DNA of 64,000 nucleotides from Bacteroidales bacterium (GTDB taxonomy: Bacteria > Bacteroidota > Bacteroidia > Bacteroidales > VadinHA17), in the NCBI GenBank assembly GCA_046329885.1, contig JAXLTU010000002.1, positions 144,520 through 208,519 of the forward strand, read 5' to 3'. How positions within the stretch are numbered: position 1 is the first letter of the stretch; every line of letters begins with the position of its first letter. A program made the translations under genes and the position numbers. Shown piece by piece: positions 1 through 64,000 of this stretch. The notes beneath the pieces are model-generated. The model saw nothing but the letters and a program-made list of their open reading frames with translations. It did no database searches and was not told the DNA's origin.

Positions 1-1
1 T

Positions 2-1372
2 CCTACCAGCAGGGCAACGACAGTTACTTATCAGTCCGGGGGAATGGAACATAAAACGAAGGTTCAATACATTGCAGGTTTATTCAAAGGATCGCTCCAG
101 ATACTCGACATACCCGCGAAGTCGATGATGGGAAGACTTTCGAAAGCAGTATACGATAATACCCCGTACTCGAAAGCAGGTGAACTCGAAGCGGAAGGAA
201 TGGATGGTAACCCGGTGCCAAGGAAAGTCGGCGATAAATCACCAGTTAAATACATCTTCTATATTATCAAAGAGAACAGGACTTACGACCAGGTGCTGGG
301 TGATATGCCGGAGGGAAATGGTGATCCAAACCTGTGTCTTTTTGGCGAAAACATCACGCCCAACCAGCACGCTATCGCCAGGGAGTTTGTTTTGCTGGAT
401 AATTTTTATGTTAACGGTGAAGTAAGCGCAGACGGGCATAACTGGACCATGGGAGCGTATGCGACAGACTACCTCGAAAAAAACTGGCCCACGAGCTACG
501 GTGGAAGAGGTGGAAGCTATCCGGGAGAAGGTGCCAGGGATATCGCCAACAACAAAGGGGGATTCCTCTGGGATAATTGTAAAAGAATGGGAGTCTCTTA
601 CAGATCTTACGGCGAGTTCGTGGAAGGAAGAAAACCGAATGTATCAGTTCTTAAAAATCATTTTTGCGGGAACTATATTGGCTGGGATCTTTCTATCCGC
701 GATACCGTCAGGTTCAGATGGTGGAAGGAAGACTTCGATTCGCTTCTCGCGATTAACTCCGTACCCGCTCTTAGTACAATAAGGTTCGGGAACGACCACA
801 CAGAAGGATTGAGCCTGAAAAAACCAACACCATTCGCCCACGTGGCGGATAACGATCTCGCTGTAGGCATGTTCGTCAATTACCTTAGTCATAGTCCAAT
901 CTGGAAAGAGTCGCTAGTAATAATTGTTGAAGATGATGCACAGAACGGGCCAGATCATGTCGACGCCCATCGATCAACGGCTTACATAGCGGGCGGATTC
1001 GTGAAAAAGGGATTTGTTGATCATACACCTTACACCACGGCTTCATTGCTAAGAACGATTGAGCTTATCCTGGGTCTTCCACCAATGAGCCAGTACGATG
1101 CTGCTGCCACACCCCTCTGGCGTTGCCTGGAGAAAGAACCTCTTCACCAACCTTTCGAGGTAAGGTCTTGCAACGTGAATCTCGACCTGAGGAACCTGGC
1201 GGAAAATGCCTGGCAGAGGAAAAGTGAACAGATGGATTTCACGAAGGAAGATATGGCTAATGACTCGGAATTTACCGAGATAATCTGGAAAGCTGTCAAA
1301 GGATTAGCCTCACCTTGCCCACCGGCTGTCAGGGCCGCCTTTTTCAACCAGACCGAACTAGAAAAAGATTGA
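2..1372 (+). CDS. Phosphoesterase-family protein (phospholipase C / AcpA acid-phosphatase-like); 5' end lies outside the window
   Basis: The frame is open from the window edge to the stop at 1370-1372. Motifs YIIKENRTYDQVLGD, NITPNQHAIAREFVLLDNFY and IVEDDAQNGPDHVDAHRS are typical of the PF04185-type phosphoesterase family. Confidence 0.8.
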   Translation, partial: PTSRATTVTYQSGGMEHKTKVQYIAGLFKGSLQILDIPAKSMMGRLSKAVYDNTPYSKAGELEAEGMDGNPVPRKVGDKSPVKYIFYIIKENRTYDQVLGDMPEGNGDPNLCLFGENITPNQHAIAREFVLLDNFYVNGEVSADGHNWTMGAYATDYLEKNWPTSYGGRGGSYPGEGARDIANNKGGFLWDNCKRMGVSYRSYGEFVEGRKPNVSVLKNHFCGNYIGWDLSIRDTVRFRWWKEDFDSLLAINSVPALSTIRFGNDHTEGLSLKKPTPFAHVADNDLAVGMFVNYLSHSPIWKESLVIIVEDDAQNGPDHVDAHRSTAYIAGGFVKKGFVDHTPYTTASLLRTIELILGLPPMSQYDAAATPLWRCLEKEPLHQPFEVRSCNVNLDLRNLAENAWQRKSEQMDFTKEDMANDSEFTEIIWKAVKGLASPCPPAVRAAFFNQTELEKD

Positions 1373-1378
1373 TTGCAC

Positions 1379-2077
1379 ATGCCAGGAAATCTAAAATACA
1401 TTTTGATTCTTAACGTTCTCATCGTTATTTCATTAACTGCCAGCTCACAGGCAATAGACACTGTTTATTTCGATAAAAACTGGAAGACTGCCAACAGTGA
1501 TAAATTCGAGTATATCAGGGTTTATCGCCTGTTCAGGGGCTTATATTCCGTATCTGACTACTACAAAACAGGGGAATACATGATGTCAGGTGTTTTCAGA
1601 TCTCCCGGCTTTATGAACCCGACAGGCCAGTTTGTTTACTATACCAGGGATGGCGTGATCTCGCGAGTCATTATTCATGAACCTGAAAAGTATCCTTCTC
1701 TAACAGAGAATATCACGAACTACCTTACCCTGCTTCAACCTGCCCCGGATTCATCATATATTGAAGCAGTCTTCAATAAAAAAGGAATGATGCTTTCTGT
1801 ATCATATAAGAACGAGAAGCATAAACAGGCCAAAACCCTTTACCTTTTTCCTGACAAGTCCCCATCGCTGATAGTTTTCTACAGCGATGGCCTCTTGAAT
1901 GGGATCTACAAGAAATTCTCATGGAACAATGTATTGAAAACCGGCATGTATGTTAATGGTAAGAGGGATGGCATCTGGTATTTTTATGATTCCGAAGGGT
2001 ATCTAATGAGAAAGCTGATCTATGTTAATGGAATACTTATAGGGAAGATAAAACGCAATTCCGGTTCAGGAGTCTGA
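1379..2077 (+). CDS. Secreted MORN-variant repeat protein (YwqK-like)
   Basis: The ATG at 1379 follows a TTG that the ORF track used. It has an N-terminal signal peptide (ILILNVLIVISLTASSQA). The C-terminal repeats GLLNGIYKKF / GKRDGIWYFYDSEGYL / YVNGILIG resemble MORN-variant repeats. Confidence 0.5.
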   Translation: MPGNLKYILILNVLIVISLTASSQAIDTVYFDKNWKTANSDKFEYIRVYRLFRGLYSVSDYYKTGEYMMSGVFRSPGFMNPTGQFVYYTRDGVISRVIIHEPEKYPSLTENITNYLTLLQPAPDSSYIEAVFNKKGMMLSVSYKNEKHKQAKTLYLFPDKSPSLIVFYSDGLLNGIYKKFSWNNVLKTGMYVNGKRDGIWYFYDSEGYLMRKLIYVNGILIGKIKRNSGSGV

Positions 2078-2220
2078 TGATTTTCCAGGTACTTCCTAAC
2101 GTTTTCCTGAAGCTCCAGCAAAAGCAAAACTAACCTGTCTCGCGGTGGTATTTTTTCAACATGTCTGACTTTTTAAACATAATGGTCAGTTTGTTTGTTA
2201 TATTCGCGGCCATCTGAATC

Positions 2221-2844
2221 ATGAAAAGTATCAAACCTGAAAAAAAGGATCTTGGCAGGGCGGGACTGATAATCGTTACCGCTCAGAAACGGTTTGGCAT
2301 TTATGGACTCGAGAAGACCTCGATGCGAGAGATTGCCCAGGACCTGGGTATATCCAAGGCATCTTTGTACTATTATTTCCCCGACAAGGAGAGTCTCTAC
2401 AAGGCTGTACTCGAAAAAGAACAGGCGGAATTCATCAGGAACATCACAGTCAAGGCAAGCGAAATAGACGATCCGGAACTGCTCTTAAGGGAATATGTTC
2501 TTACACGGCTTGGCTATTTCAGAACGCTTGTTAACCTGAGCAGGATGAGGCTGGAGTCATTTTCTGACATCAAACCACTGCTCAGGAGTTCGATGCAGGA
2601 GTTCAGGGAAAGGGAAAAAACAATAATAAAGACTGTCTTTGAAAAGGGAGTCCATAGCAGGGTCTTTAATGAAATGGATGTTGAAGACACGGCAGGCTTA
2701 TTTCTCGATTTACTCAAGGGATTGAGATCTACTGTTGTAAATGACAAGTCTATAATTGCAATTGATCAGGAAGAATTTGAGAAGCTGGCAAACAAGACCC
2801 TGGCATTCACTAAAATATTCACTGATGGTCTTAAACGTAAATAG
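2221..2844 (+). CDS. TetR/AcrR family transcriptional regulator
   Basis: N-terminal HTH REIAQDLGISKASLYYYFPDKESLY. It sits immediately upstream of the efflux genes. Confidence 0.9.
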   Translation: MKSIKPEKKDLGRAGLIIVTAQKRFGIYGLEKTSMREIAQDLGISKASLYYYFPDKESLYKAVLEKEQAEFIRNITVKASEIDDPELLLREYVLTRLGYFRTLVNLSRMRLESFSDIKPLLRSSMQEFREREKTIIKTVFEKGVHSRVFNEMDVEDTAGLFLDLLKGLRSTVVNDKSIIAIDQEEFEKLANKTLAFTKIFTDGLKRK

Positions 2845-2877
2845 AAACACAATTTTAAAATAAACCTTATACATCTT

Positions 2878-3888
2878 ATGAAACAGGAGTCGGGCAAAAA
2901 CAAACTGAGGGTATACATACCATTGGCAATAGTCATAATTGCAGTAATCGTGGGTGCCTGGTACTGGTACAAGGATTACTCATCGTATATAACAACTGAT
3001 GATGCGCATGTTGATGCCGGGACTGTAGGGATTACTTCAAAGATACTTGGCAGGATAGTGGCTGTCCATGCTGATGAAGGAACAGCTGTGACGAGAGGTA
3101 CCCTGCTGGCCGAGCTTGACAGCACCGACCTTCTTGCCCAGAAAAGTCAGGCGCTGGCCCTCAGGGCTCAAGCTGAAGCAAACCAGTCGCAGGCCCAGGT
3201 TAAGTATAATTCTGATGAGAAGAGCATAAGGGTTCTGGAAATTAACCTGGAGAGAGCCACCGAGGATTTCGCAAGGGCAAAGAACCAGTCAGCCGGTGGG
3301 GTAATTAGTGCTGAACAGTTTGATCATGCAGGCAAGGCGTATGAAACTGCAGTGGCACAGCTTGATGCGGCCCGGGCTCAGCTCAAAGTATCAAGGTCAA
3401 TGATCTCTTCTTCAGCCGCGGCAGTAGAGACCGCTTCCGCCCAGGTGAAGGTTTTGGAAACACAAATCAGAAACGCGAGGTTATTCGCGCCGGCTGATGG
3501 GATGATTGCCAGGAGATGGCTTAACCCGGGTGACGTGGTTCAGCCTGGCCAGTCAATATTGACTCTCATAAATAACAAGGATCTTTGCATAGAAGCGTAT
3601 CTCGAGGAAACGAAAGTCTCAGAGATCTTTTCGGGTCAGCAGGTAAAATTTTCTATTGATGCATTCCCAGGAGTTACATTCAGGGGCAAGGTAATATTGA
3701 TCGGTTCAAGTACAGCCTCGGTATTTTCGCTGATTCCTGCCAGTAACGCCTCGGGTAACTTTACAAAAGTGACACAGAGGATACCTGTAAAGATATCCAT
3801 CGAATCGGCAGGCGAGAAAGGTGAACTTTCAGGTTTCAATATTCTTTCCGGGATGTCAGCGGTCGTTAAAATCATCCGCGGCAGGTAA
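2878..3888 (+). CDS. HlyD-family membrane fusion protein (EmrA-like)
   Basis: Single N-terminal TM helix, a long Ala/Gln coiled coil, and a C-terminal beta-barrel segment (FPGVTFRGKV...NFTKVTQRIPVKI). Its stop overlaps the next start (TAATG). Confidence 0.9.
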   Translation: MKQESGKNKLRVYIPLAIVIIAVIVGAWYWYKDYSSYITTDDAHVDAGTVGITSKILGRIVAVHADEGTAVTRGTLLAELDSTDLLAQKSQALALRAQAEANQSQAQVKYNSDEKSIRVLEINLERATEDFARAKNQSAGGVISAEQFDHAGKAYETAVAQLDAARAQLKVSRSMISSSAAAVETASAQVKVLETQIRNARLFAPADGMIARRWLNPGDVVQPGQSILTLINNKDLCIEAYLEETKVSEIFSGQQVKFSIDAFPGVTFRGKVILIGSSTASVFSLIPASNASGNFTKVTQRIPVKISIESAGEKGELSGFNILSGMSAVVKIIRGR

Positions 3889-5519
3889 TGAATAACAGGA
3901 GAACACCGACGCACCGTATCAGGAAACTGGCCAGGAAGACTACCCCGGGGTTTCATCCCAGGAGTATAAACTACAAATGGTTCCTCCTGGCTAATGTCAT
4001 GCTCGGCACCTTCATGGCTGTTCTCGATGCCACTATAGTCAACGTGGGTCTGCCAAAGATAATGTCCTCTTTCGGGGTTGGGCTTGACAAAATCGAGTGG
4101 GTCATCACGGCCTACATGCTAGCCATGGCTGTAATGCTTCCTACCTCGGGATGGCTGGCAGATAAATACGGGTACAAGAAGATATATTTTTTCGGACTGT
4201 TCCTTTTCACCTTCGGGTCAATGCTTTGCGGGTTGTCTTCAAACGAGGATATGCTCATCATCTCCAGGATAATCCAGGGCCTTGGGGCAGGGACTATACA
4301 GCCACTTGGGATGGCGATAATAACGAGGGAATTTCCACCGAGCCAGAGAGGTGTTGCACTTGGATTCTGGGCTATATCAGCCGCGGCATCCGTTTCGTTT
4401 GGCCCGCTTATCGGTGGTTACCTCATCGACAGGTTCAGCTGGCCGCTGATATTTGACGTGAACATACCATTCGGTATCCTCGCGATGCTGTTTACCATAG
4501 TAATTCAGAGCGAGTACAAAAGCAGGAGAAAGCGCGATTTTGATCTCGTGGGTTTCATTTCCGTCACGATTTTCCTCCCGCTTACTCTTTATGTACTTTC
4601 GGAAGGGAACTCGGCAACGAATACAGCAGGATGGCACGCCCCTTATCTGCTTGCTTTCGGCGCTATTGCCCTGATTGCATTTGTAGTATTCATAACGAAC
4701 GAACTCATTGTCAAGGACCCGCTTCTTGATCTGAGATTGCTCAGGAATCATAACTTCGGGATGGCAAACCTGATAATGATTATTTTCAGTATCGGGATGT
4801 TCGGAAGCACCTTCCTGATGCCTGTCTACCTTCAGAATTCGCTTGGCTACTCGGCGCTTCAGGCTGGTTCCGTCTTTCTCCCTGTCGGAATAATACAGGG
4901 CATCATCGCCCCAATTTCAGGGCGGGTTGCTGACAAGATAAATCCCAAGATACCCATAATACTCGGTGTGCTGATTCTTGGTTTTAGTTTCTACCTGAAC
5001 TCGAAACTATCCTATCTCACCGAGATGCGCGAGATAATGATTTCCCTATACCTGAGGGGACTGGGCATGGGACTCATGTTTACAGCTCTGAGCACTATTT
5101 CACTTATCGAAATTCCACGCGAGAAGATGGCCCAGGCCTCAGCCATTTCAAATTCAATAAGGCAGCTTGGAGGCAGTCTTGGAGTTGCTCTCCTGGCCAC
5201 CCTGCTGACATCAAGAGTGCTAATGCATAGTCAGAATTTTGGAGAGGCGATAGATTCAAACTCCCAGGTCTTTCACAATACGGTTAACAACCTCAGGCTT
5301 CACGCCCAAACTGTTGCCGGCTCTTCTCCCGCCGATGCCGTGAAACAGAGCCAGGCCCTGCTCTACAGTAATCTCGGGAAGCAATCGTATATCGAGGGGA
5401 TAAATGATGATTTCCTGCTCGCCTGCCTGATCACTCTGGCCGGGGGGTTGCCAATACTGTTCCTTCACACTAAAAAACACAAAACCCAAAAACAAGTAAC
5501 AAATGAACCGGAACTTTAA
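3888..5519 (+). CDS. MFS transporter, DHA2 (EmrB/QacA-like, 14-TMS) efflux permease
   Basis: Motifs LGTFMAVLDATIVNVGLPKI and GWLADKYGYKK. It has many hydrophobic segments and a length of 543 aa. Confidence 0.9.
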   Translation: MNNRRTPTHRIRKLARKTTPGFHPRSINYKWFLLANVMLGTFMAVLDATIVNVGLPKIMSSFGVGLDKIEWVITAYMLAMAVMLPTSGWLADKYGYKKIYFFGLFLFTFGSMLCGLSSNEDMLIISRIIQGLGAGTIQPLGMAIITREFPPSQRGVALGFWAISAAASVSFGPLIGGYLIDRFSWPLIFDVNIPFGILAMLFTIVIQSEYKSRRKRDFDLVGFISVTIFLPLTLYVLSEGNSATNTAGWHAPYLLAFGAIALIAFVVFITNELIVKDPLLDLRLLRNHNFGMANLIMIIFSIGMFGSTFLMPVYLQNSLGYSALQAGSVFLPVGIIQGIIAPISGRVADKINPKIPIILGVLILGFSFYLNSKLSYLTEMREIMISLYLRGLGMGLMFTALSTISLIEIPREKMAQASAISNSIRQLGGSLGVALLATLLTSRVLMHSQNFGEAIDSNSQVFHNTVNNLRLHAQTVAGSSPADAVKQSQALLYSNLGKQSYIEGINDDFLLACLITLAGGLPILFLHTKKHKTQKQVTNEPEL

Positions 5520-6816
5520 AATATTACTCCCTGCTGCTATTTTAATGGCAGTGTCACTTGTTGCATCGAGTCAGTCACCCACACCTGATTCACTATCAAT
5601 AAAAGAGATCGTAACAACGATAGTCGCGAATCACCCGACGGTTAAAATTGCAAGGGAAGCCATTATAAATGCAGACGCCAGGATAGGTCTGGCCAGGACA
5701 GCATATTATCCTGAAGCTGACATGACGGCAAGTTATTCAAACATGGGTCCGGTGATAAAACTTACAATCCCTGACATGGGGACTTTTCAGCTCTTCCCGG
5801 AGAATAATTACGCGGCCTCGTTAAACTACAGGCAGATACTTTACGATTTTGGCAAGACAAGACAGAATATCGAAATGGAGACGGGCGGGAAACAGCTAGG
5901 CGAACAAGCACTTGAACAGGTCAAACAGAAACTTTCATTATACGCGGTTAACACCTGCTACACGATTTTATTCCTACAGGCAGCAATTAAGATCAAGGAT
6001 GAACAACTCGCAACTCTCAACGAACACCTGAGGCACGTCGAAATGATGATGTCAACCGGTTCCGCCACGGAATACCAGGTCCTGTCGACAAGGGTTAAGA
6101 TATCTGGTGTTGAAAGTCAGAAAGTTGACCTCCAGGCAGGACTGACAGCACAACAGGCGGCACTAAACTCATTGCTTGGAAACGGGACGTCACGTCCCCC
6201 GGCAATCAGGCAGGACATATCGGCAAACAAACCATTGGTTGCCACCGATTCACTTCTCTCTTATGCTCTTGACAACCGCGATGAGATGAAAATGAACAGG
6301 CAGAGAGCCACCCTGGCAAGCATGAGGTATGAACTCGTCAGGTTAAGCAATAAACCCATTATCAGTCTTCAGGCATCAGCAGGCGGGAAGAATGGATACG
6401 TACCCGAACTTGGTAAGATCAGGCCTAATTACGTTGTTGGTCTGGGTTTGAGAGTCCCCATTTACGATGGGTTGAGAACAAAGTATAACCTCGCCCAGGT
6501 TAAGTCGTCAATCAATACCATTTCAGAGGAAACTGAATCGACAAGAAGGGCTATCACTAATGAATTAATAGAAGCAGAAGCCTATCTCGAGGCAGCAGGT
6601 AAAAAGGTCAGCCAGTTCGAGCTCCAGCTTGCCCAGGCTACTAAAGCTAATGAACTGGCTAAAATAAGTTTCGCATCTGGCATAATCACGAATCTCGATC
6701 TTCTTGATTCGAACACTGCATTATCGGAGAGCAGGTTGCTTCTGCTGAAAGCCAGGATTGATTATGCCGCGAGCATCTACAAGCTCGAAGCGGCTATGGG
6801 AAAAAGGATTTATTAA
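5503..6816 (+). CDS. TolC-family outer membrane efflux protein
   Basis: Signal peptide, two-repeat coiled-coil/beta architecture, and a 17-nt overlap with the MFS gene. Confidence 0.85.
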   Translation: MNRNFKILLPAAILMAVSLVASSQSPTPDSLSIKEIVTTIVANHPTVKIAREAIINADARIGLARTAYYPEADMTASYSNMGPVIKLTIPDMGTFQLFPENNYAASLNYRQILYDFGKTRQNIEMETGGKQLGEQALEQVKQKLSLYAVNTCYTILFLQAAIKIKDEQLATLNEHLRHVEMMMSTGSATEYQVLSTRVKISGVESQKVDLQAGLTAQQAALNSLLGNGTSRPPAIRQDISANKPLVATDSLLSYALDNRDEMKMNRQRATLASMRYELVRLSNKPIISLQASAGGKNGYVPELGKIRPNYVVGLGLRVPIYDGLRTKYNLAQVKSSINTISEETESTRRAITNELIEAEAYLEAAGKKVSQFELQLAQATKANELAKISFASGIITNLDLLDSNTALSESRLLLLKARIDYAASIYKLEAAMGKRIY

Positions 6817-7002
6817 AACTACTGCAGAGTTTAGATGAGATCAGGTGAAAGAGGGGTGCTTTCCGACAGATTCCTTTTACATAATTATATGATTCTCTTG
6901 ACTTTTATAATTTTCTTTAATAAATTTGATCTTTAGAATAGAAATATTTAGTCTGCAATACTAATTTTTATTCAGGAATTACATTTTCTAAACTTCGTCG
7001 CT

Positions 7003-7215
7003 ATGTCTACACAAAATGGTGGTGTAAAGACAAAGCAACAGATGGCTGACGAGTATGGGGTCTGCAGGAAGACTTTCAACAAGCTTCTTCAGAGGAAGAA
7101 CATCAAGCTTGACAAGGGACTTATTTACCCCAAGGAACAGATGCAGATCTACAGCGAGCTGGGTGAACCAGGGCATTTCAGGAAGTTCCCCGTAATTCCT
7201 AAAAATTCCCTTTAA
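7003..7215 (+). CDS. Small HTH-like protein (resembles DUF4248-type proteins)
   Basis: 70 aa. The tail YPKEQMQIYSELGEPG resembles the conserved F-T-P-x-Q-V...LGEP tail I recall for DUF4248. It is flanked by AT-rich spacers. Confidence 0.4.
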   Translation: MSTQNGGVKTKQQMADEYGVCRKTFNKLLQRKNIKLDKGLIYPKEQMQIYSELGEPGHFRKFPVIPKNSL

Positions 7216-7312
7216 TACCCGTTTTTTCGCGTTCTACTTCAGCTAAGCTGCTGAACTTTGTTGTAAGATAAGCAACCCCGCTTGACTTTCTTGCATTAAC
7301 ACTATACCATAA

Positions 7313-8428
7313 ATGACACAGAAAGAGGAAATAATTGAAAAGCTCCTTCACGATCCACTGAATTTCAGCAATAGTCTGCTTCAAAGGTTAATAAGCCTTG
7401 ACCTTACATTTGACGACCTGCGCGAGTGCATCAGGCGGATTTATGATCTTTCTGAAAGACAGTTACGTGAGACCTCGAATGCGAACATGGGGATGATGGG
7501 CAAATTAAACAGGTACAGCACCGGCAGGAGAATTAAAAAATTTAACAGGAAAACAAACCGCGTTAAAGAAAACGACGGTCGTGTAATCATCTATGCTGAA
7601 GGAGATTCATGGTTCCAGTTCCCGGTGTTTATAACAGATATAATTGACTGGATTAACAAGGTAGACAAGTATCACATTTACAGTGAGGCATACGGGGGCG
7701 ACTGGATAACAAATATAATATATGAAAGCCAGTACGTGTCTTCATTATCAGTTTATAAACCTGCATATTTTCTTATCAGCGGGGGTGGCAATGACCTGGT
7801 TGGCAACAATCGTCTTGCAATAATGATAAGCAAGACACCTGTTCAGCCAAAATACGATTCAGCCAATCCCCTTGATGACGCCTCGCTCACTGCTGAACAG
7901 GTGAGCATGATAATGATGGCCCAGGAACATATCACGAAAGAGTTTTATTCATTCATCTGGGCAATCAAGGCACAGTATCTCCTCATGTTCAGCAGGATCT
8001 ACAGGACTGGCAGCACCCAGAAAGACATAATCTGTATCACCCAGGGATATGATTACGCGATACCCGGACTGCATCAGACGAATTTTCTTTTTCATCCCGT
8101 TCAGGTAATTATAAACAAAGCTCTCGATAATGGTTGCTGGCTGAAAAGGCCCATGCTCATCAGGGGCATAACTGACCCGATACTGCAGAGGGCGATAGTA
8201 ATGACCCTCATCTACGAGTTCAACAACATGTTCATAGATCTGGCATTGAATTTCGGATTTGACAGGATCTATCATGTCGATTGCCGCGGACTGGCGACAA
8301 AACCATCGGACTGGTATGACGAATTGCATTACAGGAGCAGTAATTACAAGAAAGTGGCGAATGCTTACAGGATCATCATTGATTCAGGAGGAAAATGCCC
8401 GAGGATAATCAGGGTTTCTGAAATTTAG
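7313..8428 (+). CDS. SGNH/GDSL-type hydrolase with a ~90-aa helical N-terminal extension; no signal peptide
   Basis: Block I is IIYAEGDSWF, block III is ISGGGNDLVGN, and block V is DWYDELHY (DxxH). Confidence 0.7.
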   Translation: MTQKEEIIEKLLHDPLNFSNSLLQRLISLDLTFDDLRECIRRIYDLSERQLRETSNANMGMMGKLNRYSTGRRIKKFNRKTNRVKENDGRVIIYAEGDSWFQFPVFITDIIDWINKVDKYHIYSEAYGGDWITNIIYESQYVSSLSVYKPAYFLISGGGNDLVGNNRLAIMISKTPVQPKYDSANPLDDASLTAEQVSMIMMAQEHITKEFYSFIWAIKAQYLLMFSRIYRTGSTQKDIICITQGYDYAIPGLHQTNFLFHPVQVIINKALDNGCWLKRPMLIRGITDPILQRAIVMTLIYEFNNMFIDLALNFGFDRIYHVDCRGLATKPSDWYDELHYRSSNYKKVANAYRIIIDSGGKCPRIIRVSEI

Positions 8429-8705
8429 CTTCAGTTTTTTAATAAATAATTAAAATTAAAGACATGTTTTATCTGGTAATTAAGATTATGAATCTGGAAA
8501 GATGTATTGCCAAATCTGACAAAAACATTTTCAAAGACAATGATAAATTCAATTGTAACCAATCATTAGCATTCAATAAGACGCGATTAGTCTGTCGATT
8601 GAAAATAAGATGCATAGAAAATCCGTCCAATTTAATTGACGCTATTGTTTATAGCGATTAATATACTGCTTTTCAAATAATCCCGGATCAATTCCAATCA
8701 AGACA

Positions 8706-10013
8706 ATGAAGAAGAAGATACTTTTCCTTTTATCAGTTACGATACTGGCATTATTTGCCGGTTGCTCCACTCTTGTTCGTTACAGGGTTTTGTACGGAAC
8801 TTCAAAAAATGACAACCTTGTTGATGTCAACGTATTCCGGTTCAGACTGTCTGATAATACATCTGAAAAACAGTCAAAAACACTTTGGGATTTAAACGCT
8901 GAAGCACAGGCGCAGCTTCTAAAAATATATAATTCCCGGTATCCGGGGAACAAGAGCTTTAATGAAGCCCTCGAGAGAAGATACCTTGAATCTGCTGACA
9001 ATCTGCCTCAGAATGATTTCACGAAGAGGGATCTCAGAATGGTATTTTCCATAAGCAAAAACAGGGGTGAATACAGGGACACGTCAGGTAAAACTGTAAG
9101 AACTACACCGGCCGACAGGATTGAATATCTGAAGGTTTCTATAAAAGCAAGTGATCCCCTGTTCAGGTTTACCGGATGGAACTTTTTCACGACCGAATAT
9201 GCCACAATAGATATCGCCAACATATCATCTTCAAGGTCATTCGATCTAACGGGAGAATTATCAGCATCTAAAACCGTCAAGGATGAGAGCGGAAAGAACA
9301 TAAGTCTAAGCCCAACAGTTTCTTCAGGGATGAAAGTGGACCAAACATTGAAGTACCGTTATCTGAAGCTAAACGGACAGCTTAATGACAGCACTATTTC
9401 AATCGAGGAAGAAGGCACTCGTGAAAATGACCTCACGGGAAATATAGTTGCAGATGTATCAATTGAATTTAACAAATTCCCTGTTATGCTCGCGACTGTA
9501 AAAGGATTAAGGGATAGCACGGGGAAACCGGCAAAGGCTGAAAATGTTGAAGCGGATTTCGATTATGTCTTGATTCCCGCGGTTAGCAGCATCAACGACA
9601 AGATTGAAGCTGAGCTAAGCATCGATTATGTTTACAGAAAAGTATTTGGCGGCAAAAAATCATACCCTGAATGGAACGATTGGGTCAGGTACTATACAGG
9701 ACACGTATCTAAGAAAATAACTATACTAAACGCCGCTGATTTTGTACCCGGGTTTTACGGGCTTGGGGTTAACCAGGGTGTTGACAAGTACTTCCTTTCT
9801 GCAAGTGACTCTAATCTCGAGGGAGTGCCCTTGTTTTTCAGAACTTACAAGGAAGCCCGTGATTTTCTGGATTGGTTCAGATCATCATTTGCCGGTGATT
9901 TAAAAAGGAAACCATTACGGGTGGGAAATTACGATCTTATTATTACAGGCAGGGACACCACGGGAGTATCCCGGTTCTGGGACAATATAAATATACTTTC
10001 CGTTTTCTGGTAG
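8706..10013 (+). CDS. Lipoprotein of unknown function
   Basis: Lipobox LALFAGCS after a typical signal peptide. It is a 435-aa ORF with normal composition and no motif I recognise. Confidence 0.6.
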   Translation: MKKKILFLLSVTILALFAGCSTLVRYRVLYGTSKNDNLVDVNVFRFRLSDNTSEKQSKTLWDLNAEAQAQLLKIYNSRYPGNKSFNEALERRYLESADNLPQNDFTKRDLRMVFSISKNRGEYRDTSGKTVRTTPADRIEYLKVSIKASDPLFRFTGWNFFTTEYATIDIANISSSRSFDLTGELSASKTVKDESGKNISLSPTVSSGMKVDQTLKYRYLKLNGQLNDSTISIEEEGTRENDLTGNIVADVSIEFNKFPVMLATVKGLRDSTGKPAKAENVEADFDYVLIPAVSSINDKIEAELSIDYVYRKVFGGKKSYPEWNDWVRYYTGHVSKKITILNAADFVPGFYGLGVNQGVDKYFLSASDSNLEGVPLFFRTYKEARDFLDWFRSSFAGDLKRKPLRVGNYDLIITGRDTTGVSRFWDNINILSVFW

Positions 10014-10212
10014 ATCAGGCTGCTTGCTAATTCCGGAAGTGTCGCGATTATTCCATTTTATTCCGCTTTTTGCCTCTAATTAACATGCCATTATCCCTGG
10101 CTATTAAGACCTTGCATCTTGTAATTCAAATTAGGGAAAGGGGGTGTAATCAGTTAGAAAAGCCTTAAGCATTACCGGAATATTAGTTTATTAATCATTA
10201 ACAATTAAATCA

Positions 10213-11136
10213 ATGGAAGAAACAACAAAATTACCAGCAATGGGGTGGATTCCTGATTTACCTGACATAAGGGACTTCAGCCCGGATACCGCGGAAATTG
10301 ACCTCAAGTTGGCTGACCTGGGAAGGAAAGAATCTATCAATTCCATGTTAATGAGGCTTAAAACAGAAAAACCCAGAAAGGCACCTATTCCCTTACCCGC
10401 CTCAAAAGATCTCAGACCATGGTTCTCTCCTGTCGAAAACCAGTTAACCCTAGGCTCTTGCACAGCAAATGCCGGTGTTGGTCTCGTGGAGTATTTCGAG
10501 AGACGTGCCTACGGGAAACACATTGATGCTTCGCGGATCTTTCTTTACAAAGTGACCAGGGACCTCTTAAAGTGGACCGGAGACAGGGGAGCATATTTAA
10601 GGACCACGATGAAAGCCCTGACTCTCTTTGGTGTTCCTCCCGAGGAATATTGCCCGTACGTTGTAGCCGATTTTGACATTGAACCATCGGCCTTTCTTTA
10701 TGCCTTCGCGCAAAACTACCAGGCCATAACTTATTACAGGCTTGACCCACCGGGTTCTGTCGACAAAAATGCACTATTGCTCCGGATTAAAACTCACCTG
10801 TCGATGAACCTTCCTTCAATGTTCGGTTTCACCGTTTACACCTCTATCAACCAGGCCAATCAAACCGGCAAAATCCCGTTCCCATTCACTGGAGACAGAG
10901 TTGCGGGTGGACACGCCATAGTTGCAGCTGGTTATGACGACAATGTAAGGATTAAGCATTCAGGTACTGGTGCCCCAGAGTACAAGGGCGCTCTGTTAAT
11001 AAGGAATTCATGGGGAACAGGGTGGGGTGATAACGGTTACGGGTGGTTACCATACGAATACGTACTCAAAGGACTTGCAACTGACTGGTGGTCTCTTTTA
11101 AAAAGCGAATGGATTGACACGGGGAATTTTAACTAG
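10213..11136 (+). CDS. Papain-like cysteine peptidase (MEROPS C1 family); no signal peptide
   Basis: Catalytic motifs NQLTLGSCTANA (Gln/Cys), GGHAIVAAGYDD (His) and IRNSWGTGWGDNGYGWLPYEY (Asn/Trp). The N-terminal GWIPDLPDIRDF is typical of bacterial C1 homologues. Confidence 0.85.
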   Translation: MEETTKLPAMGWIPDLPDIRDFSPDTAEIDLKLADLGRKESINSMLMRLKTEKPRKAPIPLPASKDLRPWFSPVENQLTLGSCTANAGVGLVEYFERRAYGKHIDASRIFLYKVTRDLLKWTGDRGAYLRTTMKALTLFGVPPEEYCPYVVADFDIEPSAFLYAFAQNYQAITYYRLDPPGSVDKNALLLRIKTHLSMNLPSMFGFTVYTSINQANQTGKIPFPFTGDRVAGGHAIVAAGYDDNVRIKHSGTGAPEYKGALLIRNSWGTGWGDNGYGWLPYEYVLKGLATDWWSLLKSEWIDTGNFN

Positions 11137-11176
11137 CCCGTGATCCTTCAACCGCGAGCCATCAGAATAGGCTAAC

Positions 11177-11213
11177 GAGGCCGGCATCAGATACCGGCCT
11201 CATTTTTGTATTT
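11177..11213 (+). terminator. Rho-independent terminator after the C1 peptidase gene
   Basis: GAGGCCGG (11177-84), a 9-nt loop, CCGGCCTC (11194-201), then ATTTTTGTATTT. Confidence 0.6.
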
Positions 11214-11283
11214 GGAAAGAATGCCTGGTCTTGATAAATATCACTACCACGCGTGTAAAATCCTGAAGGATTTTCAGTTTACA

Positions 11284-11952
11284 CTATTTAAGCTTGTGGT
11301 AGATACCTTTCCATATATCTTTCCCTCTTTTATTCTTACCAGCCTCAACGTAACCAGACTTCTGAAGTAATAAAAGTATTTCATTCACTTTATCCTGATC
11401 ATTAATGGTATCTTCTGATATTCCTGGCACTGTACGATAACTATAAGTTGTATTTAATACTGCATTAGCCACTTTTTGAATTGAAATTGCATCAATATTA
11501 GTTGAGGTCTTCGCGATTACATCCTGAACTACTTCATCAATATCGTCAATCTCGACATTCTGCATCTCAACATCTTCCACGGCTTTCTTTGCCTCTTCAA
11601 CCTTTTTATCGATTGTTTCCGTCTTTTTCTCTATATTATTAATCTTGTCGTACAAATCCTCGAGAAACCTCTTTGAAAAATAAGAGGCCAGTACGCATAA
11701 ACCGGCTATAATCAGGTAGTTTTTGACGGGCATCGTATCAGTTATTGTCAAGAGATCATTCGGTAAAACCTGGAGAAATAAAGGCACTGTTATCGATGCA
11801 CACAGACCCATGAGTATGCATTTAATCTTCAGCATCCTGGTTTCACCAATTGGAATCTCGGGGTTCCAGATAAGATAGTAGTTTGTAATTCCTCCCAGCA
11901 AACCAGCCAGGAGAATTATCAGGATGATAAGAACTACGGGCAATGGAGACAT
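11284..11952 (-). CDS. 3-TM membrane protein with acidic coiled coil and a small C-terminal winged-helix-like domain
   Basis: Three N-terminal hydrophobic helices, a central E/K/D-rich heptad region, and the C-terminal segment KVNEILLLLQKSGYVEAGKNKRGKDIW. Confidence 0.55.
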   Translation of the reverse strand: MSPLPVVLIILIILLAGLLGGITNYYLIWNPEIPIGETRMLKIKCILMGLCASITVPLFLQVLPNDLLTITDTMPVKNYLIIAGLCVLASYFSKRFLEDLYDKINNIEKKTETIDKKVEEAKKAVEDVEMQNVEIDDIDEVVQDVIAKTSTNIDAISIQKVANAVLNTTYSYRTVPGISEDTINDQDKVNEILLLLQKSGYVEAGKNKRGKDIWKGIYHKLK

Positions 11953-12030
11953 GGTTTTAGTTTTTGATTTCTGACTGAAGAATAATTATGCAAATATCCG
12001 GGTGCCAAAATAATGTTCAAAGAATATGAC

Positions 12031-12088
12031 AGGAAATGGAGGGAAAAAAAGGGAAATATCGGGCAAAAACGGGAACATGGTTTTTCCC
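12031..12088. repeat. Five tandem 10-bp phased repeats (GGGAAA-N4) plus an inverted TTTTTCCC, in a divergent promoter region
   Basis: AGGAAATGGA GGGAAAAAAA GGGAAATATC GGGCAAAAAC GGGAACATGG at 12031-12080, then TTTTTCCC at 12081-88, which is the reverse complement of GGGAAAAA at 12041-48. Confidence 0.6.
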
Positions 12089-12146
12089 TGATCATTGTTG
12101 AGTAAGGATTTACGAATTGTGCCGGTACACGGTGTTAGTTGCTCTG

Positions 12147-12178
12147 ATTGACAAGCGCGTGGCGAAAGCTTAACTTTG
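12147..12178 (+). promoter_or_regulatory. Candidate Bacteroidota-type promoter for the EEP nuclease gene
   Basis: TAACTTTG at 12171-78 fits the TAnnTTTG -7 consensus and lies 38 nt before the ATG. A weak aTTG lies about 21 nt upstream of it. Confidence 0.3.
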
Positions 12179-12215
12179 TAATATACTGACAAGTAAAATT
12201 TAAAAAACATAAATT

Positions 12216-13271
12216 ATGGCAGGAAAGATCAAGATTGCAACGTTTAACTGTGAAAACCTTTTTAACAGGATAACTATATTCCGGGAAAGTGAGCAGAAAG
12301 CTCACGAACTACTTGAAGCCGTAGACAAACTCAATGCCGAACTAAAGAAACCCGTCTTCGACCAGGCCGAGATAGCCAGGCTCAAAACCATACTCAAAGG
12401 TTTTGCATCGATTAATGACATTAAGAATAAACACACTACAGCGGGTATAGGTGCGAGAGAATGGTTTGGGTGGATTGAGTATAACCAGCAACCTGCAGAA
12501 GATGCTTCAATTCAGAATCTGGCCAGGGTAATAGCTGAAACAGATGCTGACATCATATGTCTGATCGAGGTTGAAAACAGGACTGTTTTGCAGAAATTCC
12601 ATGATGACATACTCTACAAGCATTACTTGAAACCCTTCGGGAAAAGAAAATATGAACATATTATGCTGATAGATGCCAACGACCCCAGGGGAATTGATGT
12701 AAGCCTCATGTCCAGATTACCAATTATTTCAATGAAAAGCTACCTAGATGACACGACTTCTTACCTTGGAAAGATCACCAAGACTTTTTCCCGGGATTGT
12801 CTGCATGTGACGCTTGACATTGGTGCGGATAGACCATTGAATCTTTTCATCAATCATTTAAAATCGCAGGGATACTCCGGAGAAGGAGATCCTGGAGGAA
12901 ATATCCGGAGAGAGGGTCAGGCTAAAAGGGTTGCAGAAATAATTAATACTCTTGATCTCCAAAATGATCTTGTCATCGTTGCCGGTGATTTGAATTGCGA
13001 TCCATCAAATAATTCCCTGGCGCCTCTCCTGAACCGATCCGACTTGTTCAACCTGAATATGAAACTTCCACCGGATGAAAGAGGGACTTACCTTACAGGA
13101 AAGAAACAATTGGATTATCTGATTGTTACAAAACCACTTGAAAAAAGAATGACCCAACTGAAAGTCATAAAGAGAGGCATTTTTAAATACCCTGATCACT
13201 ACCCAACTGTAACGGATAAAGTATCTCAGGCCTCCGATCATGCCGCTGTTGTAGCCGAGTTTGATTTTTAA
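12216..13271 (+). CDS. Endonuclease/exonuclease/phosphatase (EEP) family protein, NucH/ExeM-like nuclease fold; no signal peptide
   Basis: Motifs KIATFNCENLF, DADIICLIEVEN, INHLKS, VAGDLNCDP and SDHAAVVAEFDF. Confidence 0.85.
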   Translation: MAGKIKIATFNCENLFNRITIFRESEQKAHELLEAVDKLNAELKKPVFDQAEIARLKTILKGFASINDIKNKHTTAGIGAREWFGWIEYNQQPAEDASIQNLARVIAETDADIICLIEVENRTVLQKFHDDILYKHYLKPFGKRKYEHIMLIDANDPRGIDVSLMSRLPIISMKSYLDDTTSYLGKITKTFSRDCLHVTLDIGADRPLNLFINHLKSQGYSGEGDPGGNIRREGQAKRVAEIINTLDLQNDLVIVAGDLNCDPSNNSLAPLLNRSDLFNLNMKLPPDERGTYLTGKKQLDYLIVTKPLEKRMTQLKVIKRGIFKYPDHYPTVTDKVSQASDHAAVVAEFDF

Positions 13272-13287
13272 TCTTAAATCTTGCAAT

Positions 13288-13800
13288 ATGGACTCCAAAT
13301 TAATCGTGATTCTGATCGTTTGTGTAATCCTTGGTACTGGTATTGTAGTAACAGGGTGCATTAAAGTCCTGGGCAAAAACGGGTCACTTGATATGAAAGC
13401 CGCGCTCTTTATCCTGGTGGGATTTGTTTTCGTTTGTCTACCTGTTGCAACTTCAATAGGTATTGAATGGGGCGATTTTAAACTTTTCGTGAATACAACC
13501 TCTAAACAGGTTGAGAAAATGCAGAAAACCCTTGACTCTCTATCAGTTGTTAATAGCGACCTCAGTCAACAACTAGCCAGGTTAAACACTGACCTAAATA
13601 ACTACAGGCAGATGGCAAGTGACCCTCATGTATCACCCATTCAACGAGCAAGGGCCCTACAGGAAATCTCGTCAAGTTTAGTTGAGATTGATACAAAGGT
13701 CAACAACCTGGGAGCCTCAATCAGGTCTACAGTAAATAAAAACAATGACCTTCAAAAGGAAACCGTCAAATTCAAATCAAAAAGCTGGTTTAGGAATTAG
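13288..13800 (+). CDS. 2-TM membrane protein with C-terminal coiled coil
   Basis: The ATG at 13288 is preferred because the track start at 13261 is a TTG. Two hydrophobic helices are followed by a heptad-rich region (LDSLSVVNSDLSQQLARLNTDLNNYRQ). It starts 16 nt after the EEP gene stop. Confidence 0.55.
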   Translation: MDSKLIVILIVCVILGTGIVVTGCIKVLGKNGSLDMKAALFILVGFVFVCLPVATSIGIEWGDFKLFVNTTSKQVEKMQKTLDSLSVVNSDLSQQLARLNTDLNNYRQMASDPHVSPIQRARALQEISSSLVEIDTKVNNLGASIRSTVNKNNDLQKETVKFKSKSWFRN

Positions 13801-13955
13801 ACAGGGTAGCGCTGATTGTAAAGGGTATAATCATTTTATTTGATCGAGGTTTTTCCTTCCTGATCTACCTGGAAAACTCCTCGTTTAATGAACAAAAAAC
13901 AAAATACTTGGTTTATATTTTGATAACCAAAATATTAACCTTTACATTTCCCCTT

Positions 13956-14555
13956 ATGAAAAAGAAACTTTCTATTCTTTTCCTGACCGTGTTGACAGTA
14001 ATGCTTTCTTTTCCGGTAATCGCCCAGGAGCATGCCATTACATGGTCAGTCGTTGCAGGGCTTAGCAAATCCAGCATCGTTGGTGAAAGTGAAAGCTGGA
14101 AGGACCCGCTTGGAGGTCAGATCGGCGTTTATGCTTCACTCTCCAATTTCAGCGAATCGATGAGTCTCAAACTCGAGGCCAATCTCTCCATGCAGGGTGC
14201 CAAATGGGAGGAGAACATTGATGGCTATATTTCTAAAGGAAGAACGAACCTGCTTTACCTTAATATGCCTCTTGTTGTCCGTTACAGGCATAGCAAAGGA
14301 TATTTCGCGGAAGTTGGCCTTCAGCCAGGATTTCTCCTCGCCGCCAAGGACAAGTACGACGGTGGATCTGATAATTACATGGACTTCATGAAAAAGTTTG
14401 ATTTCAGCGTTCCTGTCGGAATCGGTTATGAATTCAGGAAAAAATACGCCGTGGGTATAAGAGTCATACCCGGACTCACCAACGTCAATTCTGATGGTTC
14501 AGCGAAAGACAGGAACTTTGTCGCTGCACTCAGGTTTGCTTACACCATCGAGTAA
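13956..14555 (+). CDS. Small outer-membrane beta-barrel protein (porin-family / OMP_b-brl_2-like)
   Basis: The ATG at 13956 gives the signal peptide MKKKLSILFLTVLTVMLSFPVIAQ. The sequence has an alternating beta-strand pattern and the terminal RFAYTIE. Confidence 0.7.
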   Translation: MKKKLSILFLTVLTVMLSFPVIAQEHAITWSVVAGLSKSSIVGESESWKDPLGGQIGVYASLSNFSESMSLKLEANLSMQGAKWEENIDGYISKGRTNLLYLNMPLVVRYRHSKGYFAEVGLQPGFLLAAKDKYDGGSDNYMDFMKKFDFSVPVGIGYEFRKKYAVGIRVIPGLTNVNSDGSAKDRNFVAALRFAYTIE

Positions 14556-14684
14556 AGAAGCCCTGGTATACTTGTTCACCAGTCAGTCTGATTCAAGTGG
14601 ATGTCTGATTAATGCTGTGACCGGTGAAACATATTTTTACCAGTTGAATAGCTTTTAAGGTAAAACAGGATAACAAAATATATT

Positions 14685-15134
14685 ATGAAAATTGAAAAAA
14701 GCATAGTAATAAACAGGGACTCAATGGACCTTTACAATTATCTCAGGATCACCAGGAACCAGGATAATTTTTCGACCTGGAACATGGCTGATCCCGCGAA
14801 GAAGACAACTTCAAAAGGAACGGATGGCACTGTCGGATTCGTTTATAGCTGGGACAGCACTGACAAGAATGTTGGAGCAGGTGAGCAGGAACTGACTGGC
14901 CTTACCGAGGGCAAAAGAATTGATTATGATATAAGATTCTTCAGACCAATGAAGAACGTTGCCAAGGCAAGTTTCATCATTTCCGGGGAAAGTGGAAAGA
15001 ACTCAAACGTCACTTGGTCCTTCGATAGTCCAAGTAAATTCCCATTCTCCCTGCTCACCCCAATTTTTAAAAAGATGCTTGGTAAAGACATGGCTAAAAG
15101 CCTGGATAACCTGAAATCCCTCATGGAAAAATAA
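14685..15134 (+). CDS. SRPBCC-superfamily (START/polyketide-cyclase-like) protein
   Basis: 149 aa. The size and pattern (MKIEKSIVINRD...YNYL...W) are typical of SRPBCC family proteins. Confidence 0.65.
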   Translation: MKIEKSIVINRDSMDLYNYLRITRNQDNFSTWNMADPAKKTTSKGTDGTVGFVYSWDSTDKNVGAGEQELTGLTEGKRIDYDIRFFRPMKNVAKASFIISGESGKNSNVTWSFDSPSKFPFSLLTPIFKKMLGKDMAKSLDNLKSLMEK

Positions 15135-15144
15135 GGTATCCTGC

Positions 15145-15208
15145 AAACAGACAGTGAAGCAGCTTTTAACCCTTTATGCTGCTTCACTATCATTTTTACT
15201 GTCTGTTT
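15145..15208 (+). terminator. Long interrupted hairpin after the SRPBCC gene (probable terminator)
   Basis: AAACAGACAGTGAAGCAGC (15145-63), a 14-nt loop, GCTGCTTCACT (15178-88), the bulge ATCATTTTT, then ACTGTCTGTTT (15198-208). Both arm segments are perfect complements. Confidence 0.55.
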
Positions 15209-15255
15209 TCTGCTTTCTCCTTTTTCCTTTTTACTTTTTCCTTTCTCCTTTCTCC
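15193..15255 (+). repeat. Heptanucleotide-phased pyrimidine array (9 units)
   Basis: TTTTTAC TGTCTGT TTTCTGC TTTCTCC TTTTTCC TTTTTAC TTTTTCC TTTCTCC TTTCTCC. Confidence 0.7.
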
Positions 15256-15354
15256 TACCAGATACCTGAAATTCTACCGTTTTGGCCAGAATTGATTACC
15301 TCCGGTGAAGGAAATATATAGGAAATTAAAGCCGGCACTGCATCACCAGGAGAA

Positions 15355-18300
15355 TCAGTAACTCCTGATCATTTTCACCAGGTCTGCCCTCCTGATTGGT
15401 TTCGAGATATAATCGTTGCACCCAGCCTGCAGGGCTATCTCTTTATCCCTGCCAAAGGCATAAGCAGTCTGCGCGAGAATGGGAATTCCCGTATTGAATT
15501 CCCTGATCCGCTTTGTTGCTTCCAGTCCTGACATTCCTGGCAGCTTGATATCCATCAATATCAAATCGACCCCGCCAACCTCTTTCATGAATTTCACGGC
15601 CTCGCTCCCGTCTGTAATATGTAATACCTTGTGATTTTCGGATGTGAGAATTTTCTCGAGGACCATGTAACTTGCCTTGTCATCTTCAACCACCAGAATA
15701 GTCTTTCCCTTTGCCTGCATATTCTGAGCCGGGGAGGAGCTTTCCTTTTTGGTCACTATTTCCTGTGAACCAAGATATGGAAGGGAGAAGTAGAAAGTAC
15801 TTCCTTTACCATCTTCTGAATCGACCCAGATTTTCCCACCCAGCATCTCCACGTAAGCTTTCACTATCGCGAGACCGAGACCCGAACCTTCATGCAGCCT
15901 GTTAGGAGTGATATCGCCCTGGATGAAACGTTCGAATATTTTATCCTTGTATTCAGAGGATATCCCGGGGCCCGTGTCTGAAACAAAGAATAGCAGCGTG
16001 TCACCAGCCTTCCTGTTACCAAACTCAATATATCCTGTAGATGTAAATTTAACGGCGTTCTTAAGTAGGTTTGACAATATGCTTTCGAGTTTGCTCCGGT
16101 CTGTCTGCATTATTGCCTCCTGACCCTCGAGATGGTCAGCCAGCATGAGTCCAATGCCCTTCGATTCAGCCTGTTGTCTGAAGAAAGAATGATAATACCT
16201 CATGAGGTTTTCTGTATCAACCTCCGATATGTAAGTATTCAGTTCACCAGCTTCAATCTTCGAGATTTCAATTATGTCATTCAGGGTATTGAGTAACCTG
16301 TTTCCGCTCTGCGTGACAATCCCGATATATTCCGTTTTATTTTCTTCCGAAAGATCTGGTTCTTTAAGCAGTTCCAGGAAACCTATGATGCCATTCATGG
16401 GGGTCCTGATCTCGTGACTCATGTTGGTCAGGAACGCTGTCTTGAGTCTGTCGCTCTCCTCTGCTTTCTCCTTGGCTATTACAAGTTTCTTCTCATTATC
16501 AATTCTTTCAAGCACATTCACGAGAGTTTGTGCGTAAACCTGCAAAAGCTGGCTTTCCACATCTGTATAGTCGTGGTATTCCAACACGGAGTCAAAGCCG
16601 ACGAATCCTATACACTCTCCACCCTTGAGGAATGGGATTGTAAGGAAGCTCTTCACATCCTGCATCTCGAGCAAGGCTCTCAGGGTACTGTCAGCAATTG
16701 TTTTTACATTATCATTTTTAACAGTCTCTCCCTTCTTGTGATGCTCGACCCAGGAAAGGAAACTATCCAGTGATGCTTTCTGGAATTTGTCTATTTGTGC
16801 CGATATTCCTGGCCTGCACCATTCGATAGTATTTGTCGCGGTCATACCGACGAAATCATATTCAAAAACGTAAGCCCTGTCAGCGCCGACGAACTCTCCA
16901 ATCCTTGCCAGCGAATCTTGGATTGCCGGTCTTATATCAGCCACGGGCAGATTGATAAAACCTGAAGACAATTCCACGAGTATTTTTCTTGCTTTGGACT
17001 GGTACCTCAGCTGATTCTGCGCGATAGTCTTCTCGGTCACGTCCTTCCCATATAAAGCGGCACCGACAACGCCTCCATCAACTATGATGGGATTCATTGC
17101 AACCTCTATGTAAATAATCGTGTCTCCCAGAACGAGCTTGTCCTCGAACAGGAAATGCTCATTCCTGAAAGCCCTGTCGTACCTGTCTTTCCAGATAACC
17201 CTGAGGTTTTCAGGCAGCGCATCGAGGATGTTGAGTCCCACCTTCAATTCCACACCGAAAGTAGCCAGGAATGCCCGGACGAAAACTTCATTCACGTATT
17301 CAATCTCGTAAGACGTATTTACAGACCATATGTTCTCGAGAGTGTTTTCAATTATTGCTTTTAAATTGGCCTCACTTTTAAGAAGCTTTTTCTCAGCGCT
17401 TCGTTTCCCGGTCACATCTCTGGCCGTACCTACTGTTCCGATTATGTTACCATTATCATCTTCCAGAGGGGTCTTGACAACATCGAGGTACAGAAACTTC
17501 CCTTTAATGTTTCCATACTCGTCAAACTGGCAGGTAACACCTTTCCTGATCGTTTCCTGATCCGAGTCAATGCAATTAGCCCCGAAAGTATGCCATTCAG
17601 GGTCATCGGAGTGTGACTCAATTTGTCTCTTTGTGAAAAACAAATCCGTTTTACCTATCGGTTCCGATGTGTCAACAGCACCGAGAAGGTTACTGCATAC
17701 CGAGTTATTTGCAAAGAGATACCTCCCGTTTATATCTTTTGCCCAAACCATATCAGGTATAATATCAGCCATGTTCCTGAATAGAGCCTGCAGGTTCTTG
17801 TACGATTGCTCACTTTCCCTGATCCTGATCTCGTATTCCTTGCGGTCTGTTATGTCCTGAAAGGTACCAACAAGCCGCTGGCATGTCCCGTTCACGAAAA
17901 CCGGCTTAGCTATATTCCTGACGTGATGTTCCCTCCCGTCAAAGGCAATAACGATAAACTCCTGATCAAATGAGACTCCATTGAGCCTGGCGTTTTCAAC
18001 ACATTCATAAATCCTGTCCCGGCTGTCGCCTTCCTTGTAATACGTGAGAAGATCCTCGATCCTCGGGACAAAATCAAGCGGGACACTCATTATCTTCTTC
18101 GTGACAACTGACCAGTTTACAGTGCCCTTAACGAAATCAACCTCCCATGCTCCGACCTTTGCCATCATTCCGGTTTCCAGAAGAAGATCGTTTGCCCTCA
18201 CCAGTTCTTCTTCAGCCTTTTGTCGTTCAGATATATCCCTCGACAGACCCTGAATTCCGATGGGTTTACCCTCACTATCCCGGATAAAGGTCATCATGTT

Positions 18301-20214
18301 TTCAAGGATTTTTACTGAACCGTCTTTGTGATAGTAACCTACCTTCATCGTTGTCGTTCTGGCTTGATCTTCCTTCCCCTCCAGAGCTAACTGGTCCACT
18401 AGAAGTGCTGCCGCCTTAACGAGATACTCTGGAGCTATTGTCTGTTCAGGGCTTTTCCCGAGTATCTCTTCAGCAGTGAATCCGAGTATCTTTTGAACGG
18501 AGGGGGTTACCCATGTTGTCTGCAAATTAAGGTCACAGGTCCAGAGTATGTCATACATCCTTTCCGTCAGCCCCCTGTAGTTATTTTCACTTTCCCGGAG
18601 TTTCTTCTCTGCCAGTTTGAGCCTTGTAATATCAGTACCTACAATCAGGTAAAAGACTTTGCCCACGGGCATAACCAGGTCAATTGACACGAGCAGTACT
18701 ACCTGTTCACCATTTTTCTTGACTGTCGAGAACTCGCGGTTTCTGAAAGATCCTTCCCTGGCTATATTCTCCCTGACTTCTTCCTTCAGATCAGGTTCGA
18801 TCTTGAAAATCTCATCAATTGTTTTTCCGATAACTTCCTGATCCGTGAAACCAAGTGTTTCACGGAACGAGTTATTGACCTCAACCAGTTGCTCGGTATC
18901 AACTGTACAGAGGCCCATAAGATCCGGGCTCACGTTAAATATCCTGTGAAATTTCTCCTCCGAGAGTTTAAGGAGTGAAATATCCTTGCTAACCCCGAAG
19001 AAAACATTTTTACCATCCCACTCCCCTTTAATAACATAGGTTTCCACGGGAATTAGCTCGCCGGTTTTTGTAATCAATGGAATATGGCAAGAGGATTCTG
19101 TACCTGAAACCACTTCTATCACTCTCTTCTCAGCTTCTTGCCTTAAAGCTTCCGGATGGACAATTGAAATGTGTTGCCCAAGTAATTCTGAAGCTTTGTA
19201 TCCCAACCTGTTGATAACAGTTTCATTAATTTCAATTATCCTGCCTTTTGTATCAAGCACCCAGTGAAAGTCGATATCCGAATGAAAGAAATTCTTGAGG
19301 TTTGTCTCGCTTTTTCTCCTTTTTGTTTCCGTATCGTTTCTTTTAATTGCAACTCCTACCAGATTGGCGAAAACAGCAACGGATGCATTGTTTCTCATCT
19401 CCTTCCCTTTGCCGAAAAACAGGATGAAGTCGCCCATTATCTGGGAGTCTGCACTCATTTCAACAACGTATACTGAGCCTGTATTTGTAACAGCGGAGAT
19501 AGCGGTACTAAGTTTTTCAGGGATCGATCCCTCGGCCAGATCTGTTATACAGCCAAACCTCACCACGTGATGATGTCTGATCTGGTTAAGCCTGGCCTCG
19601 GAAACATCCCACTCCCTGTTTAAAAGAGAGTACCCTATGAGCCGGTAAACAGCCTTTACAATTCCAGGTTTGCCATAAACGGCAACATTCCTGAATTTTT
19701 TACTATCCTCCGAGTAAAGGTTAAAAACTCCAAAATCCGCACCGGCAAGCTTGCAAATCTCGCAAGTCAGGTTCCTGTAATCAAGAGGGTATCCTCCTTC
19801 ATCAAGAAGCATCCTGCTTAAGGATATCACCTCGTCACTTTCGCTACCAGTTCTCGACTGAATCTCTTCCAGAAGTATTGAAAAACAGTTTTTATTATCA
19901 GGAATGGTCCTCAGCAAGTAGCTTCTACCCGTGATGGCAGAGTACCTCTCCACGGAAACGACCTTATTTGATAATAAAGCTTTCTCGTATAGCTCGATAT
20001 TATCAAGGCCCGACTGACCGTCGGAAGAAATCAGCTCAAGCAGATCCTTCCCTTCAAGCTTATCTGTAGGTATACCGGTAATATCCGTGAAAGACCTGTT
20101 TACCTCTATTATCGAAAATACTCTTTCTGAAGATTTTACACCTTCTTTCATTGCAATCCTGGCATAGCCCGTGTTGGATTGCATTAATACGGATTTATAC
20201 TGACCTTCATCCAT
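15355..20214 (-). CDS. Multi-PAS/GAF hybrid sensor histidine kinase with C-terminal receiver domain
   Basis: 1619 aa with multiple PAS-like modules and GAF-like segments. HisKA is [23 protein letters not shown]. The HATPase has the [10 protein letters not shown]-type G-box. The receiver is ILVVEDD...[13 protein letters not shown]...KP. Confidence 0.9.
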   Translation of the reverse strand: [1619 protein letters not shown]

Positions 20215-20452
20215 GTGATGCAGACATTAGATAGTCAAAAATATCAGAATTAGTTCTAAAGACTCCTACAAAATCAAATATAATGGGAATGGTTCAATAA
20301 GTCAACACATTAACAATTTTTATAGACACGATATAATATAAATCATAAATAAGCACTTTGTAACTAAATAAAAAAATGAGTACCCGAAAGGCTGGTCACC
20401 CAGATTTATCAGGATTTATTACTTTAGTACTTGTTACCATAGTCAGGAAAAC

Positions 20453-21376
20453 ATGAAAATACAGAATTCATCCAGCCGATTGATAGTTTTGACCCTGGTC
20501 TTAGCGACAGTAAGCCTTCTGGAAGCTCAGGTTCCTTTGGAACAGGCACTATGGCCTGATGGGATACCCGGGAACCCGGTTGTTTACAAAACCGAAAAGG
20601 TCAGAAAGGAAAACTTCAGAGCAAGTTCATTATCACAGAGCAACAGGGTCTTCAGCCAGGTTTCCAAACCCACATACGTGATAATCAGACCTTCAACTGT
20701 AAAACCTAACGGGACTGCCGTTGTCATTTGTCCGGGTGGTGGTTTCCGTGATGTCTGGTTCGACAGGGAGGGAATAGACCTTGCATTATGGCTTGCAGGC
20801 AAAGGGGTTACTTCGCTGGTGCTGAAATACAGGACCTTTAATCCCGATGCTGAAGGTAATACTCTTACCGTTGATAAGTACTACCCACAAGTCATTGCAG
20901 ACGCCCGCCAGGCAATCCATACTCTTCGTTCAGAAGCCGGAAAGCTTGGGCTCGATGTCAGGAAAATAGGGATTTGTGGATTTTCGGCGGGAGGATCATT
21001 ATCACTAAGGGCTGCATCTGGAATGGACGATAAAAAATACCCCTCGTATGTGAAATTCACAGACAACGACTCTAAACCAGATTTCGCTGGTCTATTCTAT
21101 CCTGGTCTTGATAATGAATTAATAAGTTCCGTTGCAAAAAAAGAGACCTTCCCTCCTGTTTTCATCATGAACGGTGGTGAAGATAACATCACTCCTGCAT
21201 CAAACTGCATCGAGTTATACAAGGTACTTACAGAGAAAAAATTCTCGTGTGAACTTCATATATACTCGAAAGGAGGACATGGATTTGACTCCGGTCTCGA
21301 AAGGGGAAACGCGATCAGTACCTGGCGCGATAGTTTTCTTGCCTGGTTAAAGGACAGGGGATTCATCGTGGAGTAA
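20453..21376 (+). CDS. Secreted alpha/beta-hydrolase (esterase/lipase, HSL-like)
   Basis: Signal peptide, an oxyanion-hole-like CPGGGF, the nucleophile elbow GFSAGG, and a C-terminal GGHGF. Confidence 0.8.
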   Translation: MKIQNSSSRLIVLTLVLATVSLLEAQVPLEQALWPDGIPGNPVVYKTEKVRKENFRASSLSQSNRVFSQVSKPTYVIIRPSTVKPNGTAVVICPGGGFRDVWFDREGIDLALWLAGKGVTSLVLKYRTFNPDAEGNTLTVDKYYPQVIADARQAIHTLRSEAGKLGLDVRKIGICGFSAGGSLSLRAASGMDDKKYPSYVKFTDNDSKPDFAGLFYPGLDNELISSVAKKETFPPVFIMNGGEDNITPASNCIELYKVLTEKKFSCELHIYSKGGHGFDSGLERGNAISTWRDSFLAWLKDRGFIVE

Positions 21377-21388
21377 TATCGTGGAAAT

Positions 21389-22780
21389 ATGAAAAAGATC
21401 CGAAGGGCTATATTGTCCATGACTTTTTTGGTGATTTGCTTTGGATGCAATAACGAGGCAACTCTCACTCCAAATCTCAGGCTTTCGGATAACAACAGGT
21501 ACCTTTCCTCAGCTAATGGTGATCCATTTTTCTGGCTTGGTGATACCGGCTGGCTGCTGTTTAAAAAGTTAAACAGGGAGGAGGCAGAGAAATACCTTGA
21601 AAACCGAAGGCAGAAGGGATTCAATGTTATCCAGGCCATGCTGATTCATGACATTAATAAATGTGATAATTTTTACGGGGACAGCGCAATCTCGGGAAAT
21701 GACATAAGCAGGATTAAGGTCACGGCCGGTGATTCTCCCGACAACCCCGGACAGTACGATTACTGGGACCATGTTGATTACGTGATCAGAAAAGCCGGCG
21801 AAAAGGGGATATACATGGCCCTGGTCCCCGTGTGGGGTTCTAACGTAAGATCAGGAAAGGTCAGCAAGGAACAGGCATCGGCATACGCAACCTGGCTGGC
21901 AGGAAGGTACGGGAAAAAAGCAAACGTGATCTGGCTTAATGGTGGCGACGTGAAGGGAAGCGATTACACTGACATCTGGAATACAATTGGAAGCATACTC
22001 AACACCAATACCGGAAATCAACTTGTTACTTTTCATCCCTTTGGCAGGACAAGATCTGCAGAATGGTTCCATAACCAGGACTGGCTCAGTTTCAACATGT
22101 TCCAGTCGGGTCATCGCGATTACTCGCAGGACACGGCGGGGACAGCTTATGGTGAGGACAACTGGAGATACATGAATGAAGACTATGCCTTGAGCCCGGT
22201 CAAACCATCACTCGACGGGGAACCCTCTTATGAATCAATCCCTCACGGGCTACACGACACAACTCAGGTTTACTGGACCGATGCCGACGTTAGAAGGTAC
22301 GCCTACTGGTCTGTTTTTTCCGGGGCATGTGGCTTTACTTATGGTCATAATGCCGTGATGCAGTTTCACCGTAAGGGTGAAAAGGGAGGGGCCTACGGTG
22401 TGAAGGAAAAATGGGAGGACGCCATAAATGCCCCGGGCTCCGGTCAGTTGATAAACATGAAGAAATTGATGTTGTCAAAACCTTATTATGAAAGGGTTCC
22501 CGCCCAGGAGCTTATCGCCGGGAGCAACGGGGAAAGATATGCCTATCTTGTCGCCACCAGGGGAAGAGATTATGCCATGATTTACACATACACAGGAAGA
22601 TTTATTCCTATAAACACGAGTTTACTTGGATGGACTGAATTCAATGCTTCATGGTTCAACCCAACAGATGGAACGTCTATTTCCGAAGGTATTCATACAA
22701 CAGGGAACAATCTTGTGTTTGACCCTCCCAGCGAGGAGAAACCAGGGAATGACTGGGTGCTCGTTCTTGAAAAAAAATAA
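21389..22780 (+). CDS. Glycoside hydrolase family 140-like protein (DUF4038 + collagen-binding-like C-domain)
   Basis: The N-terminal NGDPFFWLGDTGWLLFKKLNREEAEKYLENRRQKGFNVIQ is the characteristic DUF4038/GH140 opening. Confidence 0.7.
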   Translation: MKKIRRAILSMTFLVICFGCNNEATLTPNLRLSDNNRYLSSANGDPFFWLGDTGWLLFKKLNREEAEKYLENRRQKGFNVIQAMLIHDINKCDNFYGDSAISGNDISRIKVTAGDSPDNPGQYDYWDHVDYVIRKAGEKGIYMALVPVWGSNVRSGKVSKEQASAYATWLAGRYGKKANVIWLNGGDVKGSDYTDIWNTIGSILNTNTGNQLVTFHPFGRTRSAEWFHNQDWLSFNMFQSGHRDYSQDTAGTAYGEDNWRYMNEDYALSPVKPSLDGEPSYESIPHGLHDTTQVYWTDADVRRYAYWSVFSGACGFTYGHNAVMQFHRKGEKGGAYGVKEKWEDAINAPGSGQLINMKKLMLSKPYYERVPAQELIAGSNGERYAYLVATRGRDYAMIYTYTGRFIPINTSLLGWTEFNASWFNPTDGTSISEGIHTTGNNLVFDPPSEEKPGNDWVLVLEKK

Positions 22781-22831
22781 GATACAGAAAGAAACAAATT
22801 CAGACTTGCCCGTAAATAATCTGATTTTAAA

Positions 22832-23284
22832 ATGATAAGACTTAACAGGACAGACTCATCTGATCCTCATTTCATTGATCTGGTACGTGACCTTGATGCC
22901 GAGCTCGCTATCCGCGACGGTGAAGATCACATGTTTTATTCTCAATTCAACACTATACAGGGACTAAAACATGTCGTGGTCGCTTATATTGATGGTTATC
23001 CTGCCGGTTGCGGTGCTATCAAACCTTTTGATGAGGCAACGATGGAGATCAAACGCATGTTCGTGAGAGCAGATTACAGGAGGATGGGCATAGCAGGAAC
23101 AGTTCTGGGAGAACTTGAAAAATGGACCCTCGAGTTGTCATGTAAAAAGTGCATCCTCGAAACCGGGCTTAAGCAACCCGAGGCAATAGGACTTTATAAA
23201 AAAACCGGCTACATACCAATACCAAACTACGGCCAGTACGAGGGAGTTGAAACCAGTGTCTGTTTTATAAAAGAACTAGTCTAA
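22832..23284 (+). CDS. GNAT family N-acetyltransferase
   Basis: The acetyl-CoA binding segment is MFVRADYRRMGIAGTVL. The protein is 150 aa. Confidence 0.85.
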   Translation: MIRLNRTDSSDPHFIDLVRDLDAELAIRDGEDHMFYSQFNTIQGLKHVVVAYIDGYPAGCGAIKPFDEATMEIKRMFVRADYRRMGIAGTVLGELEKWTLELSCKKCILETGLKQPEAIGLYKKTGYIPIPNYGQYEGVETSVCFIKELV

Positions 23285-23339
23285 TGATCAGCTGATTCAT
23301 TCAACTGATTGCAACGGGTTAAACCGGAAATAGAATCAC

Positions 23340-23783
23340 CTATTTAATATATTCTGAAGACTCCAGTTTTATCGCGTTCAAGGAAAGCAGCACGTCTTTA
23401 AAGAAATAAACCAGTGAGATAAACATTGACATAATGGATATTATGAACAGTAAATATCCTATAAATTTCAAGTCGATATCCGACAGGCTCATTATTAGCA
23501 GCAAGGGAATTATAAGGCAGCTTGAAATCATACCAGCAAGCATCCATGCAATAGAGTTCCTCAGCAAACGGCCCCTGTCGAGCAGGATATGAATCTCGTT
23601 CTCCTTCAGTTTGGTACGTTTGGTATTTGGATTATCCAGTTCAGCGACCAGATGCCTTATGCGATCTACTACCCTTCCTATACGGTTGGTGATTGTCAGG
23701 AGCAGCAGGCCTACACCAGAGATCAGCGCTACAGGCGTGATACAGGCCTGTAGAAATTTAGTGAAATTAGTTAAAGTCTCCAT
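23340..23783 (-). CDS. DUF2721-like membrane protein
   Basis: ITPVALISGVGLLLLTITNR, followed by a helix and two C-terminal TM segments, in a 147-aa protein. Confidence 0.55.
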   Translation of the reverse strand: METLTNFTKFLQACITPVALISGVGLLLLTITNRIGRVVDRIRHLVAELDNPNTKRTKLKENEIHILLDRGRLLRNSIAWMLAGMISSCLIIPLLLIMSLSDIDLKFIGYLLFIISIMSMFISLVYFFKDVLLSLNAIKLESSEYIK

Positions 23784-24014
23784 CTGTCTCGATCTAGTTT
23801 GGTAAGCCGCGAATATATACTCACGGTAATAATAAAAATACTGACTTATTGCATATTACCACCAGATGAAAAATAAAAATAATAACCCGGTAAACGAAAA
23901 CTGTGAAAAAGCGAAAATGAGAATGGTAAGCGCCCGCCATAAAGTTGCTTACTGACTTCAAGTTGTCCTGCAAGACAGTGATAAACAATATTTGTTTCTC
24001 GCTGTTGATCAGTC

Positions 24015-24371
24015 ATGGAAGCAGTTATCATTTATGATGGCGAATGCAATCTTTGCAACACTACCGTGAAGTTCGTCAAGAGGCACGACAAGCGATCAGT
24101 GTTCAGTTGTGTTTCAGCACAATCTGACGAGGGAAAAGCTTTACTATCAAAAAACAGGTTAAGCATGGTTGCTGCCGACACGGTTATCCTTTTTCATCAA
24201 AATACCATTTATACTTTATCAGAGGCGGTTCTTGTGATTTTCAGATTAATGGGAGGCAAATGGAAAATATTATATTTCCTGAAAATCATTCCTGCATCTT
24301 TCAGGGATTATGTTTACAAGGTTGTCGCCCGGAACAGGCATCGTTTAACAAAAAGCTCCATGAAATGTTAA
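24015..24371 (+). CDS. DCC-family thiol-disulfide oxidoreductase (DUF393)
   Basis: N-terminal IIYDGECNLCN motif and a size of about 118 aa. Confidence 0.75.
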   Translation: MEAVIIYDGECNLCNTTVKFVKRHDKRSVFSCVSAQSDEGKALLSKNRLSMVAADTVILFHQNTIYTLSEAVLVIFRLMGGKWKILYFLKIIPASFRDYVYKVVARNRHRLTKSSMKC

Positions 24372-24565
24372 ATCTATTGGCTTGTTCTCGTCTTAAGCAT
24401 GGACGATATGGCCAAGCCCCGTTCCTGGCAGGAACATCTCGGGAAAAAGACTTTTAAGGAAGAATACAATAACTTGCTCCTGAAGGCGGGCTGAGCGATT
24501 GATGAGCGGTATGTCCCTTGATTGGAGTCACGCTCCTCCGGAGCTTGAAACTTGTTTGTGCTGTT

Positions 24566-24613
24566 ACCCCCGGTTGCACCGGGGGTTATTCAGATGTGGC
24601 TCTTTCAGAGCCA
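24566..24613 (+). other. Two adjacent perfect stem-loops at the left edge of the repeat mosaic
   Basis: The first is ACCCCCGGT-tgc-ACCGGGGGT (24566-24586, 9 bp). The second is TGGCTCT-ttc-AGAGCCA (24597-24613, 7 bp). Confidence 0.5.
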
Positions 24614-24633
24614 TTTGTCATCCCAGATTCACG

Positions 24634-25260
24634 GCAGTACCCTACCCGGCACCCAGCACCGCGAAACGAGCACCCCTTTAATAAAGCTGCAGAGGCTGTA
24701 TAACTAGGTCCTTCTTCCCCCGTGCTCCGTGCTCCCTGCCTACGCTGAAGCTCCGGCAGGCAAGTGTGCCCTGTGCTTCCCGGTCCACGGTCCTGGGTTC
24801 TGGGTCCTCGGTCTGTTCGGAGCCTGGTCCCAGGCACTGCACTACCGAGAACCGAGAACCAAGCACCGAGAACCTTTATAGAAAGCTGTAGAGGCCTTAA
24901 ATGCTGTAGATGCTATATTAGGAAGTTCCTTCTTCGACCAAGGACCGAGCAACAAGGAACGAGGACCTTTAGATTAAGCAGTAGAGGCTATAGATGCAAT
25001 AAAGAGCTTGATTAATAGCACTTTCTTCCCCCGTGCCCTTGAAGAAAGCTGTAGAGGCTCTAAATGCTTTAGGGGCTGTATTAGAAAGTTCCTTCTTCGA
25101 CCTAGGACCGAGAACCTTCTTCCGCTGTGCTCTGAGCCCCGTGCCCTGAGCTTCTTCCCCTGTGCCCTGTGCCCTGTGCTTCTTCCTTCTTCCCCCGTGC
25201 CCTGTGCTCCGTGCCCTGTGCTTCTTCCCCTGAGCCCTGTGCTTCTTGAATAAAGCTGTC
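24634..25260 (+). repeat. Non-coding mosaic of phase-locked heptanucleotide arrays separated by conserved AAAGCTGYAGAGGC boxes
   Basis: 25118-25250 parses as 19 consecutive in-phase heptamers of the CYGWGCY and TCTTCCY types. Shorter runs are ACCGAGA x4 at 24844-74 and GGTCCNN x5 at 24782-816. Boxes start at 24683, 24882 and 25045, with degenerate copies at 24975 and 25252. A 73-nt unit is duplicated at 24881-24953 and 25044-25116. Confidence 0.8.
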
Positions 25261-25261
25261 C

Positions 25262-27652
25262 TTAATTCTGTTTCCTTCCTTTAAGGTACTCCTCGAACAG
25301 GTTGTATATCCTCTTGTACTCGTCTGTCCAGCTCGACGCTTCAACGAATCCGTGACTCTCGAGGGGGTAAACAGCAAGTTCCCAGTTATCCTTACCAAGT
25401 TCTATGAGTCTTTGAGTGAGCCTGACAATATCCTGGAAATGAACATTATCATCTACCATCCCATGACACATGAGAAGGTGACCCTGGAATCCCCCGGCAT
25501 GATAAATCGGAGAACTCCTGACATATGCAAGACTGTCAGTTGACGGGGTGTTCAGGATATTCGCGGTATATCCATGATTATAGTGTGCCCAGTCGGTTAC
25601 CGATCTTAAGCCTGCCCCGGCCGTGAATACACCCGGCTTGGTGAACATTGCCATAAGCGTTATGAATCCCCCGTACGACCCTCCATAAATCCCGATCTTA
25701 CCAGGGTCGACCTGGCATTTTTCAACGAGATATTTAGCTCCATCAACATTATCGTCGAGATCCTTTCCACCCATGAAACGATATATTCCGGTTCTCCAGT
25801 CTCGACCATAGCCAGCGCTACCCCTGTAGTCAATATCGAGCACGGTGTAGCCATTATCAACAAGGAAGTTATGGAACATGTATTCCCTGAAGTAACTGCT
25901 CCACCACCTGTGGGCGTTCTGGAGGTATCCTGCTCCATGAACAAAGATCACGGCTGGGCCATTACTGACCGGCCTGGCTGGTTTATACAGCCTTGCCGGG
26001 ACCATTGCCCCGTCGGTTGCAGGAATCTTAACAAATTCCGGTACCCTCCAGTTATAAGCCCTGAATTCCTTGGTTGTCGATTCAGTAATCTTTACAGGAA
26101 CTGCCTTGTCCTTGTTTTCCAGGAGGTATAGCTCCCATGGAGTATTTGATCTGGAAACAAGCAGGGCAAAATATTTCTCATCCGGCGACAGTTCAGCAGT
26201 TACACCTGCATCAAAGCTAGTTAGTCTTGTCTTTACACCATCCTTAACATTTAACCTGTATAATTCATTTATGCCATTGTCTACCTCGTTGGAGATGAAG
26301 TACCAGCATTTACCATCTCTTGATAAGGTCAGGTCAGACACCTCGTAATTACCAGAGGTCCAGGCCTTCTTCGCGCTGGTTGTAACATCCACGGTGTAAA
26401 GATGAGAGAAGCCTGTTTCCTCCGACTGGAAGAACAAGGTTTTTTTATCAGGAAGCCACCCCAGGGAACCCCTGTACCCTATTCCCGGGCCTCCAATCCA
26501 GGCATCATCATGCTGTCTGTCAATCAGACTGAGCTTACCTGTTTGAATATCAAGCAGCATTATCCAACGATCCTTATTGTCGTTAGCATAGATCTCGACA
26601 GCGGCCTGAGAACCGTCATCAGTCCACACCGGTTCATTTATCCTGATGCTTCTTCTGGATGGTTTTTCCTGTCTCATTCCGGCAGCCTGCTTTTTGGCCG
26701 GATAATCCTTCAGGTAAGCAGGTGTATCATTTATCCCGGGGATATCATCCGTTTTAACCCTGTAGACAGTATCTCTCCTGATATCGTAAATCATAAGATC
26801 TGATGATCCTGAACTACCTGAACCTACCTTCGAACGCGCTCTTTGGTCCTCAGTGTAACCCGATTCTGTCACATAAGCAGGAACAATTGTTCCCTTGTCG
26901 TCGCCAGGTTGCATTGTTGTCCAGGTAAGATAGTTGTTATCAGGACTTAACTTTAAGGACCTTGGCATGCCGGCACCGGTATAGACAGGCTTGGGTCTAT
27001 CCGGCTGGAGCAACTTGCTTTCCTTCTCGTAAAAATCCCTGGTTGCCTTTCGTTCAGATAATGTTTTTATAAGATACATTTCGCTGTTATGAAGCCATTT
27101 GTCACGTGGATTTGCATAGGGAGACTCTTCTGGTTTCTCCTTGCCCTGCCTCATATCGGTCATTTGTGATACAAGCCCTGAAACGGGATCCCAGGTATAA
27201 AGGTTCCCGTTAGCGGAATATATTACTTTGTCTTCGTTTTTGCTGAACACCGGGTTACTCTCGGGTGAAAGTGTATTAGTAATTTGCCTGCTGCTGCCCG
27301 TTTTAATATCGAGGATGAACAGGTCCCCGTCTTTCGAGTACAACATCTTCGTTCTGTCGCGGTTTAAAGTTCCGTAAAAGGAAGGAAGGTTCTTGCGTTC
27401 CTCCGGGGTCACCTTTTGTGGCTTCGTGTTACCTGGTGATATGAAATACAGAGATGGTTGATCCTCCATTTCGGGGTTCCAGTTAAAAAACAGTTTGTTA
27501 CCCGAGGGATTCCATTGCAGGTTCGATGGAGAATATCCGGTAAATTTCTCACCCTGCATTATTTTCTCAATTTTCAGGGTGCTCTGTGAACGTGCATCAA
27601 TTATTACAACCGACAGGATCACAGCAATTAGCAGTCTAGGGGTCTTCATCAT
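25262..27652 (-). CDS. S9 family serine peptidase (dipeptidyl-peptidase / acylaminoacyl-peptidase-like) with N-terminal beta-propeller
   Basis: Signal peptide, nucleophile motif GIYGGSYGGF, MCHGMVDDNVHFQD (Asp) and LESHGF (His). Confidence 0.9.
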   Translation of the reverse strand: MMKTPRLLIAVILSVVIIDARSQSTLKIEKIMQGEKFTGYSPSNLQWNPSGNKLFFNWNPEMEDQPSLYFISPGNTKPQKVTPEERKNLPSFYGTLNRDRTKMLYSKDGDLFILDIKTGSSRQITNTLSPESNPVFSKNEDKVIYSANGNLYTWDPVSGLVSQMTDMRQGKEKPEESPYANPRDKWLHNSEMYLIKTLSERKATRDFYEKESKLLQPDRPKPVYTGAGMPRSLKLSPDNNYLTWTTMQPGDDKGTIVPAYVTESGYTEDQRARSKVGSGSSGSSDLMIYDIRRDTVYRVKTDDIPGINDTPAYLKDYPAKKQAAGMRQEKPSRRSIRINEPVWTDDGSQAAVEIYANDNKDRWIMLLDIQTGKLSLIDRQHDDAWIGGPGIGYRGSLGWLPDKKTLFFQSEETGFSHLYTVDVTTSAKKAWTSGNYEVSDLTLSRDGKCWYFISNEVDNGINELYRLNVKDGVKTRLTSFDAGVTAELSPDEKYFALLVSRSNTPWELYLLENKDKAVPVKITESTTKEFRAYNWRVPEFVKIPATDGAMVPARLYKPARPVSNGPAVIFVHGAGYLQNAHRWWSSYFREYMFHNFLVDNGYTVLDIDYRGSAGYGRDWRTGIYRFMGGKDLDDNVDGAKYLVEKCQVDPGKIGIYGGSYGGFITLMAMFTKPGVFTAGAGLRSVTDWAHYNHGYTANILNTPSTDSLAYVRSSPIYHAGGFQGHLLMCHGMVDDNVHFQDIVRLTQRLIELGKDNWELAVYPLESHGFVEASSWTDEYKRIYNLFEEYLKGRKQN

Positions 27653-27917
27653 TTAATAATTATATTGATGAAGATAAAAATAATTAAATCCCCGGTTATA
27701 ATTGCATGCACCGGGATGCTATTGTTTATGCTGCAACGGTTAATCAGCTGTTCTTACAAGGGTATACCTGATTCCCTGGTATTGCTTATTCACCAGGTGC
27801 AACAACCTGCCTCCTCTTACCGCCACGAACCAAGCTTCAAAAACATTGGTCTTCCCCGGCTATTCCCAGGCTGATTCCCGGAAACCACCAGATAAAGATG
27901 AGGCAATAAGCAGAATT

Positions 27918-29315
27918 TTATTTTTTGAATTTTCTTATCAGCTCGAGCAGCTGATCTTCCCTGAATGGCTTGGATATATAAGCGTCAAATCCTGCACGAA
28001 TTGCTTTCTTTTCCTCGTCAAAAGTATAGGCTGTTTGCGCAATTATGCGGACATCATCCCTTACCTTCCGGATCTCGGTTGCCGCCTCATAGCCGTTCAT
28101 TACTGGCATTTTGATATCCATTAGAACGATTTCTATTTCCTTGTTGGAACAGCAGATATCAACGGCAGTCTTCCCATCATTTGCCATAAGGACGTTTATT
28201 CCTCTCCGTGAAAGTATTTCTTTAATATATCGTTGGTTCAGCGAGTCATCTTCAGCGACCAGGATATTCATTCCGCTGAAGGTGGAGACTGGTCTGCTCC
28301 TGGCTGGAGTCCCGGTGAAAGCAGCGTCTTCAACTTTAACGTATGGAATTGTAAAGTAGAATCTTGAGCCTTTCCCCTGTTCTGACTCAAGCCATATTCG
28401 CCCGCCGAGCAACTCTACAAGACCTTTGCATATCGTCAGCCCCAGTCCCACTCCCTCGTAGAACCTGTCATTGGGACTGTTATCCTTGAAGAACCTGTCA
28501 AAAATATGCTGATGTACCTCTTTCGGGATTCCAATACCCGTGTCCTCAACATGAAATTCAATTGTGTTTCCTTTCAACTCGTAACCGAACCTGATATATC
28601 CCTTCTCGACAAATTTGACTGAATTGGATATAAGGTTGAATAACACCTGCTTTACCTTGACTCCATCGGTGCAAATCATATCTTCTCCCTTTTTCAAACC
28701 TTTCGATATCTCTATTACGACCCCTGCTTTAACCGAATGGGAGAAATGATGGTGGATATCATCAATCAGATCATTTAGCGAGATATCATGAGGAGAAACT
28801 TTATTAGTCCCGGATTCAATCATAGATATATCCAGTACCTCATTTACAATATTAAATAGAAGAGTTGAGCTCTCCGAGATGATTCTTATGTATTCGACTT
28901 TTTCCGCATCACTCAATTCCCCGGATTTAAGCAATTCTGTCAGGCCAATGATCCCGTTCATAGGGGTCCTGATCTCGTGCGACATATTCTGGAGAAAGGT
29001 CGTTTTCAACCTGTCACTTTCTCTCGCCAGGTGTTCAGCCGTCCTTAATTTAACCAGGTGACGTCTTAAAAAGAGATAGAATAATATTCCGGTAATAAGA
29101 ACATAGAACCATCCTTTGTATGTCTGTATTCTCGTTATTTTCCCCGGGTCATTGAACAGGCCATTTACTATTGCATCGGAAAATAAAATCCAGAGTCCCC
29201 CGACAAAAAGATAAATCAGGAAGATCTTGACTTCGAACTTCAGATGTCGTTGAAGAATTGACATGCAGGAAGTATTTAGATGGTCCTCAAAACCGCGCGA
29301 AAACCATGGCATCAA
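27918..29315 (-). CDS. Hybrid sensor histidine kinase / response regulator (two N-terminal TM helices, no obvious sensor domain)
   Basis: HisKA FLQNMSHEIRTPMNGIIGLTELL, HATPase GVGLGLTICKGLVELLGG, and receiver ILVAEDD...VLMDIKMPVMNG...KP. The track start at 29318 is a TTG. ATGs lie at 29315 and 29264. Confidence 0.85.
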   Translation of the reverse strand: MMPWFSRGFEDHLNTSCMSILQRHLKFEVKIFLIYLFVGGLWILFSDAIVNGLFNDPGKITRIQTYKGWFYVLITGILFYLFLRRHLVKLRTAEHLARESDRLKTTFLQNMSHEIRTPMNGIIGLTELLKSGELSDAEKVEYIRIISESSTLLFNIVNEVLDISMIESGTNKVSPHDISLNDLIDDIHHHFSHSVKAGVVIEISKGLKKGEDMICTDGVKVKQVLFNLISNSVKFVEKGYIRFGYELKGNTIEFHVEDTGIGIPKEVHQHIFDRFFKDNSPNDRFYEGVGLGLTICKGLVELLGGRIWLESEQGKGSRFYFTIPYVKVEDAAFTGTPARSRPVSTFSGMNILVAEDDSLNQRYIKEILSRRGINVLMANDGKTAVDICCSNKEIEIVLMDIKMPVMNGYEAATEIRKVRDDVRIIAQTAYTFDEEKKAIRAGFDAYISKPFREDQLLELIRKFKK

Positions 29316-29523
29316 CAAACATAAAGTTAGTAATTAAATAGAATCAAGTTTATGTTTTATTATTGTTTGTTGCTGAATTTTAGATTTTCGCAAAAATCGA
29401 GGAACACCCGTGCAAATTGACACTCCTGTCTGCACGAAGTATCATATTCCAATCAGATTCGTGTAGAGTGATTGGAAATCATTAATGGTCTATCAGGTGT
29501 TCCCTAATGTTCATACCTGACAC

Positions 29524-30111
29524 CTACTTCTTTACCGAGTAACTAGTCTTCGGGTTTAGTCCCATCTCCCTTGCAAAGATTTTCACTATCAGGGAATAAG
29601 CATCTCTTATTTTTTCAGTGTTGGTGAATTTTGATTTTTCCGAGAAGTGCACGTTCCATTCAAGCTTCCATTCATCTCCGAACGCCGTCTTCCAGTCATC
29701 AGGCGAGATTCTCAGCTTTGCATCGTTTACACCACCAGTATAAGTCTCGTAACACAGACCTATGAATTCAGTGCATGCCGCGAAAAAATCATCAGCGAAA
29801 AGTGGTGCCGCCAGATGAACCTTCCTGTCGATTGCTCTCTTGAGCCCGACGATATATTCGGGCGTGAACTTCTTCCAGTTTCCCATGTGGGCAAAGTAAC
29901 AAAGCAGGTCGTTCAGATCAGGCATAAGATCGTCATATACATCAATCCTCTTCTCAATCAGTTTCTGGTTTCGCCACTGGTTGTGTTCAATCAGGATAAG
30001 CGATTTGTTTATATACAAGCCAACACCGAAGATAAGAATTGGTGTTAGCAATGCCACGCAGATCTTTACAACTTCAAGACTGTTCCAGGGGTTTGATACC
30101 AGGGCTGACAT
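29524..30111 (-). CDS. Hypothetical single-TM protein
   Basis: 195-aa ORF with one N-terminal TM helix (VVKICVALLTPILIFGVGLYI). The antisense ORF 29647..30048 has poorer composition. No motif recognised. Confidence 0.5.
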   Translation of the reverse strand: MSALVSNPWNSLEVVKICVALLTPILIFGVGLYINKSLILIEHNQWRNQKLIEKRIDVYDDLMPDLNDLLCYFAHMGNWKKFTPEYIVGLKRAIDRKVHLAAPLFADDFFAACTEFIGLCYETYTGGVNDAKLRISPDDWKTAFGDEWKLEWNVHFSEKSKFTNTEKIRDAYSLIVKIFAREMGLNPKTSYSVKK

Positions 30112-30295
30112 AAAACTAGCTTTAGAAAGCTAAATGTAATCAATTATATTTATTTCAGAACCTGTTCAAATCGACTGATTGCCAATGAGAATTATCCACT
30201 AAAGAACGGGCCTGATCCAATTGGTATCTTATAGTAATTATCATTTTGCAGGCAGCAGTCCAAAGTTCTATCTTTGCAAAAATGACCAGTTTCTA

Positions 30296-30487
30296 ATGTC
30301 TTACAAAACCATCAGGAATAAAGTACCTCCAGCGGGTTTTTCATGCAAGAAGACCTCTTACCATACAAGGGAAGAAGCAGAAGAGATGATAAAACACATC
30401 AGGGAAACCAGGATTACAAAGGAGATTAGATCTTATCAATGCCCCGTCTGTGGTTTGTGGCATCTTACGAGCAGCAGAAAGGGATAA
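30296..30487 (+). CDS. Small zinc-ribbon-like protein
   Basis: ATG at 30296, because the track start at 30221 is a TTG. The sequence includes C at FSCKK and YQCPVCGLWHLTS. Confidence 0.4.
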   Translation: MSYKTIRNKVPPAGFSCKKTSYHTREEAEEMIKHIRETRITKEIRSYQCPVCGLWHLTSSRKG

Positions 30488-30593
30488 AAGCTTATCCCTT
30501 TAATTACTGCTGTCGCGAAAAAAACTTTCTAAATAATCCAAAGGAATAACATATACAAGGTCCCATTGGATTTCAATAGCATACTATACCTTT

Positions 30594-31229
30594 TCAAGGT
30601 CTGACCATCCTGAAGGCGTGTGCCCAGTCGTTGCTTCTGAAACCCGGGATGCACCAGAGCATGCAAAGCGGTTCAATTGCTCTGGCAGCTTCAGCACCAC
30701 CCATGTCTTCGGCTGCCCATCCAACATTATCAAGTATCTCCCTGACTTCTTTCCTCGCAGCCTCATTATTACCACAGATGAACATCGAGGGCTTCTCTGT
30801 AAATGATGGATCAATCATGAATGTACTTCCCACGCAGCTGAAAGCTTTCACGAAATTAGCAGATGGTGCCATGCCTTGCAGCCGCTCCATTAATGAATCG
30901 TCGAGTGATGTAAAGAATTGCAAAACTCCATTTACCGGGGGCTTTTCAGCAATCGGGTTGCAGGTGTCTATTACAGTTTTACCCGCGATTTTAGTGGCAA
31001 GTGAAGAGACGACCGATCCAGCAGCCAATCCCTTAACTGCCAGAATCACGACTTCGCCAAACACTGCTGCTTCAGAAAATGTTCCAGTCATGATCCCCGT
31101 CTCATTCTTGAAACTATCGCGCTTGTTCTTGTCTTCTGACCCCAGCATCACCAGATACCCATGTTTATTCAGACCTTTGGCAAGGGCTTTTCCTACCTCA
31201 CCAGAACCTATTATACCAATCTTCTTCAT
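30594..31229 (-). CDS. NADP oxidoreductase, coenzyme-F420-dependent-type Rossmann protein (NADPH-dependent F420 reductase-like)
   Basis: MKKIGIIGSGEVGKALAKGL dinucleotide-binding motif, about 210 aa. Confidence 0.7.
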   Translation of the reverse strand: MKKIGIIGSGEVGKALAKGLNKHGYLVMLGSEDKNKRDSFKNETGIMTGTFSEAAVFGEVVILAVKGLAAGSVVSSLATKIAGKTVIDTCNPIAEKPPVNGVLQFFTSLDDSLMERLQGMAPSANFVKAFSCVGSTFMIDPSFTEKPSMFICGNNEAARKEVREILDNVGWAAEDMGGAEAARAIEPLCMLWCIPGFRSNDWAHAFRMVRP

Positions 31230-31340
31230 AGTTTTTGCTTGTATAACAATCAAGCGGCTGCAAGGTTTGCCAATGGTGTAAAAACAAGAACAAAGTCAGG
31301 AGGAATTTGTTAGTTTTGAAATGTTTCAAAATGCTATGCT

Positions 31341-32009
31341 ATGACAGTAAAAGAAATTCTTGCAAGGCTGGAGGCTATGGGAAGCGAGAAAGTGCGTGCA
31401 ATTAACAGGAGGCAGGGAGCCGGTGATAATCAGTATGGTGTAAAAATGGGTGATATACGGGCAATGGCCAGGGAAATAAAGACTGACCACAACCTGGCCC
31501 TTCAGCTCTGGAAGACCGGAAACATAGAGGCCAGGTTTCTTGCCGTCCTTATAATGAACCCGGGAAAACTATCGAGCGACGAGATAAAATCCCTTGTCCC
31601 TTCCGAAAGATTCACTCATGTTGCAGACTGGCTCACATCTTATGTTATCATGAAGCATCCAGAAAAAGAAAGTCTTAGACGTGAATGGATGGATTCAACA
31701 GAACCAATGTCGGCCAGGGCCGGATGGAGCCTGACAAGCGAAAGGGTTGCCAAAGATCCAGAAGGTATTGACATTCCTCACCTTCTGAAAAGAATTGAAA
31801 ACGAAATGCCGGCAGCGGCACCAGAGATACAGTGGACAATGAACATGACACTAGCGCAGATCGGGATCTACTTTAAACAGTACAGGGTCAGAAGTATATC
31901 GATTGGTGAAAAACTTGGCATTTACAGGGACTTCCCCGTATCGAAAGGCTGCACCTCTCCTTTCGCACCAATCTGGATAAACGAGATTGTAAAAAGAAGA
32001 GAAAAATAG
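31341..32009 (+). CDS. DNA alkylation repair protein (AlkD-like HEAT-repeat family)
   Basis: The pattern RLEAMGSEKVRAINRRQGAG...YGVKMGDIRAMAREI...LALQLWKTGNIEARFLA is typical of PF08713. Confidence 0.8.
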   Translation: MTVKEILARLEAMGSEKVRAINRRQGAGDNQYGVKMGDIRAMAREIKTDHNLALQLWKTGNIEARFLAVLIMNPGKLSSDEIKSLVPSERFTHVADWLTSYVIMKHPEKESLRREWMDSTEPMSARAGWSLTSERVAKDPEGIDIPHLLKRIENEMPAAAPEIQWTMNMTLAQIGIYFKQYRVRSISIGEKLGIYRDFPVSKGCTSPFAPIWINEIVKRREK

Positions 32010-32188
32010 GAACAGATCAATACCAGGAATCTTGGCGGCTTACATTGCTGAAAATTCAGGATACATGGCCTTCCCTGAATTCTCAGGTCGTTAATTAAAT
32101 CCCTTGTAACCATACATTTCCACCAGTCTGGATTAAGTGTTCTTCGAACTTCATATCATGATCTTTGTTTATTATATAAAACACTGGC

Positions 32189-32629
32189 ATGAAAACACTT
32201 CTGTTATTATTCCTCGTACTTTCACCTGCAGGGCATTTACCCGTGACTGAAAACAATGATCCAACAGGACTTAATGGCAAATGGAAACCTGTTTCTCTCG
32301 AGATGGGTGGTAATAAACTACCCTCTGACTCATTTAATACTCAATTACTAACGATCTCCGACAGCAACTACGTGTTCGTTGCCGAGAGTGTCGACAAGGG
32401 AGTCCTGCGGTTCAACGGTAACAAAATGGATATTTACGGCAAGGATGGGGTGAATAGCGGTAAACTTATCAAGACTATCTGGAAACTTTCAGAACAGGAG
32501 TATAACGGTGAAAAAACTGTGGCCCTGACAATTTGCTATAACCTTGCTGGTGACCAGTATCCTGAAGATTTCACAACAACCGGCAAACCAATGTACTTCC
32601 TTGCCGTCTTCGTGAGGATCAGTCAATAA
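32189..32629 (+). CDS. Secreted TIGR03067-like lipocalin-type domain protein
   Basis: Signal peptide, then LNGKWKPVSLEMGGNKLP, which resembles the TIGR03067 signature. Confidence 0.45.
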   Translation: MKTLLLLFLVLSPAGHLPVTENNDPTGLNGKWKPVSLEMGGNKLPSDSFNTQLLTISDSNYVFVAESVDKGVLRFNGNKMDIYGKDGVNSGKLIKTIWKLSEQEYNGEKTVALTICYNLAGDQYPEDFTTTGKPMYFLAVFVRISQ

Positions 32630-32947
32630 CACCTACAGCCTGACTTAATAACTATCCCAACCTTACGAGTAATTTAACAAAACTCAATTTTAGATTCAAC
32701 TTCTTTCATTTCAGGAGTTTTATGTTATCAAAGTATTCGAATTCTTAATCAAAAGTACCCCTCCTTTTACATTGCCTTTTGTAAATTATCCGGTATCCAG
32801 TGCGGAATAGACAACAATTATCTAAATATTCTCCCTGTTGTTTAATATAATTTAGTAATTTAGGTATATTTCTATAATTTTACATGACCTCCTGAAAATC
32901 GACACTATTAAAGTAAGTCTTACCAAACGGCACTAAACTCTAATCTC

Positions 32948-34777
32948 ATGAAAAGGAATTTGTTTGTCGTTGTGTTACTTGCAATGAATTTGATACTTTA
33001 TTCGCAAGGCAATCCTCCAATCTATTCTCTTCCCGACACAACCAGGTATTCAACTTTTTTTGGCAGCAAATTTATAAATGAAGATTTCTACTGGTCAGGG
33101 AAAAATTTTCGTTGGCGAAGCGGATACGGTGGACTACTTGATGTTTCCTGGACAAGCAACCAAGGTTTATTCAAGACTGACTTCATGACAGCCACAATAA
33201 CATATTTTAATTATAGTTTCCTTACTATCAACACTTTTGATTTTCCCATGAACCTGAGCAAAAAAAGGTTCTACTCCCAGTTGTTTTATGTTTTTCCAAT
33301 TGGTTTGCGTGTACCGTTGTTTAGCGGCCGGAATTATGATCTTGGAGCAAATATGAATTATTATTGGCCATTTAATATGAAAAGAGAAGATCATGATAGC
33401 ATGTATTACGAAACAATAATAATTGATAAAAACACGAAGACAACATATAAGAATAGTCCTCAAATACTTGATTATAATATTATGTTAAGGATCAGGGTTT
33501 CTAAATATGCTTGCTTCTCAATCACAACAGGCTATAGAGACCAGCTTACCCCGTGGTATGGGAAAAACTTTGGATCCCTGATTTACTCTAATGATATAAG
33601 TGGTTTTTATTTTGGATTCTCTTTAGGGTTTTCAATTTTCACGAAAGAAAACAGGGGCATTGAAAGTTGGGAGAAGGCAAAATCAGAGAATACTGTACCG
33701 GCATATAAAAAGTTCCTGGCAGATTTTCCAGGCAACCATTATTTGAAGGAAACAAACTCCAGAATAGAAGATATCCTTTATTTAAATGCAATCAGGGGGA
33801 CAGAAACTGACTGTAGAAAATATCTTCTGGAACCCGATTTCAAAAAGTACAGAACCCTGATTGAAAAACGGTACTCAGAGATTGAAGATAATGCATATCA
33901 CTCGGCCCAAAATGGGACAAGTACTGACTGTGAAAGCTATCTTTCCAGGTTTGATAATGGCAAGTATCAAACCCAGGTTAAAAAACTAAAAGCAAGCAAG
34001 ATCAAGTATGCTGATTCAACTGATTATCAGAAAGCTATGGCTGGAACAATTAGCGATTGTGAATTTTATCTATCCAAATATCCTGATGGCATTTACCGTA
34101 ACCAGATTATTGAAGAAAAAAATAATAAAATTGAGCAAGCCATGTATTTTTCAGCCCGTGATGGGGATTACAGCCAATGTGACAGGTATCTGGAGCTCTA
34201 TCCTGACGGGAAATTCATACAAGAGGTAATCGGGTTAAGGACCAAGAAGTTTCTTGAAGAGGAGGGGGTCGTGTACACTAAAATAAAAGAAGGTGATTAT
34301 GAAGCATGTCGCGATTACAAATCAAGGTTTTCCAAAGGCAGGTTCACTGGTGAAGCTGAATCTCTTTGTCAAATGCTTAAGTATATGAGCATAAGCAAAA
34401 TGACCATGCTGGATCTCATCAATCCATCAATAAAAAACATAGAATTAGTTAAATCAATGCCCGGGGATGGTGAATACAATTATGATGTTGTTATAGTAAC
34501 AGCCAGTGGATCGACTGTATATGCCAATGCAATAACGTCTGAAAGGATAGTTTTCGAAATAATGGCGGCTCCATTGTCAGATCAGGGCGCTTTCATTTCA
34601 ACCTTTGGAGGAAAAGGAACCAAAATGGATATCACCCTTCTAACCAAGGGCTTTGACTACAATGGCCTGAAGTGGTACCCGACTGCAAATCATGATGCGA
34701 TAATTATTTGCACGGGTGACAGAATAATTGGGTATAATGTCCGATACGAGCAGAACACGGGCACAGTAAAAAAATGA
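32948..34777 (+). CDS. Secreted protein: N-terminal beta-barrel-like region, six ~40-aa Cys-containing helical repeats, and a C-terminal globular domain
   Basis: Signal peptide. An aromatic-rich alternating region ends in GFYFGFSLGFSIF. The repeats have the consensus x-T/Y-x-x-C-x-x-Y-L-x-x-F/Y-P-x-G-K-Y/F (for example TSTDCESYLSRFDNGKY and TISDCEFYLSKYPDGIY). Confidence 0.6.
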   Translation: MKRNLFVVVLLAMNLILYSQGNPPIYSLPDTTRYSTFFGSKFINEDFYWSGKNFRWRSGYGGLLDVSWTSNQGLFKTDFMTATITYFNYSFLTINTFDFPMNLSKKRFYSQLFYVFPIGLRVPLFSGRNYDLGANMNYYWPFNMKREDHDSMYYETIIIDKNTKTTYKNSPQILDYNIMLRIRVSKYACFSITTGYRDQLTPWYGKNFGSLIYSNDISGFYFGFSLGFSIFTKENRGIESWEKAKSENTVPAYKKFLADFPGNHYLKETNSRIEDILYLNAIRGTETDCRKYLLEPDFKKYRTLIEKRYSEIEDNAYHSAQNGTSTDCESYLSRFDNGKYQTQVKKLKASKIKYADSTDYQKAMAGTISDCEFYLSKYPDGIYRNQIIEEKNNKIEQAMYFSARDGDYSQCDRYLELYPDGKFIQEVIGLRTKKFLEEEGVVYTKIKEGDYEACRDYKSRFSKGRFTGEAESLCQMLKYMSISKMTMLDLINPSIKNIELVKSMPGDGEYNYDVVIVTASGSTVYANAITSERIVFEIMAAPLSDQGAFISTFGGKGTKMDITLLTKGFDYNGLKWYPTANHDAIIICTGDRIIGYNVRYEQNTGTVKK

Positions 34778-34882
34778 ATACGCTCCTTTTAATCGTTTCT
34801 AAACTAAATGCAAAGGAATCTATACTGCAACTGAATTTGTTTAGCATTCTATTCAGATGATTCCTCTTTAATAAGATCCATG

Positions 34883-35836
34883 CTACTTGAGTTCAGGTGT
34901 CAGGTAGTCAGTACCAATTGTCATAATCTCCCCGCCGTTTCTCATTTCAAAATGCACAGTGCCAATATGCATTATCCGTGGATGGACAGAGGTTGAATTG
35001 AAGTGTGAATGAAACACGATTCTAAGTTTTCCATCCTTGTCTATGAACAGGGCACTATGTCCAACTCCTGGCAGACCACCAGGTTTCTGAAGTATTGGGT
35101 TGTTCTGGTATTTGACCCATGGGCCATAAATTGACTTTGAAGTGGCATATCCTACTCCATAAAAAGGACTTTCGTAACTGTTTGCAGAATAAGTCATGTA
35201 ATATATACCACCGTGTTTTATAATGAAACTACCCTCGTTAACCCTGGGCCATATCTCTTCCCATTTCTGAGAAACATTAATGCACTTATGCATGGTTTCC
35301 TTACGAATATGAAGAAGGTCATCCTCCATCTCTGCTATCCAAACATTATTACCGTCATTAAACCTGCAGAATTGCATATAAGCTTTGCCGTCTTCATCAA
35401 TAAAAAGAGAATTGTCAATGCACTTTTCTTCAGCTATTAATGGCTCTTGTACTGATTGTCTGAATGGACCTGCAGGGTTATCAGAAGTAGCGACACAAAC
35501 ATGCTCATCTGCTGAATAGAACATGTAGAATCTCCCTTTTACATAGTAGACTTCCGGTGCCCAGAATCGTCTTTCTGCCCATACATCATCTTTATGAAGA
35601 GCAAGCCCCCCATTCGAGTTTCCCGGAACTGTCCATGTAACGAGATCATCAGAAATATATACAACAATCCCGAGTGGCGATTTAGTACCGTATGCATAAT
35701 ACTTACCTCCCCATAGCATTATGAAGGGATCACCAATTGCCACATTCCCACTCCCACTGGGGATTGTAATTTGCTGAGAGTAAGAACTTAATACAGTTAA
35801 AATTAAAAAGAGCACGTGCACCACCCTGAGTTTCAT
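34883..35836 (-). CDS. Glycoside hydrolase family 43 protein
   Basis: Signal peptide, GDPFIMLWGGKYYAYGT (catalytic Asp region), FWAPEVYYVKGRFYMFYSA and NEGSFIIKHGGIYYMTYSA. Confidence 0.85.
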   Translation of the reverse strand: MKLRVVHVLFLILTVLSSYSQQITIPSGSGNVAIGDPFIMLWGGKYYAYGTKSPLGIVVYISDDLVTWTVPGNSNGGLALHKDDVWAERRFWAPEVYYVKGRFYMFYSADEHVCVATSDNPAGPFRQSVQEPLIAEEKCIDNSLFIDEDGKAYMQFCRFNDGNNVWIAEMEDDLLHIRKETMHKCINVSQKWEEIWPRVNEGSFIIKHGGIYYMTYSANSYESPFYGVGYATSKSIYGPWVKYQNNPILQKPGGLPGVGHSALFIDKDGKLRIVFHSHFNSTSVHPRIMHIGTVHFEMRNGGEIMTIGTDYLTPELK

Positions 35837-35979
35837 GAGTTCCCTTACTTAAAATAAAATTAATATTTAAATCATCATAGAATCTTTGTCACTCTAGAAA
35901 ATGTATAACAGGTGACAGATCTTAACTAAAATCCAGCCAGCCAGAAAAGCTTCAGTCTTCTTGCTTACCGAGTCCATAG

Positions 35980-36942
35980 TTACTTGCTACCAATCCCAGT
36001 ATTAGTCATAACTACAGGTTTAATAAACCCGTTCTCATCAAAAAGTAGTTTGTCGATGCAGACAACCCTGGCATTCCTGTCGGTTTCTCCAAGAGGACGT
36101 CGATGATATACAATGAAATAGTTATCCTCATCCCTTGCCTTCAGAACGGAATGATGCCCTGCACCTGTGGCGATTGTTGAATCCTGTCTTAAAATTTTGT
36201 CCTGCCTGACAAATGGGCCGAATGGTGAATCAGCAATTGCATATGCCACGCTGTAATCAGGGCCAGTCCAGCCACCTTCCGACCACATGAAGTAGTATTT
36301 CCCACCACGTGTGAACATGAATGGTCCTTCCACATAACCATCCGGGGTAATTTCCTTGTAAACTGTTCCATCATCGAGAGTATCTATTCCTGTAAAGTCA
36401 GGCTTCAGTTTGACAATGTTGCAATGGCGCCATCCACCGTAAATAAGATAGACGGTCCCATCTTTATCGCGGAAAGCAAACTGGTCAATTGGTTGTGCGC
36501 CGTTGTAAAATTTACCGATAAGTGGTTTACCCAGGTAGTCTTTGTATGGGCCCCCGGGTGAATCAGAAACAGCAACTCCTATGCCGCCTGTCTCGTTATC
36601 GTTCTGAATATCATTTCCCCCGAAGAAAAGGAACCAGCGCCCGTTTTGTTTAATAACTGATGGAGCCCACATGGCTCGTTTAAGCCATTTAACACTTGAA
36701 GTGTCAATTACCCTGTCATGCTTTTCCCAGACGAGCATATCCTTGGAAGAAAAAGCATCCAGGAATACCTGTTCATCATACGGGGCAGAATATGTAGGAA
36801 AGATCCAATAAGAGCTACTGTCTGTAATGGCCTCGGGGTCAGCGTACCATCCCTTGAAAAGAGGGTTTCCGGAATATTGTTTTTCATTACCGCACGCGGC
36901 AAGGAGAATAGAGGAAAGAATCAATATAACTGTAATCTTCAT
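35980..36942 (-). CDS. Glycoside hydrolase family 43 lipoprotein
   Basis: The ATG at 36942 gives MKITVILILSSILLAACG. Other motifs are WYADPEAI, MWAPSVIKQNGRWFLFFGG and VEGPFMFTRGGKYYFMWSEG. Confidence 0.85.
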   Translation of the reverse strand: MKITVILILSSILLAACGNEKQYSGNPLFKGWYADPEAITDSSSYWIFPTYSAPYDEQVFLDAFSSKDMLVWEKHDRVIDTSSVKWLKRAMWAPSVIKQNGRWFLFFGGNDIQNDNETGGIGVAVSDSPGGPYKDYLGKPLIGKFYNGAQPIDQFAFRDKDGTVYLIYGGWRHCNIVKLKPDFTGIDTLDDGTVYKEITPDGYVEGPFMFTRGGKYYFMWSEGGWTGPDYSVAYAIADSPFGPFVRQDKILRQDSTIATGAGHHSVLKARDEDNYFIVYHRRPLGETDRNARVVCIDKLLFDENGFIKPVVMTNTGIGSK

Positions 36943-37044
36943 TGAGTAAATTTTAATAACAATATAAGAAAAATGCCCATCCCATGGGCAGTGTAAAGAA
37001 TTACTTGTTCTCACGGTAAAAATTGTCTGTCCACAACGAGGAAA

Positions 37045-37854
37045 TCAGATGTAGATGTCTTTTCGCCTGTAAATACGCCACGATAACGTAACAAGAAGAA
37101 TTGTCACAAAGAGGAAATAAAGAAGGTTCCACGTTTTAAATCCTGAGCCCAGGCTGGTTAGATCTAAACCAGCATATCTGAAAGGGCTGATGTAACCCAG
37201 GGAGGAATAACCAGGGGCAATTTTCGAGATGGTATAAATAAAATAGAACACCAGAACCAGGCCTATGCAGAAACTGGTAACCGGTTTGGCTCTTCTTACA
37301 ATAACCGATATGAATAAGCCCAAAGATCCAAAAAGCAGATTTAACAAAAGAGTATTCACCGAGAGAACAATAAATGCACTGAAATCGTATGGACCCGTTC
37401 TCACTATCTCCATTACAACCCAGCCGGTAATTGAAGTGACAAGGTTCAGTGCAACTATCCAGATGAAGACCACTGTAAGTTTCGTTGAGAACACCTCCAA
37501 TCTTGTTATCGGGCGGGTAAGCAGGTATTCGGCTGTCTTGTTAAACTCTTCCTTCAGTAGTATGCCTGACGAAAGCACGATAGAAAAAACACTGCCAAGC
37601 AACATCATGAAGATCACGTTATTGGAAGCATAGAATCCAAGGACGGACAACAAGTCGTTTATGTTTGAAATACCCTTGAATTGGAGGGCTTCTTTAGGCA
37701 CTATACTCAGCATCCCTGTTATCTTCGACTGGTTGGCGAGGAAAGTCGGGTAGATCATCATTGTCAGCCAGATTAGAGCACATATCACGAGCGACCAGAT
37801 AGCAAGGGATGTAACATTCCTCTTCAATTCCATCCTGAAAAGATTCCTGTTCAT
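37045..37854 (-). CDS. ABC-2 type transporter permease
   Basis: Six predicted TM segments. It overlaps the upstream ATPase gene by 4 nt (ATGA). Confidence 0.7.
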   Translation of the reverse strand: MNRNLFRMELKRNVTSLAIWSLVICALIWLTMMIYPTFLANQSKITGMLSIVPKEALQFKGISNINDLLSVLGFYASNNVIFMMLLGSVFSIVLSSGILLKEEFNKTAEYLLTRPITRLEVFSTKLTVVFIWIVALNLVTSITGWVVMEIVRTGPYDFSAFIVLSVNTLLLNLLFGSLGLFISVIVRRAKPVTSFCIGLVLVFYFIYTISKIAPGYSSLGYISPFRYAGLDLTSLGSGFKTWNLLYFLFVTILLVTLSWRIYRRKDIYI

Positions 37855-38780
37855 ACCCGGTTCCCGTTATTATTATAGTAATGCATGAAGATTTCCTCCA
37901 GGGGAGGCTCCTCTATTGTCAGGTTCAACAATTTTGTCCCTTCGAGCAAGGTGAGCAGCTCGTTAACATCGCCGGAAAACATGAAATTAGCCGAGTTGTT
38001 AAACGAGAGATTGAAATCCCTCACGCCCTTCAATCCAGACAGTCTCTGACTTGCACCTCCTTCCATTTCAACTGTCACTCTTTTCAGCTGTTTGCGTCTG
38101 AGAGTTTCGATCTCCTCTACTTTAACTATCCGTCCATCCCTGATAATTGCAACCCTGCCGCAAAGCATCTGTATCTCGCTAAGAACATGCGAAGAGTAAA
38201 AAATCGTTAGTCCTTTCTTATTCTCCTCCCTGAGCAAATCGAAAAATCTTGCCTGAATGAGAGGATCGAGCCCGGTGGTAGGCTCATCAACAATTAGAAG
38301 CCTGGGAGAGTGAAGCAGGCTTTGTACTATTGCCACCTTCCTTTTATTGCCGGTCGAAAGATCTGCCAGCTTCCTTTTAAGATCGAGCTCGAATAGATCA
38401 CACATCATTAGTTTGCGCTCATTAGCAGAGACAGCGCCATAAAACCTCCCTGAATAGTCAAGAAATTCATTAACTGTCATCGAGCTGTAAGCACTTGCCT
38501 CGGACGGAACATAACCAAGGTGCTTTTTAATTTCCTTAGTCTGACTTATCATATCCATTCCTAGTATACTGGCGCTACCTGATGTCGGGAAAATCAGGTT
38601 CAGCAGCAGTCTTATCGTTGTAGATTTGCCGGCACCGTTGGGACCGATAAAACCGAAAATCTCACCCTCGGATATTGATAGTGAAACGGACTCTATCCCT
38701 CTTGCTTTGCCGTATCGCTTCGTAAGGTTCTTAATATCAATTACAGGCAGTGACATCCCGGGGCTCTTGATTAAGATCAT
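37851..38780 (-). CDS. ABC transporter ATP-binding protein
   Basis: Walker A GPNGAGKST, signature LSTGNKRKV, and Walker B LLIVDEPTTGLD. Confidence 0.9.
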   Translation of the reverse strand: MILIKSPGMSLPVIDIKNLTKRYGKARGIESVSLSISEGEIFGFIGPNGAGKSTTIRLLLNLIFPTSGSASILGMDMISQTKEIKKHLGYVPSEASAYSSMTVNEFLDYSGRFYGAVSANERKLMMCDLFELDLKRKLADLSTGNKRKVAIVQSLLHSPRLLIVDEPTTGLDPLIQARFFDLLREENKKGLTIFYSSHVLSEIQMLCGRVAIIRDGRIVKVEEIETLRRKQLKRVTVEMEGGASQRLSGLKGVRDFNLSFNNSANFMFSGDVNELLTLLEGTKLLNLTIEEPPLEEIFMHYYNNNGNRV

Positions 38781-39016
38781 AAAATTAATGAATTATCACA
38801 GCAGTTTATTAATTAAAGACTTCAATAATATTTAAAAGCTACAGGCATCTGCAACTAAAGGATCAATTAGCCATACCTCGATCAAAACTCTATCATTGTT
38901 ATAACCTTCGAAAAACCTTCCAATAAATTTTTAAGATTTTAAATTCCAGAGTGAACATGTCAGGGATTTGCCTTGTTTAAGGTATGACCCTAACCTTGTA
39001 ACAAACCTGATTTCCG

Positions 39017-42000
39017 ATGAAAGACATTCATGGAAGAATTATATCCCTGCTACATTTCCCGGTAATATTACTTCTTACTTCCTTACTTAACAGTTGTGTT
39101 GACGACTCTCATTTGCTAAACCAGATCTCCCCGTCCCATTCAGGTATAACTTTTGAAAACACGATAATAGAGAGTGATTCGGTTAACCAGCTTGATAATG
39201 GTAATGTCTATAATGGTGGCGGTACCGGAATAGGTGATTTCAATAATGACGGACTTCCTGACATCTTTTTCACGGGGAACATGGTCTCGTGCAGGTTGTA
39301 TATTAATCGTGGCAACTTCAGGTTTGATGATGTAACCGAGGCATCAGGTGTTTCCGGCAATGGCAAATGGTGCCGAGGTGTCGCTGTAACTGACATAAAT
39401 AATGACGGGCTTCAGGACATATATGTAAGCGCGACAATAAGCAGTGACCGCCTAAAAAGAAAGAACCTGCTTTACGTGAACATGGGATATGACAAAAAAG
39501 GCGTACCGCGGTTCGAGGAAAAGGCTGAAGAATATGGCCTGGCGGATGATTCACATACAACCCAGGCTGCATTTTTCGATTATGATAATGACGGTGACCT
39601 TGACGTCTACCTCGTTGTTAATGAAGTTAATGACAGGAATGCACAATACTTGTTTAAACCTGTTGCCATTCCGGGGACCGGGCCAGGAAGAGGTAAACTA
39701 TTGAGGAATGATTTTGACAGTGTCTTGTCTCACCCGGTTTTCACCGAGGTTACCCTCGAAGCAGGGATAGGACTCGAGGGATTCGGGAACCAGGCAACCA
39801 TTACTGACATAAACCTCGACGGCTGGAAGGATATTTATGTAAGCAATGATTACCTGTCTCCTGACCTTTTGTGGATTAATAACCACGATGGAACTTTTAC
39901 TGAAAGTCTTTCATCTTACTTCAGGCATACTTCAAACAGCGCCATGGGGAACGATGCTGCCGATATCAACAACGACGGCCTTATAGATTTCTTCACTCTT
40001 GATATGAATCCCGAGGATAACTACAGGAAAAAAATGATGCTCCTGCCTTCAAGCTACCAGTTTTACCAGAATTCCGACAGGTATGGTTATAATTACCAGT
40101 ACACCCGAAACACGCTACAGCTGAACCAGGGACCTGCCCCAAGAGAAACAAATAAAAATTTCGTATTCAGCGAGATAGCATACCACGCCGGGGTTGAAGC
40201 AACAGACTGGAGCTGGTGTACACTATTGGCAGATTTTGATAATGACGGGCTAAATGACATTTTCATTGCAAATGGTTTTCCCAGGGACATCACGGACAGG
40301 GATTTTGGCATGTATCGCGGCAAAGCATGGAAGTCAACACCCAAGGAAGAGATACTGAAACAGATCCCGATGGTGAGGATACATAATTATATTTACAGGA
40401 ATAACGGGGATCTGACATTCAAAAACATGTCAGAGAACTGGGGACTGGGATCACCCACCTTCTCCAATGGAGCTTCAACGGCAGATCTTGACCGCGATGG
40501 TGATCTTGACCTTGTCATAAACAATATAAACAGTAAAGCTTCTCTCTACAGGAACATGTCGAGGGAAAAAGCCGCTTCAAAAAATAACTTCCTGGAATTC
40601 GAACTGGAGAGCAGACAACCCGGGAGGAATGGTATTGGAGCATTTATTGAAATTTACCATGATAACGGCAAGATGCAGGTAAGGGAAATATCTCCTTTCA
40701 GGGGGTATCTTTCTACCTCGTCAACTACTGCACATTTCGGACTTGGCACCACAGGTAAAGTTGATTCAGCTACTATTACCTGGCAGGGCGGGGCCATAGA
40801 AAAACTGAAAAGTATTTCAGTCAACCAGATAATCAAGATAAAAGAGGAGAATGCAACGGCGAGAGGCCTTGCTGAAAAGGAGATTAAAAAGACCGAAACG
40901 ATTTTCAGTGATATTACAATCAATACTGGTGTTAATTATGTTCATGAAGAAACTGATTATGTCGACTTTAATATCCAGAAGCTTATTCCACACAAGTTCT
41001 CGGAATATGGGCCTGCGCTGGCAGCCGGAGATCTTGACATGGACGGGAACGACGACCTTGTAACAGGAGGCTCCGCTGATCATCCCGCCCAAATACTTTT
41101 CCAGCAAAAGGACGGGACTTTTAAAAGGAAAACAATCTCGGAGGGCAAGGCTATTAGCAGGAAGACCTGGGATGATATGGGAATACTCTTGTTTGACATC
41201 GAGGGAGATGGAGATAACGATCTGTATATTGCTTCAGGCGGGTACGAGAATGAAAATGGAAGCAAAGCATTTCTCGATCATCTGTACATTAACGATGGTA
41301 AGGGAAATTTCACTGACAGAAGCGATGTGATTCCTTTGAATGCAATCAGCAAAGGTTGTGTTCGTGCTGCCGACATAGACAATGACGGTGATCTTGATAT
41401 TTTCGTTTCAGGCAGGGTCAAACCCTGGAGCTACCCATTACCTGTTTCGAGTTTTATCTACAGGAATGATTCCCGCGACGGCGAGATTGTTCTGACAGAT
41501 GTTACATCGACCTCCGCGGCAGAACTGATCGACCTGGGGATGGTTTGTGATGCTTCATTTGCAGACTACGATAATGACGGATGGGTTGATTTGATTATAG
41601 CCGGGGAATGGATGCCACTTGTTTTCCTGCATAACGACAAGGGAATATTCAGGGATGCCACGGGAACAAGTGGCTGCAATTCAATAACGGGCTGGTGGAA
41701 CAGTATTGCTCCCGGTGACTTTGACAATGACGGTGACATTGATTTTGTTGCAGGAAACCTCGGGTTGAACTCATTTTACCGTGCTTCAACTGAACACCCT
41801 GTTACCGTTTTCGGGAAAGACTTTGACAACAACGGGAGTTTTGATGCTTTTCTCTCTCTCTGGTTACTTTCTGATCTCACTGATACAATTTTCGGTGAAC
41901 ACCCTGCTCATGGCCGCGATGATTTAATTAAACAAATGCTCCCGATGCGTGCTAGGTTTCCCACGTTTAAATCACTTGCCAGGGCAAGGATGAATGAACT

Positions 42001-42640
42001 ATTCACTCCCGAACAATTAAAAGGCGCCACTATACTTAAATCCAACGAGTTCAGGTCCGCCATCTTCAGAAATGATGGCAATGGCAAATTCAGTTTCCAG
42101 CCATTGCCAGTCAATGCCCAATTATCAGCCCTAAACGGGATGATCACTGATGATTTTGATGGTGATGGCAAAACCGACCTCCTGGTAAATACAAATGACT
42201 ATTCAACAGAGGTCCTTACCGGAAGGTATGATGCTCTAAGCGGACTTTTACTGAAAGGAGATGGAACCGGAAGCTTTTCACCACAGGCTATTTCAAGTAG
42301 TGGGGTGTATATCCCGGGTAACGGGAAAGCTCTTGTCAAATTCAGGGGAGCAGACGGGACTTACAGGATAGCTGCTTCAGAAAACAGAGGCCCATTGAGA
42401 ATCTTCAGGCTCAACAGGAAAACAGAACTTATCCCTTTCACCCAGAATGATAAGAAGGTCAGGTTGCAGTATGGTGAAACAAGTTCAACACGAGTGGATA
42501 TTTACAACGGGTACTCCTTCCTGTCACAATCATCCCGATTCATATTGGCGCCAGTTAATACCACGAGCGTGACTCTTACAGACAGAAATGGAAAAGAAAG
42601 ACAAATAATCCTGCAAACCTCTAAAACAGAAAATAGATGA
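39017..42640 (+). CDS. VCBS/FG-GAP repeat lipoprotein with ASPIC/UnbV domain (CRTAC1-family)
   Basis: Lipobox LLNSCV. Many D-x-N/D-x-D-G-x-x-D repeats (DFNNDGLPDIF, DINNDGLQDIY, DYDNDGDLDVY and others). UnbV-like segment GAFIEIYHDNGKMQVREISPFRGYLSTSSTTAHFGLG. Confidence 0.85.
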   Translation: MKDIHGRIISLLHFPVILLLTSLLNSCVDDSHLLNQISPSHSGITFENTIIESDSVNQLDNGNVYNGGGTGIGDFNNDGLPDIFFTGNMVSCRLYINRGNFRFDDVTEASGVSGNGKWCRGVAVTDINNDGLQDIYVSATISSDRLKRKNLLYVNMGYDKKGVPRFEEKAEEYGLADDSHTTQAAFFDYDNDGDLDVYLVVNEVNDRNAQYLFKPVAIPGTGPGRGKLLRNDFDSVLSHPVFTEVTLEAGIGLEGFGNQATITDINLDGWKDIYVSNDYLSPDLLWINNHDGTFTESLSSYFRHTSNSAMGNDAADINNDGLIDFFTLDMNPEDNYRKKMMLLPSSYQFYQNSDRYGYNYQYTRNTLQLNQGPAPRETNKNFVFSEIAYHAGVEATDWSWCTLLADFDNDGLNDIFIANGFPRDITDRDFGMYRGKAWKSTPKEEILKQIPMVRIHNYIYRNNGDLTFKNMSENWGLGSPTFSNGASTADLDRDGDLDLVINNINSKASLYRNMSREKAASKNNFLEFELESRQPGRNGIGAFIEIYHDNGKMQVREISPFRGYLSTSSTTAHFGLGTTGKVDSATITWQGGAIEKLKSISVNQIIKIKEENATARGLAEKEIKKTETIFSDITINTGVNYVHEETDYVDFNIQKLIPHKFSEYGPALAAGDLDMDGNDDLVTGGSADHPAQILFQQKDGTFKRKTISEGKAISRKTWDDMGILLFDIEGDGDNDLYIASGGYENENGSKAFLDHLYINDGKGNFTDRSDVIPLNAISKGCVRAADIDNDGDLDIFVSGRVKPWSYPLPVSSFIYRNDSRDGEIVLTDVTSTSAAELIDLGMVCDASFADYDNDGWVDLIIAGEWMPLVFLHNDKGIFRDATGTSGCNSITGWWNSIAPGDFDNDGDIDFVAGNLGLNSFYRASTEHPVTVFGKDFDNNGSFDAFLSLWLLSDLTDTIFGEHPAHGRDDLIKQMLPMRARFPTFKSLARARMNELFTPEQLKGATILKSNEFRSAIFRNDGNGKFSFQPLPVNAQLSALNGMITDDFDGDGKTDLLVNTNDYSTEVLTGRYDALSGLLLKGDGTGSFSPQAISSSGVYIPGNGKALVKFRGADGTYRIAASENRGPLRIFRLNRKTELIPFTQNDKKVRLQYGETSSTRVDIYNGYSFLSQSSRFILAPVNTTSVTLTDRNGKERQIILQTSKTENR

Positions 42641-43953
42641 ATTTTAAAACTTTTGCCCCGGCTGCACTTGCTACCATTCTCATGTTCGGATGCAGTGCTG
42701 AAAAGACTGAACTCCCTGCAGATCAGGACATACTACACAACAACCAGGACAAGCTCACCCAGGTAATCATTTACGATATTTTCACACCTCCGGTGGCCAG
42801 CAGGATCTATGCCTACACCTCATTGGCTTCATTCGAAGCGGTCAGGTTCATGAAACCAGGGGAACCATCAATAGCTGAAAATCTTAATAAATTCGGCAAG
42901 ATGCCTGTCCCGGAAAAAGGGAAGGAATATGATTTCACGTTGTCGGCAACGAGAGCTTTTTTCGAGGTGGCAAAGAAAGTCAGGATCTTCTCTGCAGACT
43001 CTCTGGCGGCTTACGAGGCTTATCTCAAGAAAGGGTTCATGGCAAGAATGAATCAGGACAAGTATGATCGCTCGATGGCATTTGGAGATTCGGTTGCAAA
43101 AGTTATTCTCAGGAGAGCTCTCGCAGACGGGTATTTCCAGTCGAGGGGCAAGGAAAAATACCTTGGAAGCAACGACCCGGGGAAATGGAGACCAACCCCT
43201 CCAGACTATCTCGACGGGGTGGAATGGTGCTGGAACACGATGCTCCCATTCGCGCTCGATTCAGCCTCGCAATTCGCACCGGCGCCACCGCCTGTTTATT
43301 CACCAAAAAACGGAACAACCTTCATGAATGGTCTCACTGAAGTTTTCAACATCAATAAGAATCTGACCGATGAACAAAAAACTATAGCGACATTCTGGGA
43401 CGATAATCCCTTTGTTATCGAGCACTCGGGTCACATGATGTTCGGCAATAAAAAGATCACCCCCGGTGGTCACTGGATGGGAATATGCGCTATTGCCTCG
43501 AAAAGTATGAATGCTGATCCCGTTACAACGGCCAAGGCTTATGCTATGACAGCTATAGCACTGCACGATGCCTTTATCGCTTGCTGGGACGAGAAATACA
43601 GGAGCAGCTACATACGTCCGGTCACCGCCATAAATGAGCTTATCGACAAGTACTGGCTGCCATTTCTCCAGACCCCTCCATTCCCGGAGTATACAAGCGG
43701 GCATAGCTCCATCTCTGCATCTGCCGCGACAGTTCTGACGAAACTCTACGGCGACAATTTTGCTTTCAGAGATACCTCCGATCTCAGATACATCGGCCTT
43801 GAAAGAAGCTTCAGCTCCTTTAACCAGGCAGCCGGGGAAGCTTCAATCAGTCGTGTATATGGCGGTATTCATTACAGATTCACAGCCGATACCAGCTCGG
43901 TCCAGGGTAAAAAAGTAGGTAAAAACCTGCTCAGGAAACTTGGGATGAACTGA
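42637..43953 (+). CDS. PAP2-superfamily / vanadium-dependent haloperoxidase-like lipoprotein
   Basis: Lipobox MFGCS. PAP2 motifs KYRSSYIRP, YTSGHSS and SRVYGGIHYRFTAD. It overlaps the upstream gene by 4 nt (ATGA). Confidence 0.75.
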   Translation: MNFKTFAPAALATILMFGCSAEKTELPADQDILHNNQDKLTQVIIYDIFTPPVASRIYAYTSLASFEAVRFMKPGEPSIAENLNKFGKMPVPEKGKEYDFTLSATRAFFEVAKKVRIFSADSLAAYEAYLKKGFMARMNQDKYDRSMAFGDSVAKVILRRALADGYFQSRGKEKYLGSNDPGKWRPTPPDYLDGVEWCWNTMLPFALDSASQFAPAPPPVYSPKNGTTFMNGLTEVFNINKNLTDEQKTIATFWDDNPFVIEHSGHMMFGNKKITPGGHWMGICAIASKSMNADPVTTAKAYAMTAIALHDAFIACWDEKYRSSYIRPVTAINELIDKYWLPFLQTPPFPEYTSGHSSISASAATVLTKLYGDNFAFRDTSDLRYIGLERSFSSFNQAAGEASISRVYGGIHYRFTADTSSVQGKKVGKNLLRKLGMN

Positions 43954-44030
43954 CACTGCCTGTTACCTGTTATATCTTATTATTTGCAAACAGGTTAGAA
44001 AGCGCTTTAAAACCAATACCGCATTCTTCC

Positions 44031-44079
<49 letters not shown>

Positions 44080-44141
44080 TTCCTGAACAATCCTCTTCCT
44101 GCTTTGTTAATTAATTAACAGCAGAATTCATTAACAAAGTC

Positions 44142-45098
44142 ATGAAACAGTTAACAGAGAAAAGAAAAGTAGTTGTCGTGGGAGCCGGATCGGTTGGTGC
44201 AACATATTGTTATGCTCTTGCACAGAGCGGTCTGGCAGACGAGATTGTAATAATAGATCGTAACATTGAACTTGCCGGTGGTCAGGTCTCGGATCTCGAA
44301 CATGGACAGCCATTTTTCCCAACCGTCAATATAAGACAGGGAGACATGGCAGATTATTCTGATGCCAACCTCATCGTTGTAACAGCCGGGGCCAACCAGA
44401 AACCTGGCGAGACCAGGCTTGATCTACTCAGGAAGAATGCAGCTATTGTCGGATCAATAGCGGAGGATGTTGCATCAAGCGGATCGAAAGGTGTAATGCT
44501 GATTGTCAGCAATCCGGTTGATGTTCTGACCCTGGTTGCCCTCAGGCGGTCGGGATGGGAAAGAGGCAGGGTAATAGGGTCAGGAACAGTACTCGACAGT
44601 GCCCGGTTCAGGCATTTCATTTCAAAGCATTGTGATGTTGATGTTCACAATGTCCATGCCTATATACTTGGCGAACATGGTGACAGTGAATTCGCCGCGT
44701 GGTCCATGACTCACATCGGGGGAATAGGCATTGATCAGTATTGTCCCGTATGCGGTGGTTGTGAAAACGGCAAAAACGAGCGACAGAAAATTGAGAAGCA
44801 GGTAAGGGAATCTGCCTATCATATTATCAATGCCAAGGGATCAACTCACTTTGCTGTCGGATTAGCTCTCGTGCGCATCACGGCTTCCGTACTGAGAAAC
44901 CAGAACTCTGTGCTTACGGTATCGGCCTGTCTTGAAGGGGAATATGGCATAAAAAACGTCTGCCTGAGTGTTCCCTGCGTAATATCCGGATCAGGAATTG
45001 TAAGAATCGTTGACAGTCCCCTCGAGCCTGGCGAAAGTCAATTACTACAACGCTCTGCCGAGATACTTCGTGAGGCAAGCAGGTCAATAGAAAGCTGA
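44142..45098 (+). CDS. ldh: L-lactate dehydrogenase
   Basis: VVVVGAGSVGATYCYAL (NAD binding), TAGANQKPGETRLDLL (a Gln at the substrate-specificity position, as in LDH rather than MDH), and GEHGDSEF. Confidence 0.9.
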   Translation: MKQLTEKRKVVVVGAGSVGATYCYALAQSGLADEIVIIDRNIELAGGQVSDLEHGQPFFPTVNIRQGDMADYSDANLIVVTAGANQKPGETRLDLLRKNAAIVGSIAEDVASSGSKGVMLIVSNPVDVLTLVALRRSGWERGRVIGSGTVLDSARFRHFISKHCDVDVHNVHAYILGEHGDSEFAAWSMTHIGGIGIDQYCPVCGGCENGKNERQKIEKQVRESAYHIINAKGSTHFAVGLALVRITASVLRNQNSVLTVSACLEGEYGIKNVCLSVPCVISGSGIVRIVDSPLEPGESQLLQRSAEILREASRSIES

Positions 45099-45111
45099 GA
45101 AAAGACCAACG

Positions 45112-48100
45112 CTATTGTTTGTCGTTCTCGTTTTCTTTCTTGCGTTTATCTGTCTCACACGGGCTCACAGGTCTGTCTGATCCATTTCCTGAAACAGGCT
45201 CCCTGTCCGATGAGATACAAATAGACCATTGCCCCATTGATCCCGGATTCCTGTTGCTCAGAACAACTCTGAGATTCCCGCTGAAAAGGTAATACTGCCC
45301 TGTATTTAACCGGTAGGGTTTCCCATTAACAACCGCATCTCCTCCACCTGCAATTGGTTTGAGATAGAGACTTGATGCCTGGCCGGAGTATGTGAAATTC
45401 CGGTTTGTCAAAGAATCGCGGACTATTGTAACGGATGGCGTCACTAAACAGAATTCCCAATCCGAATTACCGGGATTAAACCTGACCCCGCATGGTTTTT
45501 CCTCTACTTTTACCTCCGACACTCCACTGTCTTCACCACATTCATTCCTGGCGGTTAATCTGAATAGATGACTGCCGGGCAACAGGGTGACGGATGATTT
45601 TATCTCACCTGTAGCGGAGGAAAATGTGAAGGATTCAACTGGCTTGTTATCGAGTGAAAGCGAAATCCCTTCCCTATCCTTTACATTCAATACTGATCCC
45701 CTCAATTCGTGTGAAGCATCCTCACTGTTAACAGCAGTTACTTTTAATTCAACAACCGGGGGTAAACAGGGTTTTTCAACAACGACAGTCTCGGATCCCA
45801 TATCTGAACCACAATCATTTCTGACAGTCACATTAATCCCATGGGTACCAGGTTCAAGCTTAAGCAGAGCCTTGAGCTCACCCCCTCCCTCTTCATATGA
45901 GAAATTGTTGATTATCTCATTATCTACCGTGATCTTTATTCCCTCCCTCGTGCTGATATTTGTTACCCTTGCAATTATCTCGTGAGTGTAGCTGTCTACG
46001 GATACCTTTTTAATCGTTAAGGATATTGTTGGTGCTGAACATGGCTTTTCAACCACTGCTGTTTCAACTTTACTATCTGATCCACATTCATTATTAACAA
46101 ATACTTTGATTGTCCAGGTTCCCGGACCGAAGTTGAATGATTCACTTAGCTTACCGGTTGCAGGATCGTATCTGAATGTTTCAACCTTATTGTCATTAAC
46201 TGACATTGTAATACCATCCCTTGACTTTACATTCTCTATACTACCAGAAAACACATGTGTTGTTCCTGCCTGGTTTGATTTTTCAATACTAAACGAGAGG
46301 TTTGGTTTTTCACAGGGTTTCTCTACAACTACAACACTGCTTTTCACTACTGATCCACACTCGTTGGTAACAGTTACCCTGATAGTAAAGGTTCCCGGAC
46401 CGAAACTGAATGATTCGCTTAGTTTTCCTGATTCAGGATCGTATTTAAACGTTTCAATCCCGCGGTCATTAACAGTAACTGATATTCCATTCCTGGATTT
46501 CACATTTTCAACATTTCCTGTCAGTACATGTGTTGCATCTCCCGAGTTTGACTTTTCAATGCTAAAAGAGAGGCTGGGTTTTTCACATGGTTTGATTATT
46601 ACTTCATCAGCGGGCCGGTAAATAATCGTACCGGCCGCCTTTGCCTTACCGCACTCGTTAGAAGCAGAGATATTGAAGGTATTTGCACCTGGTGTCAGCA
46701 TAGCCTCGAAGCTTAATTCCTTGTTTACAATCGTAAAATCCTTAATGTCTTTGCCATTAAGATTGATACTAAGCTTTTCCCTTGAATCGACAGACCTCAG
46801 GCTGGCCTTAATTATTATATTCTGTTTATCGGTAACCATGGCTTCCTGGTCAGGATAGGTAATCTTTATTTCAGGGAGAGGACATGGTTTCGTTTCCTTG
46901 ATTATTACCTGGTTCCTTATGTCCTGACCGGAATTGTTCCTTGCTGTCAACACAATTGTATTGCTGCCTTCCACGAGAGCCGGAGTCAAAACTACAGTCA
47001 TTTCTCCCTGGTCAAACCTGAAGGCGCTGAATATTGTCCCGTTTAATGTTACACTAATGTTATCACGACTAATTACTCCTGAGACCCTGGCTTTAATTTC
47101 CACTCCGGTTTCATAGGTTCTGTATGGCGAAGCAACAGGGCTTATTATCGTGATTGCGGGGGGGATTGGTTTCACAGGGAGCTCTCGTGTAATGAGTGCA
47201 ACAGCCGAGGCTTTACCTGATTCATTTTTCACTGATAATTCTACCTTGTTAATCCCCAGGTTTAACCCGATGTTACTTGTCACAATTCCCTGGTCAGTCA
47301 GGTTGAAATTGGTTATATCTTCGCCATTCACTCTCAACGAGACATCCTGCCAGAACTTCACGTTTGTAGTGCTTGCACTTATCCGGAAACTGTTCCCGGA
47401 TACAGTTACTGCCGAGGCGGGTTCTGTAAACCTGACTGAAGGACCTGGCACGATTGTCTGCCTGTTAACTATAACCACAACCTCATCCGAAGCACTTCCG
47501 GTGTTATTAATGGCCGTAATCCTAATCACGTTTCTTGGGTCAGATAATACCACATTTGACTTTACACTACCATATACCTGGTTATAATCGAATCCAGTAT
47601 TCCTGCCGTTAACCTGAAGTTTTATGTCCTGCTTCGAGTTAACATTCCTCACCCTGGCGGTGATCTCAATCGAAGCAAGCGTGGTTGTATATGTATCGGC
47701 TGATGGAATAACTATGTCGACGACAGGTGAAGATTCAACGGGAATCGCTGGCGGGTAGTTTTTAGGGACATCCTCTGTCCTCATATTATTTACCGGTGGG
47801 TTATCCGTTACCGGTGGATAATAAATCCTTCTGCTTCCACCACCACCTCCTCCTCCAAGCACCCATCTGAAGCCAAGCGTGAGGTAATTGTTCCTGTCTT
47901 TTTTTGAATCATGATTGATCCTGTTGTCCAGGTTTAATCCCGCGAAACTGTTATTCTCGTTGAGGTAAAAATTAGTTTTGAATTCCACTCCAAGCGAAAA
48001 CGAACGTGTGAACTGGTACCCGGCATAAAAACCAGCGGTTGGCAGCAGGGCGGCATGGTTGGTCAGCTTAGTTTCAAAACTGCCGTCCGCAAGTGCAAGC

Positions 48101-48612
48101 AGGTCATTATAGATCTGCTTTTTCCCGGCGGTGGGATCAATCACGGTGTAGTCGTAAAGGTTTCCATCAGCGTCTAATAGATTTGTTGCTGTAAAACCGT
48201 GAGTTATACCAAGGCCCGCGAAACCCGAGAGAACAATCCTCGTCCTTTCCCTTAACCTGTTCAGGGTCAGCCCCAGTTCAAAATCGTAATTAAAAAACCC
48301 GTACCTTATATTACTGTATGTCCCGTCAGTGTTCGCGATGTGATCAAACGCCGTGTTTTCACCGGCAAGAAACCGGAATTTCCAATCAAGTGAAAGAAGA
48401 GCATTTTGTTTTTTGTACAGGTAGCTACCCAGGTCAAAATCAAATCCGCCACCAGACGAATTCGGTATATCGGATTTTTGCCATGCTCCTCCTACTCCAA
48501 ACCCTATTGTAAGTCCCTTGTTGGTTTCGAATGTAGCTTTTTGCCCTTGCAGCGCGATTGAACTGACTGCCATTAATGCAGTAAACAAAATGAATTTTGT
48601 TGCAGATTTCAT
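45112..48612 (-). CDS. Large OM-anchored protein: signal peptide, N-terminal beta-barrel-like domain, poly-Gly/Pro linker, about ten Ig-like repeats, and a C-terminal domain
   Basis: The likely start is MKSATKF at 48612, with an alternative at 48633. The barrel-like region ends in LTLGFRWVL and is followed by GGGGGGS. Repeated ~91-aa units are bracketed by EKPC...NECG. Confidence 0.7.
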   Translation of the reverse strand: MKSATKFILFTALMAVSSIALQGQKATFETNKGLTIGFGVGGAWQKSDIPNSSGGGFDFDLGSYLYKKQNALLSLDWKFRFLAGENTAFDHIANTDGTYSNIRYGFFNYDFELGLTLNRLRERTRIVLSGFAGLGITHGFTATNLLDADGNLYDYTVIDPTAGKKQIYNDLLALADGSFETKLTNHAALLPTAGFYAGYQFTRSFSLGVEFKTNFYLNENNSFAGLNLDNRINHDSKKDRNNYLTLGFRWVLGGGGGGGSRRIYYPPVTDNPPVNNMRTEDVPKNYPPAIPVESSPVVDIVIPSADTYTTTLASIEITARVRNVNSKQDIKLQVNGRNTGFDYNQVYGSVKSNVVLSDPRNVIRITAINNTGSASDEVVVIVNRQTIVPGPSVRFTEPASAVTVSGNSFRISASTTNVKFWQDVSLRVNGEDITNFNLTDQGIVTSNIGLNLGINKVELSVKNESGKASAVALITRELPVKPIPPAITIISPVASPYRTYETGVEIKARVSGVISRDNISVTLNGTIFSAFRFDQGEMTVVLTPALVEGSNTIVLTARNNSGQDIRNQVIIKETKPCPLPEIKITYPDQEAMVTDKQNIIIKASLRSVDSREKLSINLNGKDIKDFTIVNKELSFEAMLTPGANTFNISASNECGKAKAAGTIIYRPADEVIIKPCEKPSLSFSIEKSNSGDATHVLTGNVENVKSRNGISVTVNDRGIETFKYDPESGKLSESFSFGPGTFTIRVTVTNECGSVVKSSVVVVEKPCEKPNLSFSIEKSNQAGTTHVFSGSIENVKSRDGITMSVNDNKVETFRYDPATGKLSESFNFGPGTWTIKVFVNNECGSDSKVETAVVEKPCSAPTISLTIKKVSVDSYTHEIIARVTNISTREGIKITVDNEIINNFSYEEGGGELKALLKLEPGTHGINVTVRNDCGSDMGSETVVVEKPCLPPVVELKVTAVNSEDASHELRGSVLNVKDREGISLSLDNKPVESFTFSSATGEIKSSVTLLPGSHLFRLTARNECGEDSGVSEVKVEEKPCGVRFNPGNSDWEFCLVTPSVTIVRDSLTNRNFTYSGQASSLYLKPIAGGGDAVVNGKPYRLNTGQYYLFSGNLRVVLSNRNPGSMGQWSICISSDREPVSGNGSDRPVSPCETDKRKKENENDKQ
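45495..46590 (-). repeat. Four tandem ~270-276-nt intragenic repeats encoding Cys-bracketed Ig-like modules
   Basis: The units start with EKPSLSFSIEKSN, EKPNLSFSIEKSN, SAPTISLTIKK and LPPVVELKVTA. Each ends NECGS/NDCGS...VVEKPC. The first two are the most similar. Confidence 0.7.
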
Positions 48613-48921
48613 AGTTGAGGTTTTCCAGGTCACTAGATATAAAGGTATAAAAAGTAATTTCCCCTGAACTGATCAATGCTTAAATATATGTACCCTGTCT
48701 GGGGAACCCAACGAGAGGTTCATGAGAGTGATGCATGGATAAAAAGCAGGCAGGATGGAGTTTCTACGGATCTTTGCAGTTTTAAACCCGGTGTGGCACG
48801 ATTTTAGAAACGAAAGAAGAAGTAAGCATGAATTTTGATTGATAGAATTTATCATATTTTAACAATTTCCGGATTTAATATTTATATTTATCACACTAAT
48901 AACCATTTAATACTTTAAAAA

Positions 48922-49895
48922 ATGACTTCAAGACTTCTTCGCAGATCAACCGGCATAATCCTGTTGTTATTGGGCATGGTGTTCATAGCAGAGGCACAGG
49001 ACAGGAATGCCGTTATCCAGGCTTACAACGAGGGGGCCAAAGCCATACAGACAGATGCTCCGGCAGCCATCAAGGCTTTCGAGAATACGATAGCTCTGGC
49101 CGACAAGGTTGGAGAAAGTGCAGCTGATCTAAAGCAGAAAGCCCAGGCTGTTCTTCCAGGTCTATACCAGAAAGTTGCAGCTGCTGCTATAAATGAAAAG
49201 AAAACGACCCCCGAGGTACTTTCTGCCGCAAGAGCAGCGATGAAAGTATCCGAGAAATTCGGGACCCAGGCTCAGAAAGATAATGCACTGAAAATAATGG
49301 CACAAGCCTATGGTGTTGCAGGCTCAGCCTATTTCTCGAAAAATGATTACGCTAATGCAATCGCTGCTTTTGACTCTGTTCTGGCTATTAACCCTGCTTC
49401 AGTCGGCACCATTTACAACAAGGCACTAGTGTATATGAAGCAAAATGATGCCAAATCATTCGGCCAGACTATCGACACGTATATTAGCAAGGTAAAAGAG
49501 GCAAATGACGAGGCAAAGGTAAAACAGGCTTCCACTCTTGCACTTGGCTACTTCAGGGGTGAGGGTTCAAAAGCAAACCAGGCCGAAAAACTTGACGATG
49601 CTATTGCCAACCTTGATAAAGCAGCATCTTATGGTGAAGACAAGGATCTGTATTATTATTATGCAGATGTATACAACAAGAAGAAAACTTTGACAAGGGT
49701 CTTGAAAATGCCAACAAGGGACTGGCTCTTGAGACAGGTGCACCTGAGGCAAAAGCCAAGTTTTACTTCCAGGTAGGGCTTGCTCAGGAAGGCAAAGGCC
49801 AGACAGCTGATGCTTGTGCTGCATTTAAAAATGCGGTCTTCGGTCCATTCACTGAGCCATCAAAGGCAAAAATGAAAAATCTCAAGTGCCAGTAA
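48922..49895 (+). pseudogene. Secreted TPR-repeat protein interrupted by a 1-nt frameshift in an A-run (or a sequencing indel)
   Basis: The ORF 48922..49776 changes character after ...YYYYADVYNKKK. The other frame reads NFDKGLENANKGLALETGAPEAKAKFYFQVGLAQEGKGQTADACAAFKNAVF...KCQ up to the stop at 49893-95. The shift maps to AAGAAGAAAAC at about 49684-87. Confidence 0.6.
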
Positions 49896-49941
49896 TGACA
49901 TTTCAAATCACCTTTCACAAGAATAATCTTTAAGTTCTGGA

Positions 49942-49966
49942 GGGTGCCTCGGAAGGGCACCCTTTT
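49942..49966 (+). terminator. Rho-independent terminator downstream of the restored TPR reading frame
   Basis: GGGTGCC (49942-48), a 7-nt loop, GGCACCC (49956-62), then TTTT. Confidence 0.6.
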
Positions 49967-50177
49967 CCATTGTCTGATCTACCAATTCATTGGAAGATTT
50001 CCAATCATACCTGATTCCATTGATTCTTTGCAAGCTTCCTGGTTTTGTGATTTGGCAAACTGGGTATCCATCACAGGTAATATGCAGTTCAACAAGAATG
50101 AAACTTCCCGATATCAGGAAAATTGTGTCTGATATTCTGGTCATTTTGACGATTTTTGCTATTTTTGAATAAATCCC

Positions 50178-50807
50178 ATGAATATGCTGGAAAATATTGA
50201 ACTACCTGAAGAACTGTTGATAAACATAGGTTCTGAATCGAAAGATTTCTCGATCAGGAGCAAATTACGCAGGCCTGTCAGCAGGTCGGTCGGAAGGATT
50301 TTTGGTCTAGTCTGGCTTGGCTTCATATCCGTTTTCATCTGGGTCTTCCTGGGATCGGTCATCCAGGGAGGTTCGCAGGATGTTATTATAAATGGCGAAA
50401 ACACTACTATCTCTCCCGACAATCTGAAACCAGCTACTTTCCTGATCATTTTTTTCGGGGTTTTCGTTGCAATAGGTCTATACATGATAATACCCGGTAT
50501 AGCGGGTATGTTACAGAAAGGTGGTTACTTTGTAGGTACCCCGGCAAGACTCGTCAGGTACCAGAAGAAAGTGATAAACTCGTACGACTGGAGCCAGTTC
50601 TCAGGAAATATTGAACTGAGGGGAACGAATGAGAGAGGGTCATTGACAATCGAGCTCAAGACAGGCACGATGGTAAGTTCGAAAAGTGGTAGAAGGTATG
50701 TACCGGATATTGTTTACATGATTGGAATCAGCGGTGCTTACGATATCGAAAAAATAATACGGAGAAGGATAAACGAGAATGACGAAAATCCCCATTCGAA
50801 TGTCTAG
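50178..50807 (+). CDS. Hypothetical membrane protein (TM hairpin + possible bacterial PH-like domain)
   Basis: Two hydrophobic helices are followed by a ~90-aa soluble domain. The fold assignment is a guess. Confidence 0.45.
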   Translation: MNMLENIELPEELLINIGSESKDFSIRSKLRRPVSRSVGRIFGLVWLGFISVFIWVFLGSVIQGGSQDVIINGENTTISPDNLKPATFLIIFFGVFVAIGLYMIIPGIAGMLQKGGYFVGTPARLVRYQKKVINSYDWSQFSGNIELRGTNERGSLTIELKTGTMVSSKSGRRYVPDIVYMIGISGAYDIEKIIRRRINENDENPHSNV

Positions 50808-50899
50808 CTTCAAAAAAATGTTACTTAAACAACATTCTTCCGGGAACAATTAGCTGTTTCTCTTTGTTAATTAAGAAAATAACCATAAAAACACCTATC

Positions 50900-51424
50900 A
50901 TGAAAACAAGGTTCCTTGCATTAATCACCATCGCGGCATTATTCACCGGATGTGACCTGCTTGAAAAGGCATCCACTGTGAAATTTGACACCAACCTCGA
51001 AGCCGATGTCCCGGTTGTCGTAACAGTACCAACCAAATCGACGGAAGCATCTATCCCGTTCACAAAAACACAGGACCTCAACCTGGGAGAGAATGCTGAT
51101 ATTGAACCTTATCTTTCCAAGATCAAGGAGATAGATCTAAATTCAGTAGTTGTTACAATTACCGGGCTTAATGCAGGCCAGACAATAACAACCCTTTCTC
51201 TTGATGTCACTGGCGTTGGAAATGTCTTTACGCAGAATAATATTACCATGGCTGCCAACTCGTTCACACCAACTATTTCTGCCACCCTGCTCGATCAGGT
51301 AGCTGCAAAACTTGTAAGTGACAAGAAAATCACTCTTGTATTGTCCGGTTCTGTGAGTGGAGCGTTAACAGTGTCTGTAAACCTTAACTTCGACACCACG
51401 GTTACTGCATCTGTTTTAAAATAA
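50900..51424 (+). CDS. Lipoprotein of unknown function
   Basis: The ATG at 50900 gives MKTRFLALITIAALFTGCD. Confidence 0.55.
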   Translation: MKTRFLALITIAALFTGCDLLEKASTVKFDTNLEADVPVVVTVPTKSTEASIPFTKTQDLNLGENADIEPYLSKIKEIDLNSVVVTITGLNAGQTITTLSLDVTGVGNVFTQNNITMAANSFTPTISATLLDQVAAKLVSDKKITLVLSGSVSGALTVSVNLNFDTTVTASVLK

Positions 51425-51457
51425 ATAAACAAGACTCACGGTAAAAAATACATGTCA

Positions 51458-51487
51458 AAGGCTGCCAACAATGGCAGCCTTTTTTTA
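51458..51487 (+). terminator. Rho-independent terminator
   Basis: AAAGGCTGCCA, loop ACAA, TGGCAGCCTTT, then TTTTT. Confidence 0.7.
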
Positions 51488-51645
51488 TTGCATATCTCGA
51501 AAGATCAGGATTTTAATCGTTTGCCGGGAAATTATTTCCGACCGAATCATTGACCTTTCGGTAACATGACATACTACATTTGAAAGTTCAATTTGAATTC
51601 ATACATTTATTACAGAAATGTCAAATCTTTCAAATCTGTAGTCAC

Positions 51646-53361
51646 ATGAATAACAACACGAGGCGGAGTAAGCTGCAATGGCCATTCTTGTTTTTTATGT
51701 CATTGTTAATTTCAAACGTATCCTATTCGCAATGGTCAACAGATGTAACGGCGAACACACCTGTTATTACTGATCTGAATCGCCAGAATTCATGCAGGAT
51801 CGCGAGTGACGGTAACGGCGGTGCAATAATAGTCTGGTGGGACAATGACCTGGCGACCAACGATTACAATATTTACGCCCAGAGATTAAATTATGCCGGT
51901 GTGGTACAATGGAATTCAAGAGGTATTCCGGTTTGCACAAACACCGCTCATCAGCAAAATCCAGATGTAACCGGTGACGGGAATGGAAACGCGCTGATTA
52001 CATGGTTCGACCAGAGAAATGTAAAAAATGAAGTCTATGTGCAGATTCTTGGAGCAAATGGACAGGTGAAGTGGACAACCGATGGGGTTCATGTAGGGAA
52101 AACACCTGACCATTACCAGCAGGCTGGCCCGGTGGTAACAAGTGATGGAAATGGCGGGGCAATTGTTGCATGGGAAGACTGGAGAGGAGACTTCTACAAC
52201 CCGGTGAGAAGTATTCGCGCGCAAAGAATTAGTGCAAACGGGACTATAATGTGGGGCGATGGCGGGATTAGCCTGAATGTGACAGATGGGGGATCAGGAC
52301 CCAGGATCATCAGTGATGGTAATGGAGGGGCAATAATTGCCTGGGACCAATGGACAGGGGTGTATCCAGCCGGTAGCAACGATGTATTCATTCAGAAAGT
52401 TTCACCAACTGGTAGCTTACAATGGGGAGAACATGGGATAAACCTGTGCGATCTTTCAAACATGCAGAGATTCCCGCGACTCACGAGTGACGGCAACGGG
52501 GGAGCAATTGTTGCCTGGGAAGATAACAGGAATGCCTCATACAGTACTCTCTACGCCCAGAGAATAAACTCATCGGGCGTTGTTCAATGGGCGGCTAATG
52601 GGATCAGGCTTACCAACCTCGCTTCAGGCCAGTCAAACCAGGTTCTCCTTCCTGATGGGAACGGCGGAGCGTTTATAGCCTGGGAATTTGCCAGCGGGGT
52701 TTCCGTTTTACAAAGAATAGCCAGTGATGGTACCTTGTTGTGGGATAATTCAGGCGTTTCCTTCTCCGATCTTCGAACATCAAGATACCCGGAAATGATT
52801 CATGATAACGCCGGTGGCATAATTATTACCTGGCAGGATGGATCTTATGATATCATGGCCCAGAGAGTCAGTTCTTCCGGTAGCGTGCAATGGGCCGCCA
52901 GGGGGGTATGGATTTGTTATGTCTCGATGGAACAATACAGCCCGAAGCTGACAACAGATGGCCATGGCGGGGCAATCATTGCATGGGATGACCTGAGAAA
53001 CACCAACACCACTTCAACAGATATTTATGCCCAGCAGGTGTCTCTGAACGGATCACTTGGCGTGGTAACAGCAATTGAAAAGACCAGGCAGATTGATGGT
53101 GATATCACCTTGCGCCAGAACTTCCCAAATCCTTTCAGCAATACAACAAAGGCAGTCATTAAACTTGACTCGAAAGCCAAAACAAGCCTCGTTGTTTACA
53201 ATATCTCCGGGAAAGTTGTTTGCACCCTTGCCGATGCAGTCATGGAACCTGGAGAATACACCTTTGAATTCAACTCTGGCTCTCTTCCCGAAGGTGTGTA
53301 TTACATCAGGCTCCGGTCGGGAAGTAAGACAAGCACAAGAACTATGGTAAAAATGAAGTAG
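51646..53361 (+). CDS. T9SS cargo: eight ~55-aa SDGNGGAIIAW-type repeats (propeller-like) plus a type-A C-terminal sorting domain
   Basis: The ATG at 51646 is preferred because the track start is a TTG. It has a signal peptide. The repeated motif is DGNGGAI(I/V)AW-x-D...(I/V)YAQR...G...W. The C-terminus is LRQNFPNPFSNTT...GVYYIRL. Confidence 0.8.
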   Translation: MNNNTRRSKLQWPFLFFMSLLISNVSYSQWSTDVTANTPVITDLNRQNSCRIASDGNGGAIIVWWDNDLATNDYNIYAQRLNYAGVVQWNSRGIPVCTNTAHQQNPDVTGDGNGNALITWFDQRNVKNEVYVQILGANGQVKWTTDGVHVGKTPDHYQQAGPVVTSDGNGGAIVAWEDWRGDFYNPVRSIRAQRISANGTIMWGDGGISLNVTDGGSGPRIISDGNGGAIIAWDQWTGVYPAGSNDVFIQKVSPTGSLQWGEHGINLCDLSNMQRFPRLTSDGNGGAIVAWEDNRNASYSTLYAQRINSSGVVQWAANGIRLTNLASGQSNQVLLPDGNGGAFIAWEFASGVSVLQRIASDGTLLWDNSGVSFSDLRTSRYPEMIHDNAGGIIITWQDGSYDIMAQRVSSSGSVQWAARGVWICYVSMEQYSPKLTTDGHGGAIIAWDDLRNTNTTSTDIYAQQVSLNGSLGVVTAIEKTRQIDGDITLRQNFPNPFSNTTKAVIKLDSKAKTSLVVYNISGKVVCTLADAVMEPGEYTFEFNSGSLPEGVYYIRLRSGSKTSTRTMVKMK

Positions 53362-53445
53362 GCAAAACAAGATCAGTACAAATCCTTTATCGCCGAAAGT
53401 TGGGTGGTGATCCTGCTGTTTTACTCACGTTCCGATAGCAGGTGA

Positions 53446-54009
53446 CTATTTTTTAAAATTCACAATCTCTTCAAATTTCTTCCTAGGGGTTGCTGCTGAG
53501 ACAGCGTCAACAGTTTTATCGACATTACCGATCCTCACGATAACAACTGCCTTGTACCCGGCTGGCAACTGGAAAAGGTTGCGCTTTGCATTTACATTTG
53601 ATACTGGTCCGCCGTAGATACGGGCACCAAGACCTAAAGAATGAGCTGCCAGGAACATGTTCTGAGCGGCGAGGCCACAATCAAAATCCGGGGTAGCGCC
53701 AGTCTGTGATTCAGTTCCGGACACTATTATCAGCACGTTCCCAGGCGTGATGTTGTTAATGATCTCCTTCATGGAAACCTCATCTTTAATAACAGTGAAC
53801 TTCCATGGCTGATTATTCCTTGCACTCGGGGCTTTAATCCCGCACTTAAGTATAAGGTCGATCTGCTGATCCGTAACAGGAACGTTAGTATATGTACGCT
53901 CGGAGTAAGCAGACAGCATGAGGTCTGTTGTACTGCTTCCGGCATTCTGCGCCGTCATACGCGATCCGAAAAGGATCACGATGAGAATAATTGACAATCT
54001 TGCTTTCAT
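53446..54009 (-). CDS. Nitroreductase family protein with signal peptide
   Basis: The SARNNQPWKFTVI motif, in a 187-aa protein. Confidence 0.8.
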   Translation of the reverse strand: MKARLSIILIVILFGSRMTAQNAGSSTTDLMLSAYSERTYTNVPVTDQQIDLILKCGIKAPSARNNQPWKFTVIKDEVSMKEIINNITPGNVLIIVSGTESQTGATPDFDCGLAAQNMFLAAHSLGLGARIYGGPVSNVNAKRNLFQLPAGYKAVVIVRIGNVDKTVDAVSAATPRKKFEEIVNFKK

Positions 54010-54110
54010 ATTAGTCTCTGGATTGTGATTTTACCCCTAAAGTTAAAGTATTTCCTGCAAGATTTAATCGGTCGGAATATAAGGCCAGAAATGCCTGTCA
54101 CTTTTAAAAA

Positions 54111-54803
54111 TCAGTCCCTGACTATGAACAGGTAACCATTCCCCTTGAGAGTCACTATCCTCACAGTTTCGTCATCGAAATAATTCCTTAGTTTCCTCAT
54201 GTAGACATCGAGGTTACGTGAGTTGAAATAGGAATCATCGCCCCATACAGTCATCAGCAGATCCTTCCTCGATATTATACTGTTCCTGTTCGCGTAAAGC
54301 ATCCTGAGCACCTGCATCTCGCGGTTGGAAAGTTTCTTGCTGCCCGACGGTGTTGTGAGCTCATACCTTACAAAATCGACAGAATACTTTCCAAGTGAAA
54401 TGTTAACGGGGATCTCACCCTCGTTTCTTACTCCCCTTGCCAGCCTTACCTGGTTCTCTATCCTTGCTATCAGTTCTTCAATGCTGAATGGCTTTTTAAT
54501 GTAATCTGTTCCACCTGCCTCGAATCCCTTCACGAGGTCTCCTGTTGAAGTTCTGGCTGTCAGGAAAATTACCGGGAGAAAAGGATATATACCCCTTATA
54601 GTCCTGCAAAGGCTGTAGCCATCTATACCGGGAAGCATTATATCAAGAACACATACATCAGGCATCTTCTCATCAAAATGACCCATTACGTTTGCCCCGT
54701 TACTTTCCCAGGTCACATCATAACCCTGTTTCTCGAGAGTCGCGTGAACTATCCTGCCGAGCGATAATTCATCCTCAATGTACAAAATGGAAATCTCAGG
54801 CAT
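54111..54803 (-). CDS. OmpR-family response regulator transcription factor
   Basis: Receiver ILYIEDE...VCVLDIMLPGIDG...KP, and a C-terminal winged helix (LSNREMQVLRML...GNGYLF). Confidence 0.9.
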   Translation of the reverse strand: MPEISILYIEDELSLGRIVHATLEKQGYDVTWESNGANVMGHFDEKMPDVCVLDIMLPGIDGYSLCRTIRGIYPFLPVIFLTARTSTGDLVKGFEAGGTDYIKKPFSIEELIARIENQVRLARGVRNEGEIPVNISLGKYSVDFVRYELTTPSGSKKLSNREMQVLRMLYANRNSIISRKDLLMTVWGDDSYFNSRNLDVYMRKLRNYFDDETVRIVTLKGNGYLFIVRD

Positions 54804-56310
54804 TTAAAGGGAGCTTAATTGTGAAACAGCATCCCGGGTCAGTATTGTTAACCTCTATCGACCCATCATGCAACCTAATAGCCATCGCGGCAAAACTCAG
54901 ACCGAGGCCATAACCTTTAACATCGTGTGTACCGGATGGTATCCTGAAGAATTTTTCGAATATCCTTTTCTGGTATTCACGAGGTATACCCGGACCGTTA
55001 TCGCTTACTCTTATCACGTAAAACCCGGATTCTGTTCCGGTAATTATTCTTACATCAGGAACCTTATCGCAATACTTCAGGCTATTATCAACGAGATTTA
55101 TGAGTACGCCCTTGAGAATGAGTCTATCCGCCCTGACATGTTTTCTTTCAGGCGATGACACATGCTGAATGTTTCCTCCACCAGGCAGTCTCTGCGACAT
55201 TATGGCCGTGACTTCCCCGGCTATCTCGTCGGGATCGCAATCAGAGAAATTCATCATGTCATTGTCTTCTCCAAGAAGAGACTGGTCAAGAACCTTGTTT
55301 ATCAGTTCCGCAAGCCTGCGGGTCTCTGCAGCTGCTATGGAAAGATACTCGTCAGTCACCTTCCTGTCTTCCTTCATGTTGTACTTACCCAGGGCTTCAA
55401 GAACAACATTTAACGTGGAAACAGGAGTCTTGAGTTCATGAGTTATATTATAAATAAACTCGGTCCTCAGATTATCAATCACCTGGTGGTTACGGATACT
55501 CCGGTAAGAGAGCCAGAACGCCGCGGCTGTAAGAATTATCAGGACCAGGCCGAATGCAAACTGGGGAAATATCTTGCGAAATACATAACCATTATACTTT
55601 ATTATAGCAGCATCAGGAAGGTTGAAAGGTGAATAAGGACCAATATTAATCATCCTTTTCATATTATTTCCGGCTGAATCAATGCCCTTTTCCTCCCATG
55701 CAATAGCCAGATCAAGACCTGCTCCCCTGAGCAGGTCACTAAAATGTCTTTTGAACATCGCCGTATCTGGCGTCAACATGAAGGTCATCGCGTGACCAGT
55801 TTTAATATCCATTGTATCTCTGCTGCTCTTGTCAACCATTAACTTAACTCCCCTGATGAAAAAATCCTCGTTAAGTTCAATGTGCCTATTACTTTTGAAG
55901 CCAACACTATCAGGATTTGTTTTAACCTTTATTGATACTATCCCATGAGCAAGGTTAGTATCAAGCGGCCTGCTAAGTCTGACGATACCAGTCCTTTGAG
56001 CCTCAGAACCGCTGCTTATGTATTTTGAGGTAAGCGTAACAGTGTCTTTATGAATAACAATACCGGAGTCCATTATAGGACTGATGTACCTGTTGAATAT
56101 GAGAGTATCAACTACCTGATCGCTGGCTTCAATGTAAAAGCTGGTGAGGTCTTTTTGCAGTTGTTTCTTTTCATCCCTGAATTGCATTCTAAGCCATTGG
56201 AATACGAAAACGACGAGCAAAAGCTGGCTTGCCACCATCAGCACAGGGATCAATAATTGCCTTTTATTCTTAATCATAACCATCTGGACACAAAGATAAT
56301 ATGTAAACAA
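54796..56310 (-). CDS. Sensor histidine kinase
   Basis: Two TM segments flank a periplasmic domain. H-box FIYNITHELKTPV, and HATPase DNGPGIP...GYGLGLSF. It overlaps the RR gene by 8 nt. Confidence 0.85.
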   Translation of the reverse strand: MFTYYLCVQMVMIKNKRQLLIPVLMVASQLLLVVFVFQWLRMQFRDEKKQLQKDLTSFYIEASDQVVDTLIFNRYISPIMDSGIVIHKDTVTLTSKYISSGSEAQRTGIVRLSRPLDTNLAHGIVSIKVKTNPDSVGFKSNRHIELNEDFFIRGVKLMVDKSSRDTMDIKTGHAMTFMLTPDTAMFKRHFSDLLRGAGLDLAIAWEEKGIDSAGNNMKRMINIGPYSPFNLPDAAIIKYNGYVFRKIFPQFAFGLVLIILTAAAFWLSYRSIRNHQVIDNLRTEFIYNITHELKTPVSTLNVVLEALGKYNMKEDRKVTDEYLSIAAAETRRLAELINKVLDQSLLGEDNDMMNFSDCDPDEIAGEVTAIMSQRLPGGGNIQHVSSPERKHVRADRLILKGVLINLVDNSLKYCDKVPDVRIITGTESGFYVIRVSDNGPGIPREYQKRIFEKFFRIPSGTHDVKGYGLGLSFAAMAIRLHDGSIEVNNTDPGCCFTIKLPLNA

Positions 56311-56408
56311 CTACGATTCCCGGCCATTAACCTTAATTAACCTAAATTACTTTTTCCTTAACATGCCACCTCATTTCAGCGTGATACTTTTGGGGAAAAT
56401 AATTTAAT

Positions 56409-57191
56409 ATGAAATCAATTTTACCACTAATGTTCCTATGCTTAGTCCTGGTTCCGGCAAGGGGACAGGATGAAAAGAAAGCTACCCTTTATTCAGGTAA
56501 GATAACTTACATCGAATGCACAAAACTCGACATCAAGCTGGAAGGAGATGCAGCCCAGTTCGCGGCCAATCTGCCAAAGGAGCAAAAAACGGAGAAAGTT
56601 TTGCTCTTCAGTAATGATGCTACAATGTTCCAGGAAGGAAGTAATGTTGAAGAAGAGATGGAAATGACCCAGGGTGAAGGTGTACATATCAGGATGGTCC
56701 CCGGAGGCAACAACAAGCTCTATACTGACCTGAAAAACAAAACCACCCTTGACCAGCGTGACTTCATGAACCGGATGTTCATCGTTGAAAGGCCCATCAT
56801 CCCGCAGGAATGGAAAGTAACCGGAAATCAGAAAAATATCCTGGGATATAATTGCCTGGAAGCCGTGAAACAGGATACGAGCGGCAAGAAGACAATTGCC
56901 TGGTTCGCACCGGCAATACCGGTCCAGGGAGGTCCGTCAGTATTAAACAGCCTCCCAGGAATGATACTTGAAGCAGATTTAGATAATGGGGCAAGGACTT
57001 ATATAACAAAGTCAATCGAGGATATCAGCCTGAAGGATCTAAAATTGGAGAAACCGAAAGAAGGTAAAAAAGTATCTGAAGATGAATTTAAATCAATAAT
57101 CGCCGAAAAGATGAAAGAGATGGGAATCGAGGGAGATGCAGGCAATGGCGGCGGCAATCAGGTCAGGGTCTGGATGATAAAAAGGCAATAA
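56409..57191 (+). CDS. GLPGLI family protein
   Basis: Signal peptide, and the family-defining segment NSLPGMILEADLDNG (GLPGLI variant). Confidence 0.8.
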   Translation: MKSILPLMFLCLVLVPARGQDEKKATLYSGKITYIECTKLDIKLEGDAAQFAANLPKEQKTEKVLLFSNDATMFQEGSNVEEEMEMTQGEGVHIRMVPGGNNKLYTDLKNKTTLDQRDFMNRMFIVERPIIPQEWKVTGNQKNILGYNCLEAVKQDTSGKKTIAWFAPAIPVQGGPSVLNSLPGMILEADLDNGARTYITKSIEDISLKDLKLEKPKEGKKVSEDEFKSIIAEKMKEMGIEGDAGNGGGNQVRVWMIKRQ

Positions 57192-57199
57192 AGAGTGCT

Positions 57200-59950
57200 A
57201 TGAGGACAGTAGTTGCAACAATTGCCTTCCTGTTGTTTTCAGGGGCAGCCATGGGCCAGAATTTTTCAGTCAAAGGAGACGTGCTGGATGAAAAGGCAGA
57301 ACCACTATCATCAGTGGCGGTGGTTCTGCTTAACCCTGTTGATTCAACTCTCCAGTATTTCGCGGTCACTGGAAAGACAGGCCAGTTCGAGATAAACAAT
57401 ATCAGAAACGGGTCTTACCTAATACAGGTCTCTCTTCTTGGATTCAACACCATTTACAGAAAAATATCCCTACCCTCCGCCGAAGGAGGAAACCTTGGAT
57501 CGTTGATAATGACGCCAAAGGTTTATAGCATGAACGAGGTGAAGGTGACGGGCGACCGCATCCCGATGAAGTTCCTAAACGACACCATTGAGTATAATGC
57601 CAAGGCCTTCAAGGTAAAGCCAGATGGTGTTGCTGAGGATCTCATCAGGAAGCTCCCGGGCATTGAGGTTGACCGCGCGGGTAACATCAAAGCCATGGGA
57701 GAGAATGTGAAGAATGTGCTTGTTGATGGCAAGGAGTTCTTCGGTAACGATCCCAAAGTTGCTACCAGGAATCTGCCTGCCGATGCCATCGACAAGGTCC
57801 AGCTTTTTGACAAGCAAAGTGATGAATCGAGATTCACGGGCATCGACGACGGGGAACGAAACCCCACGCTTAATCTCATGCTTGACGAGAACAAGAAGAG
57901 TGGCATCTTCGGCGATGTAACAGGTGGATATGGATCAGAAAATCACGGACTGGCTAACGCAAAGGTTTATCGTTTCACCAAGAAGAGCCAGTTCGCCATG
58001 CTCGGGATGTATAACAACATCAACCAGTTCGGCTTTTCTGTTGGCGATTTCATTAACTTCAGTGGCGGGATATCCGCCTTGTCGGGTGGCGGGGGACATG
58101 TTGTCCTAGGAGGAGAAAGCAGTTTCCCCGTTAACTTCGGACAACCTGTTTACGGCACCGGTTCAAACGGCGCTGTCGGATTGAATTACTCGAGGTTTAA
58201 ATCGCAGGACGACCGTGTCTTCATTAGCTACATGGGAAACGGGTCATCGATTAACCTTGAAGAGGAATCATCTACAAAAAATTTTATCCCTGATTCTTAT
58301 TACAGAGTTGAAGAATCTAAAAGGCAGCAGAAAAGAGATTCAGCGCACAGGGTTAATTTCGGGATAAGGAAACGATTTGGTGATTACCAGAACCTGATTG
58401 TTAACGGCGGAATCTCATACAACACATCAGCAAACCCGTTGTCATCCTCATCATCGAGTTACATGAATGAGGCAGGAGTAAACAACCTTGACAGGACAAC
58501 CAGCGACATGGCCTCGAGGTTCGCTGGTAATGCAGATGCGTCGTACCAGTTAAAATCCAGGAGCGGCAAGAGCATAGTCAAGTTTTCCGGCAGGGGAAGT
58601 TACTCGGGAACCGAATCCGAATCAAGGTACATGAACAGGGTGGAATATCTTAACCCGTACCAGCTCGACGTCACTAACCAGTTCTATAACCTCAATAGCG
58701 AAATCATTTCGGCTTCCGGCACCTTTTCACTCACGCGGAGAGTCTCAAAATCTTCATTCGCCGAGTTATCATTAGGTGGAGGAATGAATAACGAGAATCT
58801 GAAGAGAAGACAAGGCCTCGCCGGAAATGAATTAACTCCTGACCCGGCACTCAGTCCCGATTTTTCAAAATCAGAACGATACATCAAGCCCTCACTGATT
58901 TGGCGTCTGTCTACCGCTAAAACTAAACTGTTGTTAGGTATTGCTTCCAACACGGGTAATTTTTCAACAATTCTTAATGATGACAACGGCAATAAAAAAT
59001 CTTACGGTTATTTGCTGCCACGAGCCTCATGGGAATACGAGTACCGATCGGGACGTCGTTTAATGGCTGACTATTCAACATCGGTTACCCTGCCTTCAGC
59101 CTCCCAGTTGTTACCTGTTGTCAATAACCTAAATGCCCTATCACTGTCATATGGTAACCGGGAACTCAAACCTGAATATAATAACGATGCAAGACTCACC
59201 TGGTGGCTATTTGACCAGTTCTCATTTACAACTCTTCTCACTAGTATTAACGCGAGGTACACGACCGACAAGATCAATTTTGCAAGAACGGTTGATTCCA
59301 ACCTTGGTCAGACAGCCAGGCTCATAAATGTAAAGGACAACTTTAACGCCGGTGCCAACATTGACTTCTCAACCCCGTTCAAACCTTTCGGCATAATGGT
59401 CAGCTTTTCATTTAACGAGGACTACAACAGGGGAACAACAATAGTCAACGACATCAGTAATGACAACCGCAATTTCACGCATAACCTGTCATTTACAATT
59501 AGCAACAGGAAAAAAGACAAATGGGACATCGAGACCGGGACTGCGCTTAAAGTGACCCAGTCTAAATACTCTGTTCAAAGCAATCTTGATAATGTCTACA
59601 GCGACATTTCGTGGTTTGGTGAAACAAGATACACTCCCGGCAAGAAACTCAGCTTCATGGTTTCAGCCGACATCACGAGTTATTCGGCAAAGACCTTCGA
59701 CCAGTCTAAACTCATTCCTATACTTGGGGCGGAGATGAATTATTATTTCCTCAGGAACCAAAGAGGGACACTCACTCTTTCGGGTGTGGACCTGCTTAAC
59801 AGGAACACCGGTTTGGAAAGGCGGAGCGAACTTAACTATCTGATCGAGAAGAAATCGAACATGATAGGCAGGTACGTGATGCTGTCTTTCAAGTACAGGC
59901 TCAACAAGTTCGGAGACAATTCCAGTGGAATTGACGTGAAGATCCGTTGA
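57200..59950 (+). CDS. Outer-membrane beta-barrel family protein (CarboxypepD_reg-like + TonB-dependent-receptor plug-like + barrel)
   Basis: Signal peptide, FSVKGDVLDEKAEPLSSVAVVLLN (carboxypeptidase-regulatory-like fold), the plug-like segment DLIRKLPGIEVDRAGNIKAMGENVKNVLVDGKEFF, and the terminal YVMLSFKYRL strand region. Confidence 0.8.
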   Translation: MRTVVATIAFLLFSGAAMGQNFSVKGDVLDEKAEPLSSVAVVLLNPVDSTLQYFAVTGKTGQFEINNIRNGSYLIQVSLLGFNTIYRKISLPSAEGGNLGSLIMTPKVYSMNEVKVTGDRIPMKFLNDTIEYNAKAFKVKPDGVAEDLIRKLPGIEVDRAGNIKAMGENVKNVLVDGKEFFGNDPKVATRNLPADAIDKVQLFDKQSDESRFTGIDDGERNPTLNLMLDENKKSGIFGDVTGGYGSENHGLANAKVYRFTKKSQFAMLGMYNNINQFGFSVGDFINFSGGISALSGGGGHVVLGGESSFPVNFGQPVYGTGSNGAVGLNYSRFKSQDDRVFISYMGNGSSINLEEESSTKNFIPDSYYRVEESKRQQKRDSAHRVNFGIRKRFGDYQNLIVNGGISYNTSANPLSSSSSSYMNEAGVNNLDRTTSDMASRFAGNADASYQLKSRSGKSIVKFSGRGSYSGTESESRYMNRVEYLNPYQLDVTNQFYNLNSEIISASGTFSLTRRVSKSSFAELSLGGGMNNENLKRRQGLAGNELTPDPALSPDFSKSERYIKPSLIWRLSTAKTKLLLGIASNTGNFSTILNDDNGNKKSYGYLLPRASWEYEYRSGRRLMADYSTSVTLPSASQLLPVVNNLNALSLSYGNRELKPEYNNDARLTWWLFDQFSFTTLLTSINARYTTDKINFARTVDSNLGQTARLINVKDNFNAGANIDFSTPFKPFGIMVSFSFNEDYNRGTTIVNDISNDNRNFTHNLSFTISNRKKDKWDIETGTALKVTQSKYSVQSNLDNVYSDISWFGETRYTPGKKLSFMVSADITSYSAKTFDQSKLIPILGAEMNYYFLRNQRGTLTLSGVDLLNRNTGLERRSELNYLIEKKSNMIGRYVMLSFKYRLNKFGDNSSGIDVKIR

Positions 59951-59974
59951 CCTAGGGCTTAAGCCCTTGGCTTG

Positions 59975-61639
59975 TCATGGGGTAGACCCGGGCTTGTAGC
60001 CGGGTCCCCTGACAACCCTCCCGGGAAGAGCACCGGTGTGTTCGCCATCAACAAGGACGAACACACCGTTTACCACGACATACTTCATCCCTGTAGCGAA
60101 CTGGTGTGGCTTATCAAAGGTTGCATTATCTTTAATACTGTCGGCATCAAAAACAACTATGTCCGCGAAATATCCTTCCTTTAATGCACCTCTCTTTTTG
60201 ATCTTCATGTTTGTTGCAGGTAGTGAAGTCAGTTTCCGTACCGCTTCTTCAAGGGTTATAACTTTCTCTTCCCTGACATATTTACCCAGCAGCCTGGCGA
60301 AATTTCCATAAGCTCTCGGATGGGTGCTGAACCTGAGGAATACCCCTTCAGGGCTGTAAGACCCGCCATCGGAGCAAAAACTCATCCACGGGAGAGCGAT
60401 TTGCTTTTTCACGTTATCTTCCGACATAGAGAAATACACGACGCTGACCCTGCTCCCGTCCTGTATGACCAGATCCATCACGGTTTCCTCGGGTGACCTG
60501 CCTCGCGATGCGGCAATCTCCGCGAGAGTCTTACCAGTGAGGTATTTGAGTGAATCATTATTAAACCCTATAACAAGGACCTTTTCAGCACTACCGCATT
60601 TTTTGTCGATAATCGTTTTTATATGAGGCGCTATCTTTTTCCTGACAGCCGGGTCTTTTAACCTCTTTGCCCAACTATCATAACCTCCCTCCTGTACCCA
60701 GTCGGGCATAATGATGTCAAAGCCTGTCGAACTGGCGATGTAGTTATACATGTCTGCCGTAATACTCAATCCGGAAGCCCGCGCTGAATCAATAAGTGAA
60801 ATTACATCATCCAGCAAATCCCAGCTCTCGGTGCCTGACTGTTTAAGGTGATAAACCTCTGCCCGGACACCCGTTTTGTTTGCAACCCCGATCAATTCCC
60901 TCACGGAGCCGATTAGCCCGTTGCTCTCGTCGCGGACATGCGAGATATACATACCATCATATTTATTTACTTCTGCGGCTAGGGCTTCAATCTCATCTTT
61001 ATCGGCGAAGCTCGCGGGCACGTACTGAAGTGCTGAGCTCAGACCAACGGCGCCTTCTTCCATCGCCTGCCTGACAAGGAGTTTCATCGAATCGAGTTCA
61101 ACAGGAGTTGGTTTTCGGTTTTCATAACCGATAAAGTTTATTCTGATTGTTGTTGCCCCGACGAACGAGGCTATATTAGGAGAAACACCTTTCTTCTGAA
61201 GAAAATCCAGGAACTGGCCCATGGTTGTCCACGATATGTCATACTTGATATCCCCTTCAGCAGCCTTCATTTCCCTTTTCATCTTCTCGTCGAGAGGACC
61301 CATTGAGTCTCCCTCACCAAGTACCTCCAGAGTAACTCCCTGCCTTATGTCACCCTGTGAACGCCCGTCTTCTATAAGTGATTCGTTTGCCCAGCTAAGC
61401 ATATTTATAAATCCCGGGGCAACGGCTAGACCGCTCGCATCCACAACCTTTTCTGCACGGGCTTTGGTAAGATCCCCTATTATGGCGATGGTATCAGCTA
61501 TTATGCCTAGATCCGCTTTGAATGAGGGGTTACCGCTACCATCATACACGTTGCCGTTTTTGATTATTATGTCGTAAACAGGACCCTTGCAACTAACACA
61601 GACGGCAATTACAAAAAATGTGACAACCAGTTTTTTCAT
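59975..61639 (-). CDS. N-acyl-D-amino-acid deacylase (D-aminoacylase) family amidohydrolase, lipoprotein
   Basis: Lipobox VCVSCK, N-terminal DIIIKNGNVYDGSGNP, and the central and C-terminal amidohydrolase pattern (FCSDGG, GYFADIVVFD). Confidence 0.8.
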   Translation of the reverse strand: MKKLVVTFFVIAVCVSCKGPVYDIIIKNGNVYDGSGNPSFKADLGIIADTIAIIGDLTKARAEKVVDASGLAVAPGFINMLSWANESLIEDGRSQGDIRQGVTLEVLGEGDSMGPLDEKMKREMKAAEGDIKYDISWTTMGQFLDFLQKKGVSPNIASFVGATTIRINFIGYENRKPTPVELDSMKLLVRQAMEEGAVGLSSALQYVPASFADKDEIEALAAEVNKYDGMYISHVRDESNGLIGSVRELIGVANKTGVRAEVYHLKQSGTESWDLLDDVISLIDSARASGLSITADMYNYIASSTGFDIIMPDWVQEGGYDSWAKRLKDPAVRKKIAPHIKTIIDKKCGSAEKVLVIGFNNDSLKYLTGKTLAEIAASRGRSPEETVMDLVIQDGSRVSVVYFSMSEDNVKKQIALPWMSFCSDGGSYSPEGVFLRFSTHPRAYGNFARLLGKYVREEKVITLEEAVRKLTSLPATNMKIKKRGALKEGYFADIVVFDADSIKDNATFDKPHQFATGMKYVVVNGVFVLVDGEHTGALPGRVVRGPGYKPGSTP

Positions 61640-61787
61640 AGCTTCATGAATATTACCTACATAAATATAGATAAATAATCAGTCAGTCAATTTTTAGTGC
61701 AATACAGGGTAGAAGAAATCAGGATAACTATTAAATAACATGGCCAGTGGAACAAGTATTTAATATTTTTATGGAAACAAATGTTTT

Positions 61788-62233
61788 ATGAAAATCACGA
61801 TTCCTGTTTTGATCCTTACAATAATTCTCGCTACCGCTGGTAAGGAAAGTCTTGCACAAAAAGCCGGCAGGCTTCCATCCGGTTCGACCAGTGGTGCTTA
61901 TTACACCGGGAAGTACAGGGATCTTTTTCTCGAGAACGGGCACGCCAGGAAGGAAACGAGGATGCGGTTGGAGAAGGAATAAAGACATATGGAACAGAAT
62001 ACTCTCTCGACGGCAAGAAGCTAAACAACTCACATGCGAAAGGACTTGTTGCAACAAACGCGGTGATGAGCCTGGCTGCAACCCACGACCTGGCAAAGGA
62101 TTTCGTTGAAGAATTATGGAACATTCCAGTCCCGTCATCATTTAACGAACGTTACTACGAGGGACTTCTTTACATGATGGCAATGTTACATTGCAGCGGT
62201 CAGTTCAGGATTTATGAACCCGTCAAACGCTGA
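61788..62233 (+). pseudogene. Remnant of a GH8 gene (reducing-end xylose-releasing exo-oligoxylanase-like): N-terminal ~60 codons fused out of frame to the C-terminal ~85 codons
   Basis: The N-terminal frame has a signal peptide plus GAYYTGKYRDLFLENG and stops at 61980-82. From about 61970 another frame reads GIKTYGTEYSLDGKKLNNSHAKGLVATNAVMSLAATHDLAKDFVEELWN...RYYEGLLYMMAMLHCSGQFRIYEP up to the stop at 62231-33. Both pieces match GH8 termini as I remember them, and the ~300-aa catalytic core is absent. Confidence 0.7.
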
Positions 62234-62392
62234 GACCACGGGGGGCAGATCATTTTATTAATTATGAGTAATGGACCTTCCCCTGCAAGGGAAAGCCTTA
62301 ATAAAAACCGGTGAAACTTGACTTCATCCTTGTTATTCGTTAACTTTGATATAACAGACATCGCATAAATAGCAGGACAAAATCTGAAACCC

Positions 62393-63277
62393 ATGAAGAA
62401 GTTTATTTTAACCACGATGCTACTCGTGTTTGTGGCAGGAATGTATCTGAAAGCCCAGGATCCTGTTGATACGACAAAGGTATACAGGTTTGAAATGAAG
62501 GATGGCAACACTTTCACCGGCAAAATCATGCGGGAGGATATGCTTTACATAACCATAAATTCCGAAAAATACGGGGAAGTGAGGCTCGCAATAGACGAAA
62601 TAAAGAGCAGAAAAGAATTACAGGAGGTCATTACCGTGGATGGGAAAGTATGGCTGCCTAACCCCCAGTCGTCGAGGTATTTCTGGGGCCCCAACGGGTT
62701 CGGCCTGAGCAAGGGAGAAGCCTACTACCAGAACATCTGGATCCTTTACAACCAGGCCTCGGTCGGGTTAACCAATAATTTCTCCGTTGGCGCGGGAATT
62801 TTGCCTCTCTTCCTTTTTAATGGTGCTCCCACCCCCATGTTCCTGGTACCCAAGTTTTCAATACCGGTTGTGAAGGACAAATTCAACATTGGCACCGGTG
62901 CCTTCCTTGGAACGGTTCTCGGTGAAGATACCGGCGTGTTCGGCCTTATGTATGGTACCGGTACAGTTGGATCGAGGGATAAAAACGTCAGCCTGGGGTT
63001 CGCGTATGGATTTGCCCAGGACAGCTGGATGGACCGGCCGGTGATTAACCTGAGCACGATGATAAGGACAGGGCCGAGGGGATATTTCATTTCCGAGAAC
63101 TACTACTTTCCAATTGAAGGGGAGAATCTCCTTCTTGTCTCGATGGGTGGAAGAACCATAATCAGGAACGTGGGCCTTGATTACAGTTTGTGGCTGCCAT
63201 TTTTCGAAGATATGGATGGCTTCGTGGCAATACCATTCATTGGAATATCAATCCCTTTCGGGAAAACAAATCATTGA
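62393..63277 (+). CDS. Hypothetical secreted/OM protein
   Basis: Signal peptide MKKFILTTMLLVFVAGMYLKAQ. The C-terminal half is Gly/aromatic-rich. No motif recognised. Confidence 0.5.
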   Translation: MKKFILTTMLLVFVAGMYLKAQDPVDTTKVYRFEMKDGNTFTGKIMREDMLYITINSEKYGEVRLAIDEIKSRKELQEVITVDGKVWLPNPQSSRYFWGPNGFGLSKGEAYYQNIWILYNQASVGLTNNFSVGAGILPLFLFNGAPTPMFLVPKFSIPVVKDKFNIGTGAFLGTVLGEDTGVFGLMYGTGTVGSRDKNVSLGFAYGFAQDSWMDRPVINLSTMIRTGPRGYFISENYYFPIEGENLLLVSMGGRTIIRNVGLDYSLWLPFFEDMDGFVAIPFIGISIPFGKTNH

Positions 63278-63324
63278 TGAGCTGATTAGCTGAGCAGGTG
63301 AAATATCACCTGGCTACCAGGTAG

Positions 63325-63642
63325 CTATTTTACACTGACCAGGTAGCTGACTCCTTTGCCCGTGGAACCTGCATAGTCGATCTCGCTCCTGGTTGACGAT
63401 CCGATATAACCTCCAGGGTTGATAACGAATATCTCATCGGCGAGATCTATCTTTCTCTTGTGCATATCGTCAAGCATCAGCTTTGTTGATGGGTCCATCG
63501 CTTCTCCATCGCCGGAATGTCCAAATAACCCGACACTAATAACGATATTCCCTTCAAGAGTAAGACGTTTCTGCTCGGCGAGAAACTCGTCCCTGAAACG
63601 GGTACTGCCACATAAAGTTATTATCCTGTATTTACCAATCAT
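63325..63642 (-). CDS. Small Rossmann-like protein (nucleoside 2-deoxyribosyltransferase-like / SLOG-type fold guess)
   Basis: 105 aa. The pattern IITLCGSTRF...KIDLADEIFVINPGGYIGSSTRSEIDYA resembles NDT-like small proteins. The assignment is tentative. Confidence 0.35.
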   Translation of the reverse strand: MIGKYRIITLCGSTRFRDEFLAEQKRLTLEGNIVISVGLFGHSGDGEAMDPSTKLMLDDMHKRKIDLADEIFVINPGGYIGSSTRSEIDYAGSTGKGVSYLVSVK

Positions 63643-63680
63643 ATTTGAGTTTTTTACAATTCACTCCAGGGAGGACCATC

Positions 63681-64000
63681 TCATTCAAGTGAACCGGGTT
63701 TGTCAATTTTCAGAATGATCCAGACCGAAACCAAAACTTCTATCATACTGAGAGGGACGGCGTAGATTAGCAGACCATGAGGTAGTACTGACAGATTACC
63801 GATTACCAGCCACATAAGTATGAAGCCGTTAAGCCAGGACAACAAGGCTGTCTGGAGAAACGAGAATTTTCTTGAAATGAAGTAAACTGACAACGAGAAC
63901 ATCAAAGCCCAAATACCCCAAACAGCACCATTAACGGGCTTTCCCGGGAAGGTGAGTCCCAGTTTGCTATAGTGATCCGTCCATAATGCTTTGAAAAAAA
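63681..64000 (-). CDS. Hypothetical membrane protein; 5' end lies outside the window
   Basis: The minus-strand frame stays open from the stop at 63681-83 to the window edge. The protein is very hydrophobic (WGIWALMFSLSVYFISRKFSFLQTALLSWLNGFILMWLVIG). Confidence 0.5.
   Translation of the reverse strand, partial: FFKALWTDHYSKLGLTFPGKPVNGAVWGIWALMFSLSVYFISRKFSFLQTALLSWLNGFILMWLVIGNLSVLPHGLLIYAVPLSMIEVLVSVWIILKIDKPGSLE

Follow-up and report, generated by a model that had tools for sequence, protein, structure and literature searches.

Gene content of the block

The window, a 64,000-nucleotide stretch of a Bacteroidales genome, carries eight genes between positions 7003 and 13800, with an efflux operon on one side and an OMP gene on the other. 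A sequence-only reading had listed seven genes. ORF calling on the Bacteroidales MAG confirmed all seven as real at their coordinates, and an eighth, orf65, proved to have been overlooked inside a supposed spacer (8429-8705). The features are as follows:

7003..7215, + strand: g1 (HTH70), 70-aa small HTH protein
7313..8428, + strand: g2, putative SGNH-type hydrolase with a conserved helical N-terminal region of ~90 aa and no signal peptide
8464..8661, + strand: orf65, conserved 65-aa Cys-rich protein
8706..10013, + strand: g3 (lipo435), 435-aa lipoprotein of an unannotated, Bacteroidales-restricted family
10213..11136, + strand: g4, papain-like C1 peptidase (xylellain-like) without a signal peptide
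11284..11952, - strand: g5, YLATT 3-TM domain, coiled coil and C-terminal winged helix
11953..12215, no strand: region between the divergently oriented g5 and g6, carrying a TAACTTTG -7-like box (g6) and TTCCC repeats (g5)
12216..13271, + strand: g6, EEP-superfamily phosphodiesterase, probably a nuclease, without a signal peptide
13261/13288..13800, + strand: g7, 2-TM and coiled-coil ORF starting at TTG 13261 or ATG 13288

The description of these genes as accessory and lacking metabolic logic holds. The N-termini of g2, g4 and g6 are not hydrophobic, in keeping with the absence of signal peptides, and the lipoprotein call for g3 is borne out by a lipobox (LFAGC20). The C1 peptidase, EEP and 3-TM/coiled-coil/winged-helix assignments also stand, whereas the SGNH call for g2 is putative and stands on motifs only. 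Specifically, g2 matches Lipase_GDSL with E=0.012 and 16.3 bits, below the Pfam cut-off of 23.6, and its blocks I, II, III and V (GDSW97, AYGGD126, GGGND157 and DELH336) are unchanged in three homologues. The g2 family comprises 1439 clusters at 50% identity; some relatives attain Lipase_GDSL_2, and some are fused to Trypsin_2, DUF4062, DUF7379 or an alpha/beta hydrolase.

The proposed DUF4248 identity of g1 was not confirmed: Pfam gave no DUF4248 match, and the sole match, to HTH_29, was weak (E=0.009). A TAAATTTG -7-like box lies 5' of g1 at 6921-6928. This small HTH gene recurs at the edge of the accessory gene pool in relatives: homologues with 61-68% identity adjoin orf65/lipoprotein, SGNH or EEP genes at five of the compared loci (L002, L007, L011, L072 and L095).

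The spacers are indeed AT-rich (GC 0.28-0.36), but this is not a sign of acquisition, since the composition of the block is native and one spacer is a gene, orf65, with a GC of 0.29. The block as a whole does not deviate in either GC (0.414 versus 0.437±0.016, or -1.4 sd) or tetranucleotide distance (0.127 versus an average of 0.1245±0.018). As had been reported, integrase and transposase genes are absent from it, and no tRNA or flanking repeats were found there. An origin of the block as what is left of an integrated mobile element or of a horizontally acquired genomic island would agree with the AT-rich spacers, with a flank 5' of HTH70 that differs among the window, L002 and L072, and with the mobility genes found beside two of the families elsewhere (TrwC relaxase next to EEP in Fibrisoma, DDE transposase next to YLATT in L098). 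Against the native composition and the missing mobility features, we consider this origin highly improbable.

The orf65-lipo435 cassette and its neighbours

In tblastn searches, 56 of 68 lipoprotein loci had orf65 immediately 5' of lipo435 and in the same orientation. Across an alignment of 48 orf65 homologues, the length is fixed and Cys is conserved. The lipo435 family, with at least 190 clusters at 90% identity, all of ~435 aa, diverges faster than the neighbouring genes and has no Pfam domain and no PDB sequence match. Its AF2 model is beta-rich (pLDDT 71.6), and its Foldseek matches are weak but uniform: almost every one of the top 50 is a staphylococcal alpha-hemolysin/leukocidin or a Vibrio pro-hemolysin, with a best E of 6e-4, TM-scores of 0.14-0.32 and no sequence-profile match. 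Unlike these toxins, lipo435 is lipid-anchored. The hydrophobic pattern alternates around a low-confidence hairpin at residues 166-220.

The surroundings of the cassette vary. In ~35 species, it lies in a conserved housekeeping-like context with no adjoining protease. In clade A, a monoacylglycerol-lipase-like alpha/beta hydrolase (PDB 6eic, E=9e-19) lies on one side, and a TAT-signal SGNH esterase, PhzF, an aldo-keto reductase (AKR), a FabK-like gene and an MFS transporter lie on the other. A small membrane protein adjoins the cassette in clades B and C. In the window's lipo435 clade, a signal-less protease is always the immediate neighbour of orf65-lipo435; no such protease adjoins the cassette in clades A and C. 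In 17 clade-B loci, the slot directly 5' of orf65 holds a caspase-like C14 protease. In loci lacking C14, the protease slot is filled by C1 type B (window), C1 type A (L070/L071), a signal-less PG_binding_1+M10 protein (L002) or a myroilysin-like metzincin (L011; PDB 5gwd, E=4e-41). The association is confined to one clade and amounts to about five independent events.

The window's own protease, g4, matches Peptidase_C1 above the cut-off (E=9e-10) and shares only 26% identity with the same-slot C1 of L070/L071. Residues 54-295 align with the xylellain-type peptidase (PDB 3OIS, E=7e-28), and the catalytic Gln/Cys/His/Asn set is conserved (Gln78, Cys83, His234 and Asn265); what differs from the xylellain type is the genomic setting beside orf65-lipo435. 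At 63% identity in L072/L073 and 57% in L008, a g2-type SGNH gene also precedes the cassette.

We suggest that orf65 and lipo435 form a two-gene envelope cassette (module A) throughout Bacteroidales, joined in the window's clade by a protease neighbour, here g4, and sometimes by a g2-type SGNH esterase 5' as well. The lipoprotein and the small protein would be the constant parts and the hydrolase an exchangeable catalytic partner, which may act on a cassette product by processing it, activating it or turning it over. Direct processing would be topologically awkward because the protease is cytoplasmic and the lipoprotein exported. The protease-linked cassette is one of two modules in the block that merit follow-up.

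A looser conflict module would go further. Here, orf65, lipo435 and a small polytopic membrane partner (YLATT in the window, 147-aa c24 or 129-aa c31 elsewhere) would act with swappable signal-less hydrolases (protease, SGNH esterase, EEP nuclease) as death effectors, and the fast-evolving lipoprotein would be either the sensor or a protease-licensed pore-forming executioner. The logic would be analogous to that of gasdermin-protease systems, in which 43 of 50 bacterial gasdermin genes adjoin proteases (10.1101/2021.06.07.447441). The resemblance lies in a putative membrane-active protein beside a protease of varying family, C14 being the commonest; however, lipo435 is Sec/lipobox-exported and has no gasdermin fold match, and orf65 has no counterpart. 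Beyond this precedent, such a module would account for a slot filled by five non-orthologous proteases, SGNH genes 5' of the cassette in three genomes, small membrane proteins in clades B and C, a YLATT>C14>secreted protein order in L098-L100, the rapid evolution of lipo435 and its matches to beta-pore-forming toxins together with the alternating hairpin pattern. Yet the TM-scores are low, lipo435 lacks Pfam and PDB sequence matches, proteases and lipoprotein are predicted to lie in different compartments, ~35 species carry the cassette among housekeeping-type genes without a protease, PADLOC returns no match and the independent events are few. Altogether, we regard this module as unlikely.

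At the opposite end, the cassette, esterase and protease could serve ordinary envelope or lipid housekeeping, namely lipoprotein or membrane-lipid turnover, with YLATT, EEP and HTH70 unrelated and no conflict role. The genes around the clade A cassette, the efflux and OMP flanks of the window and its native composition are all consistent with this. Nonetheless, non-orthologous swapping among five protease families combined with fast lipoprotein divergence would be unusual for housekeeping genes, and YLATT neighbourhoods elsewhere are defence islands, which leaves this explanation doubtful.

The YLATT-winged-helix protein, the EEP protein and g7

Against the Pfam YLATT profile (PF20303), g5 scores 89.3 bits (cut-off 26.7 bits, E=1.7e-25). 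Its AF2 model places helices at 4-28, 35-62, 76-91 and 93-131 and a wHTH at 138-216, and the top Foldseek matches are all winged-helix DNA-binding domains. The predicted topology is N-out/C-in, and therefore the winged helix would be cytoplasmic. The architecture resembles YLATT-pYEATS proteins (PF20303 + PF20305) in its N-terminal 3-TM module, linker and C-terminal soluble domain, but the last is a winged helix: g5 has no pYEATS domain, unlike P0066, and no pYEATS gene lies nearby. We found no experimental or published description of YLATT in the literature searched, and the family is characterised here by its Pfam name alone.

PADLOC has no model matching g5. Among 86 neighbours of g5 homologues, however, it detected HEC-05 (6e-190), PDC-M48B (9e-149) and mREase_IV (1e-93), as well as ZorA2/B2/E2, IetA, LmuA and AriA, and Pfam added TIR, OLD-like and Mrr. 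YLATT-winged-helix homologues elsewhere lie in defence islands, among Zorya II, Mrr-type IV REase, Lamassu, Ietis, PARIS/OLD-like and TIR genes, whereas g5 of the window has no known defence gene among its neighbours. In a further 19 YLATT loci, neither another gene of the window nor a conserved partner was present. The proposed sensor-plus-TM-effector layout of g5 resembles the TM effectors of known defence systems, with single-gene membrane abortive-infection proteins as a close comparison.

These associations support a defence reading for g5 only. On its own, g5 would constitute module B, in which a coiled coil links the YLATT 3-TM domain to a DNA-binding-type winged helix that lies in the cytoplasm and occupies the position held by pYEATS in classical YLATT proteins. 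The presence of relatives in defence islands leads us to propose an abortive-infection-type sensor-plus-membrane-effector role. With these relatives, g5 is the second module that merits follow-up.

In the intergenic region 5' of g5, TTCCC repeats recur with a period of about 10 bp, and the TAACTTTG -7-like box of g6 lies at 12171-12178; both are conserved in the L070 alignment. The g6 protein matches Exo_endo_phos_3 (E=9e-18) and Exo_endo_phos (E=9e-15) and carries the motifs FNCEN10, LIEVE116, GDLN257 and SDH340. Of the proposed NucH/ExeM-like EEP identity, the EEP part was upheld and the NucH/ExeM part was not (50 bits versus a 300-bit cut-off). The protein shares the EEP catalytic core and motifs with the extracellular ExeM/NucH nucleases, but it lacks a signal peptide and extra domains and belongs to a compact family of ~350 aa. 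We read g6 as an EEP-superfamily phosphodiesterase that is probably a nuclease. At least 1704 homologues, with ~50% identity across phyla and in archaea, occur in varied contexts as a solo gene. As module C, g6 would be such a widespread solo enzyme with its own candidate promoter, accompanied by the orphan g7.

The g7 ORF overlaps or abuts the end of g6, with TM segments at 14-32 and 48-66. Its only profile matches are weak coiled-coil ones, and tblastn found no homologue in about 100 loci. Separately, JGI 3300075153 has a partial ORF of 34 aa overlapping the end of EEP.

The alternation of signal-less hydrolases with small membrane/coiled-coil proteins raises the further idea that g5 and/or g7 are holin- or spanin-like and let out the esterase, protease and nuclease by holin-dependent (type 10 secretion-like) release. 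Secretion of signal-less proteins via holins has precedent (PMC9527704, PMC10109510), L002 encodes a signal-less PG_binding_1+M10 protein, and g5 has a weak PHROG match to an Rz-like spanin (E=0.003). Conversely, the window has no peptidoglycan hydrolase, a winged helix is atypical for holins, g5 has no phage-database match and, elsewhere, neither g5 nor g7 accompanies the hydrolases. Such release is therefore a very remote prospect.

Gene combinations in related genomes

The seven genes do not form a conserved unit, as only orf65 accompanies lipo435 across 64 species-level genomes. C1, YLATT, EEP and g7 were found in 0 of the 64 species-level lipo435 loci, and SGNH in one locus when metagenome loci were included. 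Orthologues scattered singly had been named as evidence against the island, and this is largely what we found: the lipoprotein occupies its housekeeping-like context in ~35 species, and EEP and YLATT are scattered individually. PADLOC detected no known system in the block or nearby. Gene order is shared, partially and across six genes, by the closest relatives only. Partial combinations do recur in related genomes with differing flanks:

L070: orf65>lipo>C1'><YLATT EEP>
L072: HTH70>SGNH>orf65>lipo>C1'
L002: HTH70>orf65>lipo>M10>EEP-remnant>YLATT
JGI contig: HTH70?><YLATT EEP>, cassette absent
L095: HTH70>EEP>patatin + further genes

In addition, L071 has the cassette and C1 without YLATT, and in L002-L004 EEP has shrunk to a remnant (98 aa in L002/L004) beside an intact YLATT.

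These patterns bear on the view that all seven genes are one novel anti-phage or abortive-infection system, with the membrane/coiled-coil proteins controlling three cytoplasmic hydrolase effectors. The lack of metabolic logic, the signal-less hydrolases, the gene order partly kept in L070 and L072 and the defence-island distribution of the g5 family would fit it. However, the genes do not co-occur beyond close relatives, EEP has decayed beside an intact YLATT in L002-L004, YLATT-EEP occurs without the cassette and cassette-C1 without YLATT, and g7 is not found elsewhere. The co-occurrence data largely refute a single system, which we now consider very unlikely, and PADLOC offers no match for one.

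Our favoured explanation, to which we give slightly better than an even chance, is that independent modules lie side by side in this lineage, within a chromosomal neighbourhood that varies, and that the block is no seven-gene machine. It starts from the observed gene content, domain identities, co-occurrence patterns and defence-gene neighbourhoods of g5 homologues; every functional step assigned to modules A to C above is one that we infer. Weighing against the juxtaposition, the six-gene partial synteny in the closest relatives could mean functional linkage instead of shared descent, and the suggested link of g5 to defence is one of association only.

The cassette and YLATT are also found together more than once. 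Four arrangements place YLATT next to the cassette (those of the window, L070, L002 and L001/L005), and in L098-L100 a more distant YLATT (40% identity) has a C14 protease and then a secreted protein directly after it. As such, the two may not be fully independent.

Gene content and domain assignments

We found that all seven open reading frames reported for the block (7003-13800) of this Bacteroidales MAG by a previous sequence-only reading are present, and that its count of seven misses an eighth gene, orf65, lying inside what had been taken for a spacer (8429-8705).

Genes of the block, in order
g1: HTH70, small HTH gene
g2: SGNH-type hydrolase
orf65: 8464-8661, plus strand, 65-aa Cys-rich protein
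g3: lipo435, lipoprotein
g4: C1 peptidase
g5: minus strand, YLATT membrane protein
g6: EEP enzyme
g7: 2-TM/coiled-coil orphan, starting at TTG 13261 or, as first called, at ATG 13288

The orf65 product has a fixed length and conserved cysteines, and in 56 of 68 loci its gene immediately precedes that of the lipoprotein; small conserved genes can be concealed in AT-rich “spacers” of Bacteroidales. Another small ORF, orf74 (11986-12210, minus strand), was rejected as a gene, since tblastn finds it neither in the related locus L070 nor in other loci (L-numbers denote loci in other genomes or metagenomes); one JGI metagenome contig has a 66-aa ORF called at its position.

The papain-like assignment of g4 was confirmed by its score against the Peptidase C1 HMM (39.5 bits, cut-off 20.7; Pfam E = 9e-10) and by a complete catalytic set, Gln78/Cys83/His234/Asn265, with the motifs NQLTLGSC (Cys83), GGHA (His234), and NSWG (Asn265); xylellain (PDB 3OIS, E = 7e-28) is its best solved relative. 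For g6, called a NucH/ExeM-like EEP nuclease, the EEP part holds, given 64.8 and 55.4 bits against two EEP HMMs (cut-offs 27 and 24.5) and intact EEP motifs, whereas the narrower part does not, because a score of 50 bits against an ExeM/NucH cut-off of 300 leaves the enzyme outside that family; a PDB sequence search with g6 returned nothing useful. Likewise, the SGNH assignment of g2 is carried by the conserved blocks I, II, III, and V (GDSW97, AYGGD126, GGGND157, and DELH336), invariant across three homologs, but not by the Lipase_GDSL HMM (16.3 bits, below the cut-off of 23.6). Three g2 relatives (P0336, P0443, and P0446) pass Lipase_GDSL_2, and PDB sequence searches with g2 and its profile gave no match. 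The g2 family comprises 1439 clusters at 50% identity; fusions to Trypsin_2, DUF4062, DUF7379, and an alpha/beta hydrolase occur in it, and many members keep the helical N-terminus of ~90 aa, which has no Pfam model.

The three hydrolases g2, g4, and g6 lack a hydrophobic N-terminus and, as proposed before, are predicted to be free of signal peptides. A Pfam search with g1 at E ≤ 0.1 gave a weak HTH_29 match (E = 0.009) as the sole match and did not detect DUF4248, so that the DUF4248-like label is not confirmed; g1 has a C-terminal “LGEP” resembling this family. Searches of the block against NCBIfam and PHROGs gave generic or weak matches only.

Co-occurrence, composition, and borders

Co-occurrence was assessed in 64 species-level genome loci for the lipoprotein, 19 metagenome loci for YLATT, and a further set of individual contigs for close and distant homologs, all compared by tblastn and ORF clustering. 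In the 64 lipoprotein loci, orf65 is the only companion, with the SGNH gene present in one locus and C1, YLATT, EEP, and g7 in none; in the 19 YLATT loci, we found neither other window genes nor a conserved partner. The g6 family has at least 1704 members (~50% identity) from Bacteroidota, Acidobacteria, Chloroflexi, and even archaea, with neighbors that differ from case to case (FliD/FliS; a TrwC relaxase; a patatin/DUF2971/FRG cluster), and a plasmid tblastn with g6 returned nine distant, uninformative matches. No g7 homolog was found in the examined loci. With co-occurrence absent from the lipoprotein, YLATT, and EEP loci, the seven genes cannot be read as a conserved multi-gene system. Partial sharing of gene order is confined to the closest relatives.

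Gene order in related loci
L070: orf65>lipo>C1><YLATT EEP> (identity to the window: YLATT 70%, EEP 64%)
L072/L073/L071: HTH70>SGNH>orf65>lipo>C1, without YLATT
L002: HTH70>orf65>lipo>M10>EEP-remnant>YLATT
JGI contig (3.3 kb): 70-aa gene, then <YLATT EEP>, cassette (orf65 + lipo435) absent
L095: HTH70>EEP>patatin and further genes

The sequence upstream of HTH70 is different in the window, L002, and L072. In L002-L004, only a remnant of 98 residues is left of EEP, next to a YLATT gene that is intact, which argues against one depending on the other. Given this remnant, and an adjacency limited to close relatives, we did not adopt the reading of g5 and g6 as a functional pair. The block behaves like a set of modules that shuffle within a variable neighborhood, not like a machine, and its most defensible description is a four-part mosaic, consisting of an envelope cassette with its coupled protease, a solo YLATT-winged-helix gene of the defense-island type, a widespread solo EEP gene with an orphan partner, and a small HTH gene.

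Locus L095 (6068-15053, Bacteroidales SMAG_U14716) is another hydrolase-rich accessory cluster, in which an HTH70 homolog (61% identity) precedes an EEP homolog (66% identity), followed by an unknown 331-aa gene, a patatin, two unknowns, DUF2971, an LCAT-type lipase, and an FRG-domain gene.

AT-rich spacers had been offered as a sign of acquired DNA. The three spacers in question are indeed AT-rich (GC 0.28-0.36), but acquisition does not follow, since one of them holds a gene and the composition of the block is native, with a GC of 0.414 vs 0.437 ± 0.016 in windows of the same size (-1.4 sd) and an average tetranucleotide distance. A tRNA search across the 64 kb found none, a search for flanking repeats around the block yielded only short, chance-level ones, and no integrase or transposase Pfam families were found in the block, in agreement with the earlier reading. 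Mobility genes, a tRNA or repeat border, and deviating composition, by which a mobile element or genomic island would be called, are thus all missing, and the block was not demonstrably acquired by transfer. The block is flanked by TolC (5503-6816) on one side and by OMP/SRPBCC/hybrid-kinase genes (13908-20214) on the other. Housekeeping genes (glycosidases, peptidases, transporters, and two-component genes) fill the remainder of the window. At 27000-34000, the window reaches its lowest GC (about 0.40) and its highest tetranucleotide deviation (0.15-0.18, mean 0.125), and this stretch is more deviant than the block.

The orf65-lipoprotein cassette and its protease slot

The orphan lipoprotein g3 was correctly recognized: its lipobox is a textbook one, and its family, of at least 190 clusters, has neither a Pfam domain nor a name. 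A Pfam search of 36 family members gave noise only, and the family profile found nothing useful among PDB sequences. The AF2 model of lipo435 is beta-rich (pLDDT 71.6, with a low-confidence segment at 166-220), and its Foldseek matches are nearly all staphylococcal alpha-hemolysin/leukocidins together with Vibrio pro-hemolysin (best E = 5.6e-4). Both arms of the variable segment show alternating polarity in the family alignment. Unlike a leukocidin/alpha-hemolysin beta-pore-forming toxin, however, lipo435 falls short of a TM-score of 0.5 (0.14-0.32) and has no Pfam or PDB profile match, so that the modeled resemblance to beta-pore-formers is a lead and not a classification. The top 50 Foldseek matches include no gasdermin, and the cassette shares with bacterial gasdermin-protease systems only the adjacency of a protease. 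In three locus pairs, lipo435 diverges faster than the neighboring genes.

Protein identity between loci
Window vs L072: lipo435 47%; orf65 54%, SGNH 63%, HTH70 68%
Window vs L070: lipo435 48%; YLATT 70%, EEP 64%
L070 vs L071: lipo435 54%; C1 80%

The cassette occurs in many Bacteroidales species, without a Pfam model or a name, and a neighbor-joining tree of the lipoproteins has three clades that match three gene contexts.

Clades of the lipoprotein and their gene contexts
Clade A (about 35 species): PhzF, monoacylglycerol-lipase-like hydrolase, orf65, lipo; downstream, aldo-keto reductase (opposite strand) and TAT-signal SGNH esterase
Clade B (window and about 19 loci): protease adjoining the cassette in every locus
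Clade C (7 species): 129-aa membrane protein, orf65, lipo

In 17 clade-B loci, the adjoining gene is a caspase-like C14 protease directly upstream of orf65, with its SGHG/DSCHSG motifs intact. The clade-B loci without C14 have, in every case, another signal-less protease directly downstream of the lipoprotein.

Proteases in the slot adjoining the cassette, clade-B loci without C14
Window: C1 (g4)
L070/L071: second C1 type, 80% identical mutually and 26% to g4
L002: PG_binding_1+M10
L011: myroilysin-like metzincin (E = 4e-41)

The slot protease has been swapped non-orthologously at least four times. Non-orthologous replacement of a neighbor usually marks a real functional partnership, and we take these data as moderate evidence that protease and cassette work as partners in clade B. 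An obvious difficulty for this partnership is one of location, the lipoprotein being exported whereas the proteases look cytoplasmic. Three genomes carry a g2-type SGNH gene upstream of the cassette.

The cassette also varies in form. In L059 (9287-9968), orf65 is present as two tandem copies; in L064 (8774-10715), the cassette has decayed, with a split C14 and a truncated lipoprotein; and the CAWBLL01 genome has two complete C14-orf65-lipoprotein copies (L006 and L009). Small polytopic membrane proteins also adjoin the cassette: a 147-aa protein without a Pfam match (cluster c24; L012, 11325-11768) directly downstream in eight clade-B loci, and a 129-aa protein (cluster c31; L047, 90-479) directly upstream in seven clade-C loci. 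These are the positions held by YLATT near the cassette in the closest relatives of the window.

The YLATT-winged-helix protein and defense association

The g5 protein matches YLATT (PF20303, “YEATS-Like-Associating Three TM”) with 89.3 bits (cut-off 26.7, residues 6-113). Its AlphaFold model, built with 28 homologs, has three TM helices, a long helix, and a C-terminal domain whose best structural matches are all winged-helix DNA-binding domains (Fur/PerR, TFE, ArsR, and MarR; 2.1-2.9 Å over 80-90 columns). Together, score and model support the earlier 3-TM/coiled-coil/wHTH-like call for what is probably a winged-helix protein. The charge distribution fits an N-out/C-in topology, with which the winged helix would be cytoplasmic. 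Whereas pYEATS accompanies YLATT in classical proteins of this kind (P0066 has both domains), g5 and its subfamily have the winged helix instead, and no pYEATS (PF20305) was found in g5 or its neighbors. A phage-genome tblastn with g5 gave no match, and in the literature searched we found no publication on YLATT, pYEATS, or prokaryotic YEATS.

The earlier reading recognized no named system in the block, and PADLOC likewise finds none: with PADLOC-DB v2.0, the block together with its flanks (nine proteins) gave coiled-coil noise only (best E = 3.5e-4), and no known defense genes surround the block within the window. The relatives of g5 keep different company. The 86 ORFs within 5 kb of g5 homologs (18 loci) matched 143 PADLOC models at E ≤ 1e-5, against a background formed by the window's own 39 other ORFs alone, which gave eight weak, generic ATPase/kinase-type matches. 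Specifically, the neighbors match HEC-05 (6e-190), PDC-M48B (9e-149), ZorA2/ZorB2/ZorE2, a type IV restriction enzyme (1e-93), IetA, LmuA, a DRT reverse transcriptase, and AriA. Pfam independently places TIR, OLD-like AAA_15+TOPRIM, Mrr, and a MotA-like protein beside YLATT homologs, with SLFN/AlbA_2 in the L001/L005 neighborhood and a PIN toxin-antitoxin pair in L002. Therefore, g5 appears to belong to a defense-island-resident family; it is a YLATT variant with a winged helix where pYEATS would stand, and its relatives are embedded in classical defense islands. For g6, defense-like company is seen only in part, in the patatin/DUF2971/FRG cluster of L095.

In L077 (1058-4841), a YLATT homolog (45% identity) is directly followed by three genes, the first a MotA/ExbB Pfam match; ZorA2, ZorB2, and ZorE2 each scored for one YLATT neighbor, which hints at a Zorya type II set that we infer to lie in L077. 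In L098 (116-5114; also L099 and L100), the gene order runs from a DDE transposase through YLATT (40% identity) and a C14 protease to a secreted protein of 639 aa whose C-terminus is OMP-like, with a T5orf172/MUG113 gene nearby; this YLATT, C14, and secreted-protein trio is on 13 contigs. YLATT standing directly before C14 in L098-L100 cautions against full independence of the modules.

Altogether, the genes and domains described by the sequence-only reading largely stand, while its list was incomplete (orf65) and composition was over-read. Of its defense/conflict island, the accessory, conflict-flavored character remains, but neither a seven-gene system nor a known defense system does, and acquisition is not demonstrable. 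A seven-gene defense system does not stand and therefore should not be cataloged. New here are the YLATT variant and the unannotated cassette. The absence of the variant from PADLOC makes it a candidate that could be tested cheaply by phage challenge; in the mechanism that we propose, its winged helix would act as a sensor tethered to the YLATT membrane effector. A wider reading, which we consider rather unlikely, would combine orf65, lipo435, an interchangeable signal-less hydrolase, and a small polytopic membrane partner (e.g., YLATT) into an undescribed Bacteroidales envelope conflict/cell-death module, in which the adjoining protease (C14, two C1 types, M10, or M12) would license a fast-evolving lipoprotein resembling beta-pore-formers. 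In this lineage, the module would be joined to a DNA-sensing YLATT-winged-helix protein, itself a new single-gene defense candidate.

The predicted transcription units are g1, g2-orf65-g3-g4, g5, and g6-g7. Weak hints of transcription come from Bacteroidetes-type -7 boxes (TAnnTTTG) 75 nt before g1 and 38 nt before g6, the TAACTTTG box before g6 being kept in L070, and from TTCCC repeats. The latter recur with a ~10-bp period 60-110 nt upstream of the g5 start (within 11953-12215), could serve the winged helix or HTH70 as an operator, and are conserved in L070, where they form three AATTATTCCC units (within 349-666).

Follow-up and report, generated by a model that had tools for sequence, protein, structure and literature searches.

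For over three decades, tandem arrays of seven-nucleotide units have stood unexplained in cyanobacteria, xanthomonads and a small number of other bacteria. The STRR (short tandemly repeated repetitive) sequences of cyanobacteria are said to have been described by Mazel et al. in 1990 as tandem heptanucleotides with several unit types per genome, dispersed, intergenic and of unknown function. The canonical units of heterocystous cyanobacteria are CCCCAGT (STRR1), TTGGTCA (STRR2) and CAACAGT (STRR3), the first of these being the complement of the GGGGACT unit treated by Rehm et al.

A wider class, long simple-sequence repeats (LSSR), was surveyed by Mrazek et al. (2007). As summarised by a later author (PMC4679880), it comprises units of 5–11 nt with heptamers as the most abundant category, is phylogenetically scattered over array-rich and array-poor genomes, and was proposed to originate by polymerase slippage; in the part of the survey related there, the ten richest genomes do not include any Bacteroidetes. 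TAACTGA direct repeats occur in Beggiatoaceae, cyanobacteria and five Bacteroidetes, with Flexibacter, Paludibacter (Bacteroidales), Gramella and Aequorivita among the latter, where they form intergenic arrays; long TAACTGA arrays share spacers with "other heptamer direct repeats" and are absent at the same loci in related species (MacGregor 2015, PMC4679880). The earlier note on this DNA, whose author knew of no equivalent described in Bacteroidota, is out of date on this point. The heptamers GGGAATC of Xanthomonas and GGGGA(C/T)T of Nostoc are G-rich and abut stop codons; a regulatory role was sought in Xanthomonas and none was found, leaving their function unresolved (Rehm et al. 2015, PMC4692102).

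The tract described here is located in a Bacteroidales MAG, within a 64-kb window (the whole stretch of DNA that was analysed, 64,000 nucleotides). It is flanked by the gene of a DCC1-like thiol-disulfide oxidoreductase (24015–24371, plus strand, 118 amino acids; Pfam PF04134, E = 6e-29) and that of an S9 prolyl oligopeptidase/DPP-IV family peptidase (25262–27652, minus strand, 796 amino acids). The S9 peptidase is 100% identical to a Bacteroidales MAG protein (P0001) and its C-terminus ends at the same point as those of its homologues. The ORF list and the Pfam matches agree with the convergent arrangement read from the sequence, with stops at 24371 and 25262. The spacer of 890 bp is the longest of the window, the runner-up measuring 496 bp. 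The repetitive block (24634–25260), judged by eye to be GC-rich, has a GC content of 54.4%, rising to 62.4% in its main array, whereas the window as a whole has 43.9% and its 34 intergenic regions average 36.6%. In the non-repetitive part of the spacer, two small hairpins can be read on the plus strand (24566–24619), ACCCCCGG-TTGCA-CCGGGGGT and TGGCTCT-TTC-AGAGCCA, the latter followed by TTTGTC. They are also present in the 723-nt fold and are possibly weak terminators of the DCC gene; the consensus terminator scan did not pick them up.

The block is a non-coding patchwork of 7-base and 9-base tandem units, partly arranged as inverted pairs that form a long hairpin. The 7-nt periodicity proposed earlier is significant in a formal autocorrelation over 24634–25260 (lag-7 value 0.416, z = 9.1), and harmonics appear at lags of 14, 21, 28 and 35. 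TRF likewise locates period-7 arrays at 24720, 24789, 24844 and 25125–25242, and additionally a 35-nt period of 3.6 copies (score 168). The unit parses given by the earlier note are exact, both for the 19-unit run (25118–25250) and for the runs at 24713, 24782, 24844 and 24936, and the 73-nt duplicate has the identity of 63/73 that had been counted by hand. As a whole, the region is made up of about five diverged modules, in each of which a short array of 9-mers (GCTNTAGAN) precedes heptamer arrays. The latter are of three related kinds, namely CYGWGCY/TCTTCCY, GGTCCTG and ACCGAGA, the complement of GGTCCTG. In a repeat search, the direct repeats of the spacer fall into families D1 to D8, including 77-nt and 61-nt duplications.

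The distal end of the mosaic is formed by a degenerate heptamer run on the minus strand (24634–24682, GGTGCTC GTTTCGC GGTGCTG GGTGCCG GGTAGGG; local lag-7 value 0.57 at 24642). This is followed by two 9-mers, GCTGCAGAG and GCTGTATAA (24683–24703, plus strand, family D3), and a stretch (24709–24781, plus strand, families D1 and D5) in which TRF finds TCTTCCC/CCGTGCT heptamers (24713–24740). A small CCTGCC...GGCAGG hairpin (24735–24760) and two CYGTGCY-type units (24765–24779) lie on the same strand. The palindromic array pair (GGTCCTG)5/(ACCGAGA)4.4 (24782–24874), found by TRF and folding, forms an imperfect hairpin of roughly 93 nt. Two copies of a 77-nt module (family D4, 86% identical to each other) are located further on, both on the plus strand. 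The first (24873–24949) contains the CCTTTATAGAAA junction, four 9-mers (24885–24920; lag-9 z = 4.1), TTAGGAAGTTCCTTCTTC and the first GACCAAG heptamers, while the second (25036–25112) has its 9-mers at 25048–25083 (lag-9 z = 4.2). Between them are the GACCAAG/GACCGAG array (24936–24967, plus strand; exact parse, lag-7 z = 4.4), which belongs to the family of ACCGAGA, and a degenerate 9-mer array (24975–25035, plus strand, family D6; lag-9 z = 3.2) of GCAGTAGAG, GCTATAGAT, GCAATAAAG and further units, then TTTCTTCC and CCCGTGCC. The main array (25118–25250, minus strand) lies in the immediate 3' flank of the S9 peptidase gene and consists of 19 heptamers in register, by exact parse and TRF. 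On the plus strand it reads CYGWGCY with one TCTTCCY per three to five units, and on the S9 sense strand GGGCACA/GGGCACG/GGGAAGA. It has a higher-order periodicity of 28/35 nt. A truncated box (AAAGCTGTCC; 25252–25261, plus strand, family D8), read from the sequence, adjoins the S9 stop codon.

Conserved boxes (AAAGCTGYAGAGGC) had been thought to punctuate the arrays. Exact copies are present at 24683, 24882 and 25045 and the copy at 24975 has two mismatches, as had been noted, while that at 25252 matches in its first 8 nt only; a further copy with two mismatches lies at 24900, so that five matches compare with 0.65 expected. The boxes are not, however, separate elements: they repeat with periods of 9 and 18 nt (z about 4 at lag 9 and about 0 at lag 7) and are a third kind of tandem array, of two to four 9-mers (GCTNTAGAN), inside duplicated modules of about 70–200 nt. 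AAAGCTGYAGAGGC was not found elsewhere in the window.

Folding confirms the hairpin that had been suggested near 24830: as RNA, its minimum free energy is −49.6 kcal/mol for the plus strand (z = −4.0), and for the minus strand it reaches −55.9 kcal/mol (z = −5.7). Beyond the long hairpin, the S9 strand continues with GGGAAGC and the plus strand with CCUUUAUAG. The repeat search of 24372–25300 returned no inverted-repeat pairs; because their arms are imperfect, the inverted arrays were overlooked there and become visible by folding. When the whole region is folded, the minus strand is somewhat more stable than shuffled sequences (z = −3.1), an excess caused by the inverted arrays. Strict G4 motifs (loops of up to 7 nt) are absent from the region, including the main array, where GGGAAGA units interrupt the succession of four tracts. 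With loops of up to 12 nt, candidate motifs are found at 25137–25174 and 25192–25237 (G4Hunter −1.56). The main array has the most extreme negative G4Hunter value of the window and also its most extreme 78-nt stretch with C in excess of G (plus strand 25153–25230, 36 C and 14 G); by composition alone, this stretch resembles a rut site (C-rich, G-poor, about 70–80 nt).

That the interval lacks a credible gene, as first read, agrees with the Pfam search, in which none of its seven ORFs has a match even at E ≤ 1. Likewise, no known RNA is present: over the whole window no Rfam family reaches its gathering threshold, and the best permissive match (E = 0.32; 19.7 bits against a gathering cut-off of 47.7 bits) is at chance level. 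The consensus scan of 24372–25261 found no terminator on either strand, again as had been stated, and an intrinsic terminator is rejected on this ground and because the long hairpin has no U-tract on the S9 strand. A CRISPR array is rejected as well, the units being contiguous and 7 and 9 nt long where 23–47-nt repeats and unique spacers are needed. The non-repetitive part of the spacer shows no blastn or tblastx conservation in any related locus, and the synteny of the S9 gene is not conserved among relatives, so that there is no orthologous spacer for comparison. Origin from a plasmid or phage is rejected, with no blastn match in the plasmid and phage collections.

Two more heptamer arrays are located in the window. 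The first, CTTTCTC/CTTTTTC in seven copies (15207–15256, plus strand), lies between convergent genes directly after a hairpin; the other, CTTTTTA in 6.6 copies (44030–44075, plus strand), lies 66 nt upstream of an LDH/MDH gene and resembles it. There are thus three separate intergenic heptamer sites within 64 kb, and seven is the only lag that yields arrays. All three arrays fall within the six most extreme plus-strand 78-nt windows with C in excess of G, the two others with 24 C/3 G and 22 C/1 G.

In a background set of 83 unselected Bacteroidota loci (869 kb), 17 arrays of period 7, 15 of period 8 and 7 of period 9 were found, with at most three for each other period. They are distributed over 17 of the loci and their count is overdispersed. 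Although non-coding DNA makes up 11% of this sequence, 36 of the 44 arrays are intergenic (p = 2e-27). Similar arrays of 7–9 nt in environmental Bacteroidota are dispersed, almost exclusively intergenic and lineage-specific, and they are common in uncultured members of the phylum. The main array is the only part of the spacer with matches at other loci. Among the matches listed, at least about 18 Bacteroidota MAGs carry its CYGTGCY unit, each at several loci (in the Bacteroidales, three loci each in POMEDNA-B08 and AS22ysBPME_306 and two each in MFD02416.bin.1.315 and MFD02950), and also in Lentimicrobium, Prolixibacteraceae, Mariniphaga and Rikenellaceae; locus L098 carries eight perfect GGGCACA units. 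On the question of dispersal, the heptamer arrays recur in other Bacteroidota, while the boxes and segment 24372–24633 are without a match, both in the remaining 63 kb of the window and among the 204 other loci searched. One unit family thus recurs across genera, and it also occurs within operons. The units CCTGTGC, GAGACTAA, TCCGTGTAA and AATTACG likewise recur across different genomes.

The compound architecture is not unique to this locus. Of 31 loci with CYGTGCY arrays, 13 have mixed arrays side by side, and the loci that were retrieved contain 16 pairs of adjacent inverted arrays, arrays being often paired into repeat-built hairpins. Three inverted pairs of L128 were folded and have z values of −7.6 to −12. 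In L128, a palindromic array spans the entire gap between two convergent stop codons, at 2 and 3 nt from each. In the related MAG POMEDNA-B08, two loci have the same array order, 9-mers followed by CCTGNGC heptamers, and share non-array boxes (76–88% identity over 70–161 nt), including a CCCCTCC...GGAGGGG hairpin box; given these dispersed boxes, a mobile or gene-conversion component is conceivable for the genome of the present tract. In two genomes, a CCCTGTG unit abuts the stop of the same carboxyltransferase gene, with a coding identity of 74–77% and spacers that are otherwise unalignable. Neutral slippage alone poorly explains this unit at an orthologous stop codon, nor does it readily explain the units that recur across genomes.

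When array ends are compared with neighbouring genes, a marked polarity is seen in the CYGTGCY family. On the 5' side of the G-rich strand, the median distance to a stop codon is 11 nt, with 12 of 17 stops within 20 nt; on the 3' side the median is 148 nt and none of 16 is within 20 nt (p = 4e-6). The main array fits this polarity, beginning about 12 nt past the S9 stop and being G-rich on the sense strand. Nine of 22 CYGTGCY arrays lie in convergent spacers (background 20%) and one of 22 in a divergent spacer (background 21%), and they are never within 20 nt of a start codon. Arrays within 100 nt of an S9 stop were found at about 7 of roughly 80 loci, near the general array rate, so there is no specific association with S9 genes. 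A replication-strand cause of the orientation is rejected, as the arrays do not track local GC skew (18 versus 13, p = 0.81).

The repeats of Rehm et al. (PMC4692102) are among the known systems that come closest. Both are dispersed tandem heptamers with G-runs and a strong non-coding bias, are rarer between divergent genes, have inverted copies that can form stem-loops and show no link to mobile elements. For Xanthomonas and Nostoc, such arrays, their preference for intergenic DNA and their polarity towards stop codons are already on record, and the polarity and the spacer-type bias are reproduced here by the CYGTGCY family, in a third phylum. The main array differs in its unit (GGGCACA), its phylum, its G4 motifs, which need loops of up to 12 nt, and its position in a far larger mosaic with 9-mer arrays; the preference for four units seen by Rehm et al. 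is not found. TAACTGA arrays, in contrast, have a different unit and are in most cases forward-oriented and placed directly upstream of a start codon, whereas CYGTGCY arrays abut stops (PMC4679880). Like LSSR, the tract consists of head-to-tail units of 5–11 nt, with several mainly non-coding arrays in the 64-kb window and related loci, while the definition of LSSR does not include its compound, palindromic arrangement. The analogy with STRR was apt, tandem heptanucleotide units being dispersed and intergenic here too, although, unlike in STRR, periods of 8 and 9 are nearly as frequent as 7 among Bacteroidota arrays. Membership of the canonical STRR is rejected from the units (CYGWGCY, TCTTCCY, GGTCCTG/ACCGAGA, CTTTTTA, CTTTCTC) and the host, a Bacteroidales MAG. 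The BIME/REP elements of enterobacteria are likewise extragenic mosaics of repeated palindromic units and boxes at gene 3' ends, but a REP unit is a palindrome some 35 nt long rather than a tandem 7–9-mer.

The block is probably a compound simple-sequence tract of the LSSR/STRR type, non-coding and without a dedicated product. Such a tract would arise and be resized in steps of 7 or 9 nt by slippage during replication. The 35-nt period and the 77-nt duplicate would go back to unequal exchange of blocks of several units, and the inverted arms to template switching. Most likely the tract is part of the S9 peptidase mRNA, forming its untranslated tail at the 3' end. A mutational bias that depends on structure could underlie the polarity, with dispensable DNA eroded 5' of the G-rich structure-forming strand (polar G4-induced deletions are known from C. 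elegans; PMC4654259), or else selection at the level of the transcript could. A specific selected function of the tract is possible, though we would sooner doubt it. One such function, that of a cis-acting element selected at the 3' end or of an insulator separating the two convergent genes, appears rather unlikely. The S9 transcript would be stabilised or ended by the G-rich array and the long hairpin of its sense strand. Read from the other strand, the array is C-rich and G-poor and would offer Rho a rut-like loading site, halting read-through from the DCC gene before it becomes antisense to S9. The strict polarity, the bias towards convergent spacers, the C-rich composition of all three arrays of the window, the lack of a terminator-like site in so long a spacer and the exact fit of the L128 palindrome all point in this direction, as does the retention of unit and position at the carboxyltransferase stop despite the divergence of the coding sequences. 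However, the arrays at L030 and L098 separate the carboxyltransferase stop from the biotin carboxylase start within an acyl-CoA carboxylase operon, where a strong terminator would be harmful. The missing U-tract and a length of 630 nt, far in excess of what a terminator requires, also argue against an insulator, as does the fruitless search for a regulatory role in Xanthomonas. Comparable positions are taken by T-rich arrays and by 8-mers such as GAGACTAA, so that one sequence-specific mechanism would not account for every array. A broader reading, in which stop-abutting (GGGCACA)n and gap-filling palindromic arrays form a sequence-constrained 3'-end punctuation system of environmental Bacteroidota, is speculative and unlikely to hold. 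It might act via G-rich RNA or R-loops on the sense strand, Rho loading on the antisense strand, repeat-built hairpins or a dedicated binding protein, with an element length tunable by slippage; the mosaic described here would then be an unusually elaborate insulator of two convergent genes.

Other origins have less in their favour than the simple-sequence tract. The modules could be mobile or gene-converted copies present at many sites of the genome, as in BIME/REP-like or MITE-like mosaics, to which the shared order and boxes of the two POMEDNA-B08 loci, the position at a gene 3' end and the duplicated 77-nt module would correspond. We regard this as improbable: dispersed boxes were seen in POMEDNA-B08, but those of the present tract and its non-repetitive segment are unmatched as described, no mobile-element, transposase or RAYT-like gene was found among the annotated neighbours, and there is no similarity to plasmids or phages. 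A MITE proper is rejected, with no terminal inverted repeats in the repeat search of 24372–25300 and no direct (target) duplication flanking the block. That the tract is an artefact of short-read assembly, with a repeat collapsed, expanded or made chimeric, is very improbable. The record is a MAG, the exact-protein look-ups (S9, P0001, DCC, DUF2721) gave no independent assembly of the locus, and arrays of the same type are often found at contig ends (for example L014, L015, L029, L043, L068, L070, L097 and L101), which implies that they break assemblies. The present tract, though, is internal to a 222.7-kb contig and lies between intact genes with ends at conserved positions; its units are imperfect and mostly distinguishable, so short reads can assemble it, and tracts of the same kind occur in many independent assemblies, including ones with long contigs. 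The existence of the tract is therefore not in doubt, while its copy number could be wrong. It is scarcely credible that the interval is a gene, whether for a structured RNA or, in decayed or unrecognised form, for a protein. The fold excess of the minus strand comes from the inverted arrays, and the long stop-free frames from G-strand units that contain almost no T; a reading frame cannot be maintained over repeats of 7 nt, and the Rfam, Pfam and conservation searches described above were negative.

That one polarity rule holds in several phyla points to a single cause behind it, be it a mutational mechanism or a function at the transcript level, and the orientation of an array relative to the stop codon provides a concrete handle for separating the two. 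In practice, arrays of this kind break short-read assemblies and create spurious low-complexity ORFs in annotation.

The DCC1-like gene (24015–24371, + strand) forms the 5′ flank of an 890-bp spacer (24372–25261), and the convergent S9 family peptidase gene (25262–27652, − strand) forms the other. The repeat block held in this spacer (24634–25260) has a lag-7 autocorrelation of 0.416 (z = 9.1), with harmonics to lag 49, and Tandem Repeats Finder places period-7 arrays at 24720, 24789, 24844 and 25125–25242, in agreement with the 7-nt periodicity that an earlier note had read from the sequence. All the heptamer parses of that note are exact, including the 19 in-register units of the main array (25118–25250), in which Tandem Repeats Finder also detects a 35-nt higher-order period of 3.6 copies, with a score of 168 versus 62 for period 7. 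The claimed GC excess is likewise real: G+C content is 54.4% for the block and 62.4% for the main array, versus 43.9% for the whole window and a mean of 36.6% for its 34 intergenic regions, among which the spacer ranks first for both length and GC.

Between the arrays, the AAAGCTGYAGAGGC box has five matches with up to two mismatches (0.65 expected), all within the spacer and none elsewhere in the window. The three full boxes have lag-9 and lag-18 periodicity (z = 3.2–4.2) and no lag-7 signal; their units are GCTGTAGAG, GCCTTAAAT, GCTGTAGAT and GCTATATTA, plus close variants. The final box is truncated by the stop codon of the S9 gene, whose protein has the same C-terminal end point as its homologues. 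The direct-repeat families show that box, junction (CYTTnAnnAAA), TTCTTC and heptamers move as one unit: the spacer has two copies of a 77-nt block, 86% identical to each other, and two of a 61-nt block, 77% identical; the identity of 63/73 given earlier for a 73-nt segment pair is reproduced. The block consists of about five diverged tandem modules, each containing a 9-mer array and heptamer arrays. Since the boxes are themselves 9-nt arrays and blocks are duplicated, this is a higher-order repeat and not a series of arrays punctuated by signals; the boxes described in the earlier note are thus recurrent and spacer-specific, but are parts of the modules.

The inverted arrays at 24782–24816 and 24844–24874 form a hairpin of about 93 nt, as had been proposed for the region near 24830, with minimum free energies of −49.6 kcal/mol (z = −4.0) on the + strand and −55.9 kcal/mol (z = −5.7) on the − strand. 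Neighbouring arrays with mutually reverse-complementary units occur in 16 pairs among the fetched loci. In one of these loci, L128, three inverted pairs form almost perfect stems as long as 36 bp (−51, −78 and −25 kcal/mol; z = −9.6, −12 and −7.6), and one palindromic pair fills the whole gap between convergent stops, ending 2 and 3 nt from them. The hairpin at 24782–24874 belongs to this type, in diverged form.

Open reading frames of the interval have no Pfam match, and an Rfam search of the whole window gives zero matches at gathering thresholds and chance-level ones in a permissive search; this rules out a protein-coding interval and a known RNA, as the sequence-only reading had held. None of the tests applied points to mobile DNA: the focal sequence has no plasmid or phage similarity, the repeat finder detects no inverted-repeat pair in the spacer, and there are no mobile-element genes among the annotated neighbours. 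Box dispersal was assessed in the 64-kb window and 204 other loci of the fetched set, in which neither the boxes nor the non-repetitive left part (24372–24633) have a nucleotide or translated match. The idea of a dispersed family holds for the heptamer unit, which is present in other genomes; for the box it finds no support in these sequences. No independent assembly of the locus is present in the collections examined, and CYGTGCY-type arrays frequently terminate contigs in other assemblies, so the focal copy number may be inexact.

A scan for three consecutive units of the CYGTGCY family, to which the + strand unit of the main array belongs, was performed with one genome per species and gives at least 120 stretches. 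Among the matches listed, about two dozen are in Bacteroidota, in some 18 metagenome-assembled genomes (MAGs), with at least three contigs each in POMEDNA-B08 and AS22ysBPME_306 and at least two each in MFD02416.bin.1.315 and MFD02950; Lentimicrobium, Prolixibacteraceae, Mariniphaga, Rikenellaceae and others are also represented, as are, outside the phylum, Lysobacterales/Xanthomonas, one cyanobacterium and various high-GC taxa. These arrays contain the focal variants CTGTGCC, CCGTGCC, CTGAGCC and CTGCGCC and often pass into TTCTTC-type units at their gene-distal end. A second, different array lies within 300 nt in 13 of 31 low-GC loci; compound tracts are therefore common. The viral collection has 35 IMG/VR contigs (L205–L239) with at least three consecutive units, some in long arrays; in IMGVR_UViG_3300034069_000341 arrays lie at either end of the pieces retrieved.

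Small GC-rich hairpin boxes (such as CCCCTCCGAGGAGGGG, CCCCTTCAAAGGGG and CCCCCTAAAGGGGG) adjoin arrays in loci L012, L059, L062, L032, L063 and L098, as does the box GTTATAACAWTGTTATAACATGGTTCCG; such boxes are common to loci of one genome (L012, L059 and L062 are from POMEDNA-B08) and look like REP-like dispersed modules. In POMEDNA-B08, a MAG related to that of the window, the non-array boxes flanking arrays are dispersed. The focal spacer contains a CCCCCGG-TTGCA-CCGGGGG hairpin at 24566–24586 that resembles these small hairpin boxes. Two AS22ysBPME_306 loci (L087, 481–606; L107, 6215–6338) have a common 127-nt non-array segment with 92% identity, remote from the array in L107, which may be another dispersed element.

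The source organism is an uncultured Bacteroidales; P0001, from a MAG of this order, matches the focal S9 peptidase at 100% identity, and the next relatives show about 74%. In the relative L001, an 8-mer array (AGACTNAG) begins immediately past the stop of its own S9 gene, and a 9-mer array (TCCGTGTAA) comes next; the 8-mer recurs 7 kb away. Arrays of the 8-mer GAGACTNA are located in L001 (12398–12518 and 19758–19811) and in L060, from a Lentimicrobium MAG (about 5274–5362), and the TCCGTGTAA family is found in L001, L003 (in a 10-mer form) and L162. In the relative L002, the DCC1-like gene (9435–9797) lies upstream of the S9 gene (10001–12385) and is transcribed away from it; the two are adjacent there and in the window, though rearranged, being convergent in the window with the DCC1-like gene downstream. 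In 83 Bacteroidota S9-peptidase neighbourhoods (869 kb) not chosen for repeats, there are 17, 15 and 7 tandem arrays with periods of 7, 8 and 9 nt, respectively, and at most three for any other period from 2 to 20. Only 17 of the 83 loci carry arrays and counts are overdispersed (up to eight in 14 kb), so the trait is lineage-specific. With genes in all comparative loci called as uncurated longest ORFs, 36 of 44 arrays are in non-coding DNA, which makes up 11% of the sequence (p = 2e-27).

If every CYGTGCY array is drawn with the C-rich strand uppermost, the gene to its right is in very many cases encoded by the other strand and has a stop 0–20 nt from the array. Stops 5′ of the G-rich strand are at a median of 11 nt (12 of 17 within 20 nt) and those 3′ of it at 148 nt (0 of 16; p = 4e-6, Mann–Whitney), an asymmetry absent for start codons around CYGTGCY arrays; ascertainment of these loci through the repeat affects unit frequencies and leaves orientation statistics unaffected. 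In the unselected set, G exceeds C on the sense strand in 13 of the 16 arrays that lie no more than 30 nt from a stop (12 of 15 unique loci, p = 0.035). CYGTGCY arrays are over-represented in convergent spacers (9 of 22 cases) and almost missing from divergent ones (1 of 22), against a background of 20% and 21%. The focal main array fits this rule: its G-rich strand is the S9 sense strand, and it starts about 12 nt past the stop. Array orientation shows no relation to local GC skew (18 versus 13, p = 0.81), which excludes replication strand as the explanation. In the syntenic loci L030 and L098, with flanking genes 74–77% identical at the DNA level and unalignable spacers, (CCCTGTG)n adjoins the stop of the same carboxyltransferase gene, with a same-strand biotin carboxylase gene downstream; the unit and its placement have thus been retained, or have formed anew, across considerable divergence and inside an operon, which argues against single-orientation arrays as strong terminators. 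The L030 carboxyltransferase (735–2314, − strand), upstream of the array, is split into overlapping ORFs (735–1178 and 1154–2314), by either a frameshift or a sequencing error.

Comparable repeats are known: TAACTGA heptamer arrays occur in Beggiatoaceae, cyanobacteria and five Bacteroidetes including Paludibacter, in spacers that also hold other heptamer repeats (MacGregor 2015, PMC4679880). As summarised in the same paper, the Mrazek survey found heptamers to be the commonest long simple-sequence repeats and proposed polymerase slippage as the cause. For the G-rich heptamers of Xanthomonas and Nostoc, a function was sought and none found (Rehm et al. 2015, PMC4692102); the CYGTGCY family answers to the same description, in a third phylum and with a new unit, for which our literature search found no paper containing the repeat sequence. 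The focal tract is a real, unusually elaborate case of this known, unexplained kind of bacterial repeat, and one example of a widespread trait. What is new is the unit, and Bacteroidales as a lineage in which such arrays had barely been noted; the positional rule, obeyed across phyla, deserves testing.

The tract may have arisen by in-register slippage, for which the strict 7-nt phase over 19 units speaks, and by unequal exchange of multi-unit blocks, to which both the 28/35-nt period and the duplicates of 61 and 77 nt point; the inverted arms could have come from template switching. Random slippage would not predict the recurrence of specific units across genomes. The polarity could be mutational in origin: structure-forming G-rich DNA would stall replication and provoke one-sided deletions, and if dispensable DNA on that side were lost again and again, the array would come to rest against the stop codon as the first essential sequence. 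In DOG-1-deficient C. elegans, deletions start at a G-rich motif and reach 50–300 bp in one direction (PMC4654259). The G4Hunter value of the focal G strand is the most extreme in the window, and this strand has relaxed-loop quadruplex motifs, although no strict one. Alternatively, a G-rich 3′ tail formed by the array could protect the mRNA or end it, and the C-rich, G-poor complement could load Rho and so counter antisense read-through; on the + strand, the three arrays of the window all rank among its six strongest C>G stretches. Sequence alone would not separate these explanations. Tolerated, slippage-built simple-sequence DNA without a dedicated product is the probable nature of the tract, and a selected cis-function is rather unlikely.

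The arrays in the window arise at lag 7 only (lags 5 to 11 scanned). Two others are intergenic: CTTTCTC/CTTTTTC at 15207–15256 and CTTTTTA (6.6 copies) at 44030–44075, 92% similar across 37 nt. The former is located in a region (15135–15354) where a hairpin (GTGAAGCAGC...GCTGCTTCAC) precedes the T-rich array, between a Polyketide_cyc2-like gene and one for a 1619-residue PAS/GAF histidine kinase–response regulator hybrid, and looks like a prolongation of the T-rich tail of a terminator-like hairpin. The latter precedes a lactate/malate dehydrogenase gene (44142–45098), ending 66 nt before the start codon, and a change in array length could shift promoter or leader spacing. A 273-nt tandem repeat (46072–46593, 1.9 copies, 75% identity), inside a 1173-residue ORF (45112–48633, − strand) with weak Big_7/PKD matches, probably represents duplicated Ig-like domains of a surface protein. 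A purine-rich repeat with a 20-nt period at 12032–12080 (GGAAATGGAGGGAAAAAAAG, 2.4 copies), located in a divergent intergenic region, contains a strict G4 motif on the + strand (12041–12073).
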